A DNA stretch of 64,000 nucleotides from Bacteroidetes bacterium 47-18 (lineage in GTDB: Bacteria; Bacteroidota; Bacteroidia; Chitinophagales; Chitinophagaceae), in assembly GCA_001897155.1 (NCBI GenBank), contig MKSF01000006.1:94696-158695 (forward strand). The letters are read 5' to 3'. Numbering within the stretch: position 1 is the first letter of the stretch; every line of letters starts with the position of its first letter. Made by a program: the position numbers and the translations under genes. The notes under the pieces were generated by a model that was given only the letters and a program-made list of their open reading frames with translations, was not told where the DNA came from and did no database searches. Shown here piece after piece: positions 1-64,000 of the stretch.

Positions 1-2759
1 GCATCCGCAATCTCCTGTATATGACACAGGTGAAAAGCGGTCTCAATGCCGCGATGAAGCTGACCGTAGGACAGGACCTGAAAACCTTTTACGTAAGCTT
101 TATAGATTTTTACAAGCAGCATTATACACAGGAGCTGACCAGATATGATGCTATTACCTATGACGAAAAGCTGGCAGGCATACCCGCAGCCAAATCCAAC
201 GAGAGGATATCCAGGGTATTCGTATCTCCCAAAGGAAAGGACATTGCCTATATGATACACCGGGACGGGGAATATGAGGTAGTGCTGGAAAAGACCAATC
301 TCAAGGACGGGGAGCGAACACAGGGCAAGATCCTGAAATCGGGCGTCTTGAATTATGAGGATAAAGGCGACCCTGACTACCCTATTGTCGCCTGGAGCAA
401 TACCGGCTTCCGGCTGGGTATCATCTACAAGGAAAATGACAGGATACGGATACGGATCTACGATGCCAATAAGGCCCGTGTGATCAACCATATCATTCCT
501 AAGAATAAGATTGACAGGATCACCGGCTTCACCTTTATGGAAGATGATGAATTCATTGTATTCAGCGGCATCAAGAACGGTCAAAGCGATATTTATGAAT
601 ACTATATAAAGCGCTCCAGGATCAACCCGATCACGAACGATTCCTGGGATGACGCGGATCCCGTATTTGTGAGCGGCGGCTCCCGTAAAGGTATTGTTTT
701 CCTGTCCAACCGCCCGGAACCGCTGATCAATATCAAGGCGCTGCCGAATGAATTGCCGACCGGCAATATGAAAGCCTTCTTTTACAACAGCACTACGAAA
801 AGATACCAGCTGCTGGCGCTGACGGAAAATTTCGAGGGCCGTATCAAGGATGTAATTCCCTACGGCATGGATAATTTCGCGTTCCTGTCGGACATCAGCG
901 GTATCAGCAACAGGTATGTGGTCATGTTCGGAAGGAATGCGCAGAATATGGACTCAGCCTATGTGATCCCCGTAACCAATTACAATAACAGCATCCTGTT
1001 CCAGCAATATCATCCCAACGGCCAGAAGATCATAGACGTAGTGCAGGAAAAAGACACGCTGAATTATTTTTTCAGACCAGCCGAGCTACCGGCGCCCTGG
1101 GGCCACCTAACGCCTAAGGAGGTCACACCCAATACTTTCGTGGAAAACAGGCTGGACAAGGCCTACCTGCTGAAAGCATCCGGCGGCACCGGTGACGATA
1201 ACGTGGAGATGCAGCCTGTAAGGCCTGCCGCTTCAGATTTCTTTGATGACAATGATAAATTCCGCATCACTGCCGGCAATGATTTTCAGACGCCGTTCAA
1301 TACGGAAGAGCAGTATAATATAGCCAGGCAGGAACAGCAGGAAGCGGAAAAATTTGCGGAGCAGCTCAATATCAAGAACAATCCTGCTGAACAGGCAGGC
1401 AGCGCCCGCCCTACTTTCTATGACCCGGTAAGACGCGCCTATATATCCGACACCTCCGTTATCTATGTGGACAGCACCTTTATAACCATGCGGTCCAACG
1501 CCGCCCGTTCCAGCGTCAAGATAGACTACCTGGGCCTGAACCTGGACAACAGCGTCCTCTTCAACAAATACCAGAGCTATTTTCACAATATGGGCCAGTA
1601 CCCCAACCCGGGCCTTGCATTCCTGGTTGTAGGCGGCCTTTACGACCAGTTCGAGAACCACAGGTTCATAGGCGGCATAAGGATCCCGCCATCGCTGAGA
1701 GGCCTGTCCTACTTCGGGCGGTACGAGAACCTCACCAGGAGGACAGACTGGGGCTTCTCCTATTTCTCCAGCAAGAACATATCAGGATATAACTTTATCA
1801 TTAATTCCAATATGCCACTGGAAGTGCAGGGAAATTCCACCAGCCACTTCCTGCAGTTCGACTTCAGCCGTCCGCTGGACAAGGTGTCCACCATCAAGGG
1901 CAATATATCTTACCGCCAGAACCAGATGACACTGAAAGCCACAGAATTTTACAGCCTTATACTCCCTACCATAAAAGACCATTGGACCAACCTCCACCTG
2001 GAGTATATGTACGATAATACCAAAATGCCCTTGTTCAATATCTGGAACGGCCTGAGACTGAAAATATTCGGCGACCTGATGTATAAGCTCAACGACAATA
2101 ACGAGTATTACACCCTGCATGGCTACGAATACCGGAAAACATCCTATATCGCTAACCTGGGCTTTGACATCCGGTATTACAAGCCGCTGTTCCGTACCAG
2201 CATCCTGGCTATCCGCGGGTCCGGCGCCCATGCGTTCGGCTCCCAGCAGATCATCTATTACCTGGGCGGTATGGATAATGAAATGTCCCCGCAATGGTCC
2301 AGGGGGATGATGCCTACGGAATACCAGAATTACGCCTACCAGGCGCTGGTGACCAATATGAGGGGATATAACCAGAATGTGCTGAACGGCAATACCTATG
2401 CCCTGCTTAATACAGAGATACGTGTGCCGGTCGTGTCCACCATCTTCAACAGGACTACCAATTCCTCCATACTGAAAAACCTCCAGCTGGTCGGCTTCCT
2501 GGATGTAGGAAGCGCCTGGGAAGGGCTGCTCGCCTCCCGTGAGCGCAATACCAAAAGGGCCGCCTCTTTCTACTGGCCTCAAAGGCCCAATACGCCTGTT
2601 GTGACCGTACAGGTAGCCGCAGAGAACCAGGACCTGATAGCCGTAGGATACGGATTAGGTGTAAGGACCAAGCTGCTGGGATATTTCCTGAAGTTTGATG
2701 CCGCCATGAACCTGGACAGGAATTTCAAGTATCATATTTCAATAGGCACCGATTTTTAA
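1..2759 (+). CDS. Large outer-membrane protein, 5' partial (open to window start): N-terminal TolB/PD40-like beta-propeller region and C-terminal Omp85/beta-barrel-like domain ending in Phe
   Basis: 912-aa ORF with no in-frame stop back to position 1 and no signal peptide at the ORF Met. WD40/PD40-like repeats near the N-terminus (DIAYMIHRDGEYEVVL, IVAWSNTGFRLGIIYKENDRIRIRIYD). C-terminal ...HISIGTDF has an aromatic terminus typical of OM beta-barrels. Confidence 0.5.
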   Translation, partial: IRNLLYMTQVKSGLNAAMKLTVGQDLKTFYVSFIDFYKQHYTQELTRYDAITYDEKLAGIPAAKSNERISRVFVSPKGKDIAYMIHRDGEYEVVLEKTNLKDGERTQGKILKSGVLNYEDKGDPDYPIVAWSNTGFRLGIIYKENDRIRIRIYDANKARVINHIIPKNKIDRITGFTFMEDDEFIVFSGIKNGQSDIYEYYIKRSRINPITNDSWDDADPVFVSGGSRKGIVFLSNRPEPLINIKALPNELPTGNMKAFFYNSTTKRYQLLALTENFEGRIKDVIPYGMDNFAFLSDISGISNRYVVMFGRNAQNMDSAYVIPVTNYNNSILFQQYHPNGQKIIDVVQEKDTLNYFFRPAELPAPWGHLTPKEVTPNTFVENRLDKAYLLKASGGTGDDNVEMQPVRPAASDFFDDNDKFRITAGNDFQTPFNTEEQYNIARQEQQEAEKFAEQLNIKNNPAEQAGSARPTFYDPVRRAYISDTSVIYVDSTFITMRSNAARSSVKIDYLGLNLDNSVLFNKYQSYFHNMGQYPNPGLAFLVVGGLYDQFENHRFIGGIRIPPSLRGLSYFGRYENLTRRTDWGFSYFSSKNISGYNFIINSNMPLEVQGNSTSHFLQFDFSRPLDKVSTIKGNISYRQNQMTLKATEFYSLILPTIKDHWTNLHLEYMYDNTKMPLFNIWNGLRLKIFGDLMYKLNDNNEYYTLHGYEYRKTSYIANLGFDIRYYKPLFRTSILAIRGSGAHAFGSQQIIYYLGGMDNEMSPQWSRGMMPTEYQNYAYQALVTNMRGYNQNVLNGNTYALLNTEIRVPVVSTIFNRTTNSSILKNLQLVGFLDVGSAWEGLLASRERNTKRAASFYWPQRPNTPVVTVQVAAENQDLIAVGYGLGVRTKLLGYFLKFDAAMNLDRNFKYHISIGTDF

Positions 2760-2796
2760 TATTACATACAAAATATATTCAGCGTAAGCACAGACA

Positions 2797-4263
2797 ATGA
2801 CCTCATTAGACTTAAGCATACCGGAAAAGATAGATAATTACATCAACGGTTCCTGGCAGGCCCCGCAGCAGGGACAGTACCTGCCGAACATCAACCCCGC
2901 CACGGGAGAAGTGTACAACCAGATACCCAACAGCACTGCAGTGGACGTGGACGCCGCATACCAGGCCGCAGCAGCAGCCTTTGAAGACTGGAAAAAGAGC
3001 ACTCCTGAGTTCCGGTTCAGGATCCTTAATAAAATAGCGGAGATCATCGAAAATAACCTGGACATCCTGGCGCTGGCGGAGTCCAATGATAACGGGAAGC
3101 CCCTGTGGCTGAGCAAAAAAGTGGACATACCGAGAGCCGCGGAAAATTTCAGGTTCTTTGCCACGGCCTGTATGCACTTCGCATCGGAAAGCCATAGCAT
3201 GGAGGACCGGGCCGTTAATTACACATTACGGCAACCCATCGGCGTGGTGGGCTGCATTGCTCCCTGGAACCTGCCGCTGTACCTTTTTACCTGGAAAATA
3301 GCTCCAGCACTGGCTACCGGCAACTGCGTAGTAGCCAAGCCTTCCGAAGTGACCCCGATGACAGCCTACCTGCTGACCAGGATAGCCCATGAAGCCGGTC
3401 TGCCTCCCGGCGTGCTGAACATCCTCCACGGTGACGGTACCGCCTGCGGCGCGGCCATTGTAGAACATCCTTCTATAAAGGCCATATCTTTTACAGGCAG
3501 CACAAGAGCAGGCAAGCATATCGCCGGCGTAGCCGCTCCTATGTTCAAGAAAATGTCGCTGGAGCTGGGTGGTAAGAACCCCAATATCATTTTCGAAGAT
3601 TGCGATTTTGACCGCATGCTGGCCACTACCGTACAGTCCTCTTTCGCCAACCAGGGACAGATATGCCTGTGTGGCAGCAGGATACTCGTGCAGGCTTCCA
3701 TCTACGAAAAATTCAAATCCGCTTTTATAGCCAAGGTGCAGCAGCTCACGGTAGGCGATCCCCTGGACCCTGACAGCAAGCAGGGCGCCGTAGTAAGCCA
3801 GCTCCACTTTGACAAGGTAATGTCCTGCATAGAAAGGGCGAAGCAGGAAGGCGGCAGCATTCTTCACGGCGGCTACAGCATCCATCCCGAAGGCCGGTGC
3901 GGCAACGGGCTCTTTATTGCTCCTACCGTCATTGAAGGTCTCGGACCTGATACGCTGACCAATATGGAGGAAATATTCGGACCCGTGGTCACGCTGCAAA
4001 AGTTTGATACCACGGAAGAAGCCATACAACTGGCCAATACTTCGGATTACGGGCTGTCCGCCACCATCTGGACACAGGATATCAGCAAAGCCCACCGGGT
4101 AGCTGCCCGCGTCCACAGCGGTATCATCTGGATCAATACCTGGCTGCTTCGCGACCTGAGAACGCCCTTCGGCGGCTTTAAAAGCTCCGGCATGGGAAGA
4201 GAAGGCGGCTGGGAGGCTATGCGCTTCTTTACCGAGCCCAAGAATGTCTGCGTGGCGTTTTAA
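2797..4263 (+). CDS. NAD(P)-dependent aldehyde dehydrogenase family protein
   Basis: 488 aa with ALDH signature motifs: ELGGKNP and catalytic FANQGQICLCGSR. A terminator follows. Confidence 0.85.
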   Translation: MTSLDLSIPEKIDNYINGSWQAPQQGQYLPNINPATGEVYNQIPNSTAVDVDAAYQAAAAAFEDWKKSTPEFRFRILNKIAEIIENNLDILALAESNDNGKPLWLSKKVDIPRAAENFRFFATACMHFASESHSMEDRAVNYTLRQPIGVVGCIAPWNLPLYLFTWKIAPALATGNCVVAKPSEVTPMTAYLLTRIAHEAGLPPGVLNILHGDGTACGAAIVEHPSIKAISFTGSTRAGKHIAGVAAPMFKKMSLELGGKNPNIIFEDCDFDRMLATTVQSSFANQGQICLCGSRILVQASIYEKFKSAFIAKVQQLTVGDPLDPDSKQGAVVSQLHFDKVMSCIERAKQEGGSILHGGYSIHPEGRCGNGLFIAPTVIEGLGPDTLTNMEEIFGPVVTLQKFDTTEEAIQLANTSDYGLSATIWTQDISKAHRVAARVHSGIIWINTWLLRDLRTPFGGFKSSGMGREGGWEAMRFFTEPKNVCVAF

Positions 4264-4315
4264 AAATAACCTTAAAGGCATACGAATATGCCCATACCTC
4301 TTTGGAAGGTCAACA

Positions 4316-4353
4316 ATCCTGCGGCTGGCAACAACTTCCGCAGGATTTTTTTA
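4316..4353 (+). terminator. Rho-independent terminator after the aldehyde dehydrogenase gene
   Basis: ATCCTGCGG-(14 nt loop)-CCGCAGGAT stem followed by T7. Confidence 0.6.
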
Positions 4354-4416
4354 CCGGTCAAACATTAAAAGTCCGTTTGAATATCTATAATCGGTTTCAA
4401 CAAACACAAATAAACT

Positions 4417-5085
4417 ATGATACTCATCAAAAACATACTTATTGCCTTAGTGATACTTTCCTTTTGGGGATGTAAAGAAAATACCGGTACCGGCAATAAA
4501 GCCTCTGATCAACAAGAGGACACCATCCTTATAAAAAAACAAACAGAACTGACCGGTTATGCCAAATCATATTATATAAGGTCTTACAGTTATTCCTGGA
4601 TCGCAGCTAAAGATACGATAGACCTAAGGTTTAATGTTTCAGAACATATCCGGGATAGCAGCGTTTCAATTTCAGTATGGCATACCAATCCTATATCATT
4701 TACCGTTATGCTACATCAATTTACCAGGCTATTGCCAGAGATAGAGAAGGATTTCAGCGTGGCAAAAATCAGCTCTTTATACTTTAAACCGCCTATATAT
4801 TATCCCGAACTCGCCACCAGCCTTTCAAAAGAATACGAGCAAAAATTCGGCAGGAAAAATATATCCTTTCAACAGCAAAAAGAATTTCTTTTGACATCAT
4901 CCCTCAATACACAGCTTAACAAATATCTAAATCAATTCGGTAAAAAAGCGGCAAGCTATAGTATTGAAAAGTTTCACCTGGCAGAGAAAGAACACTATAG
5001 TTTACCTGATACAACAGATTTGACAAATTATCCGGAATTTTCAATTCACGGGCACGGCATAAGTGTGCTCCTGACCACGCTTTAA
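4417..5085 (+). CDS. Hypothetical lipoprotein (AT-rich gene)
   Basis: Signal peptide with lipobox-like LSFWGC. No recognisable domain. Low GC relative to flanks. Confidence 0.45.
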   Translation: MILIKNILIALVILSFWGCKENTGTGNKASDQQEDTILIKKQTELTGYAKSYYIRSYSYSWIAAKDTIDLRFNVSEHIRDSSVSISVWHTNPISFTVMLHQFTRLLPEIEKDFSVAKISSLYFKPPIYYPELATSLSKEYEQKFGRKNISFQQQKEFLLTSSLNTQLNKYLNQFGKKAASYSIEKFHLAEKEHYSLPDTTDLTNYPEFSIHGHGISVLLTTL

Positions 5086-5478
5086 AAACTGCCTTACAGC
5101 AGGAGATACATTATTACTGCAACAAAAGAAAGGAGTTAAGAGCTAACTGAAGGCTTCGTTTGCTGTCAAAATCCCCGGTTGGTAAAGAACATCAACAAAG
5201 GACTATCAAATAAATACTAAAACAGCTTCCAGTCAATTAAAAGAGAAGGTGGAATGTTCCAAAAACACATTTTGCTCCCGGACAGGAATGATAGGATATA
5301 TATAACATATACCAGTCAGGAAACACATTTAAAACGCTGACTTACATAATAATAAAGTATGACTGCCGTTAATAAGCTATGTGGCAGACGTCGTTAAGGC
5401 CAGGTTCAATTATGGCGCTTCTGTTTCCGCCGGCCCGAGCAAGCACCTTTATTATCAATCATTTTAATTTAAAGCAGT

Positions 5479-6177
5479 ATGAAATTCAGAATAATTATGG
5501 TCCTGTCAGTTTTGAGCTATGTGCAGTCATCAGCACAAAAGAACACCATAGAAGCCGGGGTGGGAGGATATAAATTTTCAAGCGTAATAATGCAGCAAAA
5601 TGCTATTTTTAATGCCTTTAGTGTTAGCTATTCAAGAAAGATCGAAGAAAGATTTCACCTGCATACACAATATACAAGAGCGCCTTTGAGCGGTTCATTA
5701 TCAGCAGTCAGGAACCTATCAATGTCCAGGCAATCCGTAGGAAAACTAACAACCCATTATGAGTTTAATTATTTTGACATAGGAGGGAAATATCAATTAT
5801 ATAAAATTAAAAGCCATGATTTTTCAATAACAGGGGCTTTATCCTTAGCTCATGGCAGGAATGAATATCTTACTCACGTTGTCTGGTCAGAGCCTGAGCC
5901 CGGTGAACCATACGGTCATCCTTTTCACGCAAATTACGCAACCAAAAAGGAGACCTATTTCGGGGCGCTTGCCGGATTGAGATATGATTACAGATTCTGG
6001 AACAACAGGATTAATATTGGTCTTTATCTTTCTGCCAGATGTTATTTTGGCAAAAAGAATGCAAAGTTAGAAAACCCCTATCCCGGCACGCAAGTTCCGG
6101 ACCCCAATATTCCCGGAGGCCGTCATAGCTTTCCTTTCCAGGGGAATCATGGCATACACATCGGATATAATTTTTAA
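5479..6177 (+). CDS. Hypothetical outer-membrane beta-barrel protein
   Basis: N-terminal signal peptide (VLSVLSYVQSSAQ). Alternating hydrophobic pattern. C-terminal ...IGYNF with terminal Phe. Confidence 0.45.
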   Translation: MKFRIIMVLSVLSYVQSSAQKNTIEAGVGGYKFSSVIMQQNAIFNAFSVSYSRKIEERFHLHTQYTRAPLSGSLSAVRNLSMSRQSVGKLTTHYEFNYFDIGGKYQLYKIKSHDFSITGALSLAHGRNEYLTHVVWSEPEPGEPYGHPFHANYATKKETYFGALAGLRYDYRFWNNRINIGLYLSARCYFGKKNAKLENPYPGTQVPDPNIPGGRHSFPFQGNHGIHIGYNF

Positions 6178-6189
6178 TTAAACACCTTA

Positions 6190-6815
6190 TGCTATACTCC
6201 GGTCGGAATGACCTTTACTATTAATGGATTAACCCCACCGCTGTCATTTCGAGCCTAATGCAATGGAGCCGGGAAATCTCTGTTATGGTGGATTGGAATA
6301 CTCATTAGACGACCGCATTAACTTTTATGCTTCCATAGGCTCTCTTTCTCCTGCCAGGCTGAACCCGTTGAAGCCATTATAAACCACATTTCGACAAGCT
6401 CAATGTGACAGTCTCCCTTATTGTCATGCTGAGCCCGTCGAAGCATATACTGCTTCCCTTACGCTGCGCTCCGGTCGGAATGACCTTTAGGATTAACCCC
6501 GCCGCTGTCATTTCGAGCGTAATGCAATGGAGCCGAGAAATCTCTGTTATGCTGGATTGGAACACTCATTAGACGACCGCATTAACTTTTATGCTTCCAT
6601 AGGCTCTCTTTCTGCTGCCAGGCTGAGCCCGTCGAAGCCTTTTGGTTAAGCAGGTCATCGACACTTTCCGTTAGGTCCACACTTCGACAAGCTCAGTGTG
6701 ACAAGCGTGTTTTCCTCCTAAGTGTCATGCTGAGCCCGTCGAAGCCTTTTGGTTAAGCAGGTCATCAACACTTTCCGTTAGGTCCACACTTCGATAAGCT
6801 CTGTGTGACAAACAA
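6190..6815. repeat. Structured repeat array A: 2 copies of a ~175-bp composite element (left arm CGCTGCGCTCCGGTCGGAATGACC ... TGTCATTTCGAGC..AATGCAATGGAGCCG.GAAATCTC) plus several ~65-bp hairpin modules (CACATTTCGACAAGCTCAATGTGACA ... TGTCATGCTGAGCCCGTCGAAGC)
   Basis: Direct sequence comparison. 6198-6395 and 6468-6650 are >90% identical. The flanking hairpin arms are mutual reverse complements. No ORF support. Confidence 0.7.
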
Positions 6816-6979
6816 TCTCGGACTGAGCCACATCAAAGCATCTTGATTAAATTGGCTGCGCTTTGGTTTGTCATAATGCAGAACTTAACTTTGTATTTCA
6901 AAAGTACCTTCTATGGTCTACACGAACCGGTAGCCGCGAGGGAAAATATTAATCCAATAAATATCCAAGCTTTTCAGAT

Positions 6980-7636
6980 ATGCATGAGCTCATCAGAATA
7001 CTTTTTTTAGTCTTATTGACTTCCTGCGCCGGCAACCAGGGGCGTACACCAGTCTTGCCAATATTTGGCGAAATAAAAGTAAATCCCGTAATCCATAACG
7101 GGAAACAAAGCATAGATACAGTGTACCACACTATTGGTCCGTTTGCTTTCCTGAACCAGTTCAATGATACGGTCGATGACAATACATTAAAGCATAAGGT
7201 ATTTATAATCAGTTGTTTTCATTCCACATTTCAGACTAAAACAGATACCTTACTGGAAGTAACGCTGGATAGTGTCCATCGTATACTGGGTAACGAGCCT
7301 GATTTCTATATTATTTCCCAAACCATCGACCCGGCATTTGATACTCCTGACATCTTACGTAAGTATTGTGAAAATAAAAACATCACAGGGAAAAACCGGT
7401 ACTATCTGACAGGACAAAGCGCTGACAGTATTTACAGGTTTTTAAGGTATAAGTATTTCCTCCTTGCAGAACGGGATACTACCAATATGGAAAACGGCGG
7501 GTTCATTCATTCCGATAAAATAGTGCTCATTGACAGGCAACAAAGGATCAGGGGTTATTATGACGGTACAGATATAAAGCATGTAGGCCAGCTCATCAAC
7601 GATGCAAAGACCTTACTGCAGGGGGATACTTTATAA
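6980..7636 (+). CDS. Hypothetical lipoprotein
   Basis: Signal peptide plus lipobox (LLTSCAGN). Sandwiched between repeat arrays A and B. AT-rich. Confidence 0.45.
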   Translation: MHELIRILFLVLLTSCAGNQGRTPVLPIFGEIKVNPVIHNGKQSIDTVYHTIGPFAFLNQFNDTVDDNTLKHKVFIISCFHSTFQTKTDTLLEVTLDSVHRILGNEPDFYIISQTIDPAFDTPDILRKYCENKNITGKNRYYLTGQSADSIYRFLRYKYFLLAERDTTNMENGGFIHSDKIVLIDRQQRIRGYYDGTDIKHVGQLINDAKTLLQGDTL

Positions 7637-7719
7637 TATTCAAATCTACCCACAATACATGCTACGGCTGCCACCAAAAGCTGATAAAGCATACTTACAC
7701 AACACGGCCACTTCTCGCT

Positions 7720-7912
7720 GCCCGGCTGAGCCTGCCGGGATTATTAAAGATCACACTTCGACAAGCTCTGTGTGACAAACAACCCTGGCGTCAGGCTAAG
7801 CCTGTCGAAGCCTTTTGGTCAGGCAGGTTATTGAAACTTTACAACAGGTCCACACTTCCAACACGCTCTGTGTGACTAACAACCCTGGTGTCAGGCTGAG
7901 CCTGTCGAAGCC
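7720..7912. repeat. Structured repeat array B: two ~65-bp hairpin modules (CACACTTCGACAAGCTCTGTGTGACAAACAACCCTGG.GTCAGGCTGAGCCTGTCGAAGCC)
   Basis: Two near-identical copies with palindromic arms. Same module family as arrays A and C. Confidence 0.6.
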
Positions 7913-8102
7913 CTTATACCGCTGATGGAGCAATGCAGACATCCATCCCCCTGGCAATACACATTTCTTTGTCTGCATAAGCCGTTAAAATTTCCCTTTT
8001 TCATCTAATTTTGGTGCAAAACTGAAGTTGTGGCTTTCTTATCCATCACTATCTAAAAGTCGCAAACCGTTAGCAGCAATACTTCTCAAAAGCACGATCT
8101 AA

Positions 8103-9203
8103 ATGGAAGACAATTTAAAGTCGTTTGAAAAACAAATAAAGAAAACTCACAAATTTGGATTCACTCCAAAATATGAAGCTAAATTCCACACGCATCTTAC
8201 CGAAAAGGCTTTTATTCCAATTGCCCAACAGGCTTTTGAAAAATTAAACTGGGAAATAGTATATATTGACGAAACTAAAGTTGAAGCTAAACGAGGTACG
8301 GAAAACTGGGGGTTTCCCGGTTATACATATACCGAACTTATACAAGTAACATTTGAATATGGAAACGTTAAGGTATATAGCGAATCTATAAAAAGCTCCT
8401 TTTGGGATAATGGAATGAATTCTAAAAGAGTGCAGCTTTTTATCTTGGTATTTCAGCAAATTGAAAGCTCTTACGACAACGATTCTATAAAAAAATTAGA
8501 GATCGAGCAGGAGAAAAAAAACAACTGGGATAATTATGAAATTCCGGCAGCATTGCCCTTACCTGAAAAAGTAAGAAAACCTTTGTTTTTTATTCCAATT
8601 TTGGGAATGACTATATTGTCAATTGTATTAGGACTTATTCTGGCTAAAATTTCTATTCACGGGAAATACGTAATTTTTCTTTTTGAAATTTTAGTTGCTA
8701 TAATCTTAACCTTTGTACTTAAATATTTAATTAAGCTCTCTAATTATACTAATTTCAATAATCTGTTTTACCTGCTGCTTGCATCAATATTTGTTACCTA
8801 TTTTTCCAGTCAATATATACAATATGAACTCATTTTAAGAGAAAATGATTTGGATAGAATAGGCTTTGCCGCATATTTAAAAATCAGGCTAGAATATGGG
8901 TTAACAATAAAAACCTTAAAAACAGGCTGGATCGGGCTGATTATCAGTTGGATATTGCAACTGGGGTTCACTTCCCTTATTGGATATATAAGATTAGCAA
9001 GAATTACAATTGTATACCAGATCAAGCGGGTGCCACCGGAGGTGTCCGACTTTGCCTATTATCATTTTCTGAAAGGGAAAGATGAGTATGAGGTTAGAAA
9101 TCAATTGGCAAAATTCGGCTGGATAGAAGAACAACACCAAAACGAGGTTTTTGAATCATTAGGAGCCCACCAGGATGCCGTTGAAATGAATCGCTCAGCA
9201 TAA
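8103..9203 (+). CDS. Hypothetical integral membrane protein (very AT-rich gene)
   Basis: 366 aa. Soluble N-terminal ~160 aa, then multiple hydrophobic helices (FFIPILGMTILSIVLGLILA, VIFLFEILVAIILTFVL, ...). No recognisable family. Confidence 0.45.
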   Translation: MEDNLKSFEKQIKKTHKFGFTPKYEAKFHTHLTEKAFIPIAQQAFEKLNWEIVYIDETKVEAKRGTENWGFPGYTYTELIQVTFEYGNVKVYSESIKSSFWDNGMNSKRVQLFILVFQQIESSYDNDSIKKLEIEQEKKNNWDNYEIPAALPLPEKVRKPLFFIPILGMTILSIVLGLILAKISIHGKYVIFLFEILVAIILTFVLKYLIKLSNYTNFNNLFYLLLASIFVTYFSSQYIQYELILRENDLDRIGFAAYLKIRLEYGLTIKTLKTGWIGLIISWILQLGFTSLIGYIRLARITIVYQIKRVPPEVSDFAYYHFLKGKDEYEVRNQLAKFGWIEEQHQNEVFESLGAHQDAVEMNRSA

Positions 9204-9360
9204 TTCTGATAATCAGGCTGTCGCTATTGATGTCCTGCGCTCTCCCTGCCAGTTATCCTTAACTATCCAATATTTTATACACCGTCTTTTTTCCCTAATT
9301 TAGCGGATCGACACCCTGTAACAGGGGTATATATTTATATCAGCCATAAAAAACATTTCC

Positions 9361-10191
9361 GTGCTATCATTATTTGACAACCAGCAATATGCTTCCAATA
9401 ATTTCTTACTGCTTGCAGGCCCCTGCGTCATTGAGAACGAATCCATAGTCATGGAAACAGCGGAACAACTGGCAGCTATTACAAGAAAGCTGGAAATTCC
9501 CTTTGTATTCAAGGCATCCTACCGCAAAGCCAACAGGACCCGGCTGGACAGCTTCACCGGCATCGGTGACCGGGAAGGCCTGGAATTACTGAAAAAAGTA
9601 AGAGATACTTTTAATATACCCGTGGTGACCGACATCCACGACGCCCATGAAGCTGCATTCGCGGCTCCCTATGTGGATGTATTACAGATCCCCGCCTTTT
9701 TGTGCCGCCAGACCGACATCCTTGTAGCAGCCGCACAGACCGGCAGGTATGTGAATATCAAGAAAGGACAGTTCCTGTCGCCGGAGTCTATGCAGTTCTG
9801 CGTGGACAAAGTGGTACAGAGCGGTAATAATAAGGTGATGCTTACAGACCGGGGCACTTTTTTCGGCTACCAGGACCTGGTAGTGGATTACAGGAGCATT
9901 CCTACCTTCCGGAATATGGGCGTGCCCGCAGTCATGGATTGTACCCATTCTCTCCAGCAGCCCAACCAGGCAGCCGGTGTTACCGGTGGTAACCCGCAGA
10001 TGATAGCCACCATAGCCCGTGCAGCCATAGCGGTAGGTGCAGACGGTCTTTTTATAGAGACACACCCCGACCCTAAAAATGCCAAGTCAGACGGCGCGAA
10101 TATGCTGCCGCTGCAACAGATAGAGACCTTATTGTCACAGTTAACGGCATTAAGGCAAACGGTGAACCTGATTGACTCAAATAATAAGTAA
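9361..10191 (+). CDS. kdsA: 3-deoxy-8-phosphooctulonate (KDO-8-P) synthase
   Basis: LLLAGPCVIENE..IPFVFKASYRKANRT.. and overall DAHP/KDO8P-synthase-like sequence. 276 aa. Confidence 0.85.
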   Translation: MLSLFDNQQYASNNFLLLAGPCVIENESIVMETAEQLAAITRKLEIPFVFKASYRKANRTRLDSFTGIGDREGLELLKKVRDTFNIPVVTDIHDAHEAAFAAPYVDVLQIPAFLCRQTDILVAAAQTGRYVNIKKGQFLSPESMQFCVDKVVQSGNNKVMLTDRGTFFGYQDLVVDYRSIPTFRNMGVPAVMDCTHSLQQPNQAAGVTGGNPQMIATIARAAIAVGADGLFIETHPDPKNAKSDGANMLPLQQIETLLSQLTALRQTVNLIDSNNK

Positions 10192-10196
10192 GGCTC

Positions 10197-11885
10197 ATGT
10201 ATCAATTTCCTATGTCCAATGCTGCCATAGCGGAACAACTGGATGTGCTCAGCAAGCTGATGGATATCTTCGGGGAAAATTCCTTTAAGATAAAGACATA
10301 TGCCAATGCGGCCTATACCATCAAAAAGCTGCCCCAGAATATCAGTGATATGACCCCTGAGGAATTGCAGGACCTTAAGATCATAGGCGACAGCGTCAGG
10401 GCCAAAATCACGGAATTACTCCATACCGGGGTCATCGGGGCACTGGAAACCCTGAAATTGCAGGTCCCGCCGGGCATACTCGAAATGATGCAGATCAAAG
10501 GGCTGGGACCCAAGAAAATAGCCGTCTTATGGAAAGAGCTGGATATTACATCCGTGGGAGAGCTGGAATATGCCTGCCAGGAAAACAGGCTGATGACCTT
10601 TAAAGGCTTCGGCCAAAAGACCCAGGATGATATCTTAGGTAAGATACAGTTCCTACGGAACAATGCAGGGCTGTATCTCTGGAAACAGTCCGATGATGCC
10701 TGGCAGCAATGGCAGCCCCTGATCGAAGCGGCGTTCAGCGGGCATATGATCCGGCCTGTGGGTCTCTATGCTCGGCAGATGCCTGTAACCGACGGCCTGG
10801 AGCTCATAACAACCGCCCCGGTAGCGGCTATCCATACCTTCCTGTCCGCGCATAGTTTTGATAATATTATCGCTGACGGTGACACTACCCTTTCCGCCAC
10901 TGATGCCGGCGGCATCACCTGGAAATGGCATTCCTGCCCTGCTGGTATATTCGGCATTACGGCATTGCAGCACAACAGCAGCGAGGCATTCGGGGAAGCA
11001 ATCAGGAAGCTCCCTTTACCTGCTGATGCCACGACGGAGCAGGCCGTATTCGAGGCGCTGCAGCTCAGCTATATACCGCCTTTCCTGCGTGAATCTGCCG
11101 ATATAGCCTCCTTAGAAGAAAAGGCGAAGGACAATAACCTGATAACAACGAAAAGCATTAAAGGGATCATCCACAGCCATACTACCTGGAGCGATGGTGT
11201 GCATACGGTAGCGGAGATGGCGCTGGCCGCCCGTGCCATGGGTATGGAGTATATCGTTATCAGCGACCACAGCAGATCCGCGTTTTATGCCAACGGCTTA
11301 AGCGTGGAACGGATCAGGGAACAACACCGTGAGATCGACAGCCTGAACCAGCAATTAGCACCTTTCAGGATATTTAAAAGCATAGAAGCAGATATACTCA
11401 ATGACGGCAGCCTGGATTACGAAGATGAGATCCTCGGGCTGTTCGACCTTGTGATCGCTTCCGTACATTCCAACCTGAATATGAGCGCCGAAAAGGCTAT
11501 GCAGCGCCTGCTGACCGCTGTGGCCAATCCCTATACCACCATACTGGGACATCCCACAGGACGGCTGCTCCTGTCCCGGCAGGGCTATCCCGTAGATCAT
11601 CCCGCGCTGATAGAGGCCTGCGTTGCGCACGAGGTGGTACTGGAGATCAACGCGCACCCGAGAAGACTGGACCTGGACTGGACCTGGATAGATAACGCCC
11701 GCTCCAAAGGAGCGATGCTGTCCGTAAATCCTGATGCCCATGCCGCCGAACACCTGCAACTGATACGGTACGGTGTAAAGGCCGCGCAGAAAAGCGGCAT
11801 GTCCATAGCAAACAACCTGAGCTCTATGCCCCTGGAAGCATTTGAACGCTTCCTGAGTGACAGGAAGGCCAGGAAAGGCATTTAA
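10197..11885 (+). CDS. polX: DNA polymerase/3'-5' exonuclease PolX (Pol-beta-like domain plus C-terminal PHP domain)
   Basis: N-terminal HhH/pol-beta region (IAEQLDVLSKLMDIFGENSFKIKTYANAAYTI). C-terminal PHP motif HSHTTWSDGVHTVAEMA. 562 aa. Confidence 0.8.
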   Translation: MYQFPMSNAAIAEQLDVLSKLMDIFGENSFKIKTYANAAYTIKKLPQNISDMTPEELQDLKIIGDSVRAKITELLHTGVIGALETLKLQVPPGILEMMQIKGLGPKKIAVLWKELDITSVGELEYACQENRLMTFKGFGQKTQDDILGKIQFLRNNAGLYLWKQSDDAWQQWQPLIEAAFSGHMIRPVGLYARQMPVTDGLELITTAPVAAIHTFLSAHSFDNIIADGDTTLSATDAGGITWKWHSCPAGIFGITALQHNSSEAFGEAIRKLPLPADATTEQAVFEALQLSYIPPFLRESADIASLEEKAKDNNLITTKSIKGIIHSHTTWSDGVHTVAEMALAARAMGMEYIVISDHSRSAFYANGLSVERIREQHREIDSLNQQLAPFRIFKSIEADILNDGSLDYEDEILGLFDLVIASVHSNLNMSAEKAMQRLLTAVANPYTTILGHPTGRLLLSRQGYPVDHPALIEACVAHEVVLEINAHPRRLDLDWTWIDNARSKGAMLSVNPDAHAAEHLQLIRYGVKAAQKSGMSIANNLSSMPLEAFERFLSDRKARKGI

Positions 11886-11935
11886 AAAGACCGTAACGAA
11901 CCAACTTTATTTTACCCGGAAAGAACTTTACCGTT

Positions 11936-13573
11936 ATGCTGCGCAATAATATCCGACCGTATATCATCATTATCCTGATAGGCTGCCTTTTATTCCTGCC
12001 ATTCCTGGGAGCCGTACCGCTCTTTGACTGGGATGAAGCCAATTTCGCCGAGGCCGCAAGGGAAATGATCGCTACCGGTAATTATATGAGGGTGCACATC
12101 GACTTTATGCCTTTCTGGGAAAAGCCGCCTGTCTTCATCTGGCTGCAGGCAGCCGCTATGCAGCTTTTTGGCGTCAACGAGTTTGCAGCCCGCCTGCCCA
12201 ATGCGGTGACCGGTATAGTGACCTTATGCTGCCTGTATTATATCGGTAACAAGGTCAGCAAGAATAGGCTCGGCAAGTGGTGGGTAGGCCTGTATATAGC
12301 CTCCTGGCTGCCGCATTTTTATTTTAAAACGGCCATTATAGACCCGCTTTTCAATCTGTTTATTTTCCTGGCAGTGTACCAGGTGTATGCCATACAGTAC
12401 GGCAGAAAAGCCCTGCGCCACGCTTTGCTTTCGGGCATATTCCTGGGCCTGGCCGTATTGACAAAGGGGCCGGCAGCCATACTGATCGCCCTGCTTACAT
12501 TCGGGGTCTTTGTTGTATTATCCAAATTCAGGACGGGCATCCACTGGAAGCACCTGCTGGTGATAGTCCTGGGCACCCTGCTGACCACCTTCACCTGGTT
12601 CGGGGCTGATATTATCCGTAACGGATGGTGGTTTACCAGGGAGTTCATCACATACCAGATCCGCCTGTTCTCCACGGAGGATGCCGGTCATGGCGGACCC
12701 TTCTTTTACCACTGGATCGTGCTGCTCATCGGGTGCTTTCCCGCGGCCGCCTTTTTGTTCCAGTATGTAAAAGGACAGAACAAGATACTGATGCTGACAC
12801 GGGAGAAAGCCTTTCATCAGTTGATGTGGGCCCTGTTCGGGGTGGTGCTGATCCTTTTTTCCATCGTGAAGACCAAGATCGTACATTATTCATCCCTGTG
12901 CTACCTGCCGCTCACCTTCCTGGCTGCCGCCCAGTTGCAATGGTGGTATGAAAAGAAACGGAGCCTGCTGACGGTCACAAAGGTCATGTTTCTGTTTACG
13001 GGCCTGCTGCTATGCGTTGCCATAGCGCTCCTGCCCATCGCCGGACAAAACCTGCATCATATACAGCCTTATGTAAAGGACACGTTTGCCGCAGCCAATA
13101 TGAACGCGCAGGTGACCTGGCACACCTATGAAGCGATCATAGGGCTGGCCGGGGCTGCCGGTATCTTATATGCCTGGAAACGTATGAAAAAAGATGTAAA
13201 GCGGGGATTCGCCGTCCTGGTGCTCTCACAGGCAGTGGTCATCTTCACGACCATGTTCCTGTTCGTACCCCGCATAGAGCAGTATCCACAGCACGCCGCC
13301 ATAGACTTTTACCGGCAGCACAGTGACGGGAAAGCCTATGTACACCCGCTGGGATTCAAATCATATGCCTACCTGTTCTATTCTCAAAAACAAGCTGTAC
13401 CCGATAGCGCCTATTATGACAACAGGACCGGGTATTTCCTGAGCGGCAAGGCAGATAAGCCCGTATTCTTTATCAGCAAGAATATACAGGAGCAGGAATG
13501 GCTGCAGGATCCCCGCCTGGAGAAAACAGGAGAGCAGAACGGGTATGTGTTTTATCGTCTCAGGCAGAAATAA
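11936..13573 (+). CDS. Glycosyltransferase family 39/83 (ArnT / PMT-like) integral membrane protein
   Basis: PLFDWDEANFAEAAREM..MRVHIDFMPFWEKPPVFIWLQA, typical of ArnT/dolichyl-phosphate-mannose transferases. About 12 TM helices. 545 aa. Confidence 0.75.
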   Translation: MLRNNIRPYIIIILIGCLLFLPFLGAVPLFDWDEANFAEAAREMIATGNYMRVHIDFMPFWEKPPVFIWLQAAAMQLFGVNEFAARLPNAVTGIVTLCCLYYIGNKVSKNRLGKWWVGLYIASWLPHFYFKTAIIDPLFNLFIFLAVYQVYAIQYGRKALRHALLSGIFLGLAVLTKGPAAILIALLTFGVFVVLSKFRTGIHWKHLLVIVLGTLLTTFTWFGADIIRNGWWFTREFITYQIRLFSTEDAGHGGPFFYHWIVLLIGCFPAAAFLFQYVKGQNKILMLTREKAFHQLMWALFGVVLILFSIVKTKIVHYSSLCYLPLTFLAAAQLQWWYEKKRSLLTVTKVMFLFTGLLLCVAIALLPIAGQNLHHIQPYVKDTFAAANMNAQVTWHTYEAIIGLAGAAGILYAWKRMKKDVKRGFAVLVLSQAVVIFTTMFLFVPRIEQYPQHAAIDFYRQHSDGKAYVHPLGFKSYAYLFYSQKQAVPDSAYYDNRTGYFLSGKADKPVFFISKNIQEQEWLQDPRLEKTGEQNGYVFYRLRQK

Positions 13574-13576
13574 GGC

Positions 13577-14380
13577 TCACCGGAAAAGCGCCTCCGTATA
13601 ATGCAGGTTATCCCTGTCGCCTACCGCTCCGTGACCGGGGATCACCACCTTCACATAAGGGTACCTGGTAAGAAGCCGGCTGATGCTGGCAGGCCAGCGC
13701 AACGTATCAGCATCCGAAAGGTTGCCTTTATCCGCACCGGCAGCTTTTACCAGGCAGCCGCCAAAGAGCACGCTGTCCGATTCCAGGTAACCTGTTGTAT
13801 TATCAGCAGTATGACCGGGTCCCGGGTAATATAGTTCTATCTTATGACCATTGACAGAAAGCGATGCTATAGTGTCAAAAGAGATCTGCGGCACTTCTGT
13901 TCTGTTGGCCTCTGCCAAGTCTAATGTCTGCCGCTGCGCATAGGAAGGGATGTTCCTTGTATGGAACTGGGACAACCCGGCCAGGCAGTCGTCATGAAAA
14001 TGGGTGACCACCACGGCTTTGATACAGATACCCGAACTGTCCAGCAAAGCGAGCAGCAAGGCCGTGGCCAGGGAGTCGGCAGGGGTATCAAATATAACAG
14101 CCGTATCAGCGTCCAGTATAATCCAGCCGTTACAGTCCACTTTACCAAATTGTTGTGTGGAGAGATAGGACGTATGGAGATACGTATGAGCGCTCAGGGG
14201 ACTGACACTCAATACCGTATCTTTATATTGCAAGGTGGTTTTGCCAGGCTCCGAAGGTGCGGATGTTGGTGTGGTCTGCCCACAGCCCGCAGCGGCCAGG
14301 ATACAGATAGCTGCAACGAACAGCCACAGGCTTTGCAGAAGGGTTGTATTTTTCATATGTGCAAATTCTGTTATTTTCAC
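13577..14380 (-). CDS. Subclass B1 metallo-beta-lactamase, predicted lipoprotein
   Basis: Aligns motif-by-motif with BcII/B1 enzymes. VVVTHFHDDC matches the HxHxD motif. YYPGPGHTADN matches the H196 motif. LFGGCLVK matches C221. VIPGHGAVGD matches H263. Signal peptide with AAGCGQ lipobox. Confidence 0.75.
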   Translation of the reverse strand: MKITEFAHMKNTTLLQSLWLFVAAICILAAAGCGQTTPTSAPSEPGKTTLQYKDTVLSVSPLSAHTYLHTSYLSTQQFGKVDCNGWIILDADTAVIFDTPADSLATALLLALLDSSGICIKAVVVTHFHDDCLAGLSQFHTRNIPSYAQRQTLDLAEANRTEVPQISFDTIASLSVNGHKIELYYPGPGHTADNTTGYLESDSVLFGGCLVKAAGADKGNLSDADTLRWPASISRLLTRYPYVKVVIPGHGAVGDRDNLHYTEALFR

Positions 14381-14404
14381 GTACGATCGTGTTAATTCTT
14401 ATAA

Positions 14405-16065
14405 AAAATACCCTTCGACAGGCTCAGGGTGACACCTTCTCTTTATTGTCAGGCTGAGCCCCGTCGAAGCCCTTGTATAAACCACATTTCGACAAGCTCA
14501 ATGTGACACAACAGGCTCAATGTGACATCGATATTCTTGTCATGCTGAGCCTGTCGAAGCATACCTATATATTACGCCTGTTTTTAGAAAGGTCCGGTAA
14601 CTTATACCACTCATTACGGATGATAGCCTCTTTCTTTTTCCGACTCCATCCCTTCACCTGCTTCTCAAAAGCAATGGCTTGATTCACATCAGTGAACTGT
14701 TGTTGGAAAACAAGTATTACCGGGCGTCTTTTGAATGTATAGCATTTGGGATCGGTACCCTCATTATGCTCAGCAATTCTCTTTTCCAGGTTATTCGTAA
14801 TTCCGGTGTAATAGGAGTTATCAGCACATTGAACAATGTATACATAGTAATATTTCATGGTATTATAAAGTTAAGGGTTCAATTTTGTTATCAGGTAAAT
14901 CCCGGCGATTAGTGTCCATGTCAGGCTGAGGTCTGCTGAAACGTTGTAAACCACATTTCGACAGGCTCAATGTGACACAATGAACTGCATGTAACAATCA
15001 CCATCATTGTAAGGTTGTGCTTGTCGAAGCAGGATTGTGGTGGTGGGTGGACACACACCACGGATGATTACCCTTCGACAGGCTCAGGGTAACACTTATT
15101 CTTTGTTTGTAAGGCCGAGCACTGTCGAAGCCCTTATATAAACCACATTTCGACAAGCTCAATGTGACACAACAGGCTCAAGGTGACATCGCTATTCTTG
15201 TCCTGCTGAGCCTGTCGAAGCATATACTTCTTTCCTTACACTGCACTTCTTTCGGAATAACTTTTTGCTACTTAATGGATTATACGTCCTGCTGTCATTT
15301 CGAGCGGAATGCAATGAAGCATAGAAATCCCTGTTGGAGTGGATGGTATAGCATATTCACCCTTCGACAGGATCAAGGTTACACTTACTCTTTGTTGTCG
15401 GGTTGAACACCGTTGAAGCCCTTGCGACAAGCTCAATGTGACACAACAGGCTCAAGGTGACAATCATTATCATTGTCATGCTGAGCCTGTCGAAGCATAT
15501 AACTTCTTTCCTTACACTGCGCTTCCTGCAGAATGACTTTTGCTACGTCCTGCTGTCATTTCGGGCGGAATGCAATGAAGCCTAGAAATCCCTGTTGGGG
15601 TGGATGGTATAGCATATTCACCCTTCGGCAGGCTCAGGGTGACACTTATTCTTTGTTTGTCAGGCTGAGCACAGTCGAAGCCCTTGTATAAACCACATTT
15701 CGGCAAGCTCAGGGTGACACCTACTCTTTGTTGTTAGGCTGCCTCCATTAAAGCCCTTTTATAAACCACATTTCGACAAGCTCAATGTGACACAACAGGC
15801 TCAAGGTGACATCGCTATTCTTGTCATGCTGAGCCTGTCGAAGCATATCACCTTACCCTTCGACAGGCTCAGGGTGACACTTATTCTTTGTTTGTCAGGC
15901 TGAGCACTGCCGAAGCCCTTGTATAAACCACATTTCGACAAGCTCAACGTGACACAACAGGCTCAATGTGACATCGATATTCTTGTCATGCTGAGCCTGT
16001 CGAAGCATATAATCTTACCCTTCGGCAAACTCAGGGTGACACAACAAAGTTCAATGCGACAAATA
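14405..16065. repeat. Structured repeat array C (~1.7 kb): about 20 hairpin modules (CTTCGACAGGCTCAGGGTGACA / TGTCATGCTGAGCCTGTCGAAGC family) and 2 composite TGTCATTTCGAGCGGAATGCAATGAAGC.TAGAAATCCC elements. A GIY-YIG gene is embedded in it.
   Basis: Dense tandem or interleaved copies visible by eye. Arms are reverse complements. Spurious short ORFs only. Confidence 0.75.
14565..14858 (-). CDS. GIY-YIG nuclease family protein (small, ~97 aa, UPF0213/YhbQ-like)
   Basis: MKYYYVYIVQCADNSYYTGITNNLEKRIAEHNEG...FEKQVKGWSRKKK matches the GIY-(10-11)-YIG..R..EH..E core. AT-rich gene embedded in repeat array C. Confidence 0.75.
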   Translation of the reverse strand: MKYYYVYIVQCADNSYYTGITNNLEKRIAEHNEGTDPKCYTFKRRPVILVFQQQFTDVNQAIAFEKQVKGWSRKKKEAIIRNEWYKLPDLSKNRRNI

Positions 16066-16106
16066 GCCAAAAAGCCCCTGCTCTGCGAGCAGGGGCTTTT
16101 TTTTAT
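16066..16106. terminator. Bidirectional rho-independent terminator (serves the ABC-F gene on the minus strand)
   Basis: A-run, then GCCCCTGCT-ctgcg-AGCAGGGGC, then T8. Confidence 0.65.
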
Positions 16107-16120
16107 CCATCAGGAAGGTA

Positions 16121-17740
16121 TTATTTATACATTTCTTCCCTTAATGCCTGTATCTTGGGATCCGTGATATATTCATCAAAAGGCATTTCACGATCTATAA
16201 GTCCGTTCGGTGTCAGCTCCAGCACCCGGTCTGAAACGGTCTGTGTCAGCTCATGGTCCCTGGAAGTAAAGATGATCGTACCGCGGAAATCCTTCATACC
16301 GTTGTTGAGGGCGGTAATGGATTCCAGGTCCAGGTGGTTGGTCGGCTCATCGAAGGTCAGCACATTACCTCGCTGCATCATCATCCGGGAGAGCATACAG
16401 CGTACTTTCTCCCCTCCGGACAATACCGTACATTTTTTCTGGGTTTCCTCACCGGAGAACAGCATTTTACCCAGGAAACCGCGGATAAATGTTTCGTCCT
16501 TTTCCTCGGAGTACTGACGCAGCCAGTCCACCAGGTTCAGGTCCTTACCTTCAAAATAAGCCGAATTGTCGGCAGGCAGGTAGGTTGGCGTAATGGTCAC
16601 ACCCCAGCGGTATTCACCTTCAAAGTCGGTATCTTCCCCGTTGATGATCTTATAGAAAGCGGTCGTTACGAGAGAGCTCGCGCCTAAAACGGTCACTTTC
16701 TGCCCGCGCTTCAGATCAAAATTGATGTTCTTAAAGGCCAGTTCACCGTTAATGTATTTGGTCAGCCCTTTTACTTCCAGTATCTGGTCGCCGGCTTCAC
16801 GGGTCTGGTTGTTGAATAAGATGGCAGGGTATTTCCTGTTGGATGGCTTCATATCCTCCACATTGATCTTATCCAGCATTTTCTTCTTGGATGTCGCCTG
16901 CTTGGATTTGGAAGCATTGGCGGAGAAGCGGGCAATGAATTCCTTCAGCTCGGCAATCTTATCTTCCGCTTTCTTATTCTGGTCGGCGCGTTGTTTTAAC
17001 AACAGCTGGCTGGATTCATACCAGAAGCTATAGTTACCCGTAAAAATGTTGATCTTTCCGAAGTCAATATCCGCCACGTGCGTACACACGGTATCCAGGA
17101 AGTGACGGTCGTGCGATACCACCAGGACCACCTTATCATATTCAGACAGGAAATTTTCCAGCCATGAGATGGTGTTCATGTCCAGGTCATTGGTAGGCTC
17201 ATCCAGCAGCAGGATATCCGGGTCCCCGAACAGGGCCTGGGCCAGCAATACCCTTACTTTTTCATTACCATCCAGGTCTTTCACCTTCTGGTAGTGCTTA
17301 TCTTCCTTTACGCCCAGGTTACTCAGCAGTGTAGCGGCATCGCTTTCCGCATTCCAGCCGCCCATTTCCCCGAAAGTACCTTCCAGATCTCCCGCCCTGA
17401 TGCCGTCTTCTTCGGTAAAGTCTTCCTTCGCATACAACGCATCCTTTTCCTGCATAATGCTGTATAGGACATCATTACCCATTATTACGGTTTGCAGGAC
17501 ATCCACCTCATCGTACTGGTGGTGGTTCTGCTTCAGGACGCTCATACGCTGTCCTTTGGATATTTCCACCTTACCCGTGGACGGCTCTATCTCACCGGAC
17601 AGTATTTTCAGGAAAGTGGATTTTCCCGCACCGTTGGCACCAATGATACCATAACAGTTACCTTCCGTAAATTTTATATTTACATCTTCAAATAAAACTC
17701 TTTTACCGTAGCGAAGCGACAGGTTGGATACGTTGATCAT
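16121..17740 (-). CDS. ABC-F family ATPase (tandem ABC ATPase domains, no TMD; EttA/YbiT/Uup-like translation factor)
   Basis: Two Walker A sites (GIIGANGAGKST and a second domain). LSGGE signature. Linker between domains. 539 aa. Confidence 0.85.
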   Translation of the reverse strand: MINVSNLSLRYGKRVLFEDVNIKFTEGNCYGIIGANGAGKSTFLKILSGEIEPSTGKVEISKGQRMSVLKQNHHQYDEVDVLQTVIMGNDVLYSIMQEKDALYAKEDFTEEDGIRAGDLEGTFGEMGGWNAESDAATLLSNLGVKEDKHYQKVKDLDGNEKVRVLLAQALFGDPDILLLDEPTNDLDMNTISWLENFLSEYDKVVLVVSHDRHFLDTVCTHVADIDFGKINIFTGNYSFWYESSQLLLKQRADQNKKAEDKIAELKEFIARFSANASKSKQATSKKKMLDKINVEDMKPSNRKYPAILFNNQTREAGDQILEVKGLTKYINGELAFKNINFDLKRGQKVTVLGASSLVTTAFYKIINGEDTDFEGEYRWGVTITPTYLPADNSAYFEGKDLNLVDWLRQYSEEKDETFIRGFLGKMLFSGEETQKKCTVLSGGEKVRCMLSRMMMQRGNVLTFDEPTNHLDLESITALNNGMKDFRGTIIFTSRDHELTQTVSDRVLELTPNGLIDREMPFDEYITDPKIQALREEMYK

Positions 17741-18100
17741 GCTTGTATAGTTGTTGGAAATATTTTACGCTGCATTGACAGGTCAAAACAGTGCAAAGTG
17801 TTGCTATTTTGTATTTTGATGTGCAAAGTTAATCAAAAAGAAAGGATTTGCCCTTCTCCCGACCTAATTTTTCACTTTCAGGTCTATTTACAGCACTTGA
17901 CTGCCGGAAGCCCGTTTACGGACTGCTTATCTGCCTGCCGGGCAACGGGAAGATAGCCCAGCCTATAAGCTTATAAAGTTCTTCCATGTTCCTCCGTTTC
18001 GCTACACTACAGCCGAAATGCCTCCCGACTGGCAGCGCGGCAAGTACAAAACGTCTTCCCGTTTCCTGCACCCGGACAGGCAAATTTAAAAGCACCTGCT

Positions 18101-18823
18101 TTATTTCATCAGGTCCCTGATCACTACGGAGGCACAGGTGGCCCCGAAGGTAGCAGGCAGGTAGGACATAGTGCCAAAGGCCGATTTCTTAAAGTTGGAG
18201 CCGTCGGTCAGCATCAGCGATTCCCGGATAGGCAGCTCCGGGGAGAAGACAGCTTTCAGGCCTTTTCTTATGCCCAGGCGCCTTAATCTTTTCCTTACCT
18301 GGTGGGCAAGCGGACAGTTGTAGGTTTTACTGATATCCACTACTTTCAGCTGGGTAGGGTCAAGCTTGCCGCCGGCTCCCATAGAGCTTACAATGGGGAT
18401 CTTCCGTTGCAGGGCCGCCTGCAGGAAGGTTATTTTGGGCGTAAAGCTGTCTATACAGTCTGCCAGGTAATCATATTGCGCGGCGTTCAGTATTTCCTCC
18501 ACCTTTTCGGGTGTTACGAATGAGTTGATGACGTGCAGCTTCAGTTCCGGGTTAATGGCTTTCAGGCGTTCCGCCATCAATTCCACCTTTGACTGTCCAT
18601 GCGTGGTAGCCAGGGCAGGCAACTGCCTGTTACGATTGGTAGGGTCCACCACATCGCCGTCCACGATGGTCATCTCTCCTATCCCGCTCCTGCAGATAAA
18701 TTCGGCGCAAAAGGAACCTACGCCGCCCATTCCCACCACCAGCACGTGCTTACGGGTAAGCTGTATGAGTTTTTCTTTACCTGTGATGAGCTCCGTACGG
18801 GACAGCCAGCTTATATCTTCCAT
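18101..18823 (-). CDS. tcdA: tRNA threonylcarbamoyladenosine dehydratase (ThiF/MoeB-family E1-like)
   Basis: VLVVGMGGVGSFCAEFICRSGIGEMTIVDGDVVDPTNRNRQ Rossmann/ThiF motif. 240 aa. Confidence 0.8.
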   Translation of the reverse strand: MEDISWLSRTELITGKEKLIQLTRKHVLVVGMGGVGSFCAEFICRSGIGEMTIVDGDVVDPTNRNRQLPALATTHGQSKVELMAERLKAINPELKLHVINSFVTPEKVEEILNAAQYDYLADCIDSFTPKITFLQAALQRKIPIVSSMGAGGKLDPTQLKVVDISKTYNCPLAHQVRKRLRRLGIRKGLKAVFSPELPIRESLMLTDGSNFKKSAFGTMSYLPATFGATCASVVIRDLMK

Positions 18824-19464
18824 GAAACGTTTATGATTTTAGAGTAGTTTTTTTGAATCTGCAAAATAACGTCATCCGTCTCAATTTTTAAAATCGAGGC
18901 TGCGGTCCTGTAAACCACTTCCACAGGGACAGCATACCGGTCTGTTTCCAGAAAAATGTGTTCGGGGGGAACAGCCTGCAGAATCTCGGAATAGCGGTCG
19001 GAGTGCTGCAGTATGGCAGGACCTATGCTCAGGTAATGGCCGTGCCGGACGATCTGAGCAGCGAGTTCGGGGTGCTTATTGAAGCCATGGAAGATCACAG
19101 GGACCTTACAGTCCTTCAGCAGTTGCAGGCACTCCTGGTAGGCCCTTACACAATGGATGATCACAGGCTTGCGGAAATAAGCGGCCAGCTTTAGCTGCTC
19201 CGAAAAAACTACCAGCTGATCTTCCCAGGGTGTAGCGCAGATCTTATCCAGGCCGCATTCCCCGATAAAAAGCGTATCCGGAAGCGTTTCCAGCAGGGCC
19301 TGCAACTGTGCCAGCTGCCGCTGAGGCTCCGCCGCATACCAGGGATGGATGCCAAGGCTGTAGCGGGCCGGCAGGGCTGCCGCTTCACCGGGCATTACGT
19401 TGTATATATATACCGTATCATCCCCGTAATGCTGGTGGGTATGGATATCAATATATTTCATCAT
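18811..19464 (-). CDS. TatD-family metal-dependent hydrolase/DNase
   Basis: IDIHTHQH N-terminal metal-binding motif and GIHPWY. 217 aa. Confidence 0.7.
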   Translation of the reverse strand: MMKYIDIHTHQHYGDDTVYIYNVMPGEAAALPARYSLGIHPWYAAEPQRQLAQLQALLETLPDTLFIGECGLDKICATPWEDQLVVFSEQLKLAAYFRKPVIIHCVRAYQECLQLLKDCKVPVIFHGFNKHPELAAQIVRHGHYLSIGPAILQHSDRYSEILQAVPPEHIFLETDRYAVPVEVVYRTAASILKIETDDVILQIQKNYSKIINVSWKI

Positions 19465-20024
19465 TACCGTTGGCCACCGGTCAGCGCAACGATCTCCCTG
19501 CAGATGCTTGCGGCCCGGTCATCGTTATACCATTTCTGGAGGGCTATCTTCATATCTTCAAAAGAGGCATTATTGCTTTTCAGGTCATTGTAAAGCTGCT
19601 GCGCCCCGGCAGGCCTGGGGCCCCATACGGCTATATCCTTCCCGGCATCATCCCGGATGACGAGCTTGGGAATGGATTTGCCGCCGTTGGTCAGGTACTG
19701 GTCGATCAGGTAAGGCTCCGAATCCCTCAGGCTGATCTCCATCACGACATTGTGGTTAATGGCGGCCAGCTTATGCAGGATGGGAACAATGTGGGCCGCA
19801 TCCCCGCACCAGGGCTCCGTTATAACGATCCACTGCTGAAATTCACTGATGGCACCAATGGCTTCCCTGATTTCCGGGGACGGTTCGAATGTCTTCAGCC
19901 AGCGGTTCATCCTGGCCGCATTCATTTTTGTATAGTCCAGCATCTCCGCCTTGTCATATGGAGCTGTGGTAATTTCACCATTTACGATGGCGTCGGTCAG
20001 CGCCAGATAGCTTTCAAAATTCAT
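19464..20024 (-). CDS. Thioredoxin-fold family protein (single-Cys WCGDA motif)
   Basis: ITEPWCGDAAHIVPILHKLA resembles the thioredoxin active-site region but lacks the second Cys. 186 aa. Confidence 0.5.
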   Translation of the reverse strand: MNFESYLALTDAIVNGEITTAPYDKAEMLDYTKMNAARMNRWLKTFEPSPEIREAIGAISEFQQWIVITEPWCGDAAHIVPILHKLAAINHNVVMEISLRDSEPYLIDQYLTNGGKSIPKLVIRDDAGKDIAVWGPRPAGAQQLYNDLKSNNASFEDMKIALQKWYNDDRAASICREIVALTGGQR

Positions 20025-20126
20025 AATGTTCTGTTTATAATTAAGGTGCCTGTCCGTTCATAAACGGCTCTTTTCCGGTCAGTGCTGCCGACCGGAACAT
20101 TTTACAAAGGATAAAAAGGGATCAGA

Positions 20127-20699
20127 TCACAGCACCGGCTCTTCAAAATAGCTGATACCGATGGCTTTCAGGAAAGCCGTTAATTTAACCACCTTGCTTT
20201 CACAAAGTTCATATTTGGTAAATTCCTTGGAAAAGGAGGCGGTTGCACATTCCAGGCTTATTTCGGTGAGCGCGACAGGCACCTCATCCTTATCGTAGAA
20301 AAGAATGGCATGACGCGGCGTAAAGCAGTTGCCCTTTATTTCATCGCCGCAGTTCTCATGGTACAGCAGCCGGGCCAGCTCCTGCACCTGCTTATCTGTC
20401 AGCACCACCCGCTCCTTGATGTTCAGCTTATTGCTTTTCAGCACATCCTTCAATGCGGCCGGGTTATTGATATGATCGTTCAGGATGGCAGAAAAGGGGT
20501 TATCCGTTTCATAAGCGCTTTTATAAGAGAATATTTCCACCTTTACCGCATCGGAAAAGGGGAAATTGCGCTTCAGCTTCTGCGCATCCACCTTGTCCTT
20601 GATATTATTCTGAACAGCATCCCGGCAGGAAGGCAGCAGCGACAGCACAGACAGCAGGCATATGTATTTTATAATTCTTATCATATCAGTTATATTCAA
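20127..20699 (-). CDS. Hypothetical lipoprotein
   Basis: Signal peptide plus lipobox (LLSVLSLLPSCRD). No recognisable domain. Confidence 0.45.
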   Translation of the reverse strand: MNITDMIRIIKYICLLSVLSLLPSCRDAVQNNIKDKVDAQKLKRNFPFSDAVKVEIFSYKSAYETDNPFSAILNDHINNPAALKDVLKSNKLNIKERVVLTDKQVQELARLLYHENCGDEIKGNCFTPRHAILFYDKDEVPVALTEISLECATASFSKEFTKYELCESKVVKLTAFLKAIGISYFEEPVL

Positions 20700-20744
20700 T
20701 AAGAGTAATTTTCAATAAAGTTAGCCATTTAAACACGAATAAGA

Positions 20745-21434
20745 TCACTGTCCTACAACTTTACGGTACCACTGCAATACCAGCTCCAGTTGCTGCTCCC
20801 TGGTCATATGGCTGTTATCCAGCACCAGTGCATCCGCGGCCTTTGTCAGCGGATCCTGCTCCCGGGTAGTATCTATATGGTCCCTGTGCCGGATATTGTC
20901 CCTCACTTCCTCCATGGTAATATCGGGCCGGGCCGCGCTCATTTCCAAGTAGCGACGCTGCACCCTTACTTCTTCCGAGGCGGTCATAAAAATCTTAAGA
21001 GGCGCATCCGGGAAGATAACGGTGCCTACATCCCTGCCATCCATGACCACGCCCCCCTGCCTGCCCATAGCCTGCTGCAAGGCTACGGCAAAGGTGCGCA
21101 CTTCCCTGATAGCCGCTACTTCGCTCACCACGTTGGCGATATCAAGGTCGCGGATACGGGCGCTCACATCACGACCGTTCAGGTACACCAGGCTCTGGAG
21201 CAGCTCCGGCCGGTTTTCCATGCGGATTTGTATATGCTGCAGGGCTTCCTGCATGCGTGCTTTGTCAGCCAGATCGATGCCCTGCTCAATGAAGTACAGG
21301 GTGATGGCCCTGTACATCGCACCGGAGTCAATGTAGGTGTATCCCAGCACTTTCGCCAGTCCTTTGGCAATAGTGCTTTTACCGCAGGAGGAATAACCGT
21401 CTATGGCTATATTGATTTTCTTGTGTGTTTCCAT
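20745..21434 (-). CDS. cmk: (d)CMP kinase
   Basis: INIAIDGYSSCGKSTIAKGLAKVLGYTYIDSGAMYRA P-loop/NMP-kinase signature. 229 aa. Confidence 0.85.
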   Translation of the reverse strand: METHKKINIAIDGYSSCGKSTIAKGLAKVLGYTYIDSGAMYRAITLYFIEQGIDLADKARMQEALQHIQIRMENRPELLQSLVYLNGRDVSARIRDLDIANVVSEVAAIREVRTFAVALQQAMGRQGGVVMDGRDVGTVIFPDAPLKIFMTASEEVRVQRRYLEMSAARPDITMEEVRDNIRHRDHIDTTREQDPLTKAADALVLDNSHMTREQQLELVLQWYRKVVGQ

Positions 21435-21507
21435 ATCAATAAAAAGTGCCTAATTCCAATACCTATCAGAATTAAGCACCTGTTATGTTATATTTTATAT
21501 GACCGTA

Positions 21508-23355
21508 TTAATAACCCCTGCCATCTTTTTTCTCCACAAAGTTCATGAAAGCTTTATTGGCTACCCTGTTGCCGCCGGGAGTAGGATAGTTGCCGGTAAA
21601 GTACCAGTCACCCCTGTTATTCGGACAGGCCATATGCAGGCCCTCGATGGTCTGGTAAATGATCTCCACGTCACATTCCACTTCTTCAGGATGCAGCAGC
21701 TCGGCAATCTTCCTGCTGATCTGCTCGGCTGTAAAGTTATCGTAAAAGCGCTTCACATAGTTTTCCTGTGTCAGCGCATTATTGCCTTCCGCGGTTTTAC
21801 AGAGCTGGTACACGTCTTCCACCACCTGCAGGGAGCCGTTATCCTTATGCAGGGCCAGCGCCGCCTGGAAGGCTATAAAGTCACCCATCCGGCTCATATC
21901 GATACCATAGCAGTCCGGGTAACGGATCTGCGGCGCGGAGGAAACGATCACGATCTTCCGGGGCCTGAGACGGGCCAGCATTTTAATGATGCTTTCCCTC
22001 AGCGTTGTACCCCTTACAATAGAATCGTCTATGACCACAAGGTTATCTTCGCCATGATTTACGGTTCCATAGGTAATATCGTACACGTGCTGCACCATTT
22101 CGTCCCGCGCGGAATCTTCCGTGATGAAGGTCCGGAGCTTTACATCCTTGATGGCGACCTTATCAATCCTGACTCGGCGATGTATCAGCTCCCTGATCTC
22201 ATCGTTCGTCATCTGGTCCCTGTTCTTCAGGATACGGTCTATCTGTATGTCCTTCATATAGTCTTCCAGGCCCTTGATAAGCCCGTAGAAAGATATCTCA
22301 GCCGTATTCGGTATAAAGGATACTACTGTATGCTTAAGGTCGTAATCAATGGATTTCAGCACGCTGCCGGTAAGGTTCTTGCCCAGCCTGATACGCTCTT
22401 TATAGATATCCGCATCGCTGCCCCTGCTGAAATAGATACGTTCAAAGCTGCAGGCCAGCTTTTCACCCGGCTCCAGTATCTGCTCTATCTGTACCTGCCC
22501 GTCCGCTTTTACGATAATGGCCTGTCCCGGCTCTATCTCTTTCACATCGGAGAGTTGCAGGTTAAAGGCCGTCATGATCGCAGGGCGCTCCGAGGCTGCC
22601 ACCACGATCTCATCATCTATATAGTAATATCCGGGTCGTATACCGTTCTTATCCCGCATCACGAAGCCGTCACCATTGCCTACCAGTCCGCCGCACAGGA
22701 AACCGCCGTCAAAGCCGGAAGCGGCTTTTTTCAGCACTTCCACCATATCCGGGTTCTCAATATCCTTTGTTTCTTCCTCGCACAGGTAATAGTGCACGGT
22801 GTCTATCATAGCCCCGAGATCACTGTTACGCATGGATTCCTTAGGCTCTTCAGGCAGGCGGCTGTACAATTCATCCGTATTCACCAGGTTGAAATTACCG
22901 GCCATTGCAAGATTCCTGGCAGGGTTGATATCGGATTTGACAAAAGGATGGCAGTATTTGACGCTGTTCTTACCCTGCGTACCGTACCGCAGATGCCCCA
23001 GCATGACCTCACCCATAAATCTCAGGTATCCTTTCATCAGGCCGGGATAGTTGCGGAGGTCCGGGTACATACGTTCCAGCTCTGATACCTCTTCCTGAAC
23101 GGAGTTGAAAATTTCCTTGATGGCGCCCTGTCCCGGGATACGCAGGCGGTGCAGGAACTGATATCCCGGCTCCACGTTCAGCTTCAGGGTAGCTATACCG
23201 GCACCGTCCTGGCCCCTGTTATGCTGCTTTTCCATCAGCAGATACAGCTTATTCAATCCGTAGAATGCTGTACCATACTTGCGATGATAATAAGAAATAG
23301 GTTTTCTTAGGCGGATGAATGCGAGCCCGCATTCGTGTTTAATAGCGTCTGACAT
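21508..23355 (-). CDS. purF: Amidophosphoribosyltransferase (class II glutamine amidotransferase, long Bacteroidetes-type form)
   Basis: N-terminal ...ECGLAFIR Ntn-hydrolase Cys. GQDGAGIA motif. PRTase domain. 615 aa. Confidence 0.75.
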   Translation of the reverse strand: MSDAIKHECGLAFIRLRKPISYYHRKYGTAFYGLNKLYLLMEKQHNRGQDGAGIATLKLNVEPGYQFLHRLRIPGQGAIKEIFNSVQEEVSELERMYPDLRNYPGLMKGYLRFMGEVMLGHLRYGTQGKNSVKYCHPFVKSDINPARNLAMAGNFNLVNTDELYSRLPEEPKESMRNSDLGAMIDTVHYYLCEEETKDIENPDMVEVLKKAASGFDGGFLCGGLVGNGDGFVMRDKNGIRPGYYYIDDEIVVAASERPAIMTAFNLQLSDVKEIEPGQAIIVKADGQVQIEQILEPGEKLACSFERIYFSRGSDADIYKERIRLGKNLTGSVLKSIDYDLKHTVVSFIPNTAEISFYGLIKGLEDYMKDIQIDRILKNRDQMTNDEIRELIHRRVRIDKVAIKDVKLRTFITEDSARDEMVQHVYDITYGTVNHGEDNLVVIDDSIVRGTTLRESIIKMLARLRPRKIVIVSSAPQIRYPDCYGIDMSRMGDFIAFQAALALHKDNGSLQVVEDVYQLCKTAEGNNALTQENYVKRFYDNFTAEQISRKIAELLHPEEVECDVEIIYQTIEGLHMACPNNRGDWYFTGNYPTPGGNRVANKAFMNFVEKKDGRGY

Positions 23356-23652
23356 AATTCGGACACAAAATTAATTCAATTTCCACAATTTATGAAAAAG
23401 GAGCAGAGGCCTGTTAACTATGTATAAATAAGTTATATTTATATAATTCCCATTATACCATTTACTTATTTTTTTGCCGTCCACCCGCCCGGGTTCGGGA
23501 GCGCCGGACGGCATCCCTTACAAAGGCACATCCTGTAACGGGGAGAGGCATTATTTACAAAAAGTTATTACCGGATATAACCGTTTTTTTACCATCAGAC
23601 TGAATATAAAATCTTAACTTTACGAGTATAATCACCCTAAAAATGTAAGCTT

Positions 23653-23949
23653 ATGTCGTTAAAAGAAACATTCACCGTAACGGGCGAAAATCTGCTTAAG
23701 AAGATCAAGGACCTGATAGCAGAAGGCAATGTCCGCAAAATAGTCATTTCAGACAAATCGGGTAAAGAGATGATGAGCTTCCCGGTAACTATCGGCGTGG
23801 TCGGCGTACTGCTGGCGCCCGTTTTCGCCGCCATCGGGGCCATAGCTGCCATGGTCAGCGACTGTACGGTCACCGTTGAGAAAGAGATGCCGGAAGAGCA
23901 GCCCCGGCAGGAAACCAACGGGGAGCTACCACCGCCGCCAGCGCATTAA
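23653..23949 (+). CDS. Small hypothetical protein with one hydrophobic helix (DUF4342-like)
   Basis: 98 aa. VTIGVVGVLLAPVFAAIGAIAAMV hydrophobic segment. Pro-rich C-terminus. Confidence 0.4.
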   Translation: MSLKETFTVTGENLLKKIKDLIAEGNVRKIVISDKSGKEMMSFPVTIGVVGVLLAPVFAAIGAIAAMVSDCTVTVEKEMPEEQPRQETNGELPPPPAH

Positions 23950-24087
23950 AGCGGCCTGTCACCCCTAATAGGCCAACAATAAAGCACCGAAAAAGTACAT
24001 CACACAGATGTATCCGATAAAAAATGAGGCTATTTAAAAAGCCGTCATTCCCAGCGAAACGTAGTGCAGCCGGGAACTATTATCAGT

Positions 24088-24130
24088 AAAGCAAAATCTC
24101 ATAATCTACCGATTATGAGATTTTGCTTTG
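24088..24130. other. Perfect 18-19 bp inverted repeat (AAAGCAAAATCTCATAAT-ctaccg-ATTATGAGATTTTGCTTT), putative stem-loop/terminator 3' of the giant AAA gene
   Basis: Direct inspection. No U-run follows. Confidence 0.4.
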
Positions 24131-24210
24131 CAAGAGTTTCTCCACGCCGGAATGCCGTAATGATACTTTTTGGCCCCCCCATTTTATACAATAATTTACC
24201 TGACCGTACC

Positions 24211-27200
24211 CTATTCAATATTCTTCAAAGCGTCCACCAGGCCTTTAAAGTTTTCATTGATGCCGGATAGCTGCACCAGGACCTGGGCGGTCTTATCATC
24301 ACCGCCCAGCCCGGCAAACTGGTTGTTCTTCCTGAATGTGGTAACAATATGCTTATAGCGCTCCTGCTCTTCGGGAGTGGCTATATGCATAATATGCCTG
24401 AGCTTGAGCAGATTGGCTTCCGCATCGGTGGTCAGCGTCTGCGCTTCGGCTTCATAGCTGGCAATGATCAGGTTCAAAAGCTCCTGCTCATTCATCAGGG
24501 GCACTATTTTCACCACCATCCTGTTCATGCTCCTGTACGAGCCCTGCAGCTTGAAGGCCGGCTCCGTACGGAACGCGTCATTCATCCCTGCGCTGGCTAT
24601 ATATAAATCGTTGACCTGCAAAACCACTTTCCTGACATACATTACATTTCGCAATACAACTATGGCATCGTCCACCTCCGCCCCGGTATAGGCAGCTTCC
24701 AGCTCCGGACGCAAATCCTCGTGCCGCTCCACATAGTCCACAAGCCTGTAAAAGTCTTTCATGCTCTTATGCCCTATCACCTGCAAATAACGGTTTTCGT
24801 TCATGGCATTTTCTACCAGGCTCAGGTCAAACAGGTGCCTGCTCTCCCCTGCCACATCACCCAGGTTATACACATCGGAACGGTTGGCCAGCATATCGGG
24901 GATCTTAAAGAGACTGCCGCTTTCGGTATAAGGATTGCCTGCCATCACCACACAGAAGCGTTTGCCCCGCAGGTCGTAGGTTTTGCTTACGCCTTCAAAG
25001 ATGCCGTCTATCTTACGCTGCCCGTCCGCCAGCGATATGAACTGCTGCAGGAATTCCGGGCTGCAATGCTGGATATCGTCCACATACAGCATCACGTTAT
25101 CAGCCATTTCAAAAGCAAGGTTCAGCTTCTCCAGCTCGACCCTGGCCCCCGAAGTTGTTGCTTCGGCAGGATCAATGCTGGTGATACGATGCCCGATAGT
25201 GGGACCGTTTATTTTTACAAAATGCAATCCCATCGTAGCGGACAGGTACTCCATCAGGGTGGTTTTACCATAACCCGGCGGCGAGATCAGCAGCAGCATC
25301 CCCATTCTCGCGGTACGCTTATCATCACCTACCGTACCCAATTGTTTGGCAAGGTTGGCGCCAATCATCGGGAAATATACTTCATTGATAAGCCTATTCC
25401 GCATAAAGGAGCTAAGCACCTTGGGCTGCATTTCCCTTATCTTCAGACGCTGCTCATAAGCGGCTACCAGGCTGCGTTTGGTAGCCTGGAAATCCTCGTA
25501 CAAAGGCACTGTTACCTGCCGGAAATGTGTCAGCTCTTCCATAAACTCATGATAACGGATGATATAGCCCTGCTCCGTTATGGTGGCATGATTGCCTTTC
25601 AGCCCGGTCAGCACCGTACTTTCGGCAGCAATATGCTCTTTGTAGCTGTCAGCCCCGAACAATACCAGGCAGGTAGCCTCATCTATATATGCCAGGTACG
25701 GCTCCGCGTTTTCCAGGGTCATGACATAGGCTTCCACCCAGTCCTGTATAATATAGAAACGCTCTATCAGGCTGTAAGATTCATTTTGAATATCCTGACG
25801 GAATACCTCTTCCTGGTGCTGCTGCTGCAGATGATGAATAAAATCTTTCTTTAGCTGCAATGCGGCGCTGCTGCAGGTAAAATAAGCCGGATCTTTCAGC
25901 TCATCCATCAGGTATGCTGCCATAGCTTCTACGGTAGCAGGAGGCAAATGATTATGTACCAAGGTAATATCCTGCACCAATACCCTGAAGGCCTGCGTAT
26001 CCTGGTACGCTGCTTGAAACAGCCGCCTGATCTTGTGAGCAGACTGTATCAGTTGTTCCAGCTTTTGCAACTGCTGCCCGGTCAATTGCTTCCAGAACAG
26101 TTGCGCCTGTACCCGGACAGCAACCGGGACCCTGAGAATACCCAGGCTGTCATCCAGCTTTATCAATGCGTCCGTAATAGCCACGGCATCCGCATTGTGC
26201 ACGCCTTTCACATAACCGCCGGCATAGTCCTGGTCTATCAGGCTGTCAATATATGCCGCAATATTCAGATCTCTTTTTTTGATATACTCCTGAAATGCCC
26301 GGAATGCCAGATAAGCACCTCTATATACTGCCGGGTTCTCCGAAATATAATCCTGGTCCCAGACGGCAATATGTTTCCGGAAAATACTCTCATCAACGGG
26401 CTGGTAAAAATTGGTGCCCATCAGATGATACATCAGGCGGTCGTTATGCTTTACGATCGTCAGTGCCAGCTCCTGCTTATTGACCGCAAATTTATACGGC
26501 CCCAGGGCAATGATATGATGCCCGTCCACAAACAGCTCATTTTTATCCTGCAGGGCCCTGATGGTATTTTCGCGGGCCAGCTTCAGGCTGTTCATCAGGT
26601 TTTCCGCCTTACCCACATCGCCCAGATCCTGCAGTTCCTGAGATAAGCTCCTGACCTTCTCTATCATCAGGTCACCGGCAAAAAAGCTGTATATCTCCTC
26701 ATTGGTGCCCAGCGTCAATGCTTTGCTCTCTATATTTTTCAGCACACGCAGGCCGATCTGCTCCAGGTTGCCGGTACGCTTGTTGATCTGCGCTACCAGC
26801 ATTTCCTTTTTGCCGTTGAATGCTTTTATAACCTCGTCCCGCTTGTCGGCAATCTTCAGGATAAAATCATCAAAGTCGGCAAACTTACTTTCCAGCTCCT
26901 CGATATGCACGCTGATCTTAGTGTAGTAGCTGTCGCATTTTTCTACCGAATCGGACAGATCCAGGAAGTTGACGATACTTTGCTCCAGTAAGGTGAGCTG
27001 CGCATGGAATTCCCCTACCGCCTCACCAGATCTCAGGCTGTTGATCCTGCGTGTCAGCGATGCCCTTACCTCATTCAAAGATGCGAACAGCACCGAAATA
27101 TTTTCAATGATCTTTGTGGTCTGCGTGGTATCTTCTATCTTAAGGCTGTTCAGTATATCTATCAGCAGCTCCAGTTGCCCGGCTATATCCATGCAGGCTT

Positions 27201-29040
27201 TTTCAATAGCCTGTGCATCTATCACTTTGGCAACACGCTCTATCGCCTGTCGCTGCTCGGCAATGTGCGCTTCATAAGGCTGCAAAGCATTGTCCTGCAA
27301 TAAGAACGTTACCGTTTCCTGCGACAACTGCCTATTGAATGCCTGTACCTGGTCCAGCATTTCACTGACTGCATCCTGGTCAATATACCGGACCTGCTGC
27401 AATTCAATAATACCACCCTGCGTAATACGAACCGTATTCAGTTGCTGCACCAGCTCATCCACCGTAGCATATTCTGCGTTCCGTATCTCCTGGTCCAGCG
27501 CCGCCACCTGAGCGCGTTTTTGTACCAGCTGCTCCACGGCAGACTGACGCTGTGCCTGCACTTTGGCAAATTCATCAATAGCCGTTTCGGCAATGGTCCC
27601 GATCTGCTTCAATGGTTCAGCAATACCATAAGTATCGCCGTTATTGATCCAGAAATAGCTGTCCAGAATATCTTTGGACAGCCTGGCAATATCCTCGTAC
27701 AGACCTTCATAGCTGTCTTCTTTCTTCAGCAACTGCAGGATCTCATACCCCTCCGACATCGCGCTGACGATATCTTTATTACCTATCTTGTACAATACAT
27801 TATCTTTCATCGCCTCATTTTCCACCAATGCGGCGGTATAAGGCGTCTGCCAGATCTGTACCTGGTGATGACGCACCGCTTCCTTTTCCGAACGGAAATA
27901 GATCAGCCTGCCATCTTTGAATATGGTAAAGCCATTGCAGATAATAGGCGTATTGACCTGCTGCTGTATCACATTGTACGACATCAGCACATAAGTATTG
28001 CTGTGCTTCTGGTAATATACATACAGGTAGTCCTCGCCATTCGGAGCCGCAACAGTACGCATATATTCCAGGTGGTCCATGCCGTTCTCAAAGAGCTTAT
28101 ACTCGCCATTCTGCAAATAGTATCCATTGGAGAATATCACTCCCTGCTGGTCGGGCAACAGGATACCGCTGTCCAGCAGGCTCGGGATATTATGCACCTC
28201 CCTGGTCCGAACATTGTATATAAACGCCCTGAAATCCTCCTGGTAAGGCTTTATTCTGACAGCAATGAGATTGCCCAGGTCCGCATAGTAATACTGCGCA
28301 TCATCCAGTTGCTGATCTTTGTTGGCAACCGGCTCAGAATAAATGCCCAGCCCCGTATCCGTATTGTCTTCGATCTTAAAGGTAATATCACCGCCGATAG
28401 CTTCTATATACACCTTATCCAGGATAGAGATATGCGGATGCAGGCCCAGCCTCCTGTCCTCCAGGGAGGTTCTTGTGAAATCAAAGCTGTACTGCTTTGC
28501 CTGCCTGACCTCATGAATGCTCCTGTCATCTATATATTTTAGCTGCTTACCATCTATATACCATTTAAACGCCTTCCTGTCCTCTACATTTTTAGAGCTC
28601 TGGAAGATCATATAGAGATAATGCTCCGTCCTGTAGAATTTGGAAAAGAAAGACTCCCGGTAATACCTGTACAGGTTTTTGAAATCCGTTACGAATTGCG
28701 CATCCGTTATCAGGTCAAGACTTACAGGCTCAAAATGATTGTCCGCAAACCTGTAGATGCTGAACACATCTCCCAGCTCTATTTCTTCGCGCAGTCCGAA
28801 GTGGACATTATAACCGAAAATACAGTATTCACCAAAGGCAATGATACCGCGGGCCACACCGTTATGTTCGGTAGTGATACGCTGATTGGCTATCAATGCA
28901 AACTGTTCCGTATTGAAAATTTCTTTCCTGCCTTCATTCAGCGCTGCCAGGCGCTCGCTTAAAATCACACTTTGCTCCTGTAACCTGTTGCGTATGATCT
29001 CATACGTCCCCGTATCTAAAGTAACTTTATTTTGTGGCAT
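24211..29040 (-). CDS. Giant (1609 aa) uncharacterised protein: N-terminal beta-rich domain, central ~500-aa coiled coil, C-terminal-third AAA+ ATPase of the MoxR/dynein-like (AAA_5) type
   Basis: Walker A GMLLLISPPGYGKTTL. Walker B NVMLYVDDIQ. Sensor-1/Arg-finger region CVVMAGNPYTESGSLFKIPDMLANRSDVY is comparable to ATQNP...P.ALLDRF of MoxR/midasin AAA_5. Long heptad-rich Q/E/L/K segment. Single uninterrupted ORF. Confidence 0.7.
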   Translation of the reverse strand: MPQNKVTLDTGTYEIIRNRLQEQSVILSERLAALNEGRKEIFNTEQFALIANQRITTEHNGVARGIIAFGEYCIFGYNVHFGLREEIELGDVFSIYRFADNHFEPVSLDLITDAQFVTDFKNLYRYYRESFFSKFYRTEHYLYMIFQSSKNVEDRKAFKWYIDGKQLKYIDDRSIHEVRQAKQYSFDFTRTSLEDRRLGLHPHISILDKVYIEAIGGDITFKIEDNTDTGLGIYSEPVANKDQQLDDAQYYYADLGNLIAVRIKPYQEDFRAFIYNVRTREVHNIPSLLDSGILLPDQQGVIFSNGYYLQNGEYKLFENGMDHLEYMRTVAAPNGEDYLYVYYQKHSNTYVLMSYNVIQQQVNTPIICNGFTIFKDGRLIYFRSEKEAVRHHQVQIWQTPYTAALVENEAMKDNVLYKIGNKDIVSAMSEGYEILQLLKKEDSYEGLYEDIARLSKDILDSYFWINNGDTYGIAEPLKQIGTIAETAIDEFAKVQAQRQSAVEQLVQKRAQVAALDQEIRNAEYATVDELVQQLNTVRITQGGIIELQQVRYIDQDAVSEMLDQVQAFNRQLSQETVTFLLQDNALQPYEAHIAEQRQAIERVAKVIDAQAIEKACMDIAGQLELLIDILNSLKIEDTTQTTKIIENISVLFASLNEVRASLTRRINSLRSGEAVGEFHAQLTLLEQSIVNFLDLSDSVEKCDSYYTKISVHIEELESKFADFDDFILKIADKRDEVIKAFNGKKEMLVAQINKRTGNLEQIGLRVLKNIESKALTLGTNEEIYSFFAGDLMIEKVRSLSQELQDLGDVGKAENLMNSLKLARENTIRALQDKNELFVDGHHIIALGPYKFAVNKQELALTIVKHNDRLMYHLMGTNFYQPVDESIFRKHIAVWDQDYISENPAVYRGAYLAFRAFQEYIKKRDLNIAAYIDSLIDQDYAGGYVKGVHNADAVAITDALIKLDDSLGILRVPVAVRVQAQLFWKQLTGQQLQKLEQLIQSAHKIRRLFQAAYQDTQAFRVLVQDITLVHNHLPPATVEAMAAYLMDELKDPAYFTCSSAALQLKKDFIHHLQQQHQEEVFRQDIQNESYSLIERFYIIQDWVEAYVMTLENAEPYLAYIDEATCLVLFGADSYKEHIAAESTVLTGLKGNHATITEQGYIIRYHEFMEELTHFRQVTVPLYEDFQATKRSLVAAYEQRLKIREMQPKVLSSFMRNRLINEVYFPMIGANLAKQLGTVGDDKRTARMGMLLLISPPGYGKTTLMEYLSATMGLHFVKINGPTIGHRITSIDPAEATTSGARVELEKLNLAFEMADNVMLYVDDIQHCSPEFLQQFISLADGQRKIDGIFEGVSKTYDLRGKRFCVVMAGNPYTESGSLFKIPDMLANRSDVYNLGDVAGESRHLFDLSLVENAMNENRYLQVIGHKSMKDFYRLVDYVERHEDLRPELEAAYTGAEVDDAIVVLRNVMYVRKVVLQVNDLYIASAGMNDAFRTEPAFKLQGSYRSMNRMVVKIVPLMNEQELLNLIIASYEAEAQTLTTDAEANLLKLRHIMHIATPEEQERYKHIVTTFRKNNQFAGLGGDDKTAQVLVQLSGINENFKGLVDALKNIE

Positions 29041-29084
29041 AAGCTGTTGTTTGTTTTTTTACTTTCCAAAAACCGTCTTAATAT

Positions 29085-30935
29085 TCAAGATAACACTTCT
29101 TTTTATAGGATTTAGGAGATTTCTCCATTGCGCTACGCTACAGTCGAAATGACAAGTAATACATCTGGCGTAAGAGCGAATCAGTAACAGACCACCCTAT
29201 GTCATTTCGAGCGAAGTGAAACGGAGTCGGGAAATCTCCTTGCATTTCCAACCAAAAGCTGAAACTTCTGCCTCTACCTAGTCCAGAGACTTTCCATTGC
29301 GCTACGCTACAGTCGAAATGACAAACGGCATGGCTACAGTAAGAAGCGAACCAATAGCACACCTCTTATGTCATTTCGAGCGGAGTGAAACGGAGTCGAG
29401 AAATCTCCTTGCATTTCCAACCAAAAGCTGAAACTTCTGCCTCTACCTAGTCCAGAGACTTTCCATTGCGCTACGCTACAGTCGAAATGACAAGTAGCAT
29501 GTTTAGAGTGAGAAGCGAACCAACAGCCCCCTTATGTCATTTCGAGCGAAGTGAAACGGAGTCGAGAAATCTCCTACATTTCCAACCAAAAGCTGCATCA
29601 CCTGAGCAAGCTAAATACATCATTCATCACTTCATCATTAAAGAATTTCCATTCACTATTCACATTATCAATTAATGTATTCTTCTTGGCTCTGCTCCAT
29701 TTTTTTAGCTGTTTTTCCCTCTCAATAGCAAGTGATATATTTTCAAATACCTCATAATACACCAGCAAAACACAATTGTATCTATCTGAAAAACTATTTA
29801 CAATTAAATGCTGCTCATGTTCATACAATCTTCGTTTCAGATCATTCGTTACCCCTATATACAGAACAGTTTTTGCCTTATTTGTCAATATATATAGAAA
29901 GTATGATTGCATGGTCGAGTTTTTTAATTTACAACCTACCTCTCCTGAATGGTCTTTGAGATTTCTCCATTCCGCTACGCTACAGTCGAAATGACAAGTA
30001 GCATGTTTAGAGTGAGAAGCGAACCAACAGCACACCTCTTATGTCATTTCGAGCGGAGTGAAACGGGGTCGAGAAATCTCCTTGCATTTCCGACCAAACA
30101 CTGACCTTCTGATCTTACCTGGTTTAGAGATTGCCCCATTTCGCTATACTACAGTCGAAATGACAGAGTAACACCTGGGGCAAGAACGAATCAGCAGCAG
30201 ACTCACCCTATGTCATTTCGAGCGGAGTGAAACGGAGTCGAGAAATCTCCTACATTTCCAACCAAAAGCTGAAACTTCTGCCCTATATAGTCCAGAGATT
30301 TCTTCATTCCACTACGCTGCAGTCGAAATGACAGAGTAGCACCTGGGGTAAGAACGAATCCTCACCCTATGTCATTTCGAGCGAAGTGAAACGGAGTCGA
30401 GAAATCACCTTGCATTTCCAACCAAAAGCTGAAACTTCTGCCTCTATCTAGTCCAGAGATTTCTCCATTCCGCTACGCTACAGTCGAAATGACAAGTAGC
30501 ATGTTTAGAGTGAGAAGCGAACCAATAGCCCCCTTATGTCATTTCGAGCGAAGTGAAACGGAGTCGAGAAATCTCTTTGTATTTCCAACCAAACACTGCA
30601 CTTCTAACCTACATAATCTAGAGATTCCTCCATTTCGCTACGCTACAGTCGAAATGACAAGTAGCATGTTTAGAGTGAGAAGCGAACCAATAGTAGCCCC
30701 CTTATGTCATTTCGAGCAAAGTGAAACGGAGTCGAGAAATCTCCTTGCATTTCCAACCAAAAGCTGAAACTTCTGCCTCTATCTAGTCCAGAGATTTCTC
30801 CATTAAGCTACGCTGCAGTCGAAATGACAAATAGTACATTCTGGTGTAAGAACAAATCAGTAGCAGACTCACCCTATGTCATTTCGAGCAAAGTGAAACG
30901 GAGCTGAGAAGTTTATTATTACCTGTGCTTTAAGC
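29085..30935. repeat. Structured repeat array D: about 9 tandem ~168-bp composite units (GGAGATTTCTCCATTGCGCTACGCTACAGTCGAAATGACAAG - ~40 nt variable loop - TTATGTCATTTCGAGCGAAGTGAAACGGAGTCGAGAAATCTCC - linker TTGCATTTCCAACCAAAAGCTGAAACTTCTGCCTCTACCTAGTCCAGAGAC), interrupted by a GIY-YIG gene
   Basis: Core TGTCATTTCGAGC recurs at ~29208, 29369, 29535, 30040, 30210, 30370, 30535, 30705 and 30880. The unit ends (GGAGATTTCTC / GAGAAATCTCC; CAGTCGAAATGACA / TGTCATTTCGAG) are reverse complements, giving a long imperfect hairpin. Confidence 0.8.
29598..29912 (-). CDS. GIY-YIG nuclease family protein (small, ~104 aa)
   Basis: MQSYFLYILTNKAKTVLYIGVTNDLKRRLYEHEQ...REKQLKKWSRAKK has the GIY-YIG core. 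The longer ORF (to 30035) reads through a repeat unit, so the start is set at the Met preceding the domain. AT-rich. Inserted at a repeat-unit boundary. Confidence 0.7.
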   Translation of the reverse strand: MQSYFLYILTNKAKTVLYIGVTNDLKRRLYEHEQHLIVNSFSDRYNCVLLVYYEVFENISLAIEREKQLKKWSRAKKNTLIDNVNSEWKFFNDEVMNDVFSLLR

Positions 30936-30979
30936 ATGCTCTGCTAAAATGATGATCTTCCAATTAAGAGCGCACACCT

Positions 30980-33022
30980 CTACCCCAGCTTCCTGTTTGA
31001 CCAGCCCAGGTTGCTGACCATATTCATCAGGTTCATAATGAACGGACGGTCTTCGTCTGAGCTTTGCTGCTGCATCTTTAAGAGGATACCGGATATGGTC
31101 AGGTTCTTCAGATCGTTGGTGCTGACATTATATTTCTCAGCAAAATCCCTGATCTTATCCATCAGATCGCCGTTATTGGTACCATCTCCTATCAATGCCT
31201 GCTTGATATGCGTAGCATGCTCGCTTTCATTGATGAGCCTGTCAAATCCTTTAGCATTGGAAATCTGGTTCACAATATTCTGGAAGAACATACTTTCACC
31301 ACCTACAATATCTATTTTCGCTGTCTTCATCGCTTCACCCAGCACCTCAGCCTGCGCATCTGCAATATCTTTCTGGATGCGTATCTGCGCTAATGCGATG
31401 TCCTTGTCCTTCTGTACCAGTATCTTGAACTCTTCGTGCTCTTTACCCACACCATCCAGCTTTTTCATAGCTTCCGCTTTCTCTTCGATACCTTTGGCTT
31501 CCGCCAGCGCTTTCTCTCTTAAGATATCGGCTTCCATCATACCCTCTTTGCGTTTGGCGTCTGCCATTTTCTCTACAATAGTAGCCTCTACTATACCCTG
31601 GCGCTCTTCTGCAGCCGCTTTTGCCAGCATCACCTCTGCCTCGGACAGACCGATGGTCGCTTCTTCACGGGCCTGGGCCTCTGCCAGTATCTTACGGGCT
31701 TCCGCCTGCTTGGCTGCCGCTTCTTTACGGGCCTCAGCATCTATCAGCATCTGCCTGGCTTTCTCTTCTGCTGCTCTTTTCTCAGCTTCCGCCGCTTTCA
31801 CGGTATGGATCAGCTTTTCTTCCGCTGCCCTTGACGCTTCGGTAATACCTACCGTTTTGCTTCTTTCCACTTCACGGAATGCTTCTACGTCCTTAATGCT
31901 TTGCTGCTCTTCCACCACGCCTTTTTCCAGCTTCACACGCTCCCTGATGACGTCCTGTATGTTCTTACGCTCTACCTCTACCGTTTTCTCTTTCTCTATC
32001 TGTGCCAGGGTCACGATCTTTTCACGCTCCGTTACTTCCAGCATCCTGTCTTTTTCCACACGCTCCGTTTCCACGGCATCTGTCCTGAGCTTACTCTTCT
32101 CCGCTATGATGATCTGGCGCAGCTTGTTCTCTTGCTGGATAGCCAGCTGCTCTTCCGTTTTGATCTTTACGGTCTGGGCTTTGAGCCTTTCCTCTTCCCG
32201 CACTTTTACGATCTCTGCTTCTTCACGCGCCTTGATATTATCAATTTCACGCTTTTGCTTTTCTTCTTTCTCTGCCATCTGGCGCTCCAGCTCCAGGATA
32301 GCTTCCCGTGCTTCCACATTCTGCTTTTTGATCACTTTCTCTTCTTCCCTGCGGATCAGGTTCGCTTTGATATTTTGTGCCGCGGTCAGCTCCGTGATTT
32401 TCTTGATACCTTCCGAATCCAGGATATTTTCCGGGCTCAGGTAGCGCAGCTCCGTCTGTTCCAGGTAGTCAATGGCACAGTCATCCAGGATATAGCCGTT
32501 CAGGTCCGTACCGATCACGTTCAATATCTCGTCCCGGAATTCACGACGCGCCTCGTACAGCTCCGTGAAGTCGAATTTCTTACCGGCCGTTTTCAGCGCC
32601 TCGGAGAATTTAGCTTCAAACAGGTGCGTCAGCGTAGAGACATCACTGGCCCGCTCACAACCTATCACCTGCGCCACATTCAGCACATCGTCCACATTTT
32701 TATTGACACGCACAAAGAACGCCACTTTGATATCCGCACGGATATTATCCCTACAGATCAGGCCGTCATGCTCCATGCGGTCTATCTGCAGCTTTTTGAC
32801 GGAGATATCCATGATCTCCATCTTATGAAGAATGGGAATGACATACATCCCTTTGTTAAAGGCCACCTTGCTGCCACCCACACCGGTCCTTACAATGGCC
32901 TTGCCCTGCGGTATCTTCTTATAAAAAGTAGCGAAGGCAAATAAAACAATAAGCAATATAAACACCACACCGCCAATCGTCATCAGGGTTAAACCGCCCA
33001 GGTTATCTAAAAATGCTCCCAT
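30980..33022 (-). CDS. Flotillin family protein (SPFH/band-7 domain plus long E/K/A-rich coiled coil), YqiK-like
   Basis: N-terminal TM helix, then SPFH domain (GKAIVRTGVGGSKV...VIPILHKMEIMDISVKKLQ...), then ~350 aa EA-rich coiled coil. 680 aa. Confidence 0.85.
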   Translation of the reverse strand: MGAFLDNLGGLTLMTIGGVVFILLIVLFAFATFYKKIPQGKAIVRTGVGGSKVAFNKGMYVIPILHKMEIMDISVKKLQIDRMEHDGLICRDNIRADIKVAFFVRVNKNVDDVLNVAQVIGCERASDVSTLTHLFEAKFSEALKTAGKKFDFTELYEARREFRDEILNVIGTDLNGYILDDCAIDYLEQTELRYLSPENILDSEGIKKITELTAAQNIKANLIRREEEKVIKKQNVEAREAILELERQMAEKEEKQKREIDNIKAREEAEIVKVREEERLKAQTVKIKTEEQLAIQQENKLRQIIIAEKSKLRTDAVETERVEKDRMLEVTEREKIVTLAQIEKEKTVEVERKNIQDVIRERVKLEKGVVEEQQSIKDVEAFREVERSKTVGITEASRAAEEKLIHTVKAAEAEKRAAEEKARQMLIDAEARKEAAAKQAEARKILAEAQAREEATIGLSEAEVMLAKAAAEERQGIVEATIVEKMADAKRKEGMMEADILREKALAEAKGIEEKAEAMKKLDGVGKEHEEFKILVQKDKDIALAQIRIQKDIADAQAEVLGEAMKTAKIDIVGGESMFFQNIVNQISNAKGFDRLINESEHATHIKQALIGDGTNNGDLMDKIRDFAEKYNVSTNDLKNLTISGILLKMQQQSSDEDRPFIMNLMNMVSNLGWSNRKLG

Positions 33023-33067
33023 AAGTTAAAAAGATTGTTTAAAATGGTTAAATGATATTTTAGTATT

Positions 33068-33727
33068 TCAGTCATTCAATACGTTATGGATATTGATATC
33101 CGGCTCCACCAGGTAATATCTTCCGCTATCCGCATCGCTCATCAGCGTGACTTCCGCGCCGTACGGGATAGCCCCGCCGCTTTTGCTTTTCACGAGCACC
33201 CTGATCACATCATTGAGGATGACCACTTCCGCATATCCCAGCTTATCTCCCGATATGGCCGATTTCATCCGGGCGGTCCTGCCGATGAGCTCATGCTGCT
33301 CTTCTCCGTTATATCCCATTGATCTGTATATCCTGATTAAAGGCCGTGTTGCCAGCCGGGTTAAAAAATAAGCGAGGATGAAGACAGGTATCAGTATCAA
33401 TCCTGATTTCCAGCCCCAGCTCCCTATATTCCAGATCATGGAGGAAGCCAGGGTAAACATCCATGCAATGAACTTAAAAGTGCTCAATACTACCATTACA
33501 GGCACTTTTCCCACGTTGATAAACGCCAGCGCCCTGGAGAAGAAAGAGGGCCCTTCCACTCCTCCCTGGGCATCCACATCCACTCCTGCCTCCAGGTCCA
33601 TATCCAGGTCACCCAGGAAATCTCCCGAAATAAAGGTCAGCAGCCAGTAAATGGCAGACAGGCTTACCAGCACTGTCATGATCGCATTCGGCAGCGGATG
33701 AAAAAAGTAATTTAAGATGTCAGCCAT
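33068..33727 (-). CDS. YqiJ-like / NfeD-type inner-membrane protein (DUF1449-like), flotillin partner
   Basis: Multi-TM N-terminal part plus a C-terminal soluble beta-rich segment (KLGYAEVVILNDVIRVLVKSKSG..GAEVTLMSD). Immediately upstream of flotillin, as in E. coli yqiJK. Confidence 0.55.
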   Translation of the reverse strand: MADILNYFFHPLPNAIMTVLVSLSAIYWLLTFISGDFLGDLDMDLEAGVDVDAQGGVEGPSFFSRALAFINVGKVPVMVVLSTFKFIAWMFTLASSMIWNIGSWGWKSGLILIPVFILAYFLTRLATRPLIRIYRSMGYNGEEQHELIGRTARMKSAISGDKLGYAEVVILNDVIRVLVKSKSGGAIPYGAEVTLMSDADSGRYYLVEPDINIHNVLND

Positions 33728-33748
33728 AGTATTGATAATTTTAAGATA

Positions 33749-34447
33749 TTACATGCCCAGCTTTTGCTTTAAGGCCGCCAGCTCTTTGTCCACCGACAGG
33801 CTATCATCTTTCAATATCCTGTCGATCTCGCTTTTGCTGTCCTGCTTTTCATGGGCGATCTCGCCATATGCCCTAGCCAGGGCTTCCTGGTCATCGGCTT
33901 TCTCTTTCATCCGTTCCAGCATCACGATAGTACTGTCACTGTCAATCTGGGCTATTTGCTTATTGACCTGCTGGGTGGCGGCGCTTACCTTCACCCGTGC
34001 GCGCAATGTCTTAAGCTCTTTTTCCCATTTGGCGAGGTTCTCCTGCAGCACGCGGATATTCTTCTGCATCTCTTCCACGGTATGCTCATGCATCACCGCC
34101 TGCTGCTCCAGGTCCAGGGCATCCTCGGCATATTGGCGCTTTAACGATAAGGCTTCCCGGGCGAGCTGCTCTGCCTTTCCTGCTTCCAGTTCCCTGTGCT
34201 GTGCCTTTTGCAGTATCAGCACCGCCTTTTCACCGTATGCGTCAGACTGCTTGATGCACTGCTCCTGCTCGTTGCGGGTCCTGAGCGCCAGGGCCTTTAT
34301 TTTTGCATACGCTTCGGTCGCATTGGCGAGGTCGTCCCTTAATTCGCGGAGACCCTGTTCCGTCATCCTGACCGGATCTTCCATCCGTTCGACAGCGGCA
34401 TGTATCTCCGCCTGTCCTATCCTGAAAAGCCTTTTAAAGATATTCAT
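33749..34447 (-). CDS. pspA: PspA/IM30 (Vipp1) family protein, ESCRT-III-like
   Basis: MNIFKRLFRIGQAEIHAAVERMEDPVRMTEQGLRELRDDL... is collinear with E. coli PspA ([40 protein letters not shown]). All-helical. 232 aa. Confidence 0.85.
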   Translation of the reverse strand: MNIFKRLFRIGQAEIHAAVERMEDPVRMTEQGLRELRDDLANATEAYAKIKALALRTRNEQEQCIKQSDAYGEKAVLILQKAQHRELEAGKAEQLAREALSLKRQYAEDALDLEQQAVMHEHTVEEMQKNIRVLQENLAKWEKELKTLRARVKVSAATQQVNKQIAQIDSDSTIVMLERMKEKADDQEALARAYGEIAHEKQDSKSEIDRILKDDSLSVDKELAALKQKLGM

Positions 34448-34459
34448 AACAATCAGTTT

Positions 34460-34858
34460 TTATAGTTTAGAAAATTCAATTATTTTATCAGCATATTCGT
34501 GCAAAAGCAGCCCCAGGGCGTTTAAAGCACTTTCAAATTCATTATAATCCAGGTTCTCCAGTTGCATGGTATAGCGGTACAATACCTTGTCACCTTCCTC
34601 GTTGATAACGAAGGCCCCGTGCAGCATATCCCGGTTCTTCTGCAGCAGCGCCTTAAATACGGCCACATTATCACTGGTAAAAGCGAACAGGTAGTATTCC
34701 ATGATCAGCACCGGAGGCACCACGCCGAGTATCAGGTGCCGGATGCCGTCCTGCTCGTTCTCAATTTTGATGATGCCGGATGCCTCATCCCTATACAGCA
34801 CTTTGTATTCTGCCTGCTTTACAAAATCCAGGATCTTATTGATATACATTACTCTCAT
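34460..34858 (-). CDS. YbjN-domain protein (T3SS-chaperone-like fold, putative sensory transduction regulator)
   Basis: 132 aa. Sequence pattern typical of the YbjN family. First gene of the pspA/flotillin operon. Confidence 0.55.
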   Translation of the reverse strand: MRVMYINKILDFVKQAEYKVLYRDEASGIIKIENEQDGIRHLILGVVPPVLIMEYYLFAFTSDNVAVFKALLQKNRDMLHGAFVINEEGDKVLYRYTMQLENLDYNEFESALNALGLLLHEYADKIIEFSKL

Positions 34859-34924
34859 CTACTGTATATTTTTTGATTTAAAAATAATCTTTATCTTTAC
34901 GCTATCAAAATTAGCAAAATAAAA

Positions 34925-34953
34925 TTAAAATGCAAATAATTTTAGCATTTTAA
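34925..34953. promoter_or_regulatory. Palindromic candidate operator TTAAAATGC-N11-GCATTTTAA in the divergent XRE-regulator / ybjN-pspA promoter region
   Basis: 9-bp perfect inverted arms around an AT-rich centre, 20 bp upstream of the regulator ATG. Confidence 0.4.
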
Positions 34954-34972
34954 TTTGAAAAAATTCCACGGC

Positions 34973-35650
34973 ATGACCAAGATAGGCAGTAACATCAAGA
35001 AAATAAGGAAAACAAAGGGACTGACGCAGCAATCCTTTGCAGACCTGTTTGATATAAGCAGGGGCAATATATCCTCCTACGAGGAGGACCGGGCAGAGCC
35101 CAGGATCGAAACGATCATTAAAATTGCTAATTATTTTAGCATACCATTAGAAAGCCTGCTAACAAAAGAATTGACGGTTAATGAGATCCTGCAGTATAAT
35201 ACGGACAGGCTGCTGGAAGAGGAGCATAAATTGTCCACGCTGAAGATAAAAGTGGTGCCTTATATCAATGAGGATATATTGGTGAAGGGCCTTCACGGTG
35301 AATTAAGCTTTGAAGATTTTGATGCCTATCCTCTTATTAAAATACCGGAAACCAACCCGTTCAGGGTGATCGCGCTGAGCTTCAACAGCAATATCCCTCA
35401 TCACCAGTTGTTCGAAAAATACACGTCCAACGACATACTTTTCTTTGTGCATGTAAGCACTCATAATATTCACCTGGTCAACAAAAAAGCCGGCCTCCTG
35501 CTGGCTCCCCACCAGCTCACACTGGGGCAGTTCCAGCAGGAGGACGGCATTATACAGCTCACGCTGAACCAGCAGCAGCAGGAAACCGTTGATCTTGCAA
35601 AGTCCAACCGCTACTGGAAATTATTCGCCACATACCAGCATACCAAATAA
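34973..35650 (+). CDS. XRE-family helix-turn-helix transcriptional regulator with C-terminal uncharacterised domain
   Basis: IRKTKGLTQQSFADLFDISRGNISSYEEDRAEPRIETIIKIANYFSIPLESLL (HTH_3/XRE). The ORF track starts at a TTG at 34955. The ATG at 34973 is preferred. Confidence 0.65.
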   Translation: MTKIGSNIKKIRKTKGLTQQSFADLFDISRGNISSYEEDRAEPRIETIIKIANYFSIPLESLLTKELTVNEILQYNTDRLLEEEHKLSTLKIKVVPYINEDILVKGLHGELSFEDFDAYPLIKIPETNPFRVIALSFNSNIPHHQLFEKYTSNDILFFVHVSTHNIHLVNKKAGLLLAPHQLTLGQFQQEDGIIQLTLNQQQQETVDLAKSNRYWKLFATYQHTK

Positions 35651-35657
35651 AGCATAA

Positions 35658-35707
35658 GGGCGCTTAAAGGATCAGCCCGGTTCTCCTTTAAGCACCCTGT
35701 ATTTTTA
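35658..35707. terminator. Bidirectional terminator between convergent genes (13-bp stem GGGCGCTTAAAGGA/TCCTTTAAGCACCC, then TGTATTTTTA)
   Basis: Inverted repeat with one mismatch followed by a T-rich tract. Confidence 0.5.
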
Positions 35708-37108
35708 GCCCAGCCCGATCGTTTCATGGAGGGCAGGTATCAGCACATCCCTGAACCCTTTCCTGATCAGCCTGGTCTTGAAGGCTTCCTGTACATCATA
35801 TTCGCCATGGACCAGGATCAGCTTTTCCACCAGGGACGGGTCCTGGCAGGCCAGCCACTGGCTGATCTCCCCGTAATCCCCATGGGCACTAAGGCTGTCA
35901 ATTTCAGCGATCTCCGCCTGCACTTCATGATCCACACCGAAAATACCCACCTTCTGCGGCCTGTTCTTCAGCCGGCCGCCCAGGCTCTGCGGCTCACAAT
36001 AGCCCACCAGCAGTATGGTATTCCTGGCCGACGAAATATTATTGGCTATATGATGCTTTACCCTGCCCGCTTCCGCCATGCCCGAGGCGGAGATGATCAC
36101 CATAGGCCGCTTATCGCTGTTGAGCGATTTGGAGGTCTCCACATCATCTACAAGGACCAGGCCCCTGAACATAAAAGGATCATCATCCTTTTCCAGCAGC
36201 CTCCGTACGTCATCATTAAATAATTCCGGGAATCTTTTCACCGTCTGCGTCGCCTCTACCGACAGCGGGCTGTCCACCACATACAGGAGATCGGGCAGGC
36301 GGTTTTCCTGCTCCAGCTGGTTAAGGGCATACAGCAATTCCTGTGTCCTGCCCACGCTGAAGGAAGGGATGATCAGCTTGCCTTTCTTATGCAGGCAGGT
36401 GTGCTCAATATGCTGCAGCAGCATCTCCGCGGGAGGCTGTGTCAGCGGGTGCAGCGTATCGCCATAGGTAGATTCCAGGATCAGCACTTCCGCCTGGGGG
36501 AAGGGCTGCGGTGATTTCAGCAGGGGATCTCCATACCTGCCCACATCGCCGCTGAAAGTAAGGCGCGTGGTCTTGCCGTTTTCCTTGATCTTCAGGTGGA
36601 CAGCCGCGCTGCCGATGATATGACCCACATCCGTGTACATCAGCTCCACCTGGTCATCCAGCTTTATCCATTCACCATAGGGCATTATTTCCAGTAGCGC
36701 TACCGCACGGTGCACATCCTCTATCGTGTACAGGGGCTTAGCCAGCGGCTTACCCTGCTCCTGCCTGATCCTGTTCACATATCTTATATCCGCTTCCTGT
36801 ATATTGGCGCTGTCCCTGAGCAGTATCGCTCCAAGGGCCTCTGTTGCGGGCGTACAGTACACCTTCCCGTTAAAGCCTTCCTTCACCAGCTTGGGCAGCA
36901 GCCCTATATGGTCAATATGCGCGTGAGATAAAATGACATAGTCCACTTCCGACGGCTCAAACCCGAACTCACTATTCAGCGCTATCGTCTCTTTTCCCAG
37001 TCCCTGGAACATACCGCAGTCCAGCAGGATCTTTTTATCGGGATGAATATGTAATAAATGCTTGGAACCGGTTACCGTTCTTGCCGCTCCATGAAAAGAT
37101 ATCTTCAT
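35705..37108 (-). CDS. MBL-fold metallo-hydrolase with beta-CASP/RNA-specificity domain (RNase J / CPSF-like)
   Basis: MKISFHGAARTVTGSKHLL..LDCGMFQG. HAHIDH motif (ILSHAHIDHIG). C-terminal beta-CASP. The 567-aa ORF extension upstream lacks homology and is hydrophobic junk, so the start is set at 37108. Confidence 0.7.
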   Translation of the reverse strand: MKISFHGAARTVTGSKHLLHIHPDKKILLDCGMFQGLGKETIALNSEFGFEPSEVDYVILSHAHIDHIGLLPKLVKEGFNGKVYCTPATEALGAILLRDSANIQEADIRYVNRIRQEQGKPLAKPLYTIEDVHRAVALLEIMPYGEWIKLDDQVELMYTDVGHIIGSAAVHLKIKENGKTTRLTFSGDVGRYGDPLLKSPQPFPQAEVLILESTYGDTLHPLTQPPAEMLLQHIEHTCLHKKGKLIIPSFSVGRTQELLYALNQLEQENRLPDLLYVVDSPLSVEATQTVKRFPELFNDDVRRLLEKDDDPFMFRGLVLVDDVETSKSLNSDKRPMVIISASGMAEAGRVKHHIANNISSARNTILLVGYCEPQSLGGRLKNRPQKVGIFGVDHEVQAEIAEIDSLSAHGDYGEISQWLACQDPSLVEKLILVHGEYDVQEAFKTRLIRKGFRDVLIPALHETIGLG

Positions 37109-37329
37109 ACCTAAAAGTTTGCAACTAAAGTAATACATTAATTCCAGAAAATATGCCGCAACTATATTTATCGCACCAGGACACCGCGAATATTCCCCAA
37201 CCCTTCCCGGACGTGCTTTCACCCTGTCTTTACCTGAAGCGCAATAACATATGCACAGCAATAAATTGCTATACATATATATAACAACAATTGGCATCGT
37301 TTTTGTTATTAAACTTGTAAAATATTGAT

Positions 37330-40251
37330 ATGAGAAAGTTAATTTACCTGTGCTACTTAATATTTGTAAGTAGCGCCATGCGTATCTATGCGCAATGCCC
37401 GCGCCCAACCTCTTTCGGAACCGTAGCTGTAGTGCCGGCTTCCTGTCCCGGAAACGGCCTCATAGCGATCACCGGCATGACCCCTTCACTTTCCGCTGCA
37501 CAATACCAGTTCATGCTGATGAACGCTGCCGGAACACAGGTCATAAAGCCCTGGCAGAATAACGATACCATATTTTCGGTAGAAGCAGGCACTTATAAGC
37601 TATACGCCAGAACGATCTGCTCGAACGGATTCAGCGATTCTTTATTAAGGACCCCTGACATTGTGGTCAACAACAACTACCAGCCCTCCAATATCACGGG
37701 TATTACCGTAAATAATAATGATGTATGTAATGACGGCAAGATAACCATTGCCGGAACCGGCAGCACACCCCGCGCCTACGCGCTGGTCAGCAGCCTGAAT
37801 GAGCTGGACCCCCCGGCCGGCTATATAAAGCCGCCCAGTGCTTCCAATGTGTTCGATTCACTGACCGGCGGTATTTATTATGTACGTATGTACGACAGAT
37901 GCGGCGGCTACCATACACAGGCGGTAAATGTTCCCAGGCAGGATTCCGGGGCATATATCGCCAACAGCTATACCCTGAATAAGTACGGCTGTGATTCCTT
38001 CAGATTCAGCACCAGCTTTTATAACCTGAATAAGAGAAATTACCGGGTATGGGTGAACTGGCCCAACGGCACAACGGATACTTTTAACTATTCCAATGCC
38101 ACGGCGGAGTCAGGCTCACAGACTTTCGGCTTCGGCATAAGGAAGCTGGACAGCTTTTATACTGCCGGAACGTTTCCTGACAATATCAGCACCTGGCCCA
38201 AAAACATTACGGTGACCGTAGAGGATTTCTGTAAAAACACGTCTACGAAGACCTACACCATCAATAAGCCATTGGTACCGAGAATCACGACCGTCAATAC
38301 CAATACGGGCTACGGCAGTAATTGCGACAGCATAGCGGTACGTTTCAGGATCAGCTATACTTCCGGATCGCTCACATCCTATACCAATGTTTTATGGAAC
38401 AATACCGTACACTACAGCCTCGATGACGGGGCGACCTGGCGGCCGGGCAGCAGCAGCAGTACTTACATCAATACATCAGATTATCTTGTCCTTCCCAGAG
38501 GCGCCGCCCTTACATTAAAAGTAGCCTATTGCGGGGATACGCTTACACAGTCATTTACCACCGCCGCCAAACCGCTCATGGCCGTTTCCCTCAACGAGTA
38601 TAACCTGGGATCCTGCTACACGAGATCCGGCATCAGCATTTCAGGCGCAACCAATACCAATGCCGACAGCATAAGGATCAGCATACTGAGCCAGCCCGCC
38701 GGCGCGAACCTGACAGATACCATTATCCCTTATAACAGCTCCACCTTATACCTGTCCAACTGGCTGAACCTCCCGCCCGGCTCCTATTCCGTCCAGCTTT
38801 CTGACAGCGGCTTCGTGGATTGTCCGTCCACCATCGTACGCAATATTACCCTTTCCCATCCTCTCCAACTGAATTATTCCTATTATTACGACTGTAATGC
38901 CAATCTGGTCATATATACCACCAGCCTTTACAGGAGCGGCAGCAACCAGCGGCTTTCATCGGCATTAAAGGCGGTGATCACCGATCTTTCCGGCAATAAG
39001 ATAAGCACCACCACTTATCATGCCGGCACTATCAGCGGCGTAACCGGCGATACCACAGTGATCCGGATACCTGCCACCACTATGCAAAATATACCTAACG
39101 GCGATTACCTGCTGAAAGTATGGGTGGACCGGCTCGCCAACGGCCCGGATAATGATACCTGCAATATGACGGAACGGCCTTTCAGAAAAGATGAGATATT
39201 CCTGAACTTATCCAAGTCCTATAAGCTGAACGGCTGTGTAGAGGATGCGCAGACCAGCACGGCCATAGGGCTGGCAGAAGGCGGACTGGCACCCTATTCC
39301 TGGGCGCTGTTCAGGGACAGCATTCATATTTCCAACCTTGTTGCCGGCCCGTCAGCCAGCAATATCTTCAACAACCTGAATACTAATAATACCTATTACC
39401 TGCAGGTAAATGACCAATGCGGCCGCGGTAATAATATTATCCTGAATTCCAGCATAGCGAGGGTTCCCATGTATGTCAACAGCCACAGCCTTATGCCATG
39501 CGTGGGCGATAATGTGACCTTAAGCGTTGACCGGTACGATAATGTGACCTATCAGTGGTATAAGAACAACGATCTTATACCGGATGCTACCGGCAATTCC
39601 TTTACCCTGACCAATATCCAGGACCCCGCGGATTCCGGCAGATATAAGGTGAGCATGAAAGCCGGGGATTGCAGCATATTTTCATCCGAACAATTAATAG
39701 ACCCGGGCCTGTGCGGTCAGCCGCTGCCCTTGCAACTGGTTGCCTTCTTCGGGTACGGCAGCAACCGTAAAGCGCATCTTTTCTGGCATACCGTCAATGA
39801 AAAAGACCATAAAGGGTTTTACGTGGAAAGAAGCTCCAATGGCCAGCATTGGGAGATGCTGGATTTCCTGCCCGCCAGAGGCAATAACGGAATAGGTAAG
39901 AACGAGTACAGCTATACCGATAACGGCATCAGCCTGCCGCAATATTTCTACAGGCTTAAGTCTGCAGGACTGGACGGCAGCACGGAATATTCCACGATCA
40001 TCCATATCCGCTTCACCTCCGGGCAGCCCGACCTTTCCGTTTTCCCCAATCCCGTAACGGAAAGCTATACCAGAGTGTATAATGCTGCACAGGTACCGCT
40101 TGACCTGTATAATGCCCATGGCATGCTTATCAGGAGCTTCATCCCGGACAGCGACCAGTTCCGGCTGGATCTTTCCGATCTGAATCCTGGCATTTATCTT
40201 ATTAAATCCCGTAATGACCAGCAGGCGGTCAAGCTCAATGTATTACATTAA
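37330..40251 (+). CDS. Large secreted protein with T9SS type-A C-terminal sorting domain (function unknown)
   Basis: N-terminal signal peptide. 973 aa rich in Ig-like/beta repeats with many Cys pairs. C-terminal ...VFPNPVTESYTRVYN...GIYLIKSRNDQQAVKLNVLH typical of a T9SS CTD. Confidence 0.7.
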   Translation: MRKLIYLCYLIFVSSAMRIYAQCPRPTSFGTVAVVPASCPGNGLIAITGMTPSLSAAQYQFMLMNAAGTQVIKPWQNNDTIFSVEAGTYKLYARTICSNGFSDSLLRTPDIVVNNNYQPSNITGITVNNNDVCNDGKITIAGTGSTPRAYALVSSLNELDPPAGYIKPPSASNVFDSLTGGIYYVRMYDRCGGYHTQAVNVPRQDSGAYIANSYTLNKYGCDSFRFSTSFYNLNKRNYRVWVNWPNGTTDTFNYSNATAESGSQTFGFGIRKLDSFYTAGTFPDNISTWPKNITVTVEDFCKNTSTKTYTINKPLVPRITTVNTNTGYGSNCDSIAVRFRISYTSGSLTSYTNVLWNNTVHYSLDDGATWRPGSSSSTYINTSDYLVLPRGAALTLKVAYCGDTLTQSFTTAAKPLMAVSLNEYNLGSCYTRSGISISGATNTNADSIRISILSQPAGANLTDTIIPYNSSTLYLSNWLNLPPGSYSVQLSDSGFVDCPSTIVRNITLSHPLQLNYSYYYDCNANLVIYTTSLYRSGSNQRLSSALKAVITDLSGNKISTTTYHAGTISGVTGDTTVIRIPATTMQNIPNGDYLLKVWVDRLANGPDNDTCNMTERPFRKDEIFLNLSKSYKLNGCVEDAQTSTAIGLAEGGLAPYSWALFRDSIHISNLVAGPSASNIFNNLNTNNTYYLQVNDQCGRGNNIILNSSIARVPMYVNSHSLMPCVGDNVTLSVDRYDNVTYQWYKNNDLIPDATGNSFTLTNIQDPADSGRYKVSMKAGDCSIFSSEQLIDPGLCGQPLPLQLVAFFGYGSNRKAHLFWHTVNEKDHKGFYVERSSNGQHWEMLDFLPARGNNGIGKNEYSYTDNGISLPQYFYRLKSAGLDGSTEYSTIIHIRFTSGQPDLSVFPNPVTESYTRVYNAAQVPLDLYNAHGMLIRSFIPDSDQFRLDLSDLNPGIYLIKSRNDQQAVKLNVLH

Positions 40252-40493
40252 GAGTACCCCCCTGGTAAACAGATGGCTAGTAAAGAATACCAACAACGGA
40301 GGAAAGGACGGAGAAAGTCCGGGAACTTAACCGGAAGCATATCAACAAAGGAGAAATCTAATGGTAAGTACAAGACCGCAGGACATGCTTACCCGGTTGT
40401 TGGTGAAGCGCTTTCTGACCCACAGAGGGGAACACTGCTTAGTAAAGCGTATCCGTAATAAAAGGTGGTTTCCTATAAGAAGATAATCACTTA

Positions 40494-40533
40494 AAATAAA
40501 TTGGCTGCCCGGTTCGGGCAGCCAATTTATTTT
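40494..40533. terminator. Strong bidirectional rho-independent terminator (AAATAAATTGGCTGCCCG-gtt-CGGGCAGCCAATTTATTTT)
   Basis: 18-bp perfect stem with A-run/T-run flanks, between convergent genes. Confidence 0.65.
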
Positions 40534-40601
40534 CGGACAGGGAACATATCATTTACTGATAAGTCCTGTAACAGCAGCAGGAATAGGAGCATTATCCATT
40601 A

Positions 40602-41789
40602 TTAATAAGTTTCTCCCTTATAAAATACTTTGAACAGATTGCTGCCGAACCTGTAGGTGAACACATCGAACTGCATCTCCCACCACGGCACATCCGCGTT
40701 CACGATATCATATGTCTTGCCGTCCGTGAACATACGCAGCATATTGGCCCTGTTCACATATACCAGCGAATTGTAGTGTATCGTAACATCCTTGGGAATA
40801 AAATTTTCTATCTCGTATATCCTGCCCTTGTGAAATACTGCAAAATAGCCCCTGGCATTCCTGAACGCCACGATATTATCCTTTACCTTAAATTCCGGCT
40901 CGATATTGCCGATATCGTAAACGGAGTCGTTGTAATAGATCTTGAACCTGGAATCGCTGCCTACAAATGCCACCACATCATCCCCTACGGCATATACTGA
41001 CGGCCTGAAGTTATCATAGACATTGCTGGACCCCGCATGATAGATCTTAAAATGAGAGTTATTATCCACGTACGCCACAGTATTACGACCGACCGCAAAG
41101 CTTTCCACCCCAAAGTCATCCAGGTCCCATACCAGGCCCTTGTAAAAGCATTTGAACTGGTTGGCATAGTTGAGATAGGCCACGATATTGTCAGACACCA
41201 GGATCTGTGACAATTGTCCCTGGGCGATGTCGCGTGAGCTGACCAGCGCGCTTTCTTCCACCTGGAAAATCGTGTTCATGTTGGTCCCGGCCAGGAAGCC
41301 TTCCAGCTCGGTTACCCGGCCGTTATAATAGGCATTATAGCTCTTTTTAAGATCGTCAAAATAAACAATGATGCTGTCGCCTGTATAGAACTCCCCGAAG
41401 CTCCGGGTCAGCAATGTGGATTTGCCCTTTTCCCAGGCATACAGGGCCGTAGCATTCTGGTAGCTGACCAGGTAATCCGTCACCTGGAAATTATTGGTGA
41501 ATCCCCTGTTGATCTCAGTGGTGCCACCGTTATAGTAGATCTTGAAATTATTGGAATTGTCCAGGTATGCCATAGCCACTCTCCCCACCTTCACCTTCAG
41601 CGGCCTCAGGTAATCTATTTTCCGTATAAAGCCGTTATCCCATACCATTACCTCGTTCTGCATCGTCGTATAGGAAGCAAGCTGCGCGTAGGACCCGCTG
41701 CCATAACAGACCAGCGCGGCAGCTATTATCAACAGGCGTTTAAAGTAAAGATCTATTTTATACATTATTCCATTTTTGATTGGTATCAA
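40602..41789 (-). CDS. Hypothetical secreted repeat protein (about 7 copies of a ~45-aa VAY(V/L)DN..FKIYY.G repeat, probable beta-propeller)
   Basis: Signal peptide. Repeated motifs VAYLDNSNNFKIYYNG, VAYLNYANQFKCFYKG, VAYVDNNSHFKIYHAG, VAFVGSDSRFKIYYND, VAFRNARGYFAVFHKG and others. Confidence 0.5.
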   Translation of the reverse strand: MIPIKNGIMYKIDLYFKRLLIIAAALVCYGSGSYAQLASYTTMQNEVMVWDNGFIRKIDYLRPLKVKVGRVAMAYLDNSNNFKIYYNGGTTEINRGFTNNFQVTDYLVSYQNATALYAWEKGKSTLLTRSFGEFYTGDSIIVYFDDLKKSYNAYYNGRVTELEGFLAGTNMNTIFQVEESALVSSRDIAQGQLSQILVSDNIVAYLNYANQFKCFYKGLVWDLDDFGVESFAVGRNTVAYVDNNSHFKIYHAGSSNVYDNFRPSVYAVGDDVVAFVGSDSRFKIYYNDSVYDIGNIEPEFKVKDNIVAFRNARGYFAVFHKGRIYEIENFIPKDVTIHYNSLVYVNRANMLRMFTDGKTYDIVNADVPWWEMQFDVFTYRFGSNLFKVFYKGETY

Positions 41790-41952
41790 AGATAGTTAAA
41801 GTAAGGCAAAAAAAATGCCGGCCCAAGAATGAGCCAGCTTTTAAACCCTATCACCATGAAAATTTATAATAAATATATCAAACTGAAGATTGATATATTG
41901 AATATTTAAATTGAAGCCACTAATTTACGAACAAAAACCGAAACTGCAAAAT

Positions 41953-42510
41953 TTATTTTTTGGCGGTTTTCTTCGGAGAGAAAATAGCAAGCATTCTCCG
42001 GCCTTCCATTTTAGGCATGGATTCCAGCGCGCCTACCTCGGCGAGCCTTTCCGCAAATTTCAGCAATATCAGCTCACCCCTGTTCTGGAATAAGATGCTT
42101 CTTCCTTTAAACTGTACAAAGCATTTTACCTTGTGGCCTTCCTGCAGGAATTTCTCCGCGTGCTTGGCTTTGAAATCAAAATCGTGGTCATCGGTATTCG
42201 GTGTGAAACGAATCTCCTTTACCTCTGCCTGCTTGGATTTAGCTTTCTGCTCCTTCTCTTTTTTCTTCTTTTCGTAAAGAAACTTATTGTAATCTATGAT
42301 CCGGCAAACGGGAGGAGCGGCATTGGGAGAAATTTCCACCAAGTCCATTTCCGCGTCTGCGGCCAGCTTTAAAGCCTCTGCAAAAGAATATACGCCCGGC
42401 TCTATGTTCTCTCCCACCAATCTTACTTCCGGTACTCCTTTTATCAGATTATTGATCCTGTGTTCCTGTTCCCTTTTAAAGTTATTGTTATTTCTGTCTC
42501 TTCTCTGCAT
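41953..42510 (-). CDS. infC: Translation initiation factor IF-3
   Basis: EVRLVGENIEPGVYSFAEALKLAADAEMDLVEISPNAAPPVCRIIDYNKF...IRFTPNTDDHDFDFK is the canonical IF3 N- and C-domains. The start is likely non-canonical, as usual for infC. Confidence 0.8.
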   Translation of the reverse strand: MQRRDRNNNNFKREQEHRINNLIKGVPEVRLVGENIEPGVYSFAEALKLAADAEMDLVEISPNAAPPVCRIIDYNKFLYEKKKKEKEQKAKSKQAEVKEIRFTPNTDDHDFDFKAKHAEKFLQEGHKVKCFVQFKGRSILFQNRGELILLKFAERLAEVGALESMPKMEGRRMLAIFSPKKTAKK

Positions 42511-42599
42511 TTAAAGTTTAAGTATAATTAATAATGTGGTGCAAATTTACGGGTATTTGAGTCAAATCGAACTAATCTTATAGAAATATTTTATTAAAA

Positions 42600-43358
42600 T
42601 TACTTTGATTTAAATTTTTGAATGGCATTTCTTGTAAAATCGCTCAGCACCAGCTTACCCGACACCGCCGCACGCTCCACCAGCAAGGTATCCCAGTGCT
42701 CCGTACCTTCCCAGAAAACTTTTTTCAGATCGGCCATAGCCTCAGGAGAAGAGGCCTTCAGCCTGTCACACAGCGCCTCTACTGCAGCGTCCACTTCCTC
42801 TACGGTCTCATATACTTCGGCATACAGGCCGAACTGCTGCGCAAAGCGGGCATCTCTCCACTGCGTGGCGTCTATAGCCAGTTGTGTAAAGGCGGCATTG
42901 CCCATTTTTCGCTCTACCGCGGGACCCACCACGAAAGGACCGATACCTACGGCCAGCTCGCTCAGCTTTACAGCGGCTGCAGCGGTAGCAATGGTATAAT
43001 CTGCCGCGGCTGCGATACCCACACCGCCGCCTACGGCCTTACCCTGCACACGGGCTATGACAAATTTGGGCACCACCCGTATCGCATTGATCACCCTGGC
43101 GAACCCGCTGAAAAATACTTTACCCTTTTCCTCGTTATCAATGGCCATCAGCTCATCGAAAGAAGCGCCCGCACAGAATGCTTTTGCCCCGTCGCTCTTC
43201 AATACAATAACCTTCACTTCGGCATCCTGCCCCAGCTCCAGTATACCCGCAGCTATCCTGTTCAGTATCTCACCCGGCAGCGAATTGCCGGACGGATGAA
43301 AAAAAACAACTTCGCCCACACCTTCCCTGACGCTGATATTTACATATGCCTGACTCAT
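42600..43358 (-). CDS. Enoyl-CoA hydratase/isomerase (crotonase) family protein
   Basis: VIVLKSDGAKAFCAGASFDEL and the oxyanion-hole region GKAVGGGVGIAAAAD. 252 aa. Confidence 0.8.
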   Translation of the reverse strand: MSQAYVNISVREGVGEVVFFHPSGNSLPGEILNRIAAGILELGQDAEVKVIVLKSDGAKAFCAGASFDELMAIDNEEKGKVFFSGFARVINAIRVVPKFVIARVQGKAVGGGVGIAAAADYTIATAAAAVKLSELAVGIGPFVVGPAVERKMGNAAFTQLAIDATQWRDARFAQQFGLYAEVYETVEEVDAAVEALCDRLKASSPEAMADLKKVFWEGTEHWDTLLVERAAVSGKLVLSDFTRNAIQKFKSK

Positions 43359-43539
43359 GTATGTAGTATTGATTTACCTGTTATTGTATGTATAAAATTG
43401 AGAAATATCTGCAATTATATTACTTAATTTCAAAATTGTCAAAAATTATAAATACTATAACGCACATTTCATAAAAAAGGTATTATTTTCATACACACAA
43501 CCCGATATTATTCCAATAATTTCCTATTATTACATCTGA

Positions 43540-44811
43540 ATGAAAAACAAACTCGGCATCATCTTAGCACTCAGCTTTTTGAGCATTATCGGGATTGTAT
43601 TGTTACAGATCAGCTGGATAAATAATATACTTATACTGCAGAAGCAACAGTACGATACGGAGATCAATAAGACACTTAATGATATCAAGATAAAAATATT
43701 ACAGCGTACCGCCATCAATTACGGATACAATCCTTCCGCCATCAATTATGAGAACAGCACCATCCAGAATATACTCCTGGACCAGTTGACCAGCATCCCC
43801 GAGGAAGATATACAAAACATTATCAAAAGAAACCTGACCAATAACGGCATCAAGCTGGATTTTGAATATGCCATCATCAAGAACGGCCTTTTCCTGACCA
43901 ATTCCCTCCGGTTCGATCCTCCGAGGGCGCACAACGCCTATTATTATTCGCTCAACAATGATAACAGCATACAACTGATCCTGAATATTGATTTCAGGGA
44001 CACCTATATCATACAGCGCTCTATCGGTATGATAGCCGCCGCGCTGGGCTTTACATTTATCATCCTGTATGCGTTCTACCTTACCAATACCACACTGACC
44101 AAGCTGAAGAAGCTGACCACCACCACCAATGATTATTTCAACAATATGACCCATGAGTTCAAAACGCCTATTGCCACCATCAACCTGGCCGTAGATACCC
44201 TGCGGTCGCCCAAGATACAGAATGCGCCGGACAAGCAACTGTTTTACCTGCAGATGATCAAGGAGGAGAATAACAGGATGCTGAAGCTGGTGCAGCGCAT
44301 CCTTGAAAGCGCCAAGAGCGAGGAGTCAGGGATCATATTGAGCATCGCTTCCATTGATGCGCATAAAATACTGCAGCAGGCCAGCGAGAGCGTGATCCTG
44401 ATGTTGCGGAACAAGGACGGGGACATCCGCCTGCAACTGAACGCCGCACGCTATACGATACTGGGCGACGAGATACACCTGACCAATATCTTCAACAATC
44501 TCCTGGACAATGCCATCAAGTACGCGGCGCCTTCCCGCCAGCCGGTCATAGAGATCAAAACTTATAACCAGCGGCACAATCTTGTCATAGAGATCAGGGA
44601 CAACGGCGTAGGCATATCCAAAGAAGCGCTCAAATATATCTTTGACCGGTTCTACAGGGTCTCAACGGGCAATATCCACAATGTAAAAGGGTACGGGCTC
44701 GGCTTAAGCTATGTCAAATCGGTGGTGGAGAAACATTCCGGCACCATCAGGGTAGACAGCGTGGTCAATAAAGGCTCCGCATTCATCATTACGTTGCCGC
44801 TACAGGCATAG
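43540..44811 (+). CDS. Sensor histidine kinase (HisKA plus HATPase_c), no adjacent response regulator
   Basis: H-box NMTHEFKTPIATINLA. N-box LLDNAIKYA. G-box GYGLGLSYVKSVVEKHSGTI. Two N-terminal TM helices. Confidence 0.8.
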   Translation: MKNKLGIILALSFLSIIGIVLLQISWINNILILQKQQYDTEINKTLNDIKIKILQRTAINYGYNPSAINYENSTIQNILLDQLTSIPEEDIQNIIKRNLTNNGIKLDFEYAIIKNGLFLTNSLRFDPPRAHNAYYYSLNNDNSIQLILNIDFRDTYIIQRSIGMIAAALGFTFIILYAFYLTNTTLTKLKKLTTTTNDYFNNMTHEFKTPIATINLAVDTLRSPKIQNAPDKQLFYLQMIKEENNRMLKLVQRILESAKSEESGIILSIASIDAHKILQQASESVILMLRNKDGDIRLQLNAARYTILGDEIHLTNIFNNLLDNAIKYAAPSRQPVIEIKTYNQRHNLVIEIRDNGVGISKEALKYIFDRFYRVSTGNIHNVKGYGLGLSYVKSVVEKHSGTIRVDSVVNKGSAFIITLPLQA

Positions 44812-44824
44812 CGGGCCTACCTCC

Positions 44825-46975
44825 TTAAAATTCATACCGCAGCATTACCTGGATATTGCGGCCCTGCTCCGGCAGGTTCAGTATCCTGTACCTGGACATA
44901 TTATTCATATATACGGCATTGGTCAGGTTCCTGACCTGCAGGTAAGCCGTCAGCCTGGTGCCGCGCAGCCGGAAGCTGTTGGATAAGGAAGCGTTCAGGA
45001 GGAAATAGCCCTCCGTAACAGGCTCGTTGATATAGGTCCTGTGCTGCGGTGCGAAGTAATGCCCTTCCAGGCTGATGTAGAACTGGTCCAGGAGGTCATT
45101 GTTCCATAAAGGCTTATAGGTAATGTCATTCCTCCAGGACATGGGCGGCGTCATGGGCAGCCCTCTCCCGGTCTCCAGGTGCCGGTTATATACATACTCC
45201 ATATCGCTGCTCCATACCAGCGCCGGTGTGATCTTGTACTGCACGGCCATTTCCATACCGCCGAAGAAAGCGGCGCCCTGGTCGTATAAATAGATCTGGC
45301 CGGCTTCTTCCAGCGGGGAGAAGACCCCGGAAGGTTTCAGGAATATATAATTGGTGAAATAGTTGGCAAAGGGCGTAATATCCACGCTCCACTTAGGACG
45401 GTTCAGCGCCCACCCGGCATCTATCATCACCCCCCGCTCTTCCTTCAGCAGCACGCTGCCTTTTTCGTGGCGGAAAGTGCCATGGTGTATGCCGTTGGAT
45501 AATAATTCGTTGATCGCGGGAACACGGAATGCCGTACCCGCGTTGAACCGGACTGCCTGCCGGGGCGAATACTGGTATTTCAGCCCGGCGGACACAGCGG
45601 CGTTAAAATAGTTCCGGGACAGCGCCGGCGACAGGGTATCGGTTGATTTCAGGCTGCCGCTCCTGTCATAGCTGTCCGCTATCGTACGTTCCGCCGTCTG
45701 CCGGATAATATCCACCCGCCCCCCTGCTGTCCAGAGGAGCTTATCGCTGGCCTGGTACTCCAGGTAGTCAAATAGTCCCACCTGGTACTGGAAGTAGGAA
45801 GGAATGAGAAATTCATCCCCGGCACTCCGGTTATGCTGCAGGGAAGAAGCCAGACCGGACACATTCCTGGCCTTTTCCCATTGCCGCGTGAACCGGGCAT
45901 TAAGCTGCAGGGTCTGCAGGTTCAGGAATAAGCTGGCATCTTTTTTTTCGTTACCCCTGACCACCTGGTAGGTATTATGCTGGTGCGGCTGCGCGATCTC
46001 CTGCCGGGTATTGTCCTGGTAGCCCAGGTCCCATTCCAGCTTCCCGTTATAAGTATGGAAATGCCCGTTATGAATTATCTTAAAGTGATTGATGAACTGG
46101 TAAGGCTTATTTACCGTCCTGAAGCTCTCCGGGTGATAGAGGTCATATGCCCTGGGCCTGCCGAAGGCTCCCACGAAGAAGCCCATCTGCTGAAATACAT
46201 TGGAGACCGTAAGGCTCATCTGTCCCCATTGTCTCCTGATGCCCTGCGTAACCTGGAAATTCGCCTCCCGGCCGCCTGTATTCTTCAGCCTGTGGTTGTA
46301 GATAGGCAGGATATAGCCGTTATAGAAGAACCTGTCGGCAGGCACCCGGTAGCTGGCGAAATCCTGGTATGTGCCGCGTACTATGGTGTAGATATCATTC
46401 CTGTTGAGGCTTAATTTTACTGAGCTGCCCAGCAGGTCATTATTCGATTTATACGTGCCTATCGCCTCGCCTTTAAAAGTATTCTTGGCAGGCACTATGG
46501 GCGGCAATATATTAATGACGCCTCCTATGCCGTCCGTACCGTAGATGACGCTTACCGGCCCTTTCAGCACTTCCACCTGGTCCACGCTGTACTGGTCTAT
46601 TTCCAGCCCATGATCCACGCCCCATTGCTGTCCCTCCTGCTTCAGGCCATTCTCTGTGACCACCACCCTGTTAAGGCTAAGCCCTCTCAGCACGGGCTTG
46701 GAGATCCCTACGCCCGTATTGATGGCGCTGACGCCGGGAATCCTTTCCAGTGTATTGATAAAAGTATTTCCCTGCTGGCGGAGCAGGGAATTTCTTCCCA
46801 GATAGGTAAGATCCAGTGTATGACCATTGAGTGTCTGGTGGTCCGATGTCGCCTTATACTCCACTGCTTCCAGCACACCTGTACGCACGGAAGGCAGGGT
46901 ATCTGCCGTTTCCTGTGCGTACAGGGGCATGGAAAGCAGGGAACAAAACACAAAACAGAAAAAATTCTTAATCAT
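44825..46975 (-). CDS. TonB-dependent outer-membrane receptor
   Basis: Signal peptide. Plug domain (VLKGPVSVIYGTDGIGGVINI). 22-strand barrel-length C-terminal part ending ...LRYEF. Confidence 0.8.
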   Translation of the reverse strand: MIKNFFCFVFCSLLSMPLYAQETADTLPSVRTGVLEAVEYKATSDHQTLNGHTLDLTYLGRNSLLRQQGNTFINTLERIPGVSAINTGVGISKPVLRGLSLNRVVVTENGLKQEGQQWGVDHGLEIDQYSVDQVEVLKGPVSVIYGTDGIGGVINILPPIVPAKNTFKGEAIGTYKSNNDLLGSSVKLSLNRNDIYTIVRGTYQDFASYRVPADRFFYNGYILPIYNHRLKNTGGREANFQVTQGIRRQWGQMSLTVSNVFQQMGFFVGAFGRPRAYDLYHPESFRTVNKPYQFINHFKIIHNGHFHTYNGKLEWDLGYQDNTRQEIAQPHQHNTYQVVRGNEKKDASLFLNLQTLQLNARFTRQWEKARNVSGLASSLQHNRSAGDEFLIPSYFQYQVGLFDYLEYQASDKLLWTAGGRVDIIRQTAERTIADSYDRSGSLKSTDTLSPALSRNYFNAAVSAGLKYQYSPRQAVRFNAGTAFRVPAINELLSNGIHHGTFRHEKGSVLLKEERGVMIDAGWALNRPKWSVDITPFANYFTNYIFLKPSGVFSPLEEAGQIYLYDQGAAFFGGMEMAVQYKITPALVWSSDMEYVYNRHLETGRGLPMTPPMSWRNDITYKPLWNNDLLDQFYISLEGHYFAPQHRTYINEPVTEGYFLLNASLSNSFRLRGTRLTAYLQVRNLTNAVYMNNMSRYRILNLPEQGRNIQVMLRYEF

Positions 46976-46996
46976 TTACGGTGCAAAGATCATGGA

Positions 46997-47470
46997 TTAA
47001 TCCAATAAAACCACATTCAGCTCTGTTTCAGGAGCCTCATTACCGTTTTTATCAATCAGCTTTATCATCAGGTGATAGTTACCCAGGGTCAGGCCATCCT
47101 CGAAGACGAATATTTCCTCTCCTTCATAATGGGTGCCGGACAGGTTGACCACTTTGCTGACATGCCAGAAGTGCTCGTCCGCAGGAGGCATTTCGCCGTG
47201 ATGATGACAAGGCTGGTTCTCATGAACATCAATTTTGTACTGGGAAAGCTCCACATCTCCCTTAAGAGAAAAGCGCACCCTCAGCGTATCTCTTACCGAT
47301 ACCTTAAGCACGTTATCTTCCTCTTCACCACAGATAGTATCCGTTGAGAGCTGGGTTTGAATGGTAATGACAGGAGCAGCCACCTGGTTGCCGCCGCCAT
47401 TGTTGCCTTTCTTTCTGCAGGCACTCAGCGCCAGGATGCTTACAGCGAATAATGTGAGTATTTGTCTCAT
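46997..47470 (-). CDS. Hypothetical His/Cys-rich lipoprotein upstream of the TonB receptor (possible metal- or heme-binding accessory protein)
   Basis: Lipobox LALSACRKK. HHH and several Cys/His. Co-oriented, 22 bp from the receptor gene. Confidence 0.45.
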   Translation of the reverse strand: MRQILTLFAVSILALSACRKKGNNGGGNQVAAPVITIQTQLSTDTICGEEEDNVLKVSVRDTLRVRFSLKGDVELSQYKIDVHENQPCHHHGEMPPADEHFWHVSKVVNLSGTHYEGEEIFVFEDGLTLGNYHLMIKLIDKNGNEAPETELNVVLLD

Positions 47471-47505
47471 TGTAGATTTTGTTTTTAAATTAAATGAATA
47501 ATCTT

Positions 47506-47568
47506 ATTGCAATAATGTTGCAATATTAAACACTTTTCCTGAATTAATGCAATTGTATTGCAATAATT
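47506..47568. promoter_or_regulatory. Four TGCAAT(A) repeats arranged as two pairs (tTGCAATaatgtTGCAATat ... aTGCAATtgtatTGCAATaa) in the divergent promoter of the lipoprotein/TonB-receptor operon and thiL
   Basis: Direct repeats at 12-bp spacing, with the pairs ~40 bp apart. Each copy is part of a palindromic ATTGCAAT. Confidence 0.35.
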
Positions 47569-47629
47569 TTTTTAAAAATTTTACGGCAATTAGGAATAAC
47601 TTTGCGGGTTCAAATAATTCCAATAATAT

Positions 47630-48664
47630 ATGTCAGCACCAAGAACAGATATCAGCACCTTAGGAGAATTCGGACTCATACAGCACCTGACCCGGAATAA
47701 CGAGATCAGGCAGGCCAGCACCCTTCTGACGGTGGGCGATGACGGCGCTGTTATCGACCACCTGGGCAAGCAGACCGTGATCTCGTCTGATATGCTGATA
47801 GAAGGCATACATTTCGACCTCAGCTATACGCCGCTGAAGCACCTGGGCTATAAATCCGTAGCGGTCAACGTATCGGATATCTGTGCCATGAACGCGACAC
47901 CCACCCATATTTTACTGAATATTGCCGTTTCCAACCGCTTTTCGGTGGAAGCGCTGGAAGAGTTTTATGAAGGCGTCTATTTCGCCTGCGAAAAGTATAA
48001 TGTAGATCTTATCGGCGGAGATACAACCAGCTCTCCCAAAGGCTTCAACATCAGCGTCACAGCCATCGGTGAAGTCCTGGAAGGCCGGTATGTGACCCGG
48101 AAGGGCGCCAGGCCTAACGACCTCATCTGCGTAACAGGCGACCTGGGTGCCGCCTTTATGGGACTGACCCTGCTGGAGCGGGAGAAAAAGATATTCCTGG
48201 AACATCCCGATGTACAGCCCGACCTGGACAACAGGACCCACTGCATCGGCAAGATACTGAAGCCGGAAGCCCGCCTGGATATTATAGAATGGCTGGAAGA
48301 AAAAGGCATCGCCCCCACCTCAATGATCGACATCAGCGACGGCTTAAGCTCCGAGCTGTTCCACATCTGCACACAGAGCGAAGTGGGCTGCGAGATCTTC
48401 GAAGATAAGATACCTTTCCACGAAGAGATGCGCGAAGTGGCGTTCCAGTTCGAGATAGACCCTACAGCCTGCGCCCTGAGCGGCGGGGAGGATTACGAGC
48501 TGCTTTTTACCGTACCGCAGGAAGCCTATGAGCACATCAAATTTTCCGAGCAGATCAGCGTTGTCGGCTATATAACCGACCAGCCGGGACAACTGCACAT
48601 CACTACCAGGAAAGGCAATAAGCATCCCCTGGAAGCACAGGGATGGCAGGCATTTAAAAAATAG
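47630..48664 (+). CDS. thiL: Thiamine-monophosphate kinase (AIR-synthase-related fold)
   Basis: LGEFGLIQHLT...DDGAVIDHLGKQTVISSDMLIEGIHF. 344 aa. Confidence 0.8.
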   Translation: MSAPRTDISTLGEFGLIQHLTRNNEIRQASTLLTVGDDGAVIDHLGKQTVISSDMLIEGIHFDLSYTPLKHLGYKSVAVNVSDICAMNATPTHILLNIAVSNRFSVEALEEFYEGVYFACEKYNVDLIGGDTTSSPKGFNISVTAIGEVLEGRYVTRKGARPNDLICVTGDLGAAFMGLTLLEREKKIFLEHPDVQPDLDNRTHCIGKILKPEARLDIIEWLEEKGIAPTSMIDISDGLSSELFHICTQSEVGCEIFEDKIPFHEEMREVAFQFEIDPTACALSGGEDYELLFTVPQEAYEHIKFSEQISVVGYITDQPGQLHITTRKGNKHPLEAQGWQAFKK

Positions 48665-48696
48665 CACTATTTTCTGTACGGCAATACAAGATTTCT

Positions 48697-49590
48697 ATGG
48701 AAATATACAACCCTAAGGATTGGTTCAAGGCCATTCTGAACATCAATAAATCCGATACGCTCCGGCAATTATGGCCCATTATGCTGGGTGTCGGCATCTT
48801 CTGCCTGGGTATCGCCTACTGGGAGATCAATTACCTGCAGCTGCACCTGCAGTCGAATTCCTGGGTGAAGAATATCCCGGTCATGCACAACCTGCTGGGA
48901 TTTGCGATCTCCATGCTCCTGGTATTCAGGACCAATACCGCTTATGACCGCTGGTGGGAAGGCCGTAAGCAATGGGGCGAGCTGGTGAACGCCAGCCGGA
49001 ACCTGGCCATGAAGCTGCATGCCTTTTTACCGGAGGACAACCGTCACAGCAGGAGCTTTTTCCGGAAGACCATCCCGCTGTATGCCAAGATACTGAAGTA
49101 CCACCTCAGGGCAGACAGCACCCGGCTGATGCTGGATGCCGGGATGGACGGCCTGCTGGCCCGGCCCGGCGATATTGCCAAGCACCAGCCGAACCAGCTG
49201 GCCCGCCTGATGGTGCTCCACATCAGCCAGCTTCATAAAGAAGGCAAAATATCCGCAGAGCAGTGGCTCATACTGAATAATGAATTGACCGCCTTTACCA
49301 ATATCTGCGGCGCCTGCGAACGCATCAAGAACACGCCTATCCCCTATTCCTACAGCAGCTTTATCAAAAAGTTCATTGTCATCTATGTGCTCACGCTGCC
49401 TTTCGGCTATGTGTTCAGCCTGGGATATTATGTGGCGCTTATCGTGGTATTCGTATTTTATGTGCTGATGAGCCTTGAGATCATCGCGGAAGAGATCGAG
49501 GACCCCTTCGGTACGGATGCCAACGACCTGCCTATGGAGAAAATGGCAGAGAACATCAGGAATCATATCGAAGAGATACTGGAGGCGTAG
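48697..49590 (+). CDS. Bestrophin/UPF0187 (YneE-like) family membrane protein
   Basis: N-terminal ILNINKSDTLRQLWPIMLGV... Four TM segments. ~300 aa length typical of the family. Confidence 0.65.
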   Translation: MEIYNPKDWFKAILNINKSDTLRQLWPIMLGVGIFCLGIAYWEINYLQLHLQSNSWVKNIPVMHNLLGFAISMLLVFRTNTAYDRWWEGRKQWGELVNASRNLAMKLHAFLPEDNRHSRSFFRKTIPLYAKILKYHLRADSTRLMLDAGMDGLLARPGDIAKHQPNQLARLMVLHISQLHKEGKISAEQWLILNNELTAFTNICGACERIKNTPIPYSYSSFIKKFIVIYVLTLPFGYVFSLGYYVALIVVFVFYVLMSLEIIAEEIEDPFGTDANDLPMEKMAENIRNHIEEILEA

Positions 49591-49654
49591 CAGGTCCTCC
49601 ATTACGGGAACAATAGAAGAAATCCTTATCCACACTTATATGGCCGCTTCCAAC

Positions 49655-50989
49655 TTAGCGGAAACCGATATTACTGTAGTGGCGGTAAATGGTCTTTAAA
49701 GCATTCTGGTGCCTGGGAAGCAGTTCTATTTTGCCCGATACCGCGATCTGGTCATTACCTGTATAAGCCCCCGACAGGTCGATATTGCTCAGGATATCAA
49801 TATAGCCGGAGTAGTTATTGAACGGCGGGAAGTTTTTAAGCTGGGAGACATTCGTGTACCACTGGAAAGCACAGGACGATTCGCGCGACTGCTCAAATTC
49901 ATTCCTGAACCTGTCCGCATTGCTCATTACATTATAAGCGCCGTAATTCCTGTAATACAGGGGAAACAAGGGAAAGTAGGTCCTGGATACCAGGCTGGTG
50001 CTGCCATCGGCAAAATAGCGGAGGTCGCCGTTGGTGCAGAAGCCTGCAATGACCCGGGGCGTTTCATGCTCCACGATCAATTCCTTTGTTATTTTGGTAA
50101 AGTTATCATCATACTCGTAAGACACGCTTGTTTCTTTGTATTTCACAAGGGTGGTATCAAACTGCAGGCAGAAATTGGTATTCCCCGGCGGGATGAGCAC
50201 CTGCATGAACGAATCCACGGCAGGTACGAATTTCACAAACGAGTTCAGCCCGAGGTCCGTCTGCGTATGGATGCAGGAATACCATAAAGCGTGCTCCTTG
50301 ACGCTGTTCTTATGAAGATGCAGCGGCGCTTCCGGGTGCCTGGCCCAGCTCAGCAATCCTTCTATTTCAACTTCATCCTCTTTAAAGTCCAGGAAGAAAT
50401 TATCAATATGGTTCGTGGCGGCCACGATACCTTTGCCCAGCAGCTCTTCATAATAGGAGGTCCGCCTGTAGGGAGTGGTATTGGTGCCCGCGGCTATTTC
50501 CCAGAACTGCCGTATAGCGGAGGGACTGTTCAGGTTCCAGGCGATGAATACGTGGGTCCTGTTATAGGTGATGTAAAAATTGGATTCCGTATTTTTATAG
50601 ATATGCTCAAATGTGTCTACCGGCACCCAGGTATTCTGGTGCTTCAGGTTGCTCATCAGCACCTTTTCGTCATGCAGGATGGCTGCCGTAAAGAAGGATG
50701 TAGGATGCTCTTTGGTATTATAGACATATACCAGCAGGGGGATGGTCATACCCCTTACCACCCGGAACTGGGTAGAATCCGTAAGCCCCCTGTCCCCGCC
50801 GCCGAACAGCAGGTCGCCCAGCAGCTCCTTGCCTATCTCCACGCCGTCGATCTTTATGACCCAGTTGGCATCGTTATGGATAGGTACGCTGTTGGCCTTA
50901 TTGATACTGATCCGGTAGTATATCACAAAACACAATAGCAGCAACGATACGATTGCTGCCACTGCTATAAATATGCGTTTAAAGTTCAT
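49655..50989 (-). CDS. Hypothetical membrane-anchored protein
   Basis: Single N-terminal TM anchor (IFIAVAAIVSLLLLCFVIYY). 444 aa. No recognisable domain. Confidence 0.45.
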   Translation of the reverse strand: MNFKRIFIAVAAIVSLLLLCFVIYYRISINKANSVPIHNDANWVIKIDGVEIGKELLGDLLFGGGDRGLTDSTQFRVVRGMTIPLLVYVYNTKEHPTSFFTAAILHDEKVLMSNLKHQNTWVPVDTFEHIYKNTESNFYITYNRTHVFIAWNLNSPSAIRQFWEIAAGTNTTPYRRTSYYEELLGKGIVAATNHIDNFFLDFKEDEVEIEGLLSWARHPEAPLHLHKNSVKEHALWYSCIHTQTDLGLNSFVKFVPAVDSFMQVLIPPGNTNFCLQFDTTLVKYKETSVSYEYDDNFTKITKELIVEHETPRVIAGFCTNGDLRYFADGSTSLVSRTYFPLFPLYYRNYGAYNVMSNADRFRNEFEQSRESSCAFQWYTNVSQLKNFPPFNNYSGYIDILSNIDLSGAYTGNDQIAVSGKIELLPRHQNALKTIYRHYSNIGFR

Positions 50990-52965
50990 TATCTGGTCAG
51001 GTCTAAGATATTGTCAATAGTATTCAGTATATAGTCCATTCCGTTATCGGTAGCCGACGGGGTGTATGCCGTGATCTTACCTTTGCTTCTCTTACCGCAT
51101 TTCAGCTTGGGGTGCGTCCATTCAAAATCTCCCAGGCTGCCAAGCGTATTATTGATCCTGATGCTGCGGGTCAGCTCATCGGTTTTTACCAGGTTCTGCA
51201 GCTTCTGGGGATGCGCGAAGCCGTAGACCGTATTTTTCCTGAATTGCTTACGGAGGCCGCAGGTCGTCCTGTTTTTATAATGGCCGAACGCGATGGCTTC
51301 CATTTCCCTGATGCTGGTACCGAGGAATACGATCCCGTCCTTTACCAGCAAATGCAGGCTGTAGGGGCTGTTGTCGCTTATCTTGAAGGTGTATATGCCA
51401 TTCTTCTTGCTGACAGCTTCCGTCTGCAGGGCATATTCCAGCAGTTTACGATGGATCGCCGGGTTTTCCGTGGAATACATGAACAGGAAATCGGGCAGGT
51501 TATCTTCTTTTTCTTTTTTGGTTTCCTTATAGGTGAAATCCCCGTCTTCGTCCTCTTCGTAGTCATAGGAGGTATAGGTATATTTATAAGGAGTAATGCC
51601 GGTCACAAGGAACAGGCCGTCACCCTTGTACGCCTTCCCGATGGCCTTTTCATCCAGCAGCAGCTCCATCACGTCCACCAGTATTTTCTGGCTTTCTCCT
51701 ATAAAGGTCTTGCCGGACACCATCCGCTTCAGCATATCATAGGAATAGTGCATATAATTTTCCGTGTTAAAGGCATAGCTGAACCCGGCAATATTCCTGT
51801 CCATATTGACATATTTCAGGAGCTTTTTATTGAGCTTGCGTTGCTCGATCTTCCTGTACTGCCTGGCCTGCTGACGGGTCATGCCTACTTCATAATGTAG
51901 CACCACCTTACCGCGGTCGATCTCCAGGTTCATATTATAATATTCGTAGGGGCTGATGCCGGAAAGCGATCCGAAAGCATTGAAATAGCCATAGGTATAA
52001 TCACGCTTCAGCAGCTGGTGAATATTCTTGACATACACATTGGCATACCTGTTACTCCTGGATGTTTTACGGAAGTTCTTATCATCCAGTATGGAAGACC
52101 TGTTACGGGACAGTTCCTCAATATACTGCAATGTCAGCAGGTCCGCAATGGAATCCCTGATCTGCTGCTGCCGGCCATAGGCGCTGTCATAGGACGCCAT
52201 AGCAGCCTTATATTCCGGGCTGGAGCTGGTACTGTTCCAGTCTAAGGCCGCCGGGGGAGGCATCACCATGGTATCCGCGTCATCATCTTCATCGCTGTCT
52301 TCCCATTCGTCGTCATCTGCATCGTCTGCTGCCGTTACTGCCTCGGTAGTATAGGTTGTCACCGTAGTATCCACCGCTACCATAACGGTTTCCTCATCCT
52401 CCTCATCATGATCTTCCTGATAGTCATAGAAATCGTAAAAATTGACGTTCTTAAGGCCATAAGGATTATTTTTCCGGGAATAGTAATAATAGGTGTGCAG
52501 ATCGCCCTTGATAATATACAGGATGCTGGTATTCCACACATACATATGCTCGCCGAATTTCACACACCTGAAATTACCGGCATCCTTCATAGCCACTGTC
52601 TCCAGTGCGGCCATTTTCTCCGTAAATGTATGTACATCCTTCAATTCATACATCTGCACCGTATAGGCGATGCTGTCGGTATATTTATAATAATAGTAAG
52701 ACCTGGCATCGGAGTTGATACCCAGGGTTTCCAGCCTGAACTCATCCGCGTCATCCGTAAAATTGTTTACGAATTCCTCAATAAAAGGCTTGGTAAGGAA
52801 ATGGGTCTGCAGCGCGGGGTCCTTAATATATTTATGGACTTCCCTGCCGTCTATTTCGGCCAGCAACTGGATATCGTTCGGGATATACCTTCTCATATCC
52901 TGTGCAAAAGTACCGCCGGCATATCCTAAGGCCAGGGAAGCGATCAGTAAAACTCTTTTCTTCAT
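50989..52965 (-). CDS. Hypothetical secreted protein with a polyacidic tract
   Basis: Signal peptide. DHDEEDEETV...DDADDDEWEDSDEDDDAD tract. 658 aa. Start overlaps the upstream gene's stop. Confidence 0.45.
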   Translation of the reverse strand: MKKRVLLIASLALGYAGGTFAQDMRRYIPNDIQLLAEIDGREVHKYIKDPALQTHFLTKPFIEEFVNNFTDDADEFRLETLGINSDARSYYYYKYTDSIAYTVQMYELKDVHTFTEKMAALETVAMKDAGNFRCVKFGEHMYVWNTSILYIIKGDLHTYYYYSRKNNPYGLKNVNFYDFYDYQEDHDEEDEETVMVAVDTTVTTYTTEAVTAADDADDDEWEDSDEDDDADTMVMPPPAALDWNSTSSSPEYKAAMASYDSAYGRQQQIRDSIADLLTLQYIEELSRNRSSILDDKNFRKTSRSNRYANVYVKNIHQLLKRDYTYGYFNAFGSLSGISPYEYYNMNLEIDRGKVVLHYEVGMTRQQARQYRKIEQRKLNKKLLKYVNMDRNIAGFSYAFNTENYMHYSYDMLKRMVSGKTFIGESQKILVDVMELLLDEKAIGKAYKGDGLFLVTGITPYKYTYTSYDYEEDEDGDFTYKETKKEKEDNLPDFLFMYSTENPAIHRKLLEYALQTEAVSKKNGIYTFKISDNSPYSLHLLVKDGIVFLGTSIREMEAIAFGHYKNRTTCGLRKQFRKNTVYGFAHPQKLQNLVKTDELTRSIRINNTLGSLGDFEWTHPKLKCGKRSKGKITAYTPSATDNGMDYILNTIDNILDLTR

Positions 52966-52969
52966 TGTC

Positions 52970-53644
52970 TTATTTTTCTAAAGTGATGCTTTGATTGATT
53001 CTGGTAGTGTTGGTGATCACATTATGCATACTGGTCTGCTGCATCACCGCCTTTTTGTTATTGGATACTCTTGCAAGGGTATTACCGGATTCCCTGACCT
53101 CACTGCTGAACTTAAAGACCGAGGTGAACCTGGCCTTCTGGAAGATCTCCCTGTCCTCTTTCTTCAGCCTGTTATACTGTGCCAGTGTTTTGGGCAATGT
53201 ATTGAAGGTACGGGTAAAAAGCCTGTGCGTGGCATTATACTGGTAATAGGGCACTGAGTAATCCTTCACCTTATACGCGTCCATGATCACGCTCATAGCC
53301 GCATTGATCTGGTCCACGCTTTTAAAGCTGAATTTAACGGTACCGATAAACTCATTGTAATCAAAGCTGACCTGGGCATTGGTAAGTCCCTGGATATTGC
53401 CCAGCCTTTGCCTGATATTGCTCATCTGCTGGTTGATCTCCGCCTTTGTGGGTACCTTATAACCCTGGACACTGTCCAGCGACATGACGGAATGCAGCTT
53501 CACCTTGCTCTCGCTCATATTGACAATGAAAGTAAACTGCCCGGAGCCGTTCTCCTGCAGTTGTATCTCCTCCACTATCTCAAAGCAGGAAGAGCATACG
53601 GTAGCTATTATCAGCAGCAACCATCCCAATATATGATGCTTCAT
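52970..53644 (-). CDS. Hypothetical lipoprotein
   Basis: Signal peptide plus Cys (IIATVCSSC). 224 aa. Confidence 0.45.
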   Translation of the reverse strand: MKHHILGWLLLIIATVCSSCFEIVEEIQLQENGSGQFTFIVNMSESKVKLHSVMSLDSVQGYKVPTKAEINQQMSNIRQRLGNIQGLTNAQVSFDYNEFIGTVKFSFKSVDQINAAMSVIMDAYKVKDYSVPYYQYNATHRLFTRTFNTLPKTLAQYNRLKKEDREIFQKARFTSVFKFSSEVRESGNTLARVSNNKKAVMQQTSMHNVITNTTRINQSITLEK

Positions 53645-53750
53645 ATTGCCTTTTATAGCAAATGTATTGAAAAGTAATAAAATATAAAAGGCACAGCATC
53701 ACCTATCTTCAAATTTCATCCGGGTGCTGCATGCCATCTCAGGTCATACC

Positions 53751-55238
53751 TTAAAAGAACAGCCTGTAGGCTTCTTCCAGCTTGCCCGCTTCCAGCAGCT
53801 TTATATCATTCCTTACCTGGCCTTTGATAGAATGCTTTGGTACAACCGCGAACTCCATGCCCATCTTTACCGCTTCCTGCAAACGCTGCTCTATCTTGTT
53901 TACGCCGCGGATCTCGCCGCTCAGCCCTACTTCACCTATAAAGCAATAGTTTTGGGGCAACATGACATCCTCGTAGGACGACAGCAATGCCATAGTAATG
54001 GCCAGGTCAATACCGGGATTATCTATTTTAAGCCCGCCCGCTATATTCAGGAAGACGTCCTTCACCCCGAAGTGGAAGCCGCCTCTCTTTTCCAGCACCG
54101 CCAGCAGCAGCTGCAGCCTTTTAAGGTCAAAACCATTGGCCGTGCGCTGGGGCGTGCCATATACGGAGGGAGATACCAGGGCCTGCACTTCTATCATCAG
54201 GGCACGGTTACCTTCCAGCGTAGTGGCGTATGCCACACCGCTCTGCATATCCTCATGCCGGCTGATCAGCAGCTCGGAAGCGTTCGCGACGCCCCTCATG
54301 CCACTGGCGGTCATTTCGTATATCCCGATCTCCGATGTGGAGCCAAACCTGTTCTTATGCGTTCTCAGGATACGGTAATTGAAATTACGGTCGCCCTCGA
54401 ACTGCAGAACGGTATCTACCACATGCTCCAGGATTTTAGGCCCGGCAATGCTGCCATCCTTGGTGATATGGCCGATAATGGTGACGGGGATATGCGTCTG
54501 CTTGGCAAGATATTGAAAAGCGGCCGCGCATTCCCTTACCTGCGCCACGCTTCCCGCTGCAGATTCCAGCAGCTCCGACTGCAGCGTCTGGATAGAGTCC
54601 ACGATGATCCAGCGGGGCGCTATCTGCTTAATGGCCTGGAAAGCCGCTTCCATACGGGTCTCGTTCAGGATATATACTTCCCGGTTGTCAAAGCCGATCC
54701 GGTCAGCCCGCATTTTGATCTGGTGGGCCGATTCCTCACCCGAAATATACAATACCTTTCCCAGGTTGCTCTTCAGGGCGCATTGCAGGAAGAGTGTCGA
54801 CTTGCCGATACCCGGCTCCCCTGCCACCAGCGTAACGGAGCCGGGTACGATACCGCCGCCCAGCACCCTGTTCAGCTCTTCGTCAGATGTAAGGATACGG
54901 GGCAGCTGCTCCGCCTGCACATCGATCAGCAGTTGCGGCGTCACTGTACCGGCTGCCGGCAGGTGCTGCATCCAGCCGGGTCCCTGCGCCGCCGCAGCGC
55001 TTTTGCTCACTTTTTCTTCCACCATGGTATTCCAGGCACCGCAGGCGCTGCATTGCCCTGACCATTTAGGGCTTTCATTACCGCACTGCTGGCAATAGTA
55101 GACCGTCTTTATTTTATTTGTCTTGATAGGAAATAGTTTTAAACAACAATGAAATGCTTTATGTAATGACCTGCCTTCAGGGGCTGTCACCCTTGTCCGG
55201 GACACAACGGGAATGCACCGGGGCTCTCCCCGGTGCAA
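53751..55238 (-). CDS. radA: DNA repair protein RadA/Sms (start codon uncertain)
   Basis: Zn-finger YYCQQCGNESPKWSGQCSACGAWNT. RecA-like P-loop GEPGIGKSTL. KNRFG motif. C-terminal Lon-like domain. The ORF start at 55238 is a TTG. In-frame GTGs at 55205 and 55190 are alternatives. Confidence 0.75.
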   Translation of the reverse strand: MHRGEPRCIPVVSRTRVTAPEGRSLHKAFHCCLKLFPIKTNKIKTVYYCQQCGNESPKWSGQCSACGAWNTMVEEKVSKSAAAAQGPGWMQHLPAAGTVTPQLLIDVQAEQLPRILTSDEELNRVLGGGIVPGSVTLVAGEPGIGKSTLFLQCALKSNLGKVLYISGEESAHQIKMRADRIGFDNREVYILNETRMEAAFQAIKQIAPRWIIVDSIQTLQSELLESAAGSVAQVRECAAAFQYLAKQTHIPVTIIGHITKDGSIAGPKILEHVVDTVLQFEGDRNFNYRILRTHKNRFGSTSEIGIYEMTASGMRGVANASELLISRHEDMQSGVAYATTLEGNRALMIEVQALVSPSVYGTPQRTANGFDLKRLQLLLAVLEKRGGFHFGVKDVFLNIAGGLKIDNPGIDLAITMALLSSYEDVMLPQNYCFIGEVGLSGEIRGVNKIEQRLQEAVKMGMEFAVVPKHSIKGQVRNDIKLLEAGKLEEAYRLFF

Positions 55239-55246
55239 AATAAAAA

Positions 55247-55287
55247 AAAACCACCACTTTTCAGCGGTGGCTTTTTTAACTAACCCT
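55247..55287. terminator. Bidirectional rho-independent terminator downstream of rho (A9-CCACC-loop-GGTGG-T6)
   Basis: Hairpin flanked by an A-run and a T-run. Confidence 0.6.
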
Positions 55288-55395
55288 TTAAAAATTCACA
55301 ATTATGATATTGCAAATGTAATATATAAATTCTGTAAATTCAAAATAATCTTTAAAAATTTAATATTAAATCAATACGGGCACCGGGTACGGATA

Positions 55396-57081
55396 TTATT
55401 TATTCATGGTCGCGAGCAGTTCCGCATTATTTTTGGTGGATTTGATATGCTTCAGTAAAAAGCGCATCGCCTCATCCGCATTCATATCTGCAATAAAGTT
55501 TCTCAGCATCCACAGGCGGGTCATGGTCTCCTTGTCGTGCAGCAGGTCATCACGGCGCGTGGACGAGTTGACAATGTCAATGGCCGGGAACACGCGCTTG
55601 TTGGCCAGCTTCCTGTCCAGCTGCAATTCCATATTACCGGTTCCCTTGAATTCTTCAAAGATCACCTCATCCATTTTGGACCCTGTATCTATCAGGGCCG
55701 TGGCCAGTATGGTCAGCGAACCGCCGTTTTCGATCTTACGGGCGGCACCGAAGAATTGCTTGGGCTTTTGCATGGCATTGGCCTCCACACCACCGCTCAG
55801 CACCTTTCCGGAAGCGGGAGCTACCGTATTGTGCGCACGGGCAAGACGGGTGATGGAGTCCAGCAGAATCACTACATCATGGCCCACTTCCACCAGGCGC
55901 TTGGCTTTCTGCAGGGCAATATTGGATACCCTGACGTGCTTTTCCGCCGGCTCATCAAAAGTAGAGGCAATGACTTCCGCGTTAACGCTGCGCTGCATAT
56001 CCGTCACCTCTTCCGGGCGCTCATCTATCAGCACGATCATCAGGTAACATTCGGGGTGGTTGGCGGCAATGGCGTTAGCTACTTCTTTCAGCAGCATGGT
56101 CTTACCGGTCTTGGGCTGTGCCACGATAAGGCCCCTCTGCCCTTTACCGATAGGTGCCACCATATCTATGATACGGGCACTGATGCTTCCCGTATTTCCT
56201 ACGATATTCAATCTTTCATTAGGGAATAAAGGTGTCAGGTAGTCAAAAGGCACCCTGTCACGGATATCTTCGGGGCTGCGCCCGTTAATGCTCTCCACTT
56301 TCAGGAGGGCAAAATATTTCTCTCCTTCCTTGGGCGGCCTTACCGTACCTTTCACAGTATCACCGGTCTTCAGACCGAATAATTTGATCTGGGACGGAGA
56401 TACGTACACATCATCCGGGGAGCTTAAGTAATTATAATCGGAGCTTCTTAAAAAGCCGTAACCGTCCTGCATCATTTCCAGCACACCTTCACTGAAGATG
56501 ATGCCTTCAAATTCGATATTGAACGCGGGTCTGTTGTGCTTATGCTGCTGCGGGTTCGCATTTTTCGCGGGAGCCACGGGGGCCGGCGTTTCCGGGGCAG
56601 CATTATCCTGCTGAACCGGGATTTCCGGCAGTACCGCTTCAGGAGCGGGAACCGTACCGGCTTCTTTTTCACCTTCGGCCTCATCAGCTTCGGGTATATC
56701 AAACAGCAATGCTTTCTCCGCTTCGGCAGTGTCTTTAGCGGCGGCCTTGGGCTTTCTTGCTTTTTTCAGGGGCTTTTTGGGCGCTTCCGCCGCCGGGGCA
56801 GCAGCGGCTTCCGTTCCGGTATCGCTTTTTTCTTCCGGTGCCGGCTGTACTGTGTCCGGTACAGGGCTGTCTTCCTTATTTTCAGCGGTATCAGCAGCTT
56901 TGGGCACTCTTGCTCTTTTCTTTCTTGCAGCGGTTTTGGCGGGAACGGTCTTCTGTGCTTCCAGTATTGCTGAAATCAGCGCTTCCCTGGTTAAATTGTC
57001 CGGACTGACGCCATTTTGTACAGCTTCGTCACGAAGCTCAAAAAGCATCATATCCTGTAGTTGCTCTGCAGTCTTGGCCAT
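55396..57081 (-). CDS. rho: Transcription termination factor Rho, Bacteroidetes-type, with a ~150-aa disordered A/P/E/K-rich N-terminal insertion
   Basis: Rho N-terminal domain ([25 protein letters not shown]). OB-fold. RecA-type ATPase ([14 protein letters not shown]). 561 aa versus 419 aa in E. coli. Confidence 0.85.
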
Positions 57082-57223
57082 TGATTATGGTTAAATTAAA
57101 ATGATCGGTTTTGATATTTTCTGAAGGAATACATTCCGGAAGCTTGTTGCTGCGAGGGATGATAAAAATATATTCCAAGGCACAAAATTGAGGGATAACA
57201 GCGGAAATACAAAATTTAATTTA

Positions 57224-58303
57224 TCATTTAAAAAACCACTCATAGGGTCTTAATACTTTTTTAACCTTTTTGCCGGGGGCGAACCGATAAATAAAGTTCA
57301 CCCTGTAATTACCTACGCTGCCGGAGGTGTACTGCCCGATATAGGAGCGGTTGAGATGCGTATGGTGCACATAATAGAAGGCCACGCCCCAACTGTCACT
57401 GTTATAGCCGGCAGCCAGCCTGCCTATGGCAGAGGGGGCGATATCAGCATGAGTGCCCGTCAGGTAAGGACCGGGTTCCGGGTTAGGGCTTCCCATACCT
57501 TTATTTTCCTGGTAGAGGCTCAGCGTTGCCGCCATATTCACCGCCGCACCCAGGTACCATCTCTTCAGGAAGATCCAGTTATAGCCGTAGCCGATGTGGG
57601 GGCCGATATTCCAGGTATTGATACGACCGACCTCGCTGTATCTCGACAGCCCGGCTATACCGGGATGAGCTATCCCCTCGTCATCCTTTTTTACCAGGGA
57701 GTAGAGTACGGTCATACCGTACAGCAATGACCCGGAGCTTCTTTTCTGAAATTCATCCTGGGTGGCCCCAAACCGGAAAGAATACCTTTTCCAGTTATGG
57801 ATATGGGTATATATGCCGCCAAAGGCCCTGACCTTTATGGCTTCATCATTATAATAGCCTTCATAGCCGGGCAGCTTTCCCTGCCCGATATAATATCCCT
57901 GGTAGCGCTGCAAAAAGACATCTATGGTATTCCTCCTGCCGTACATATGCATCTGGCAGTCCAGCCAGGAGGATTTACCCCGCTGCGAGCTGTTCCCGTT
58001 AATGCCGGGCAGGCCAAAGCCAAGATTAATGGAAAAGCCCCTGTAGGTCCACCCTACGCCCTGGTTAAAGGTATTGTTGGGCCGGAAGAGCATAAAATTG
58101 CCATCGTCCGTAGGCAGGGTGAAGACCGTATATTTCTGGGACACGTACACCCGGGTGGTCAGCCGGTACCTGTAGGAGCTTATGTAGTTGGTATCATACA
58201 CGACCGGTGCCGGTTCCGGCAGCTCCACTTCTACCTGCGCATAGCCGGCCTGCAGCCAGCCGCAGCAGATCATACCCGCACAAAAAGCGATCTTCCTTAT
58301 CAT
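57224..58303 (-). CDS. Hypothetical outer-membrane protein
   Basis: Signal peptide. Beta-rich aromatic-alternating sequence. C-terminal ...YEWFFK. Confidence 0.45.
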   Translation of the reverse strand: MIRKIAFCAGMICCGWLQAGYAQVEVELPEPAPVVYDTNYISSYRYRLTTRVYVSQKYTVFTLPTDDGNFMLFRPNNTFNQGVGWTYRGFSINLGFGLPGINGNSSQRGKSSWLDCQMHMYGRRNTIDVFLQRYQGYYIGQGKLPGYEGYYNDEAIKVRAFGGIYTHIHNWKRYSFRFGATQDEFQKRSSGSLLYGMTVLYSLVKKDDEGIAHPGIAGLSRYSEVGRINTWNIGPHIGYGYNWIFLKRWYLGAAVNMAATLSLYQENKGMGSPNPEPGPYLTGTHADIAPSAIGRLAAGYNSDSWGVAFYYVHHTHLNRSYIGQYTSGSVGNYRVNFIYRFAPGKKVKKVLRPYEWFFK

Positions 58304-58327
58304 AACGGGGACTATAACACCAACGTG

Positions 58328-58759
58328 TCAAAGAGGTTCAAATACCACACAAACAGAATTAATGCAATAGCGGACATAGGTGGGCGGCGGACCGTCATCA
58401 AACACATGTCCCAGGTGGGCATCGCACAATTTGCATAATACCTCTATCCGTTTCATATTGAAGGACAGGTCCTCCACGTAGTACACGGCCTCTTTATCCG
58501 AAGGCTCAAAGTAGCTCGGCCATCCGCATGAGCTCTGGAATTTGGCATCGGAAGCAAAGAGATAATTACCGCAGCAGGCGCAATAATACCGGCCTTTCTG
58601 ATCAGAGTCCCAGTAGGTGCCGGTGAAGGGCCTTTCGGTCCCTTTCAGACGGGCAACCCTGTATAATTCCTCCCCCAGCACCTTCTGCCAGACATTGTTC
58701 TCAAGATGCAGCGGGGTTGTCCTGTTTTTTATAAAATAAGGATGCTGTTCCATGGTCAA
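58328..58759 (-). CDS. msrB: Peptide-methionine (R)-S-oxide reductase
   Basis: GTYWDSDQKGRYYCACCGNYLF..CGWPSYFEP..LCDAHLGHVFDDGP, the SelR domain with CxxC pairs. 143 aa. Confidence 0.85.
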   Translation of the reverse strand: MTMEQHPYFIKNRTTPLHLENNVWQKVLGEELYRVARLKGTERPFTGTYWDSDQKGRYYCACCGNYLFASDAKFQSSCGWPSYFEPSDKEAVYYVEDLSFNMKRIEVLCKLCDAHLGHVFDDGPPPTYVRYCINSVCVVFEPL

Positions 58760-58763
58760 AATA

Positions 58764-59321
58764 TTATTTTCTGATACCGGTACCTGAGTGATACAGTACC
58801 GAATCAGGTAAATATTGAATAATATGAATCGTTAATTGCGTGGTGTCCAATAAGCTTTTCCGCATCTCCACGAGAACAGAATCCCTGTTACCGCAGATCT
58901 TCTGCCAGCCCTGGTTATTATCAAAGCTGTCGGTCCTTGCCAGGTAAAAACGATCCACATTAATGGTCAGGGCTTCGTTGCCGCACCACCCTGTCATGGT
59001 CATCTTCTGGTAGGTGGTATCCTGCGCTATCTTCCGGAGATCAAATCCCAGGGTATCTATCCTTATGACCGTTTCATCCCGGCTTTTTACCGTATCTACA
59101 AACATCCAGCTACCCTCGTAAAAGTCAGTGGCAAAAAAGCAGGTGCTGTTATCTTCTATCCCGGGGAAATTCCAGTTATAATTTACCGCACGGGGGATAT
59201 TACAATATTTACGGTTCAGTTGGTCACTGATGTCGGGGCCTTTTTTGTCCGTATTCTTCGTGCAGGCACCCAGCAGCATACATGCTGCCGCTATCCTCCA
59301 TATGTTTGTATACGCGCTCAT
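58764..59321 (-). CDS. Hypothetical lipoprotein
   Basis: Signal peptide plus lipobox (LLGACTKN). 185 aa. Confidence 0.45.
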   Translation of the reverse strand: MSAYTNIWRIAAACMLLGACTKNTDKKGPDISDQLNRKYCNIPRAVNYNWNFPGIEDNSTCFFATDFYEGSWMFVDTVKSRDETVIRIDTLGFDLRKIAQDTTYQKMTMTGWCGNEALTINVDRFYLARTDSFDNNQGWQKICGNRDSVLVEMRKSLLDTTQLTIHIIQYLPDSVLYHSGTGIRK

Positions 59322-59500
59322 CCTAAATCGGTTTGTCTGTAAGAGATAACGAAGTTATATATAAATCCTGTATGCCGGCACCGGGAAATTCCTGTCTTTA
59401 TATTAATGATAAAGATATGCAATGTTATACAGAATTTATTTCTATTTTTGGAGGTTATATCAGGTTAAATATTTCAGTAAAACTATAAACGACTCAACAC

Positions 59501-60346
59501 TTGAAAAAATCACCTACACAGATATATTCCATCATCGGCATTTCCCTGGTGCTTTTCCTGCTCGGGGTCATCGGGTGGATAGGTATCAACGGGCATTCTC
59601 TCAGCAGGATCGTAAAGGAAGATGTAACGGTTGATGTGATCCTTCATGACAATACCAGGATGGAAAAGGCGGAAGCCCTGGAAAAGATCCTCCGGGACCA
59701 GAGCTTTGTAAAAAGCGCCGTTATCGTTACCAAGGAAGAGGCGCTGGAAAAATACATAAAGGAAAATAACGAAAACCCGATCAATTTCTTAGGATATAAC
59801 CCGCTCTATATTTCCATACAGACCAGCCTGCATGCAGAATATGTCAACCCCGACAGCATGGCCCTCATTACCCGGTTCATACAGCAAAGCAATATTGTAA
59901 GGGAAGTCTATTACCCGGATATGATAGTAGGCAACCTTGACAACCTGATACAAAATACCAGCCTCATCCTGACGGTAATAGCCGGCCTGCTGCTGATAGC
60001 AGTGGTTGTGATCATTGACAATACCGTAAGGCTGTCCATGTACAGCAACAGGATGCTGATAAAGACCATGCAGATGGTGGGTGCCAAAAGAAGCTTTATT
60101 GCGCGTCCCTTTAACAAGCAGGCCTTCATTTCCGGGCTCATTTCGGCGGTGATCGCTATCTTGGGCATCCTGGGCATCCGGTATTTCGTGTCCGGCATCT
60201 TCCCCAAGATCAATGTCCTTGACAACCCCATACTCTTTATCCTTTTACTGGTGACCATCTGTGCGCTGGGTATTGTCATATCCGTACTGAGCACCAACAG
60301 ATCTGTCATCAAATACCTTAAGCTGAAGCTGGACGACCTTTATTAG
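59501..60346 (+). CDS. ftsX: FtsX-like permease family protein (cell-division ABC transporter permease)
   Basis: N-terminal TM, periplasmic domain, then three C-terminal TMs (LILTVIAGLLLIAVVVIIDNT ... ). TTG start in the ORF track. No adjacent ftsE. Confidence 0.7.
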   Translation: MKKSPTQIYSIIGISLVLFLLGVIGWIGINGHSLSRIVKEDVTVDVILHDNTRMEKAEALEKILRDQSFVKSAVIVTKEEALEKYIKENNENPINFLGYNPLYISIQTSLHAEYVNPDSMALITRFIQQSNIVREVYYPDMIVGNLDNLIQNTSLILTVIAGLLLIAVVVIIDNTVRLSMYSNRMLIKTMQMVGAKRSFIARPFNKQAFISGLISAVIAILGILGIRYFVSGIFPKINVLDNPILFILLLVTICALGIVISVLSTNRSVIKYLKLKLDDLY

Positions 60347-60364
60347 AAGATAAAAGCTACCCCG

Positions 60365-61072
60365 ATGAATACTGTACATATCAAAGACTTAGGAACCATA
60401 TCTTATCAGGAGGCCTGGGATCTGCAGGAAGCCCTGATGAAAGAAGGCCTGGATGTAAAATCAAAAAGATTCTCCAAAGATTTCAGCCCCGACGATGATA
60501 AGCAGATCGCTCATCATCTCCTGTTCTGCCAGCATCCCCACGTATATACTTTAGGCAAGAGCGGCTTTATGGAAAACCTGCTGGTCAACAATACCCAGCT
60601 CCAGGAGCTGGGCGCCACCTTTTTCAAAACCAACCGAGGAGGGGATATTACGTATCACGGTCCCGGGCAGATGGTGGTCTATCCTGTGCTTGACCTGGAG
60701 CAGTTCTTTACAGACCTAGGCCGGTATATGCGCAGCCTGGAGGAAGCCGTGATCCAGACCATCGCGGAATTCGGCATTACAGGCGGCCGGCTGGAAGGCG
60801 CCACGGGTGTCTGGCTGGATGCCGGCGACAGCGGCAAGGCCCGGAAGATCTGCGCCATGGGCGTAAAATGCAGCCGCTGGCTGACCATCCATGGCATTGC
60901 CCTGAATGTGAACACGGACCTGAGCTATTTCGGGCATATCGTACCCTGCGGCATATCGGACAAAGGCGTTACTTCCATGCAGCAGGAGCTGGGTCAGGCG
61001 GTGGATGAAGAAGCTGTAAAAAAAGTATTCAGGGAAAAATTTGCAAATGTTTTTAACGTACATTTGAACTAG
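60365..61072 (+). CDS. lipB: Lipoyl(octanoyl) transferase
   Basis: QHPHVYTLGKSG..NRGGDITYHGPGQMVVYPVLDL..KICAMGVKCSRWLTIHGIALNV. 235 aa. Confidence 0.85.
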   Translation: MNTVHIKDLGTISYQEAWDLQEALMKEGLDVKSKRFSKDFSPDDDKQIAHHLLFCQHPHVYTLGKSGFMENLLVNNTQLQELGATFFKTNRGGDITYHGPGQMVVYPVLDLEQFFTDLGRYMRSLEEAVIQTIAEFGITGGRLEGATGVWLDAGDSGKARKICAMGVKCSRWLTIHGIALNVNTDLSYFGHIVPCGISDKGVTSMQQELGQAVDEEAVKKVFREKFANVFNVHLN

Positions 61073-61110
61073 AAAAGCACACAAACAACTCATTTAAGAA
61101 AACGATATAA

Positions 61111-62103
61111 ATGGAAAAAATTACAGCGGCCATTACTGCGGTTGGAGGCTATGTGCCGGAATATGTCCTTACCAATGAAGAATTAGAAACAATTGTAGAC
61201 ACTACAGACGAATGGATCACCACACGCACCGGCATTAAAGAGAGAAGGATACTGAAAGGAGAGTTCGGAACGTCCCATATGGGCATCAAGGCAGTACAGA
61301 ACCTGATGTCCAAGCACGACCTGGATCCCGCAGATGTGGAATTGCTGATCTGTGCCACAACGACCCCTGATATGCAGTTTCCCGCCACTGCCAATATCAT
61401 TGCCGCCGAATGCGGGTTCACCAACGCTTTTTCCTACGATATCAGCGCAGCCTGCTCCGGGTTTCTCTATGCCCTCACTACTGCCGCCCAGTTCATAGAA
61501 AGCGGCAAGCATAAGAAAGTAATAGTGGTGGGAGGCGATAAAATGAGCTCCATCATAGATTACGAGGACAGGACTACCTGCATCATTTTCGGGGACGGCG
61601 CAGGAGCGGTGTTGCTGGAGCCCAGCACGGACGGCACCGGCATACAGGACAGCATCCTGAAATCCGACGGTAACGGGTGGGTGCACCTGCACCAGAAAGC
61701 GGGCGGCTCCCGCAGGCCGGCTACCATAGAGACCGTATCCAACAAAGAACATTATGTTTACCAGGAAGGCCAGACCGTCTTTAAATTCGCCGTTACAAAT
61801 ATGGCGGATGTATGCGAAAAAATAATGGTCAAAAATAACCTCCGCAGCAACGATATTGCCTGGCTGGTACCGCACCAGGCCAACCTGAGGATCATCTCCG
61901 CTACCGCGGACCGGATGCAGCTGCCGCCGGAAAAGGTCATGATCAATATCCAGAAGTTCGGCAATACCACTTCAGGCACTTTACCGCTCTGCCTGTGGGA
62001 ATGGGAAAAGCAGCTTAAAAAAGGCGATAATATCATCCTGGCAGCGTTCGGAGGAGGCTTTACATGGGGGGCCGTTTATATTAAATGGGCTTATAACAGC
62101 TAA
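61111..62103 (+). CDS. fabH: Beta-ketoacyl-ACP synthase III
   Basis: [41 protein letters not shown]. Active-site Cys region SAACSGF. C-terminal HQANLRI and GNTTSGTLP. Confidence 0.85.
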
Positions 62104-62196
62104 CCGGAACAGAAGAGATAATATTCGGAAATAATATTCGGGCATACTTTTTGTACTATCCAGGGAAGACATTCATTAATTTAAAGTATTGTACAC

Positions 62197-62703
62197 ATGA
62201 ATTCCTTATTCGATCTTATAAAAAGCCAGGCAGAAAGCTACCTGAACCAGCAATCCGCCATACCTTCCGGCCAGAACGACCAGATCCTGGAAGAAGCGCA
62301 GCATACAGTAGTAAACGGACTTCAAAGCATGAGCCCGGGCCAGCTGGAAATGCTTAACGAAGCGGCAGCCTCCGGTACCCTTGATGCCAGCAATCCCCAG
62401 GTACAGGGTATCAGCGGTAACTTTGCAGAGAACATCGCCCGGAAGCTGGGCCTGGATGGCAGTACGGCACAAAGCATTGCCGCATCGATCATCCCGATGA
62501 TCCTCGGTAAGGTGGCCGGCAAAGGCACAGGCGGATTTAACCTGGAGCAGATACTGGGCAACCTCACCGGTAACAAGCCGGCTTCCGGGGAACAGCAGAA
62601 CAGCGGGATCCTTGACCAGTTATCCGGCATAGGCAAACAGCTAGGCCTGGATAAGGACGGAGACGGTGATGTGGACCTGGACGACCTGAAAAAAATGTTT
62701 TAA
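62197..62703 (+). CDS. Hypothetical protein (DUF937-like, Gly/Asp-rich C-terminus)
   Basis: 168 aa. No catalytic motifs. C-terminal GLDKDGDGDVDLDDLKKMF. Followed by a terminator. Confidence 0.45.
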   Translation: MNSLFDLIKSQAESYLNQQSAIPSGQNDQILEEAQHTVVNGLQSMSPGQLEMLNEAAASGTLDASNPQVQGISGNFAENIARKLGLDGSTAQSIAASIIPMILGKVAGKGTGGFNLEQILGNLTGNKPASGEQQNSGILDQLSGIGKQLGLDKDGDGDVDLDDLKKMF

Positions 62704-62712
62704 AATATATAA

Positions 62713-62745
62713 GGTACGGAGCAGTATGGCTTCGTACCTTTTTAT
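62713..62745 (+). terminator. Rho-independent terminator (GGTACG-loop-CGTACC-T6)
   Basis: Hairpin plus T-run directly after the stop at 62703. Confidence 0.5.
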
Positions 62746-62778
62746 TATTTCTCTCTTTTACTTTCACTTCAAAAAGCA

Positions 62779-63114
62779 ATGCAGATGTCAAAATTCGTAG
62801 TTTCCCAACGAAGCAACAAGGAGTTTCAGTTCAACTTACACGCCGGTAACGGCCAGGTGATCCTGACCAGCGAAGGCTACACTACCAAAGCGAGCTGTCT
62901 TAACGGCATTGATTCCGTAAAGAAGAACGCCGCAGACGAAAACAGGTTTGAAAAGCTGGAATCCAAAAATGCCAAATATTATTTCAACCTGAAAGCCAAC
63001 AACGGCCAGATCATAGGCACCAGCCAGATGTATGAAAGCGCAGCCGGAAGAGATAATGGCATTCAGTCTGTTATGACGAACGCTCCGGGCGCTGCCATAG
63101 AAGAACGCCTGTAA
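62779..63114 (+). CDS. YegP/DUF1508 family protein (tandem YegP repeats)
   Basis: Two ~50-aa repeats: FQFNLHAGNGQVILTSEGYTTKASCLNGIDSVKKNA and YYFNLKANNGQIIGTSQMYESAAGRDNGIQSVMTNA. Confidence 0.7.
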   Translation: MQMSKFVVSQRSNKEFQFNLHAGNGQVILTSEGYTTKASCLNGIDSVKKNAADENRFEKLESKNAKYYFNLKANNGQIIGTSQMYESAAGRDNGIQSVMTNAPGAAIEERL

Positions 63115-63724
63115 CCTGCACTTATACAATAATAACCGTAGCAAACGTGTCAGGAACGGAGGAAGGAACGCGGCGCTGTGTCCCCGTACCCTCCTCCGTA
63201 TTAACCTCGCATTTCAAGGCTATCTCCATTGTTTTTATTATCTTAGCCGGTACATTTAACAGCAGCCGGCATATGCAGCTCCTACCTGGACATATTTTTA
63301 AGCGCCTCGTCATTCTAATGATGATGGTGCTGATATGCATACCCTGCCCTGCCAAAAGAACGGTCAAGCAGTTGCTGGATATCCCTGTCACTGCACATCA
63401 CACAGGCAGCCAACCTGTCAAGCAGGCGGCCTGCCCTGCTTTTATACGGCACACGGCGGCTACCTCCCCGGTATATGTCCTGCAGCAAGCTACCAGGAAA
63501 CCTGCTTCAGGCGGCTATCCGGCCGGCAGCAGTAAGCAGGAAGGGTTGCGCAATACTACCCTGCATAACGCCCGGCCATTCGCCGGCAATACGCCCATCT
63601 ATATACGGCACCGCTGTATTTTAATCTGATATCCCGCTACTTTAGACATCACATGGCTATCCCGAAACTATACGGGAAGCCTGTTCCGTTTATATTAGTT
63701 GACTTATCAAATTTATACAGCACT

Positions 63725-64000
63725 ATGCATCATCAATCATATACGTATGCCGGTACCTTAGCTACCGGCCTGCGATGGGTCACCGGCTGGACCTACTTCT
63801 CCGCATTCTGGAGAAGGCTCGTACTGGAAAACAAGCTGAACCCCGAAGAAGCCGGGTATATAGGGGAAAAATTCAATCATTTCCTGCCCAATGCCCTGGG
63901 CATCAAACCGGTGATAGCCCACTTGGTATCACACCCGGAGCAGTTATGGTGGGCTATGCTGCTTTTTACCATCATAGAAGGCATCGTCGGACTGCTGTTC
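63725..64000 (+). CDS. DoxX/DoxD-family membrane protein, 3' partial (runs off window)
   Basis: ATG at 63725. LATGLRWVTGWTYFSAFWRRLVLENKL resembles the DoxD/DoxX N-terminus. Open to the window end. Confidence 0.45.
   Translation, partial: MHHQSYTYAGTLATGLRWVTGWTYFSAFWRRLVLENKLNPEEAGYIGEKFNHFLPNALGIKPVIAHLVSHPEQLWWAMLLFTIIEGIVGLLF

What the first reader, a model, noticed from the sequence alone, without database searches (positions are those of the whole stretch)
29085..30935. Tandem array of ~168-bp long-hairpin repeats with a GIY-YIG nuclease gene inserted precisely at a unit boundary
Seen directly: nine units, each an imperfect long palindrome.
- Left arm: GGAGATTTCTC...CAGTCGAAATGACA.
- Right arm: TGTCATTTCGAGCG...GAGAAATCTCC.
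- Loop: ~40 nt of variable sequence, plus a conserved 50-bp linker.

The loop sequences are mutually related sub-variants rather than unique spacers. A 104-aa AT-rich GIY-YIG gene (29598-29912) replaces the linker of one unit: the unit's ...GAGAAATCTCCTACATTTCCAACCAAAAGCTG runs straight into the gene's stop side.

Inference: this is a selfish or domesticated nuclease plus structured-repeat system, analogous to REP arrays mobilised by RAYT transposases, but with a GIY-YIG catalytic domain. It could be a previously undescribed mobile-repeat family of Bacteroidota.
Basis: partly seen in the sequence, partly recalled or inferred. Interest (0 to 1): 0.72.

Follow-up and report, generated by a model that had tools for sequence, protein, structure and literature searches.

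The report
Hairpin repeats with their own nuclease
A tiny DNA-cutting enzyme gene sits inside an array of hairpin-forming repeats, and the same gene-plus-hairpin pairing recurs in many bacterial phyla. It looks like a counterpart of the classic REP/RAYT repeat system, and I found no description of it in the papers I could search.

Summary
There are nine ~168-bp units at 29116-30915, and an intact 104-aa GIY-YIG gene (29598-29912, minus strand) lies where one inter-arm linker should be.

It is a ~39-nt module, TGTC | A-Y-NNN | GA | apical mini-hairpin | GA | N'N'N'-R-T | CTC. The array holds 18 such modules in alternating orientation.

The gene-module link is general:
- In 80 loci of GIY-YIG homologues from many phyla, the module motif is about 20-fold enriched next to the gene.
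- 65 of 80 loci carry closed hairpins.
- The commonest layout has the gene between two inverted modules.
- Stems covary strongly, and stem type tracks protein similarity.
- A second, 36%-identical GIY-YIG paralogue in this window lies in its own cluster of different module types.

Evidence for turnover comes from relatives. Those at 83-87% flotillin identity have an empty 69-146-bp junction. A closer relative has a different, gene-less array at both junctions.

The reverse link is weak: only 1 of 80 metagenome loci found through a module carries the gene.

Best reading: a REP/RAYT-like pairing of a nuclease with its own hairpin repeats, built on a GIY-YIG enzyme. Cleavage and mobilisation are inferred. 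The papers searched and Rfam hold nothing that describes it.

The parts
29116..30915 (.). The whole array: 18 hairpin modules in alternating orientation plus one GIY-YIG gene. It occupies nearly all of the flotillin-DUF3686 intergenic region.
   Evidence: Homology with the relative L087 breaks at window 29069 and 30876.
29598..29912 (-). GIY-YIG nuclease gene (GIY1). It encodes 104 aa, a stand-alone catalytic domain.
   Evidence: PF01541 E = 8.5e-18. Y7, Y18, G20, R28, H32, E66 and N85 are invariant in the family alignment. AlphaFold2 pLDDT is 95.9. The nearest solved structures are UPF0213 1ZG2, then Slx1. G+C is 30.8%.
29535..29996 (.). The gene-carrying doublet, in this order: module (+) 29535-29573, 24 nt, gene (-), 45 nt, module (-) 29958-29996. 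Reading the gene's strand, this is TGTC-hairpin-CTC, gene, GAG-hairpin-GACA.
   Evidence: The same layout is the commonest one in 80 homologue loci (26 loci, against 10 with the opposite layout).
29200..29238 (+). R-type module 1: TGTC|ATTTC|GA|GCGAAGTGAAACGGAGTC|GG|GAAAT|CTC
29369..29407 (+). R-type module 2
29535..29573 (+). R-type module 3. It flanks the stop-codon side of the gene.
30042..30080 (+). R-type module 4
30211..30249 (+). R-type module 5
30370..30408 (+). R-type module 6
30537..30575 (+). R-type module 7
30705..30743 (+). R-type module 8
30877..30915 (+). R-type module 9, terminal, with a degenerate 3' end (GAGAAGTTTA). It is shared with the relative L087.
29116..29154 (-). L-type module 1. 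On the minus strand it reads TGTC|ATTTC|GA|CTGTAGCGTAGCGCAATG|GA|GAAAT|CTC.
29286..29323 (-). L-type module 2, with a degenerate 3' stem (GAAAGTCTC)
29455..29492 (-). L-type module 3, with a degenerate 3' stem
29958..29996 (-). L-type module 4. It flanks the start-codon side of the gene.
30127..30165 (-). L-type module 5
30295..30333 (-). L-type module 6
30456..30494 (-). L-type module 7
30621..30659 (-). L-type module 8
30791..30829 (-). L-type module 9
29239..30790 (.). Tail-to-tail linkers of ~46 nt (consensus TTGCATTTCCAACCAAAAGCTGAAACTTCTGCCTCTACCTAGTCCA): 29239-29285, 29408-29454, 30081-30126, 30250-30294, 30409-30455, 30576-30620 and 30744-30790. The eighth position (29574-29957) holds the gene.
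29155..30876 (.). Head-to-head spacers of ~36-45 nt, in two alternating subtypes: 29155-29199, 29324-29368, 29493-29534, 29997-30041, 30166-30210, 30334-30369, 30495-30536, 30660-30704 and 30830-30876.
   Evidence: the period-335 row.
14565..14858 (-). Second GIY-YIG paralogue (GIY2), 97 aa, 36% identical to GIY1
   Evidence: PF01541 E = 1.3e-20. BLASTP comparison.
14407..16041 (.). Module cluster around GIY2. Stem types are ACATT/AATGT, ATGCT/AGCAT, ACCCT/AGGGT, AGGCT/AGCCC and ATTTC/GAAAT. It includes nested units, for example 15474-15644.
   Evidence: Homology with the relative L242 breaks at 14407 and 16119.
6242..6810 (.). Third module cluster, with no GIY-YIG gene
7750..7916 (.). Small module cluster on the other side of the SCO1/SenC gene (6980-7636)

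Best explanation
The locus is one instance of a widespread pairing between a minimal (~100 aa) GIY-YIG nuclease and a cognate family of short DNA hairpin repeats. The organisation resembles REP/BIME/RAYT, but the enzyme is unrelated.

**What is shown**
- The module is TGTC, then a 5-bp stem A-Y-NNN, then tandem G.A (GA opposite GA), then an apical mini-hairpin that is often a GNA triloop, then the stem's complement, then CTC.
- The gene typically lies between two modules in inverted orientation, with the TGTC heads pointing outward.
- Extra modules form alternating arrays around the gene, and solo or doublet copies lie elsewhere.
- Stem identity covaries within modules and tracks the protein clade.
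- Arrays are hypervariable between relatives and absent from the orthologous junction in more distant ones.

**What is inferred**
- The nuclease recognises its own hairpin, extruded from single-stranded DNA or as a cruciform from a doublet. The variable stem would act as the specificity determinant.
- It nicks at or near the conserved single-stranded TGTC or CTC flank.
- GIY-YIG enzymes hydrolyse DNA without a covalent intermediate, so host repair or replication (gene conversion, template switching, unequal recombination) would then duplicate and disperse modules.
- That process would build the tandem array in which the single-copy gene is embedded.
For: **Anatomy in the window.**

**Gene to module association**
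- Strict motif: 2.13 per kb within 600 bp of the gene against 0.17 per kb elsewhere in the same loci.
- Relaxed motif: 5.8 per kb against 0.29 per kb.
- 295 of 430 motifs are closed by the exact complement, against 9 in the control, in 65 of 80 loci.
- Clusters of two or more hairpins: 69 near genes, 32 in the other ~1.08 Mb.
- Tandem arrays lie beside 21 of 80 genes, against 1 of 114 control segments.
- The gene-between-inverted-modules layout is found in 26 loci, the opposite layout in 10.

**Structure under selection**
- On 73 distinct modules chosen without regard to pairing, 91.2% of cells are paired against 71.2 +/- 1.1 in shuffles (0 of 500 shuffles reach the observed value).
- The covariation score is 0.553 against 0.203, and all 7 pairs change on both sides.
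- GA lies opposite GA in 232 of 295 modules.
- C-GNA-G apices occur in 155 of 295 modules.
- GCGNAGC and d(GNA) mini-hairpins are known to be exceptionally stable DNA hairpins (PMC13037366, PMC3201870).
- Dispersed modules show no orientation bias relative to flanking genes: 44 sense against 36 antisense downstream of gene ends, 39 against 37 upstream of gene starts.

**Cognate pairing**
- Stem type correlates with protein similarity (0 of 2000 permutations reach the observed difference).
- 19 of the 20 closest protein pairs share a stem type, including cross-phylum pairs.
- The window's two paralogues carry different module types.

**Turnover**
- Empty 69-146-bp junctions in L089/L090, L091 and L092.
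- Different, gene-less arrays at both junctions in the closer relative.
- Unit swaps between strains.

**Enzyme**
- The residues invariant in the family alignment include all the catalytic positions.
- The fold is nearest to UPF0213 and to the structure-selective nucleases Slx1 and HIGLE.
- The gene's 30.8% G+C suggests foreign origin.
Against: - No biochemical evidence shows that this protein binds or cuts the modules.
- GIY-YIG enzymes cannot carry out strand transfer, so any mobility needs host functions that have not been identified.
- Nearest-neighbour folding gives the window's single modules only -2 to -3 kcal/mol, no better than shuffles. The case for the short hairpin therefore rests on covariation across loci.
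- Starting from modules, only 1 of 80 metagenome loci contains the gene. Dependence of modules on the gene is therefore not demonstrated. These contigs are short, so the gene may simply lie elsewhere in the same genomes.
- Among assemblies 97-100% identical to the window, the number of units does not change. No mobility is visible at the shortest timescale.
- The loci are from different species but are not phylogenetically independent, and short-read assemblies of repeats can be chimeric.
- I did not check whether other transposase genes (for example HUH-type) co-occur.
Confidence: 0.55

Rival explanations
1. The GIY-YIG gene is a homing-type selfish gene that parasitises hairpin repeats already present. 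The modules would be propagated by something else, or be host elements, and the nuclease gene would preferentially land and survive inside module doublets or arrays.
For: - Modules are far more numerous than genes, and 79 of 80 module loci lack the gene.
- In the window the gene occupies exactly the position of one linker, with the left 21 nt of that linker kept.
- A close relative has arrays at both junctions without the gene.
- The gene's G+C is 30.8% against 44.9% for the array.
- There are weak matches to homing-endonuclease models.
Against: - The protein is only a catalytic domain and lacks the DNA-binding domain of homing GIY-YIG enzymes. TIGR01453 scores 20.7 bits against a cut-off of 56.05.
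- The distance from module to gene varies from 3 to about 200 nt, and linkers are not conserved between taxa. No fixed insertion site is therefore evident.
- The co-variation of protein clade with stem type across phyla fits recognition of the module itself.
- Relatives are rare in viral contigs (29 in 2.9 million).
Confidence: 0.2
2. The modules are host cis-elements, such as protein-binding or topological sites, or transcription or replication punctuation, as proposed for some REPs. They expand by ordinary tandem duplication, and the GIY-YIG gene is a neighbour with no enzymatic relationship to them.
For: - Whole 168-bp units, spacers included, are duplicated.
- Differences between strains look like recombination between units.
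- Many modules lie far from any GIY-YIG gene.
Against: - A 20- to 30-fold enrichment next to one specific small gene family, across many phyla, is hard to explain without a functional link.
- So is the matching of stem type to protein clade.
- More distant GIY-YIG relatives in viral contigs lack modules.
Confidence: 0.1
3. The array is transcribed and the modules act as structured RNA, for example as a processing, stability or guide-like element that works with the nuclease. This would parallel HEARO/IscB.
For: - A unit folds well as RNA (z = -4.8).
- Tandem G.A pairs also occur in RNA (my own knowledge).
- The stems covary.
Against: - Modules occur in both orientations within arrays.
- They show no orientation bias relative to neighbouring genes.
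- The apical GNA triloops are a DNA-type stable motif.
- No Rfam family matches.
- A 100-aa protein leaves no room for an RNA-binding domain.
Confidence: 0.07
4. It is a CRISPR-like or other spacer-bearing array, or an assembly artefact.
For: Palindromic repeats of ~39 nt are separated by segments of ~45 nt.
Against: - The repeats alternate in orientation, and the 'spacers' are themselves repeated subtypes.
- No cas genes are nearby.
- The same locus was assembled independently in at least six metagenomes.
Confidence: 0.01

Closest known systems
REP / BIME / REPIN elements with their RAYT (REP-associated tyrosine transposase) genes (Nunvar et al. 2010, PMC2817692)
   Same: - Short imperfect palindromes with a conserved unpaired head.
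- A gene flanked by two repeats in inverted orientation.
- Arrays of repeats in alternating orientation with two kinds of inter-repeat linker.
- Inverted doublets that can form long hairpins.
- Co-variation of the gene with its repeats.
- Many more repeats than genes.
   Different: - The enzyme is a GIY-YIG hydrolytic nuclease, not an HUH/Y1 transposase of the IS200/IS605 family. A covalent cut-and-transfer mechanism is therefore not available.
- The head is TGTC, not GT(A/G)G.
- The module has an internal tandem G.A and a GNA mini-hairpin.
- The host range here is centred on Bacteroidota and many other phyla, rather than on the Proteobacteria where RAYTs were described.
UPF0213 / YhbQ-like stand-alone GIY-YIG proteins (PDB 1ZG2 BH0048, 1YWL EF2693), whose function is unknown
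   Same: - A single GIY-YIG domain of about 100 aa.
- Profile matches to the PDB sequences at E = 4e-8 and 1.6e-6.
- 1ZG2 is the best Foldseek hit.
   Different: - No repeat association or substrate was found for those proteins in the papers I could search.
- The subfamily studied here is only distantly related to them (22% identity in the structural alignment).
Slx1 and HIGLE structure-selective GIY-YIG nucleases of eukaryotes
   Same: They are the nearest functionally characterised folds, and they cut branched or structured DNA rather than a long specific sequence.
   Different: Slx1 has a C-terminal zinc-finger domain and needs Slx4. Neither has any repeat association, and both are eukaryotic repair enzymes.
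GIY-YIG homing endonucleases (I-TevI and the Seg proteins)
   Same: They share the catalytic domain, behave as selfish genes, and have a low-G+C 'foreign' look.
   Different: The window protein has no DNA-binding domain and no intron or phage context. It is flanked by hairpin repeats rather than by a disrupted target gene.
IS200/IS605 transposons
   Same: A very small enzyme that recognises subterminal DNA hairpins, and biology that depends on single-stranded DNA.
   Different: The enzyme belongs to a different superfamily. The gene here is single-copy, and the repeats form arrays.

Membership tests
REP/RAYT (REPIN-RAYT) system | The associated gene encodes an IS200/IS605-type HUH tyrosine (Y1) transposase. 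| tested here: not met
   Both window genes match only PF01541 GIY-YIG above the cut-off. The definition comes from PMC2817692.
REP/RAYT (REPIN-RAYT) system | The repeat is a short imperfect palindrome with a GT(A/G)G head. | tested here: not met
   An imperfect palindrome is present, but the head is TGTC in 226 of 295 modules and CGTC in 44.
REP/RAYT (REPIN-RAYT) system | The gene is flanked by two repeats in inverted orientation. | tested here: met
   In the window the flanking modules are 29535-29573 (+) and 29958-29996 (-). This layout is found in 26 of 80 homologue loci and is the commonest configuration.
REP/RAYT (REPIN-RAYT) system | Repeats are arranged in BIME-like clusters of alternating orientation. 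| tested here: met
   The window has 18 alternating modules. Tandem arrays lie beside 21 of 80 genes, against 1 of 114 control segments.
REP/RAYT (REPIN-RAYT) system | The gene and its flanking repeats co-evolve. | tested here: met
   Stem type against protein identity: 0 of 2000 permutations reach the observed difference, and 19 of the 20 closest pairs share a type. Phylogeny was not controlled.
REP/RAYT (REPIN-RAYT) system | High copy number, dispersed through the genome (more than 100 copies). | not testable with these tools
   No whole genome was available. Dispersed solo and doublet modules were seen in 80 metagenome loci and in three or four clusters within this 64-kb window.
GIY-YIG nuclease superfamily (Pfam PF01541) | A match to the domain model above Pfam's gathering score. 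| tested here: met
   64.9 bits and 73.9 bits against a cut-off of 22.6.
GIY-YIG nuclease superfamily (Pfam PF01541) | The catalytic residues are conserved: the two Tyr of GIY and YIG, Arg, and the metal-binding Glu and Asn. | tested here: met
   Y7, Y18, G20, R28, H32, E66 and N85 are invariant in 29 family members. Mapping them to I-TevI residues rests on my own knowledge.
UPF0213 / YhbQ-like stand-alone GIY-YIG proteins | A single-domain protein of about 100 aa that is detectably homologous to BH0048 or EF2693. | tested here: met
   Profile hits to 1ZG2 at E = 4.3e-8 and to 1YWL at E = 1.6e-6. 1ZG2 is the top Foldseek hit.
GIY-YIG homing endonucleases (I-TevI type) | A C-terminal DNA-binding domain joined to the catalytic domain. 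| tested here: not met
   The protein is 104 aa in total, and the model shows a single compact domain. TIGR01453 scores 20.7 bits against a cut-off of 56.05.
GIY-YIG homing endonucleases (I-TevI type) | The gene resides in a group I intron or a phage genome. | tested here: not met
   The gene is intergenic between flotillin and DUF3686 genes. No Rfam intron was found. Only 29 relatives occur in 2.9 million viral contigs.
Slx1 structure-specific endonuclease | A GIY-YIG domain plus a C-terminal RING/PHD-type zinc finger, with Slx4 as partner. | tested here: not met
   The fold similarity is limited to the nuclease domain (71-81 aligned columns of chains 249-298 residues long). The protein is too short to hold a second domain.
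CRISPR array | Direct repeats in one orientation, separated by unique spacers, with cas genes nearby. | tested here: not met
   The modules alternate in orientation, the spacers are repeated subtypes, and the neighbouring genes are not cas genes.
MITE (miniature inverted-repeat transposable element) | Terminal inverted repeats with a target-site duplication, and a cognate DDE transposase elsewhere in the genome. | not tested
   Doublets have inverted termini (TGTCA...TGACA). No comparison of filled and empty sites at nucleotide resolution was available to look for a target-site duplication.
Any Rfam RNA family | A match at the family's gathering score. | tested here: not met
   There are no matches in the whole window. 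At E <= 1 there are only chance matches to plant miRNA hairpins, far below their thresholds.

The most novel reading that the evidence does not exclude
The large family of ~100-aa stand-alone GIY-YIG proteins (25,651 clusters at 50% identity), whose function is so far unknown, would be the cognate enzymes of a pan-bacterial class of DNA hairpin repeats. Each nuclease would read the stem of its own TGTC-hairpin-CTC module in single-stranded DNA and nick beside it. That would drive the spread of REP-like repeats and the growth of arrays by a hydrolytic route that depends on host repair. It would be a second, independently evolved solution to what RAYTs do, and a source of very compact nucleases that are specific for both structure and sequence.
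Probability: 0.4. Interest if true: 0.9.

Novelty: new variant of a known kind. Interest (0 to 1): 0.8.

Why it matters
- **A new functional link.** If the link is functional, it gives a role to a very large family of uncharacterised mini-nucleases. It also shows that the 'palindromic repeat plus dedicated enzyme' arrangement, known only from REP/RAYT, evolved at least twice with unrelated catalytic chemistries.
- **Annotation.** It explains a common nuisance. ORFs that read through modules give peptides such as CHFERSETESRNL, produce N-terminally extended GIY-YIG calls, and lead to misnomers such as 'excinuclease ABC subunit C'.
- **Genome variation.** It explains intergenic hot spots that vary strongly between close relatives.
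- **Testability.** The module has a simple covarying stem that may act as a specificity code, so the hypothesis can be tested directly with oligonucleotides. A 100-aa hairpin-specific nuclease could also be a useful tool.

Tried and rejected
- **Rfam.** Scanning the whole window at gathering thresholds, and the array at E <= 1, found no family.
- **Literature.** Ten full-text searches combined GIY-YIG with Bacteroidetes/palindromic/repeats, RAYT/REP, YhbQ, COG2827, UPF0213, MITE, RNA motif, and hairpin/intergenic repeats. None returned a paper describing this association. The library covers open-access papers only, so absence is not proof.
- **Thermodynamic support for the short hairpin in the window's own modules.** Not significant.
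- **Metagenome scan for the module.** It was meant to count copies in the source genome. I reused it as the reverse association test.
- **Viral contigs.** Few relatives were found and most lack modules. A phage origin is therefore not supported.
- **PADLOC and PHROGs.** Only weak matches, so a known defence system is not supported.
- **CRISPR reading.** Rejected because the modules alternate in orientation and the spacers are repeated.
- **Group I intron or homing endonuclease reading.** Rejected because the protein has no DNA-binding domain and there is no intron.
- **My first, over-strict hairpin rule.** It required a C after the stem and missed the modules around GIY2. I relaxed it.
Full report

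Yes. Tandem Repeats Finder reports two blocks. One has period 169 with 2.9 copies at 29116-29595. The other has period 168 with 5.7 copies, also scored as period 335 with 2.8 copies, at 29958-30910. The 27-nt core TGTCATTTCGAGCRRAGTGAAACGGAG occurs nine times, all in this array, against zero expected in shuffles.

Each unit contains a left arm ending in CAGTCGAAATGACA and a right arm starting with TGTCATTTCGAGC. A unit folds into a long imperfect hairpin better than shuffled sequence does: DNA z = -3.4, RNA z = -4.8.

The ORF at 29598-29912 on the minus strand encodes 104 aa and matches Pfam GIY-YIG at E = 8.5e-18. Its G+C is 30.8%, against 48.2% for the window. Its stop codon lies 2 nt from the left 21 nt of the normal inter-arm linker.

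**2. What is the repeated element?**

Comparison with other loci shows that the building block is not the 168-bp unit but a ~39-nt module. Each arm is itself a hairpin with asymmetric flanks:

TGTC | A-Y-N-N-N | G-A | apical part | G-A | N'-N'-N'-R-T | C-T-C

- In the window, the R module reads TGTC|ATTTC|GA|GCGAAGTGAAACGGAGTC|GA|GAAAT|CTC.
- The L module, read on the other strand, is TGTC|ATTTC|GA|CTGTAGCGTAGCGCAATG|GA|GAAAT|CTC.
- The array is therefore 18 modules in strictly alternating orientation.
- Tail-to-tail neighbours are joined by a conserved ~46-nt linker.
- Head-to-head neighbours are joined by a ~36-45-nt spacer.
- The gene occupies one tail-to-tail position, giving module(+) 29535-29573, gene, module(-) 29958-29996.

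**3. Is the nuclease really linked to the repeats?**

The protein is 100% identical to one from the MAG 'Bacteroidetes bacterium 47-18'. Its nearest homologue is only 60% identical.

I collected 80 loci encoding homologues from different species. They include Bacteroidota, Clostridia, Alpha-, Gamma- and Deltaproteobacteria, Chloroflexota, Omnitrophota, Zixibacteria, Calditrichota, Patescibacteria and others. The rest of each 20-kb locus served as an internal control.

| Measure | Near the gene | Control |
|---|---|---|
| Motif GTCA[CT]N3-4GAG | 2.13 per kb within 600 bp | 0.17 per kb elsewhere |
| Relaxed motif | 5.8 per kb within 250 bp | 0.29 per kb further than 600 bp away |
| Loci with a motif within 250 bp | 71 of 80 | - |
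| Motifs closed by the exact complement of the variable stem | 295 of 430, in 65 loci | 9 |
| Clusters of two or more closed hairpins | 69 within 300 bp of a GIY-YIG gene | 32 in the other ~1.08 Mb |
| Tandem arrays of period 40-500 | beside 21 of 80 genes | 1 of 114 control segments |

My own estimate of the chance expectation for the relaxed motif is about 0.24 per kb, so the control density is close to background.

The commonest layout is the one in the window: TGTC-hairpin-CTC, gene, GAG-hairpin-GACA. It occurs in 26 loci, against 10 with the opposite arrangement. One example of an adjacent array is a period-164/321 array in a Lewinellaceae genome.

The window gives its own replicate. A second GIY-YIG gene lies at 14565-14858. 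It encodes 97 aa, matches PF01541 at E = 1.3e-20, and is 36% identical to the first. It sits in a separate cluster of modules at 14407-16041. Their stems are of other types: ACATT/AATGT, ATGCT/AGCAT, ACCCT/AGGGT and AGGCT/AGCCC.

**4. Is the hairpin under selection, and at which level?**

I chose 73 distinct 26-nt modules solely by the fixed letters GTC..GA..GA..C and counted pairs for the proposed structure.
- 91.2% of cells form a standard pair, against 71.2 +/- 1.1 in shuffles (0 of 500 reach the observed value).
- The covariation score is 0.553 against 0.203 (0 of 500).
- All seven pairs change on both sides.
- Controls with the partner slid by 1-3 columns give 15-59% paired.

Other features of the module:
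- Opposite the 5' GA there is again GA in 232 of 295 modules, and TC in only 16. That makes a tandem G.A mismatch.
- The apex is most often a 2-bp stem with a GNA triloop, such as CCGCAGG, CCGAAGG, GCGCAGC or GCGAAGC.
- C-GNA-G occurs in 155 of 295 modules, from 51 loci.
- GCGNAGC and d(GNA) hairpins are described as extraordinarily stable DNA mini-hairpins (PMC13037366, PMC3201870).

Dispersed modules show no orientation preference relative to neighbouring genes. Downstream of gene ends there are 44 sense and 36 antisense. Upstream of gene starts there are 39 and 37. Together with the alternating orientation in arrays, this points to a DNA-level element rather than a strand-specific RNA. Rfam has no matching family.

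One caveat applies. Nearest-neighbour folding gives the window's own single modules only -2 to -3 kcal/mol, no better than shuffles.

**5. Do gene and module go together?**

Protein similarity predicts stem type. Pairs that share a type are 54.7% identical on average, against 51.3% for pairs that do not (0 of 2000 permutations reach this difference). Nineteen of the 20 most similar protein pairs share a stem type. These include pairs across phyla, such as Chloroflexota with Syntrophobacteraceae and with Zixibacteria.

More distant relatives in viral contigs mostly lack modules: only 4 of 27 have them, and only 29 relatives exist in 2.9 million viral contigs. The association is therefore a property of a cellular subfamily, not of every GIY-YIG gene.

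**6. The reverse direction.**

Nearly all are genuine modules, and the canonical form is TTGTCATTTCGAGCGAAGCGAGAAATCT. Only 1 of the 80 loci (535 kb in all) contains a GIY-YIG gene of this family.

So genes almost always have modules, but modules seldom have a gene nearby. That is the REP/RAYT pattern. It also leaves open that modules can exist without the gene.

**7. Turnover.**

The array lies between a flotillin gene and a DUF3686 AAA-ATPase gene that are syntenic across the Chitinophagaceae.
- In relatives with 83-87% flotillin identity the junction is 69-146 bp and contains no module. These are L089/L090, L091 and Terrimonas rubra L092.
- In a closer relative (L087, ~90-93% nucleotide identity in the flanking genes) the junction is 821 bp. 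It holds three ~245-bp units of the same two module types plus a third type, and no GIY-YIG gene. Homology breaks exactly at window 29069 and 30876.
- The second locus behaves the same way. In that relative the ABC-F to metallo-beta-lactamase junction holds three ~118-bp units of other module types and no GIY2. Homology breaks at 14407 and 16119.
- Among assemblies 97-100% identical to the window, the number of units is unchanged. Individual units are replaced by the sequence of sister units, which looks like gene conversion, although assembly chimeras cannot be excluded.

**8. The protein.**

- Y7, Y18, G20, R28, H32, E66 and N85 are invariant in the family alignment.
- The AlphaFold2 model is confident (pLDDT 95.9) and shows a single compact domain.
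- The nearest solved structures are the uncharacterised UPF0213 protein BH0048 (1ZG2), then the structure-selective nucleases Slx1 and At-HIGLE, then the UvrC N-terminal domain (sequence-level hits).
- There is no room for the DNA-binding domain of homing GIY-YIG enzymes, and TIGR01453 is far below its cut-off.
- Defence and phage libraries give only weak matches.
- The family is very large: 25,651 clusters at 50% identity at E <= 1e-3.

**9. Most likely mechanism.**

The anatomy, the association, the covariation, the co-inheritance and the turnover are shown. The following steps are inferred:
- The nuclease recognises its cognate hairpin in single-stranded or cruciform DNA, with the variable stem setting specificity.
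- It nicks near the conserved TGTC or CTC flank.
- GIY-YIG chemistry is hydrolytic, so host repair or replication would copy and disperse modules and expand arrays. The gene itself would stay single-copy between two modules.

I put about 0.55 on this functional reading. The association itself I regard as near certain.

The main rival, at about 0.2, is that the gene is a homing-type parasite of repeats that are propagated in some other way.

**10. Comparison with what is known.**

In architecture this matches REP/BIME/RAYT feature for feature (definition from PMC2817692). It is not a member of that family. The enzyme is not an HUH/Y1 transposase and the head is not GT(A/G)G. The protein belongs to the GIY-YIG superfamily and to the UPF0213-like stand-alone group, whose function is unknown.

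Ten literature searches and Rfam turned up no description of the association. That search covers open-access text only.

**11. Verdict.**

I rate it a new variant of a known kind, with interest 0.8.

Noticed in passing
window 14565-14858 (-) and 14407-16041: A second GIY-YIG paralogue (97 aa, 36% identical to the first) lies in its own cluster of hairpin modules with at least four other stem types. A close relative (L242) has a different, gene-less array at the same junction.
   Followed up: yes
window 15474-15644 (also 15142-15340): Elements are nested. A TTTC-type unit (…GAATGAC, loop, TGTCATTTCGGGCGGAATGCAATGAAGCCTAGAAATCC) sits inside the loop of a doublet whose arms are TGTCATGCTGAGCCTGTCGAAGCATA and CCCTTCGGCAGGCTCAGGGTGACA. 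This suggests that doublet loops are preferred insertion or recombination points.
   Followed up: partly
window 6242-6810 and 7750-7916: Two more module clusters, without a GIY-YIG gene, flank a SCO1/SenC-family gene (6980-7636). A 25-aa tblastn match to the GIY-YIG family at 8114-8188 has E = 0.66 and is probably chance.
   Followed up: partly
window 29598-30035 (-); also 29297-29431, 29466-29675, 30489-30767 (+): Mechanical ORFs read straight through modules, giving peptides such as CHFERSETESRNL and a 145-aa N-terminally extended version of the nuclease. In the 1.84-billion-protein library many family members are called at 120-150 aa with the match starting at residue 28-50, probably for the same reason.
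   Followed up: partly
window 29598-29912; P0001 and P0002: Public records name this 104-aa protein and its closest homologue 'excinuclease ABC subunit C'. The name comes from the shared GIY-YIG domain and is a misnomer.
   Followed up: no
window 24211-34447; L001, L087, L089-L092: There is a conserved gene string: HTH regulator, YbjN/CesT-like, PspA/IM30, YqiJ-like, flotillin, and a 1609-aa DUF3686 + DUF7902 + AAA ATPase. It is syntenic across Chitinophagaceae relatives and looks like a membrane-stress module of unknown function.
   Followed up: no
L016 (Aquiflexum sp.) 9980-18706; L048 (Pedobacter frigidisoli) 9995-10932: Some genomes carry several GIY-YIG paralogues close together: four within 9 kb in L016, and two adjacent in L048.
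   Followed up: no
L087 8100-8780: In the relative's array the head-to-head spacer between modules is only ~12 nt, against ~45 nt in the window. A third module type (TGTCATCTCGACCGGAACGCAGTGAAGCGGAGAGATCTC) is interleaved. Spacer length is therefore not constrained.
   Followed up: partly
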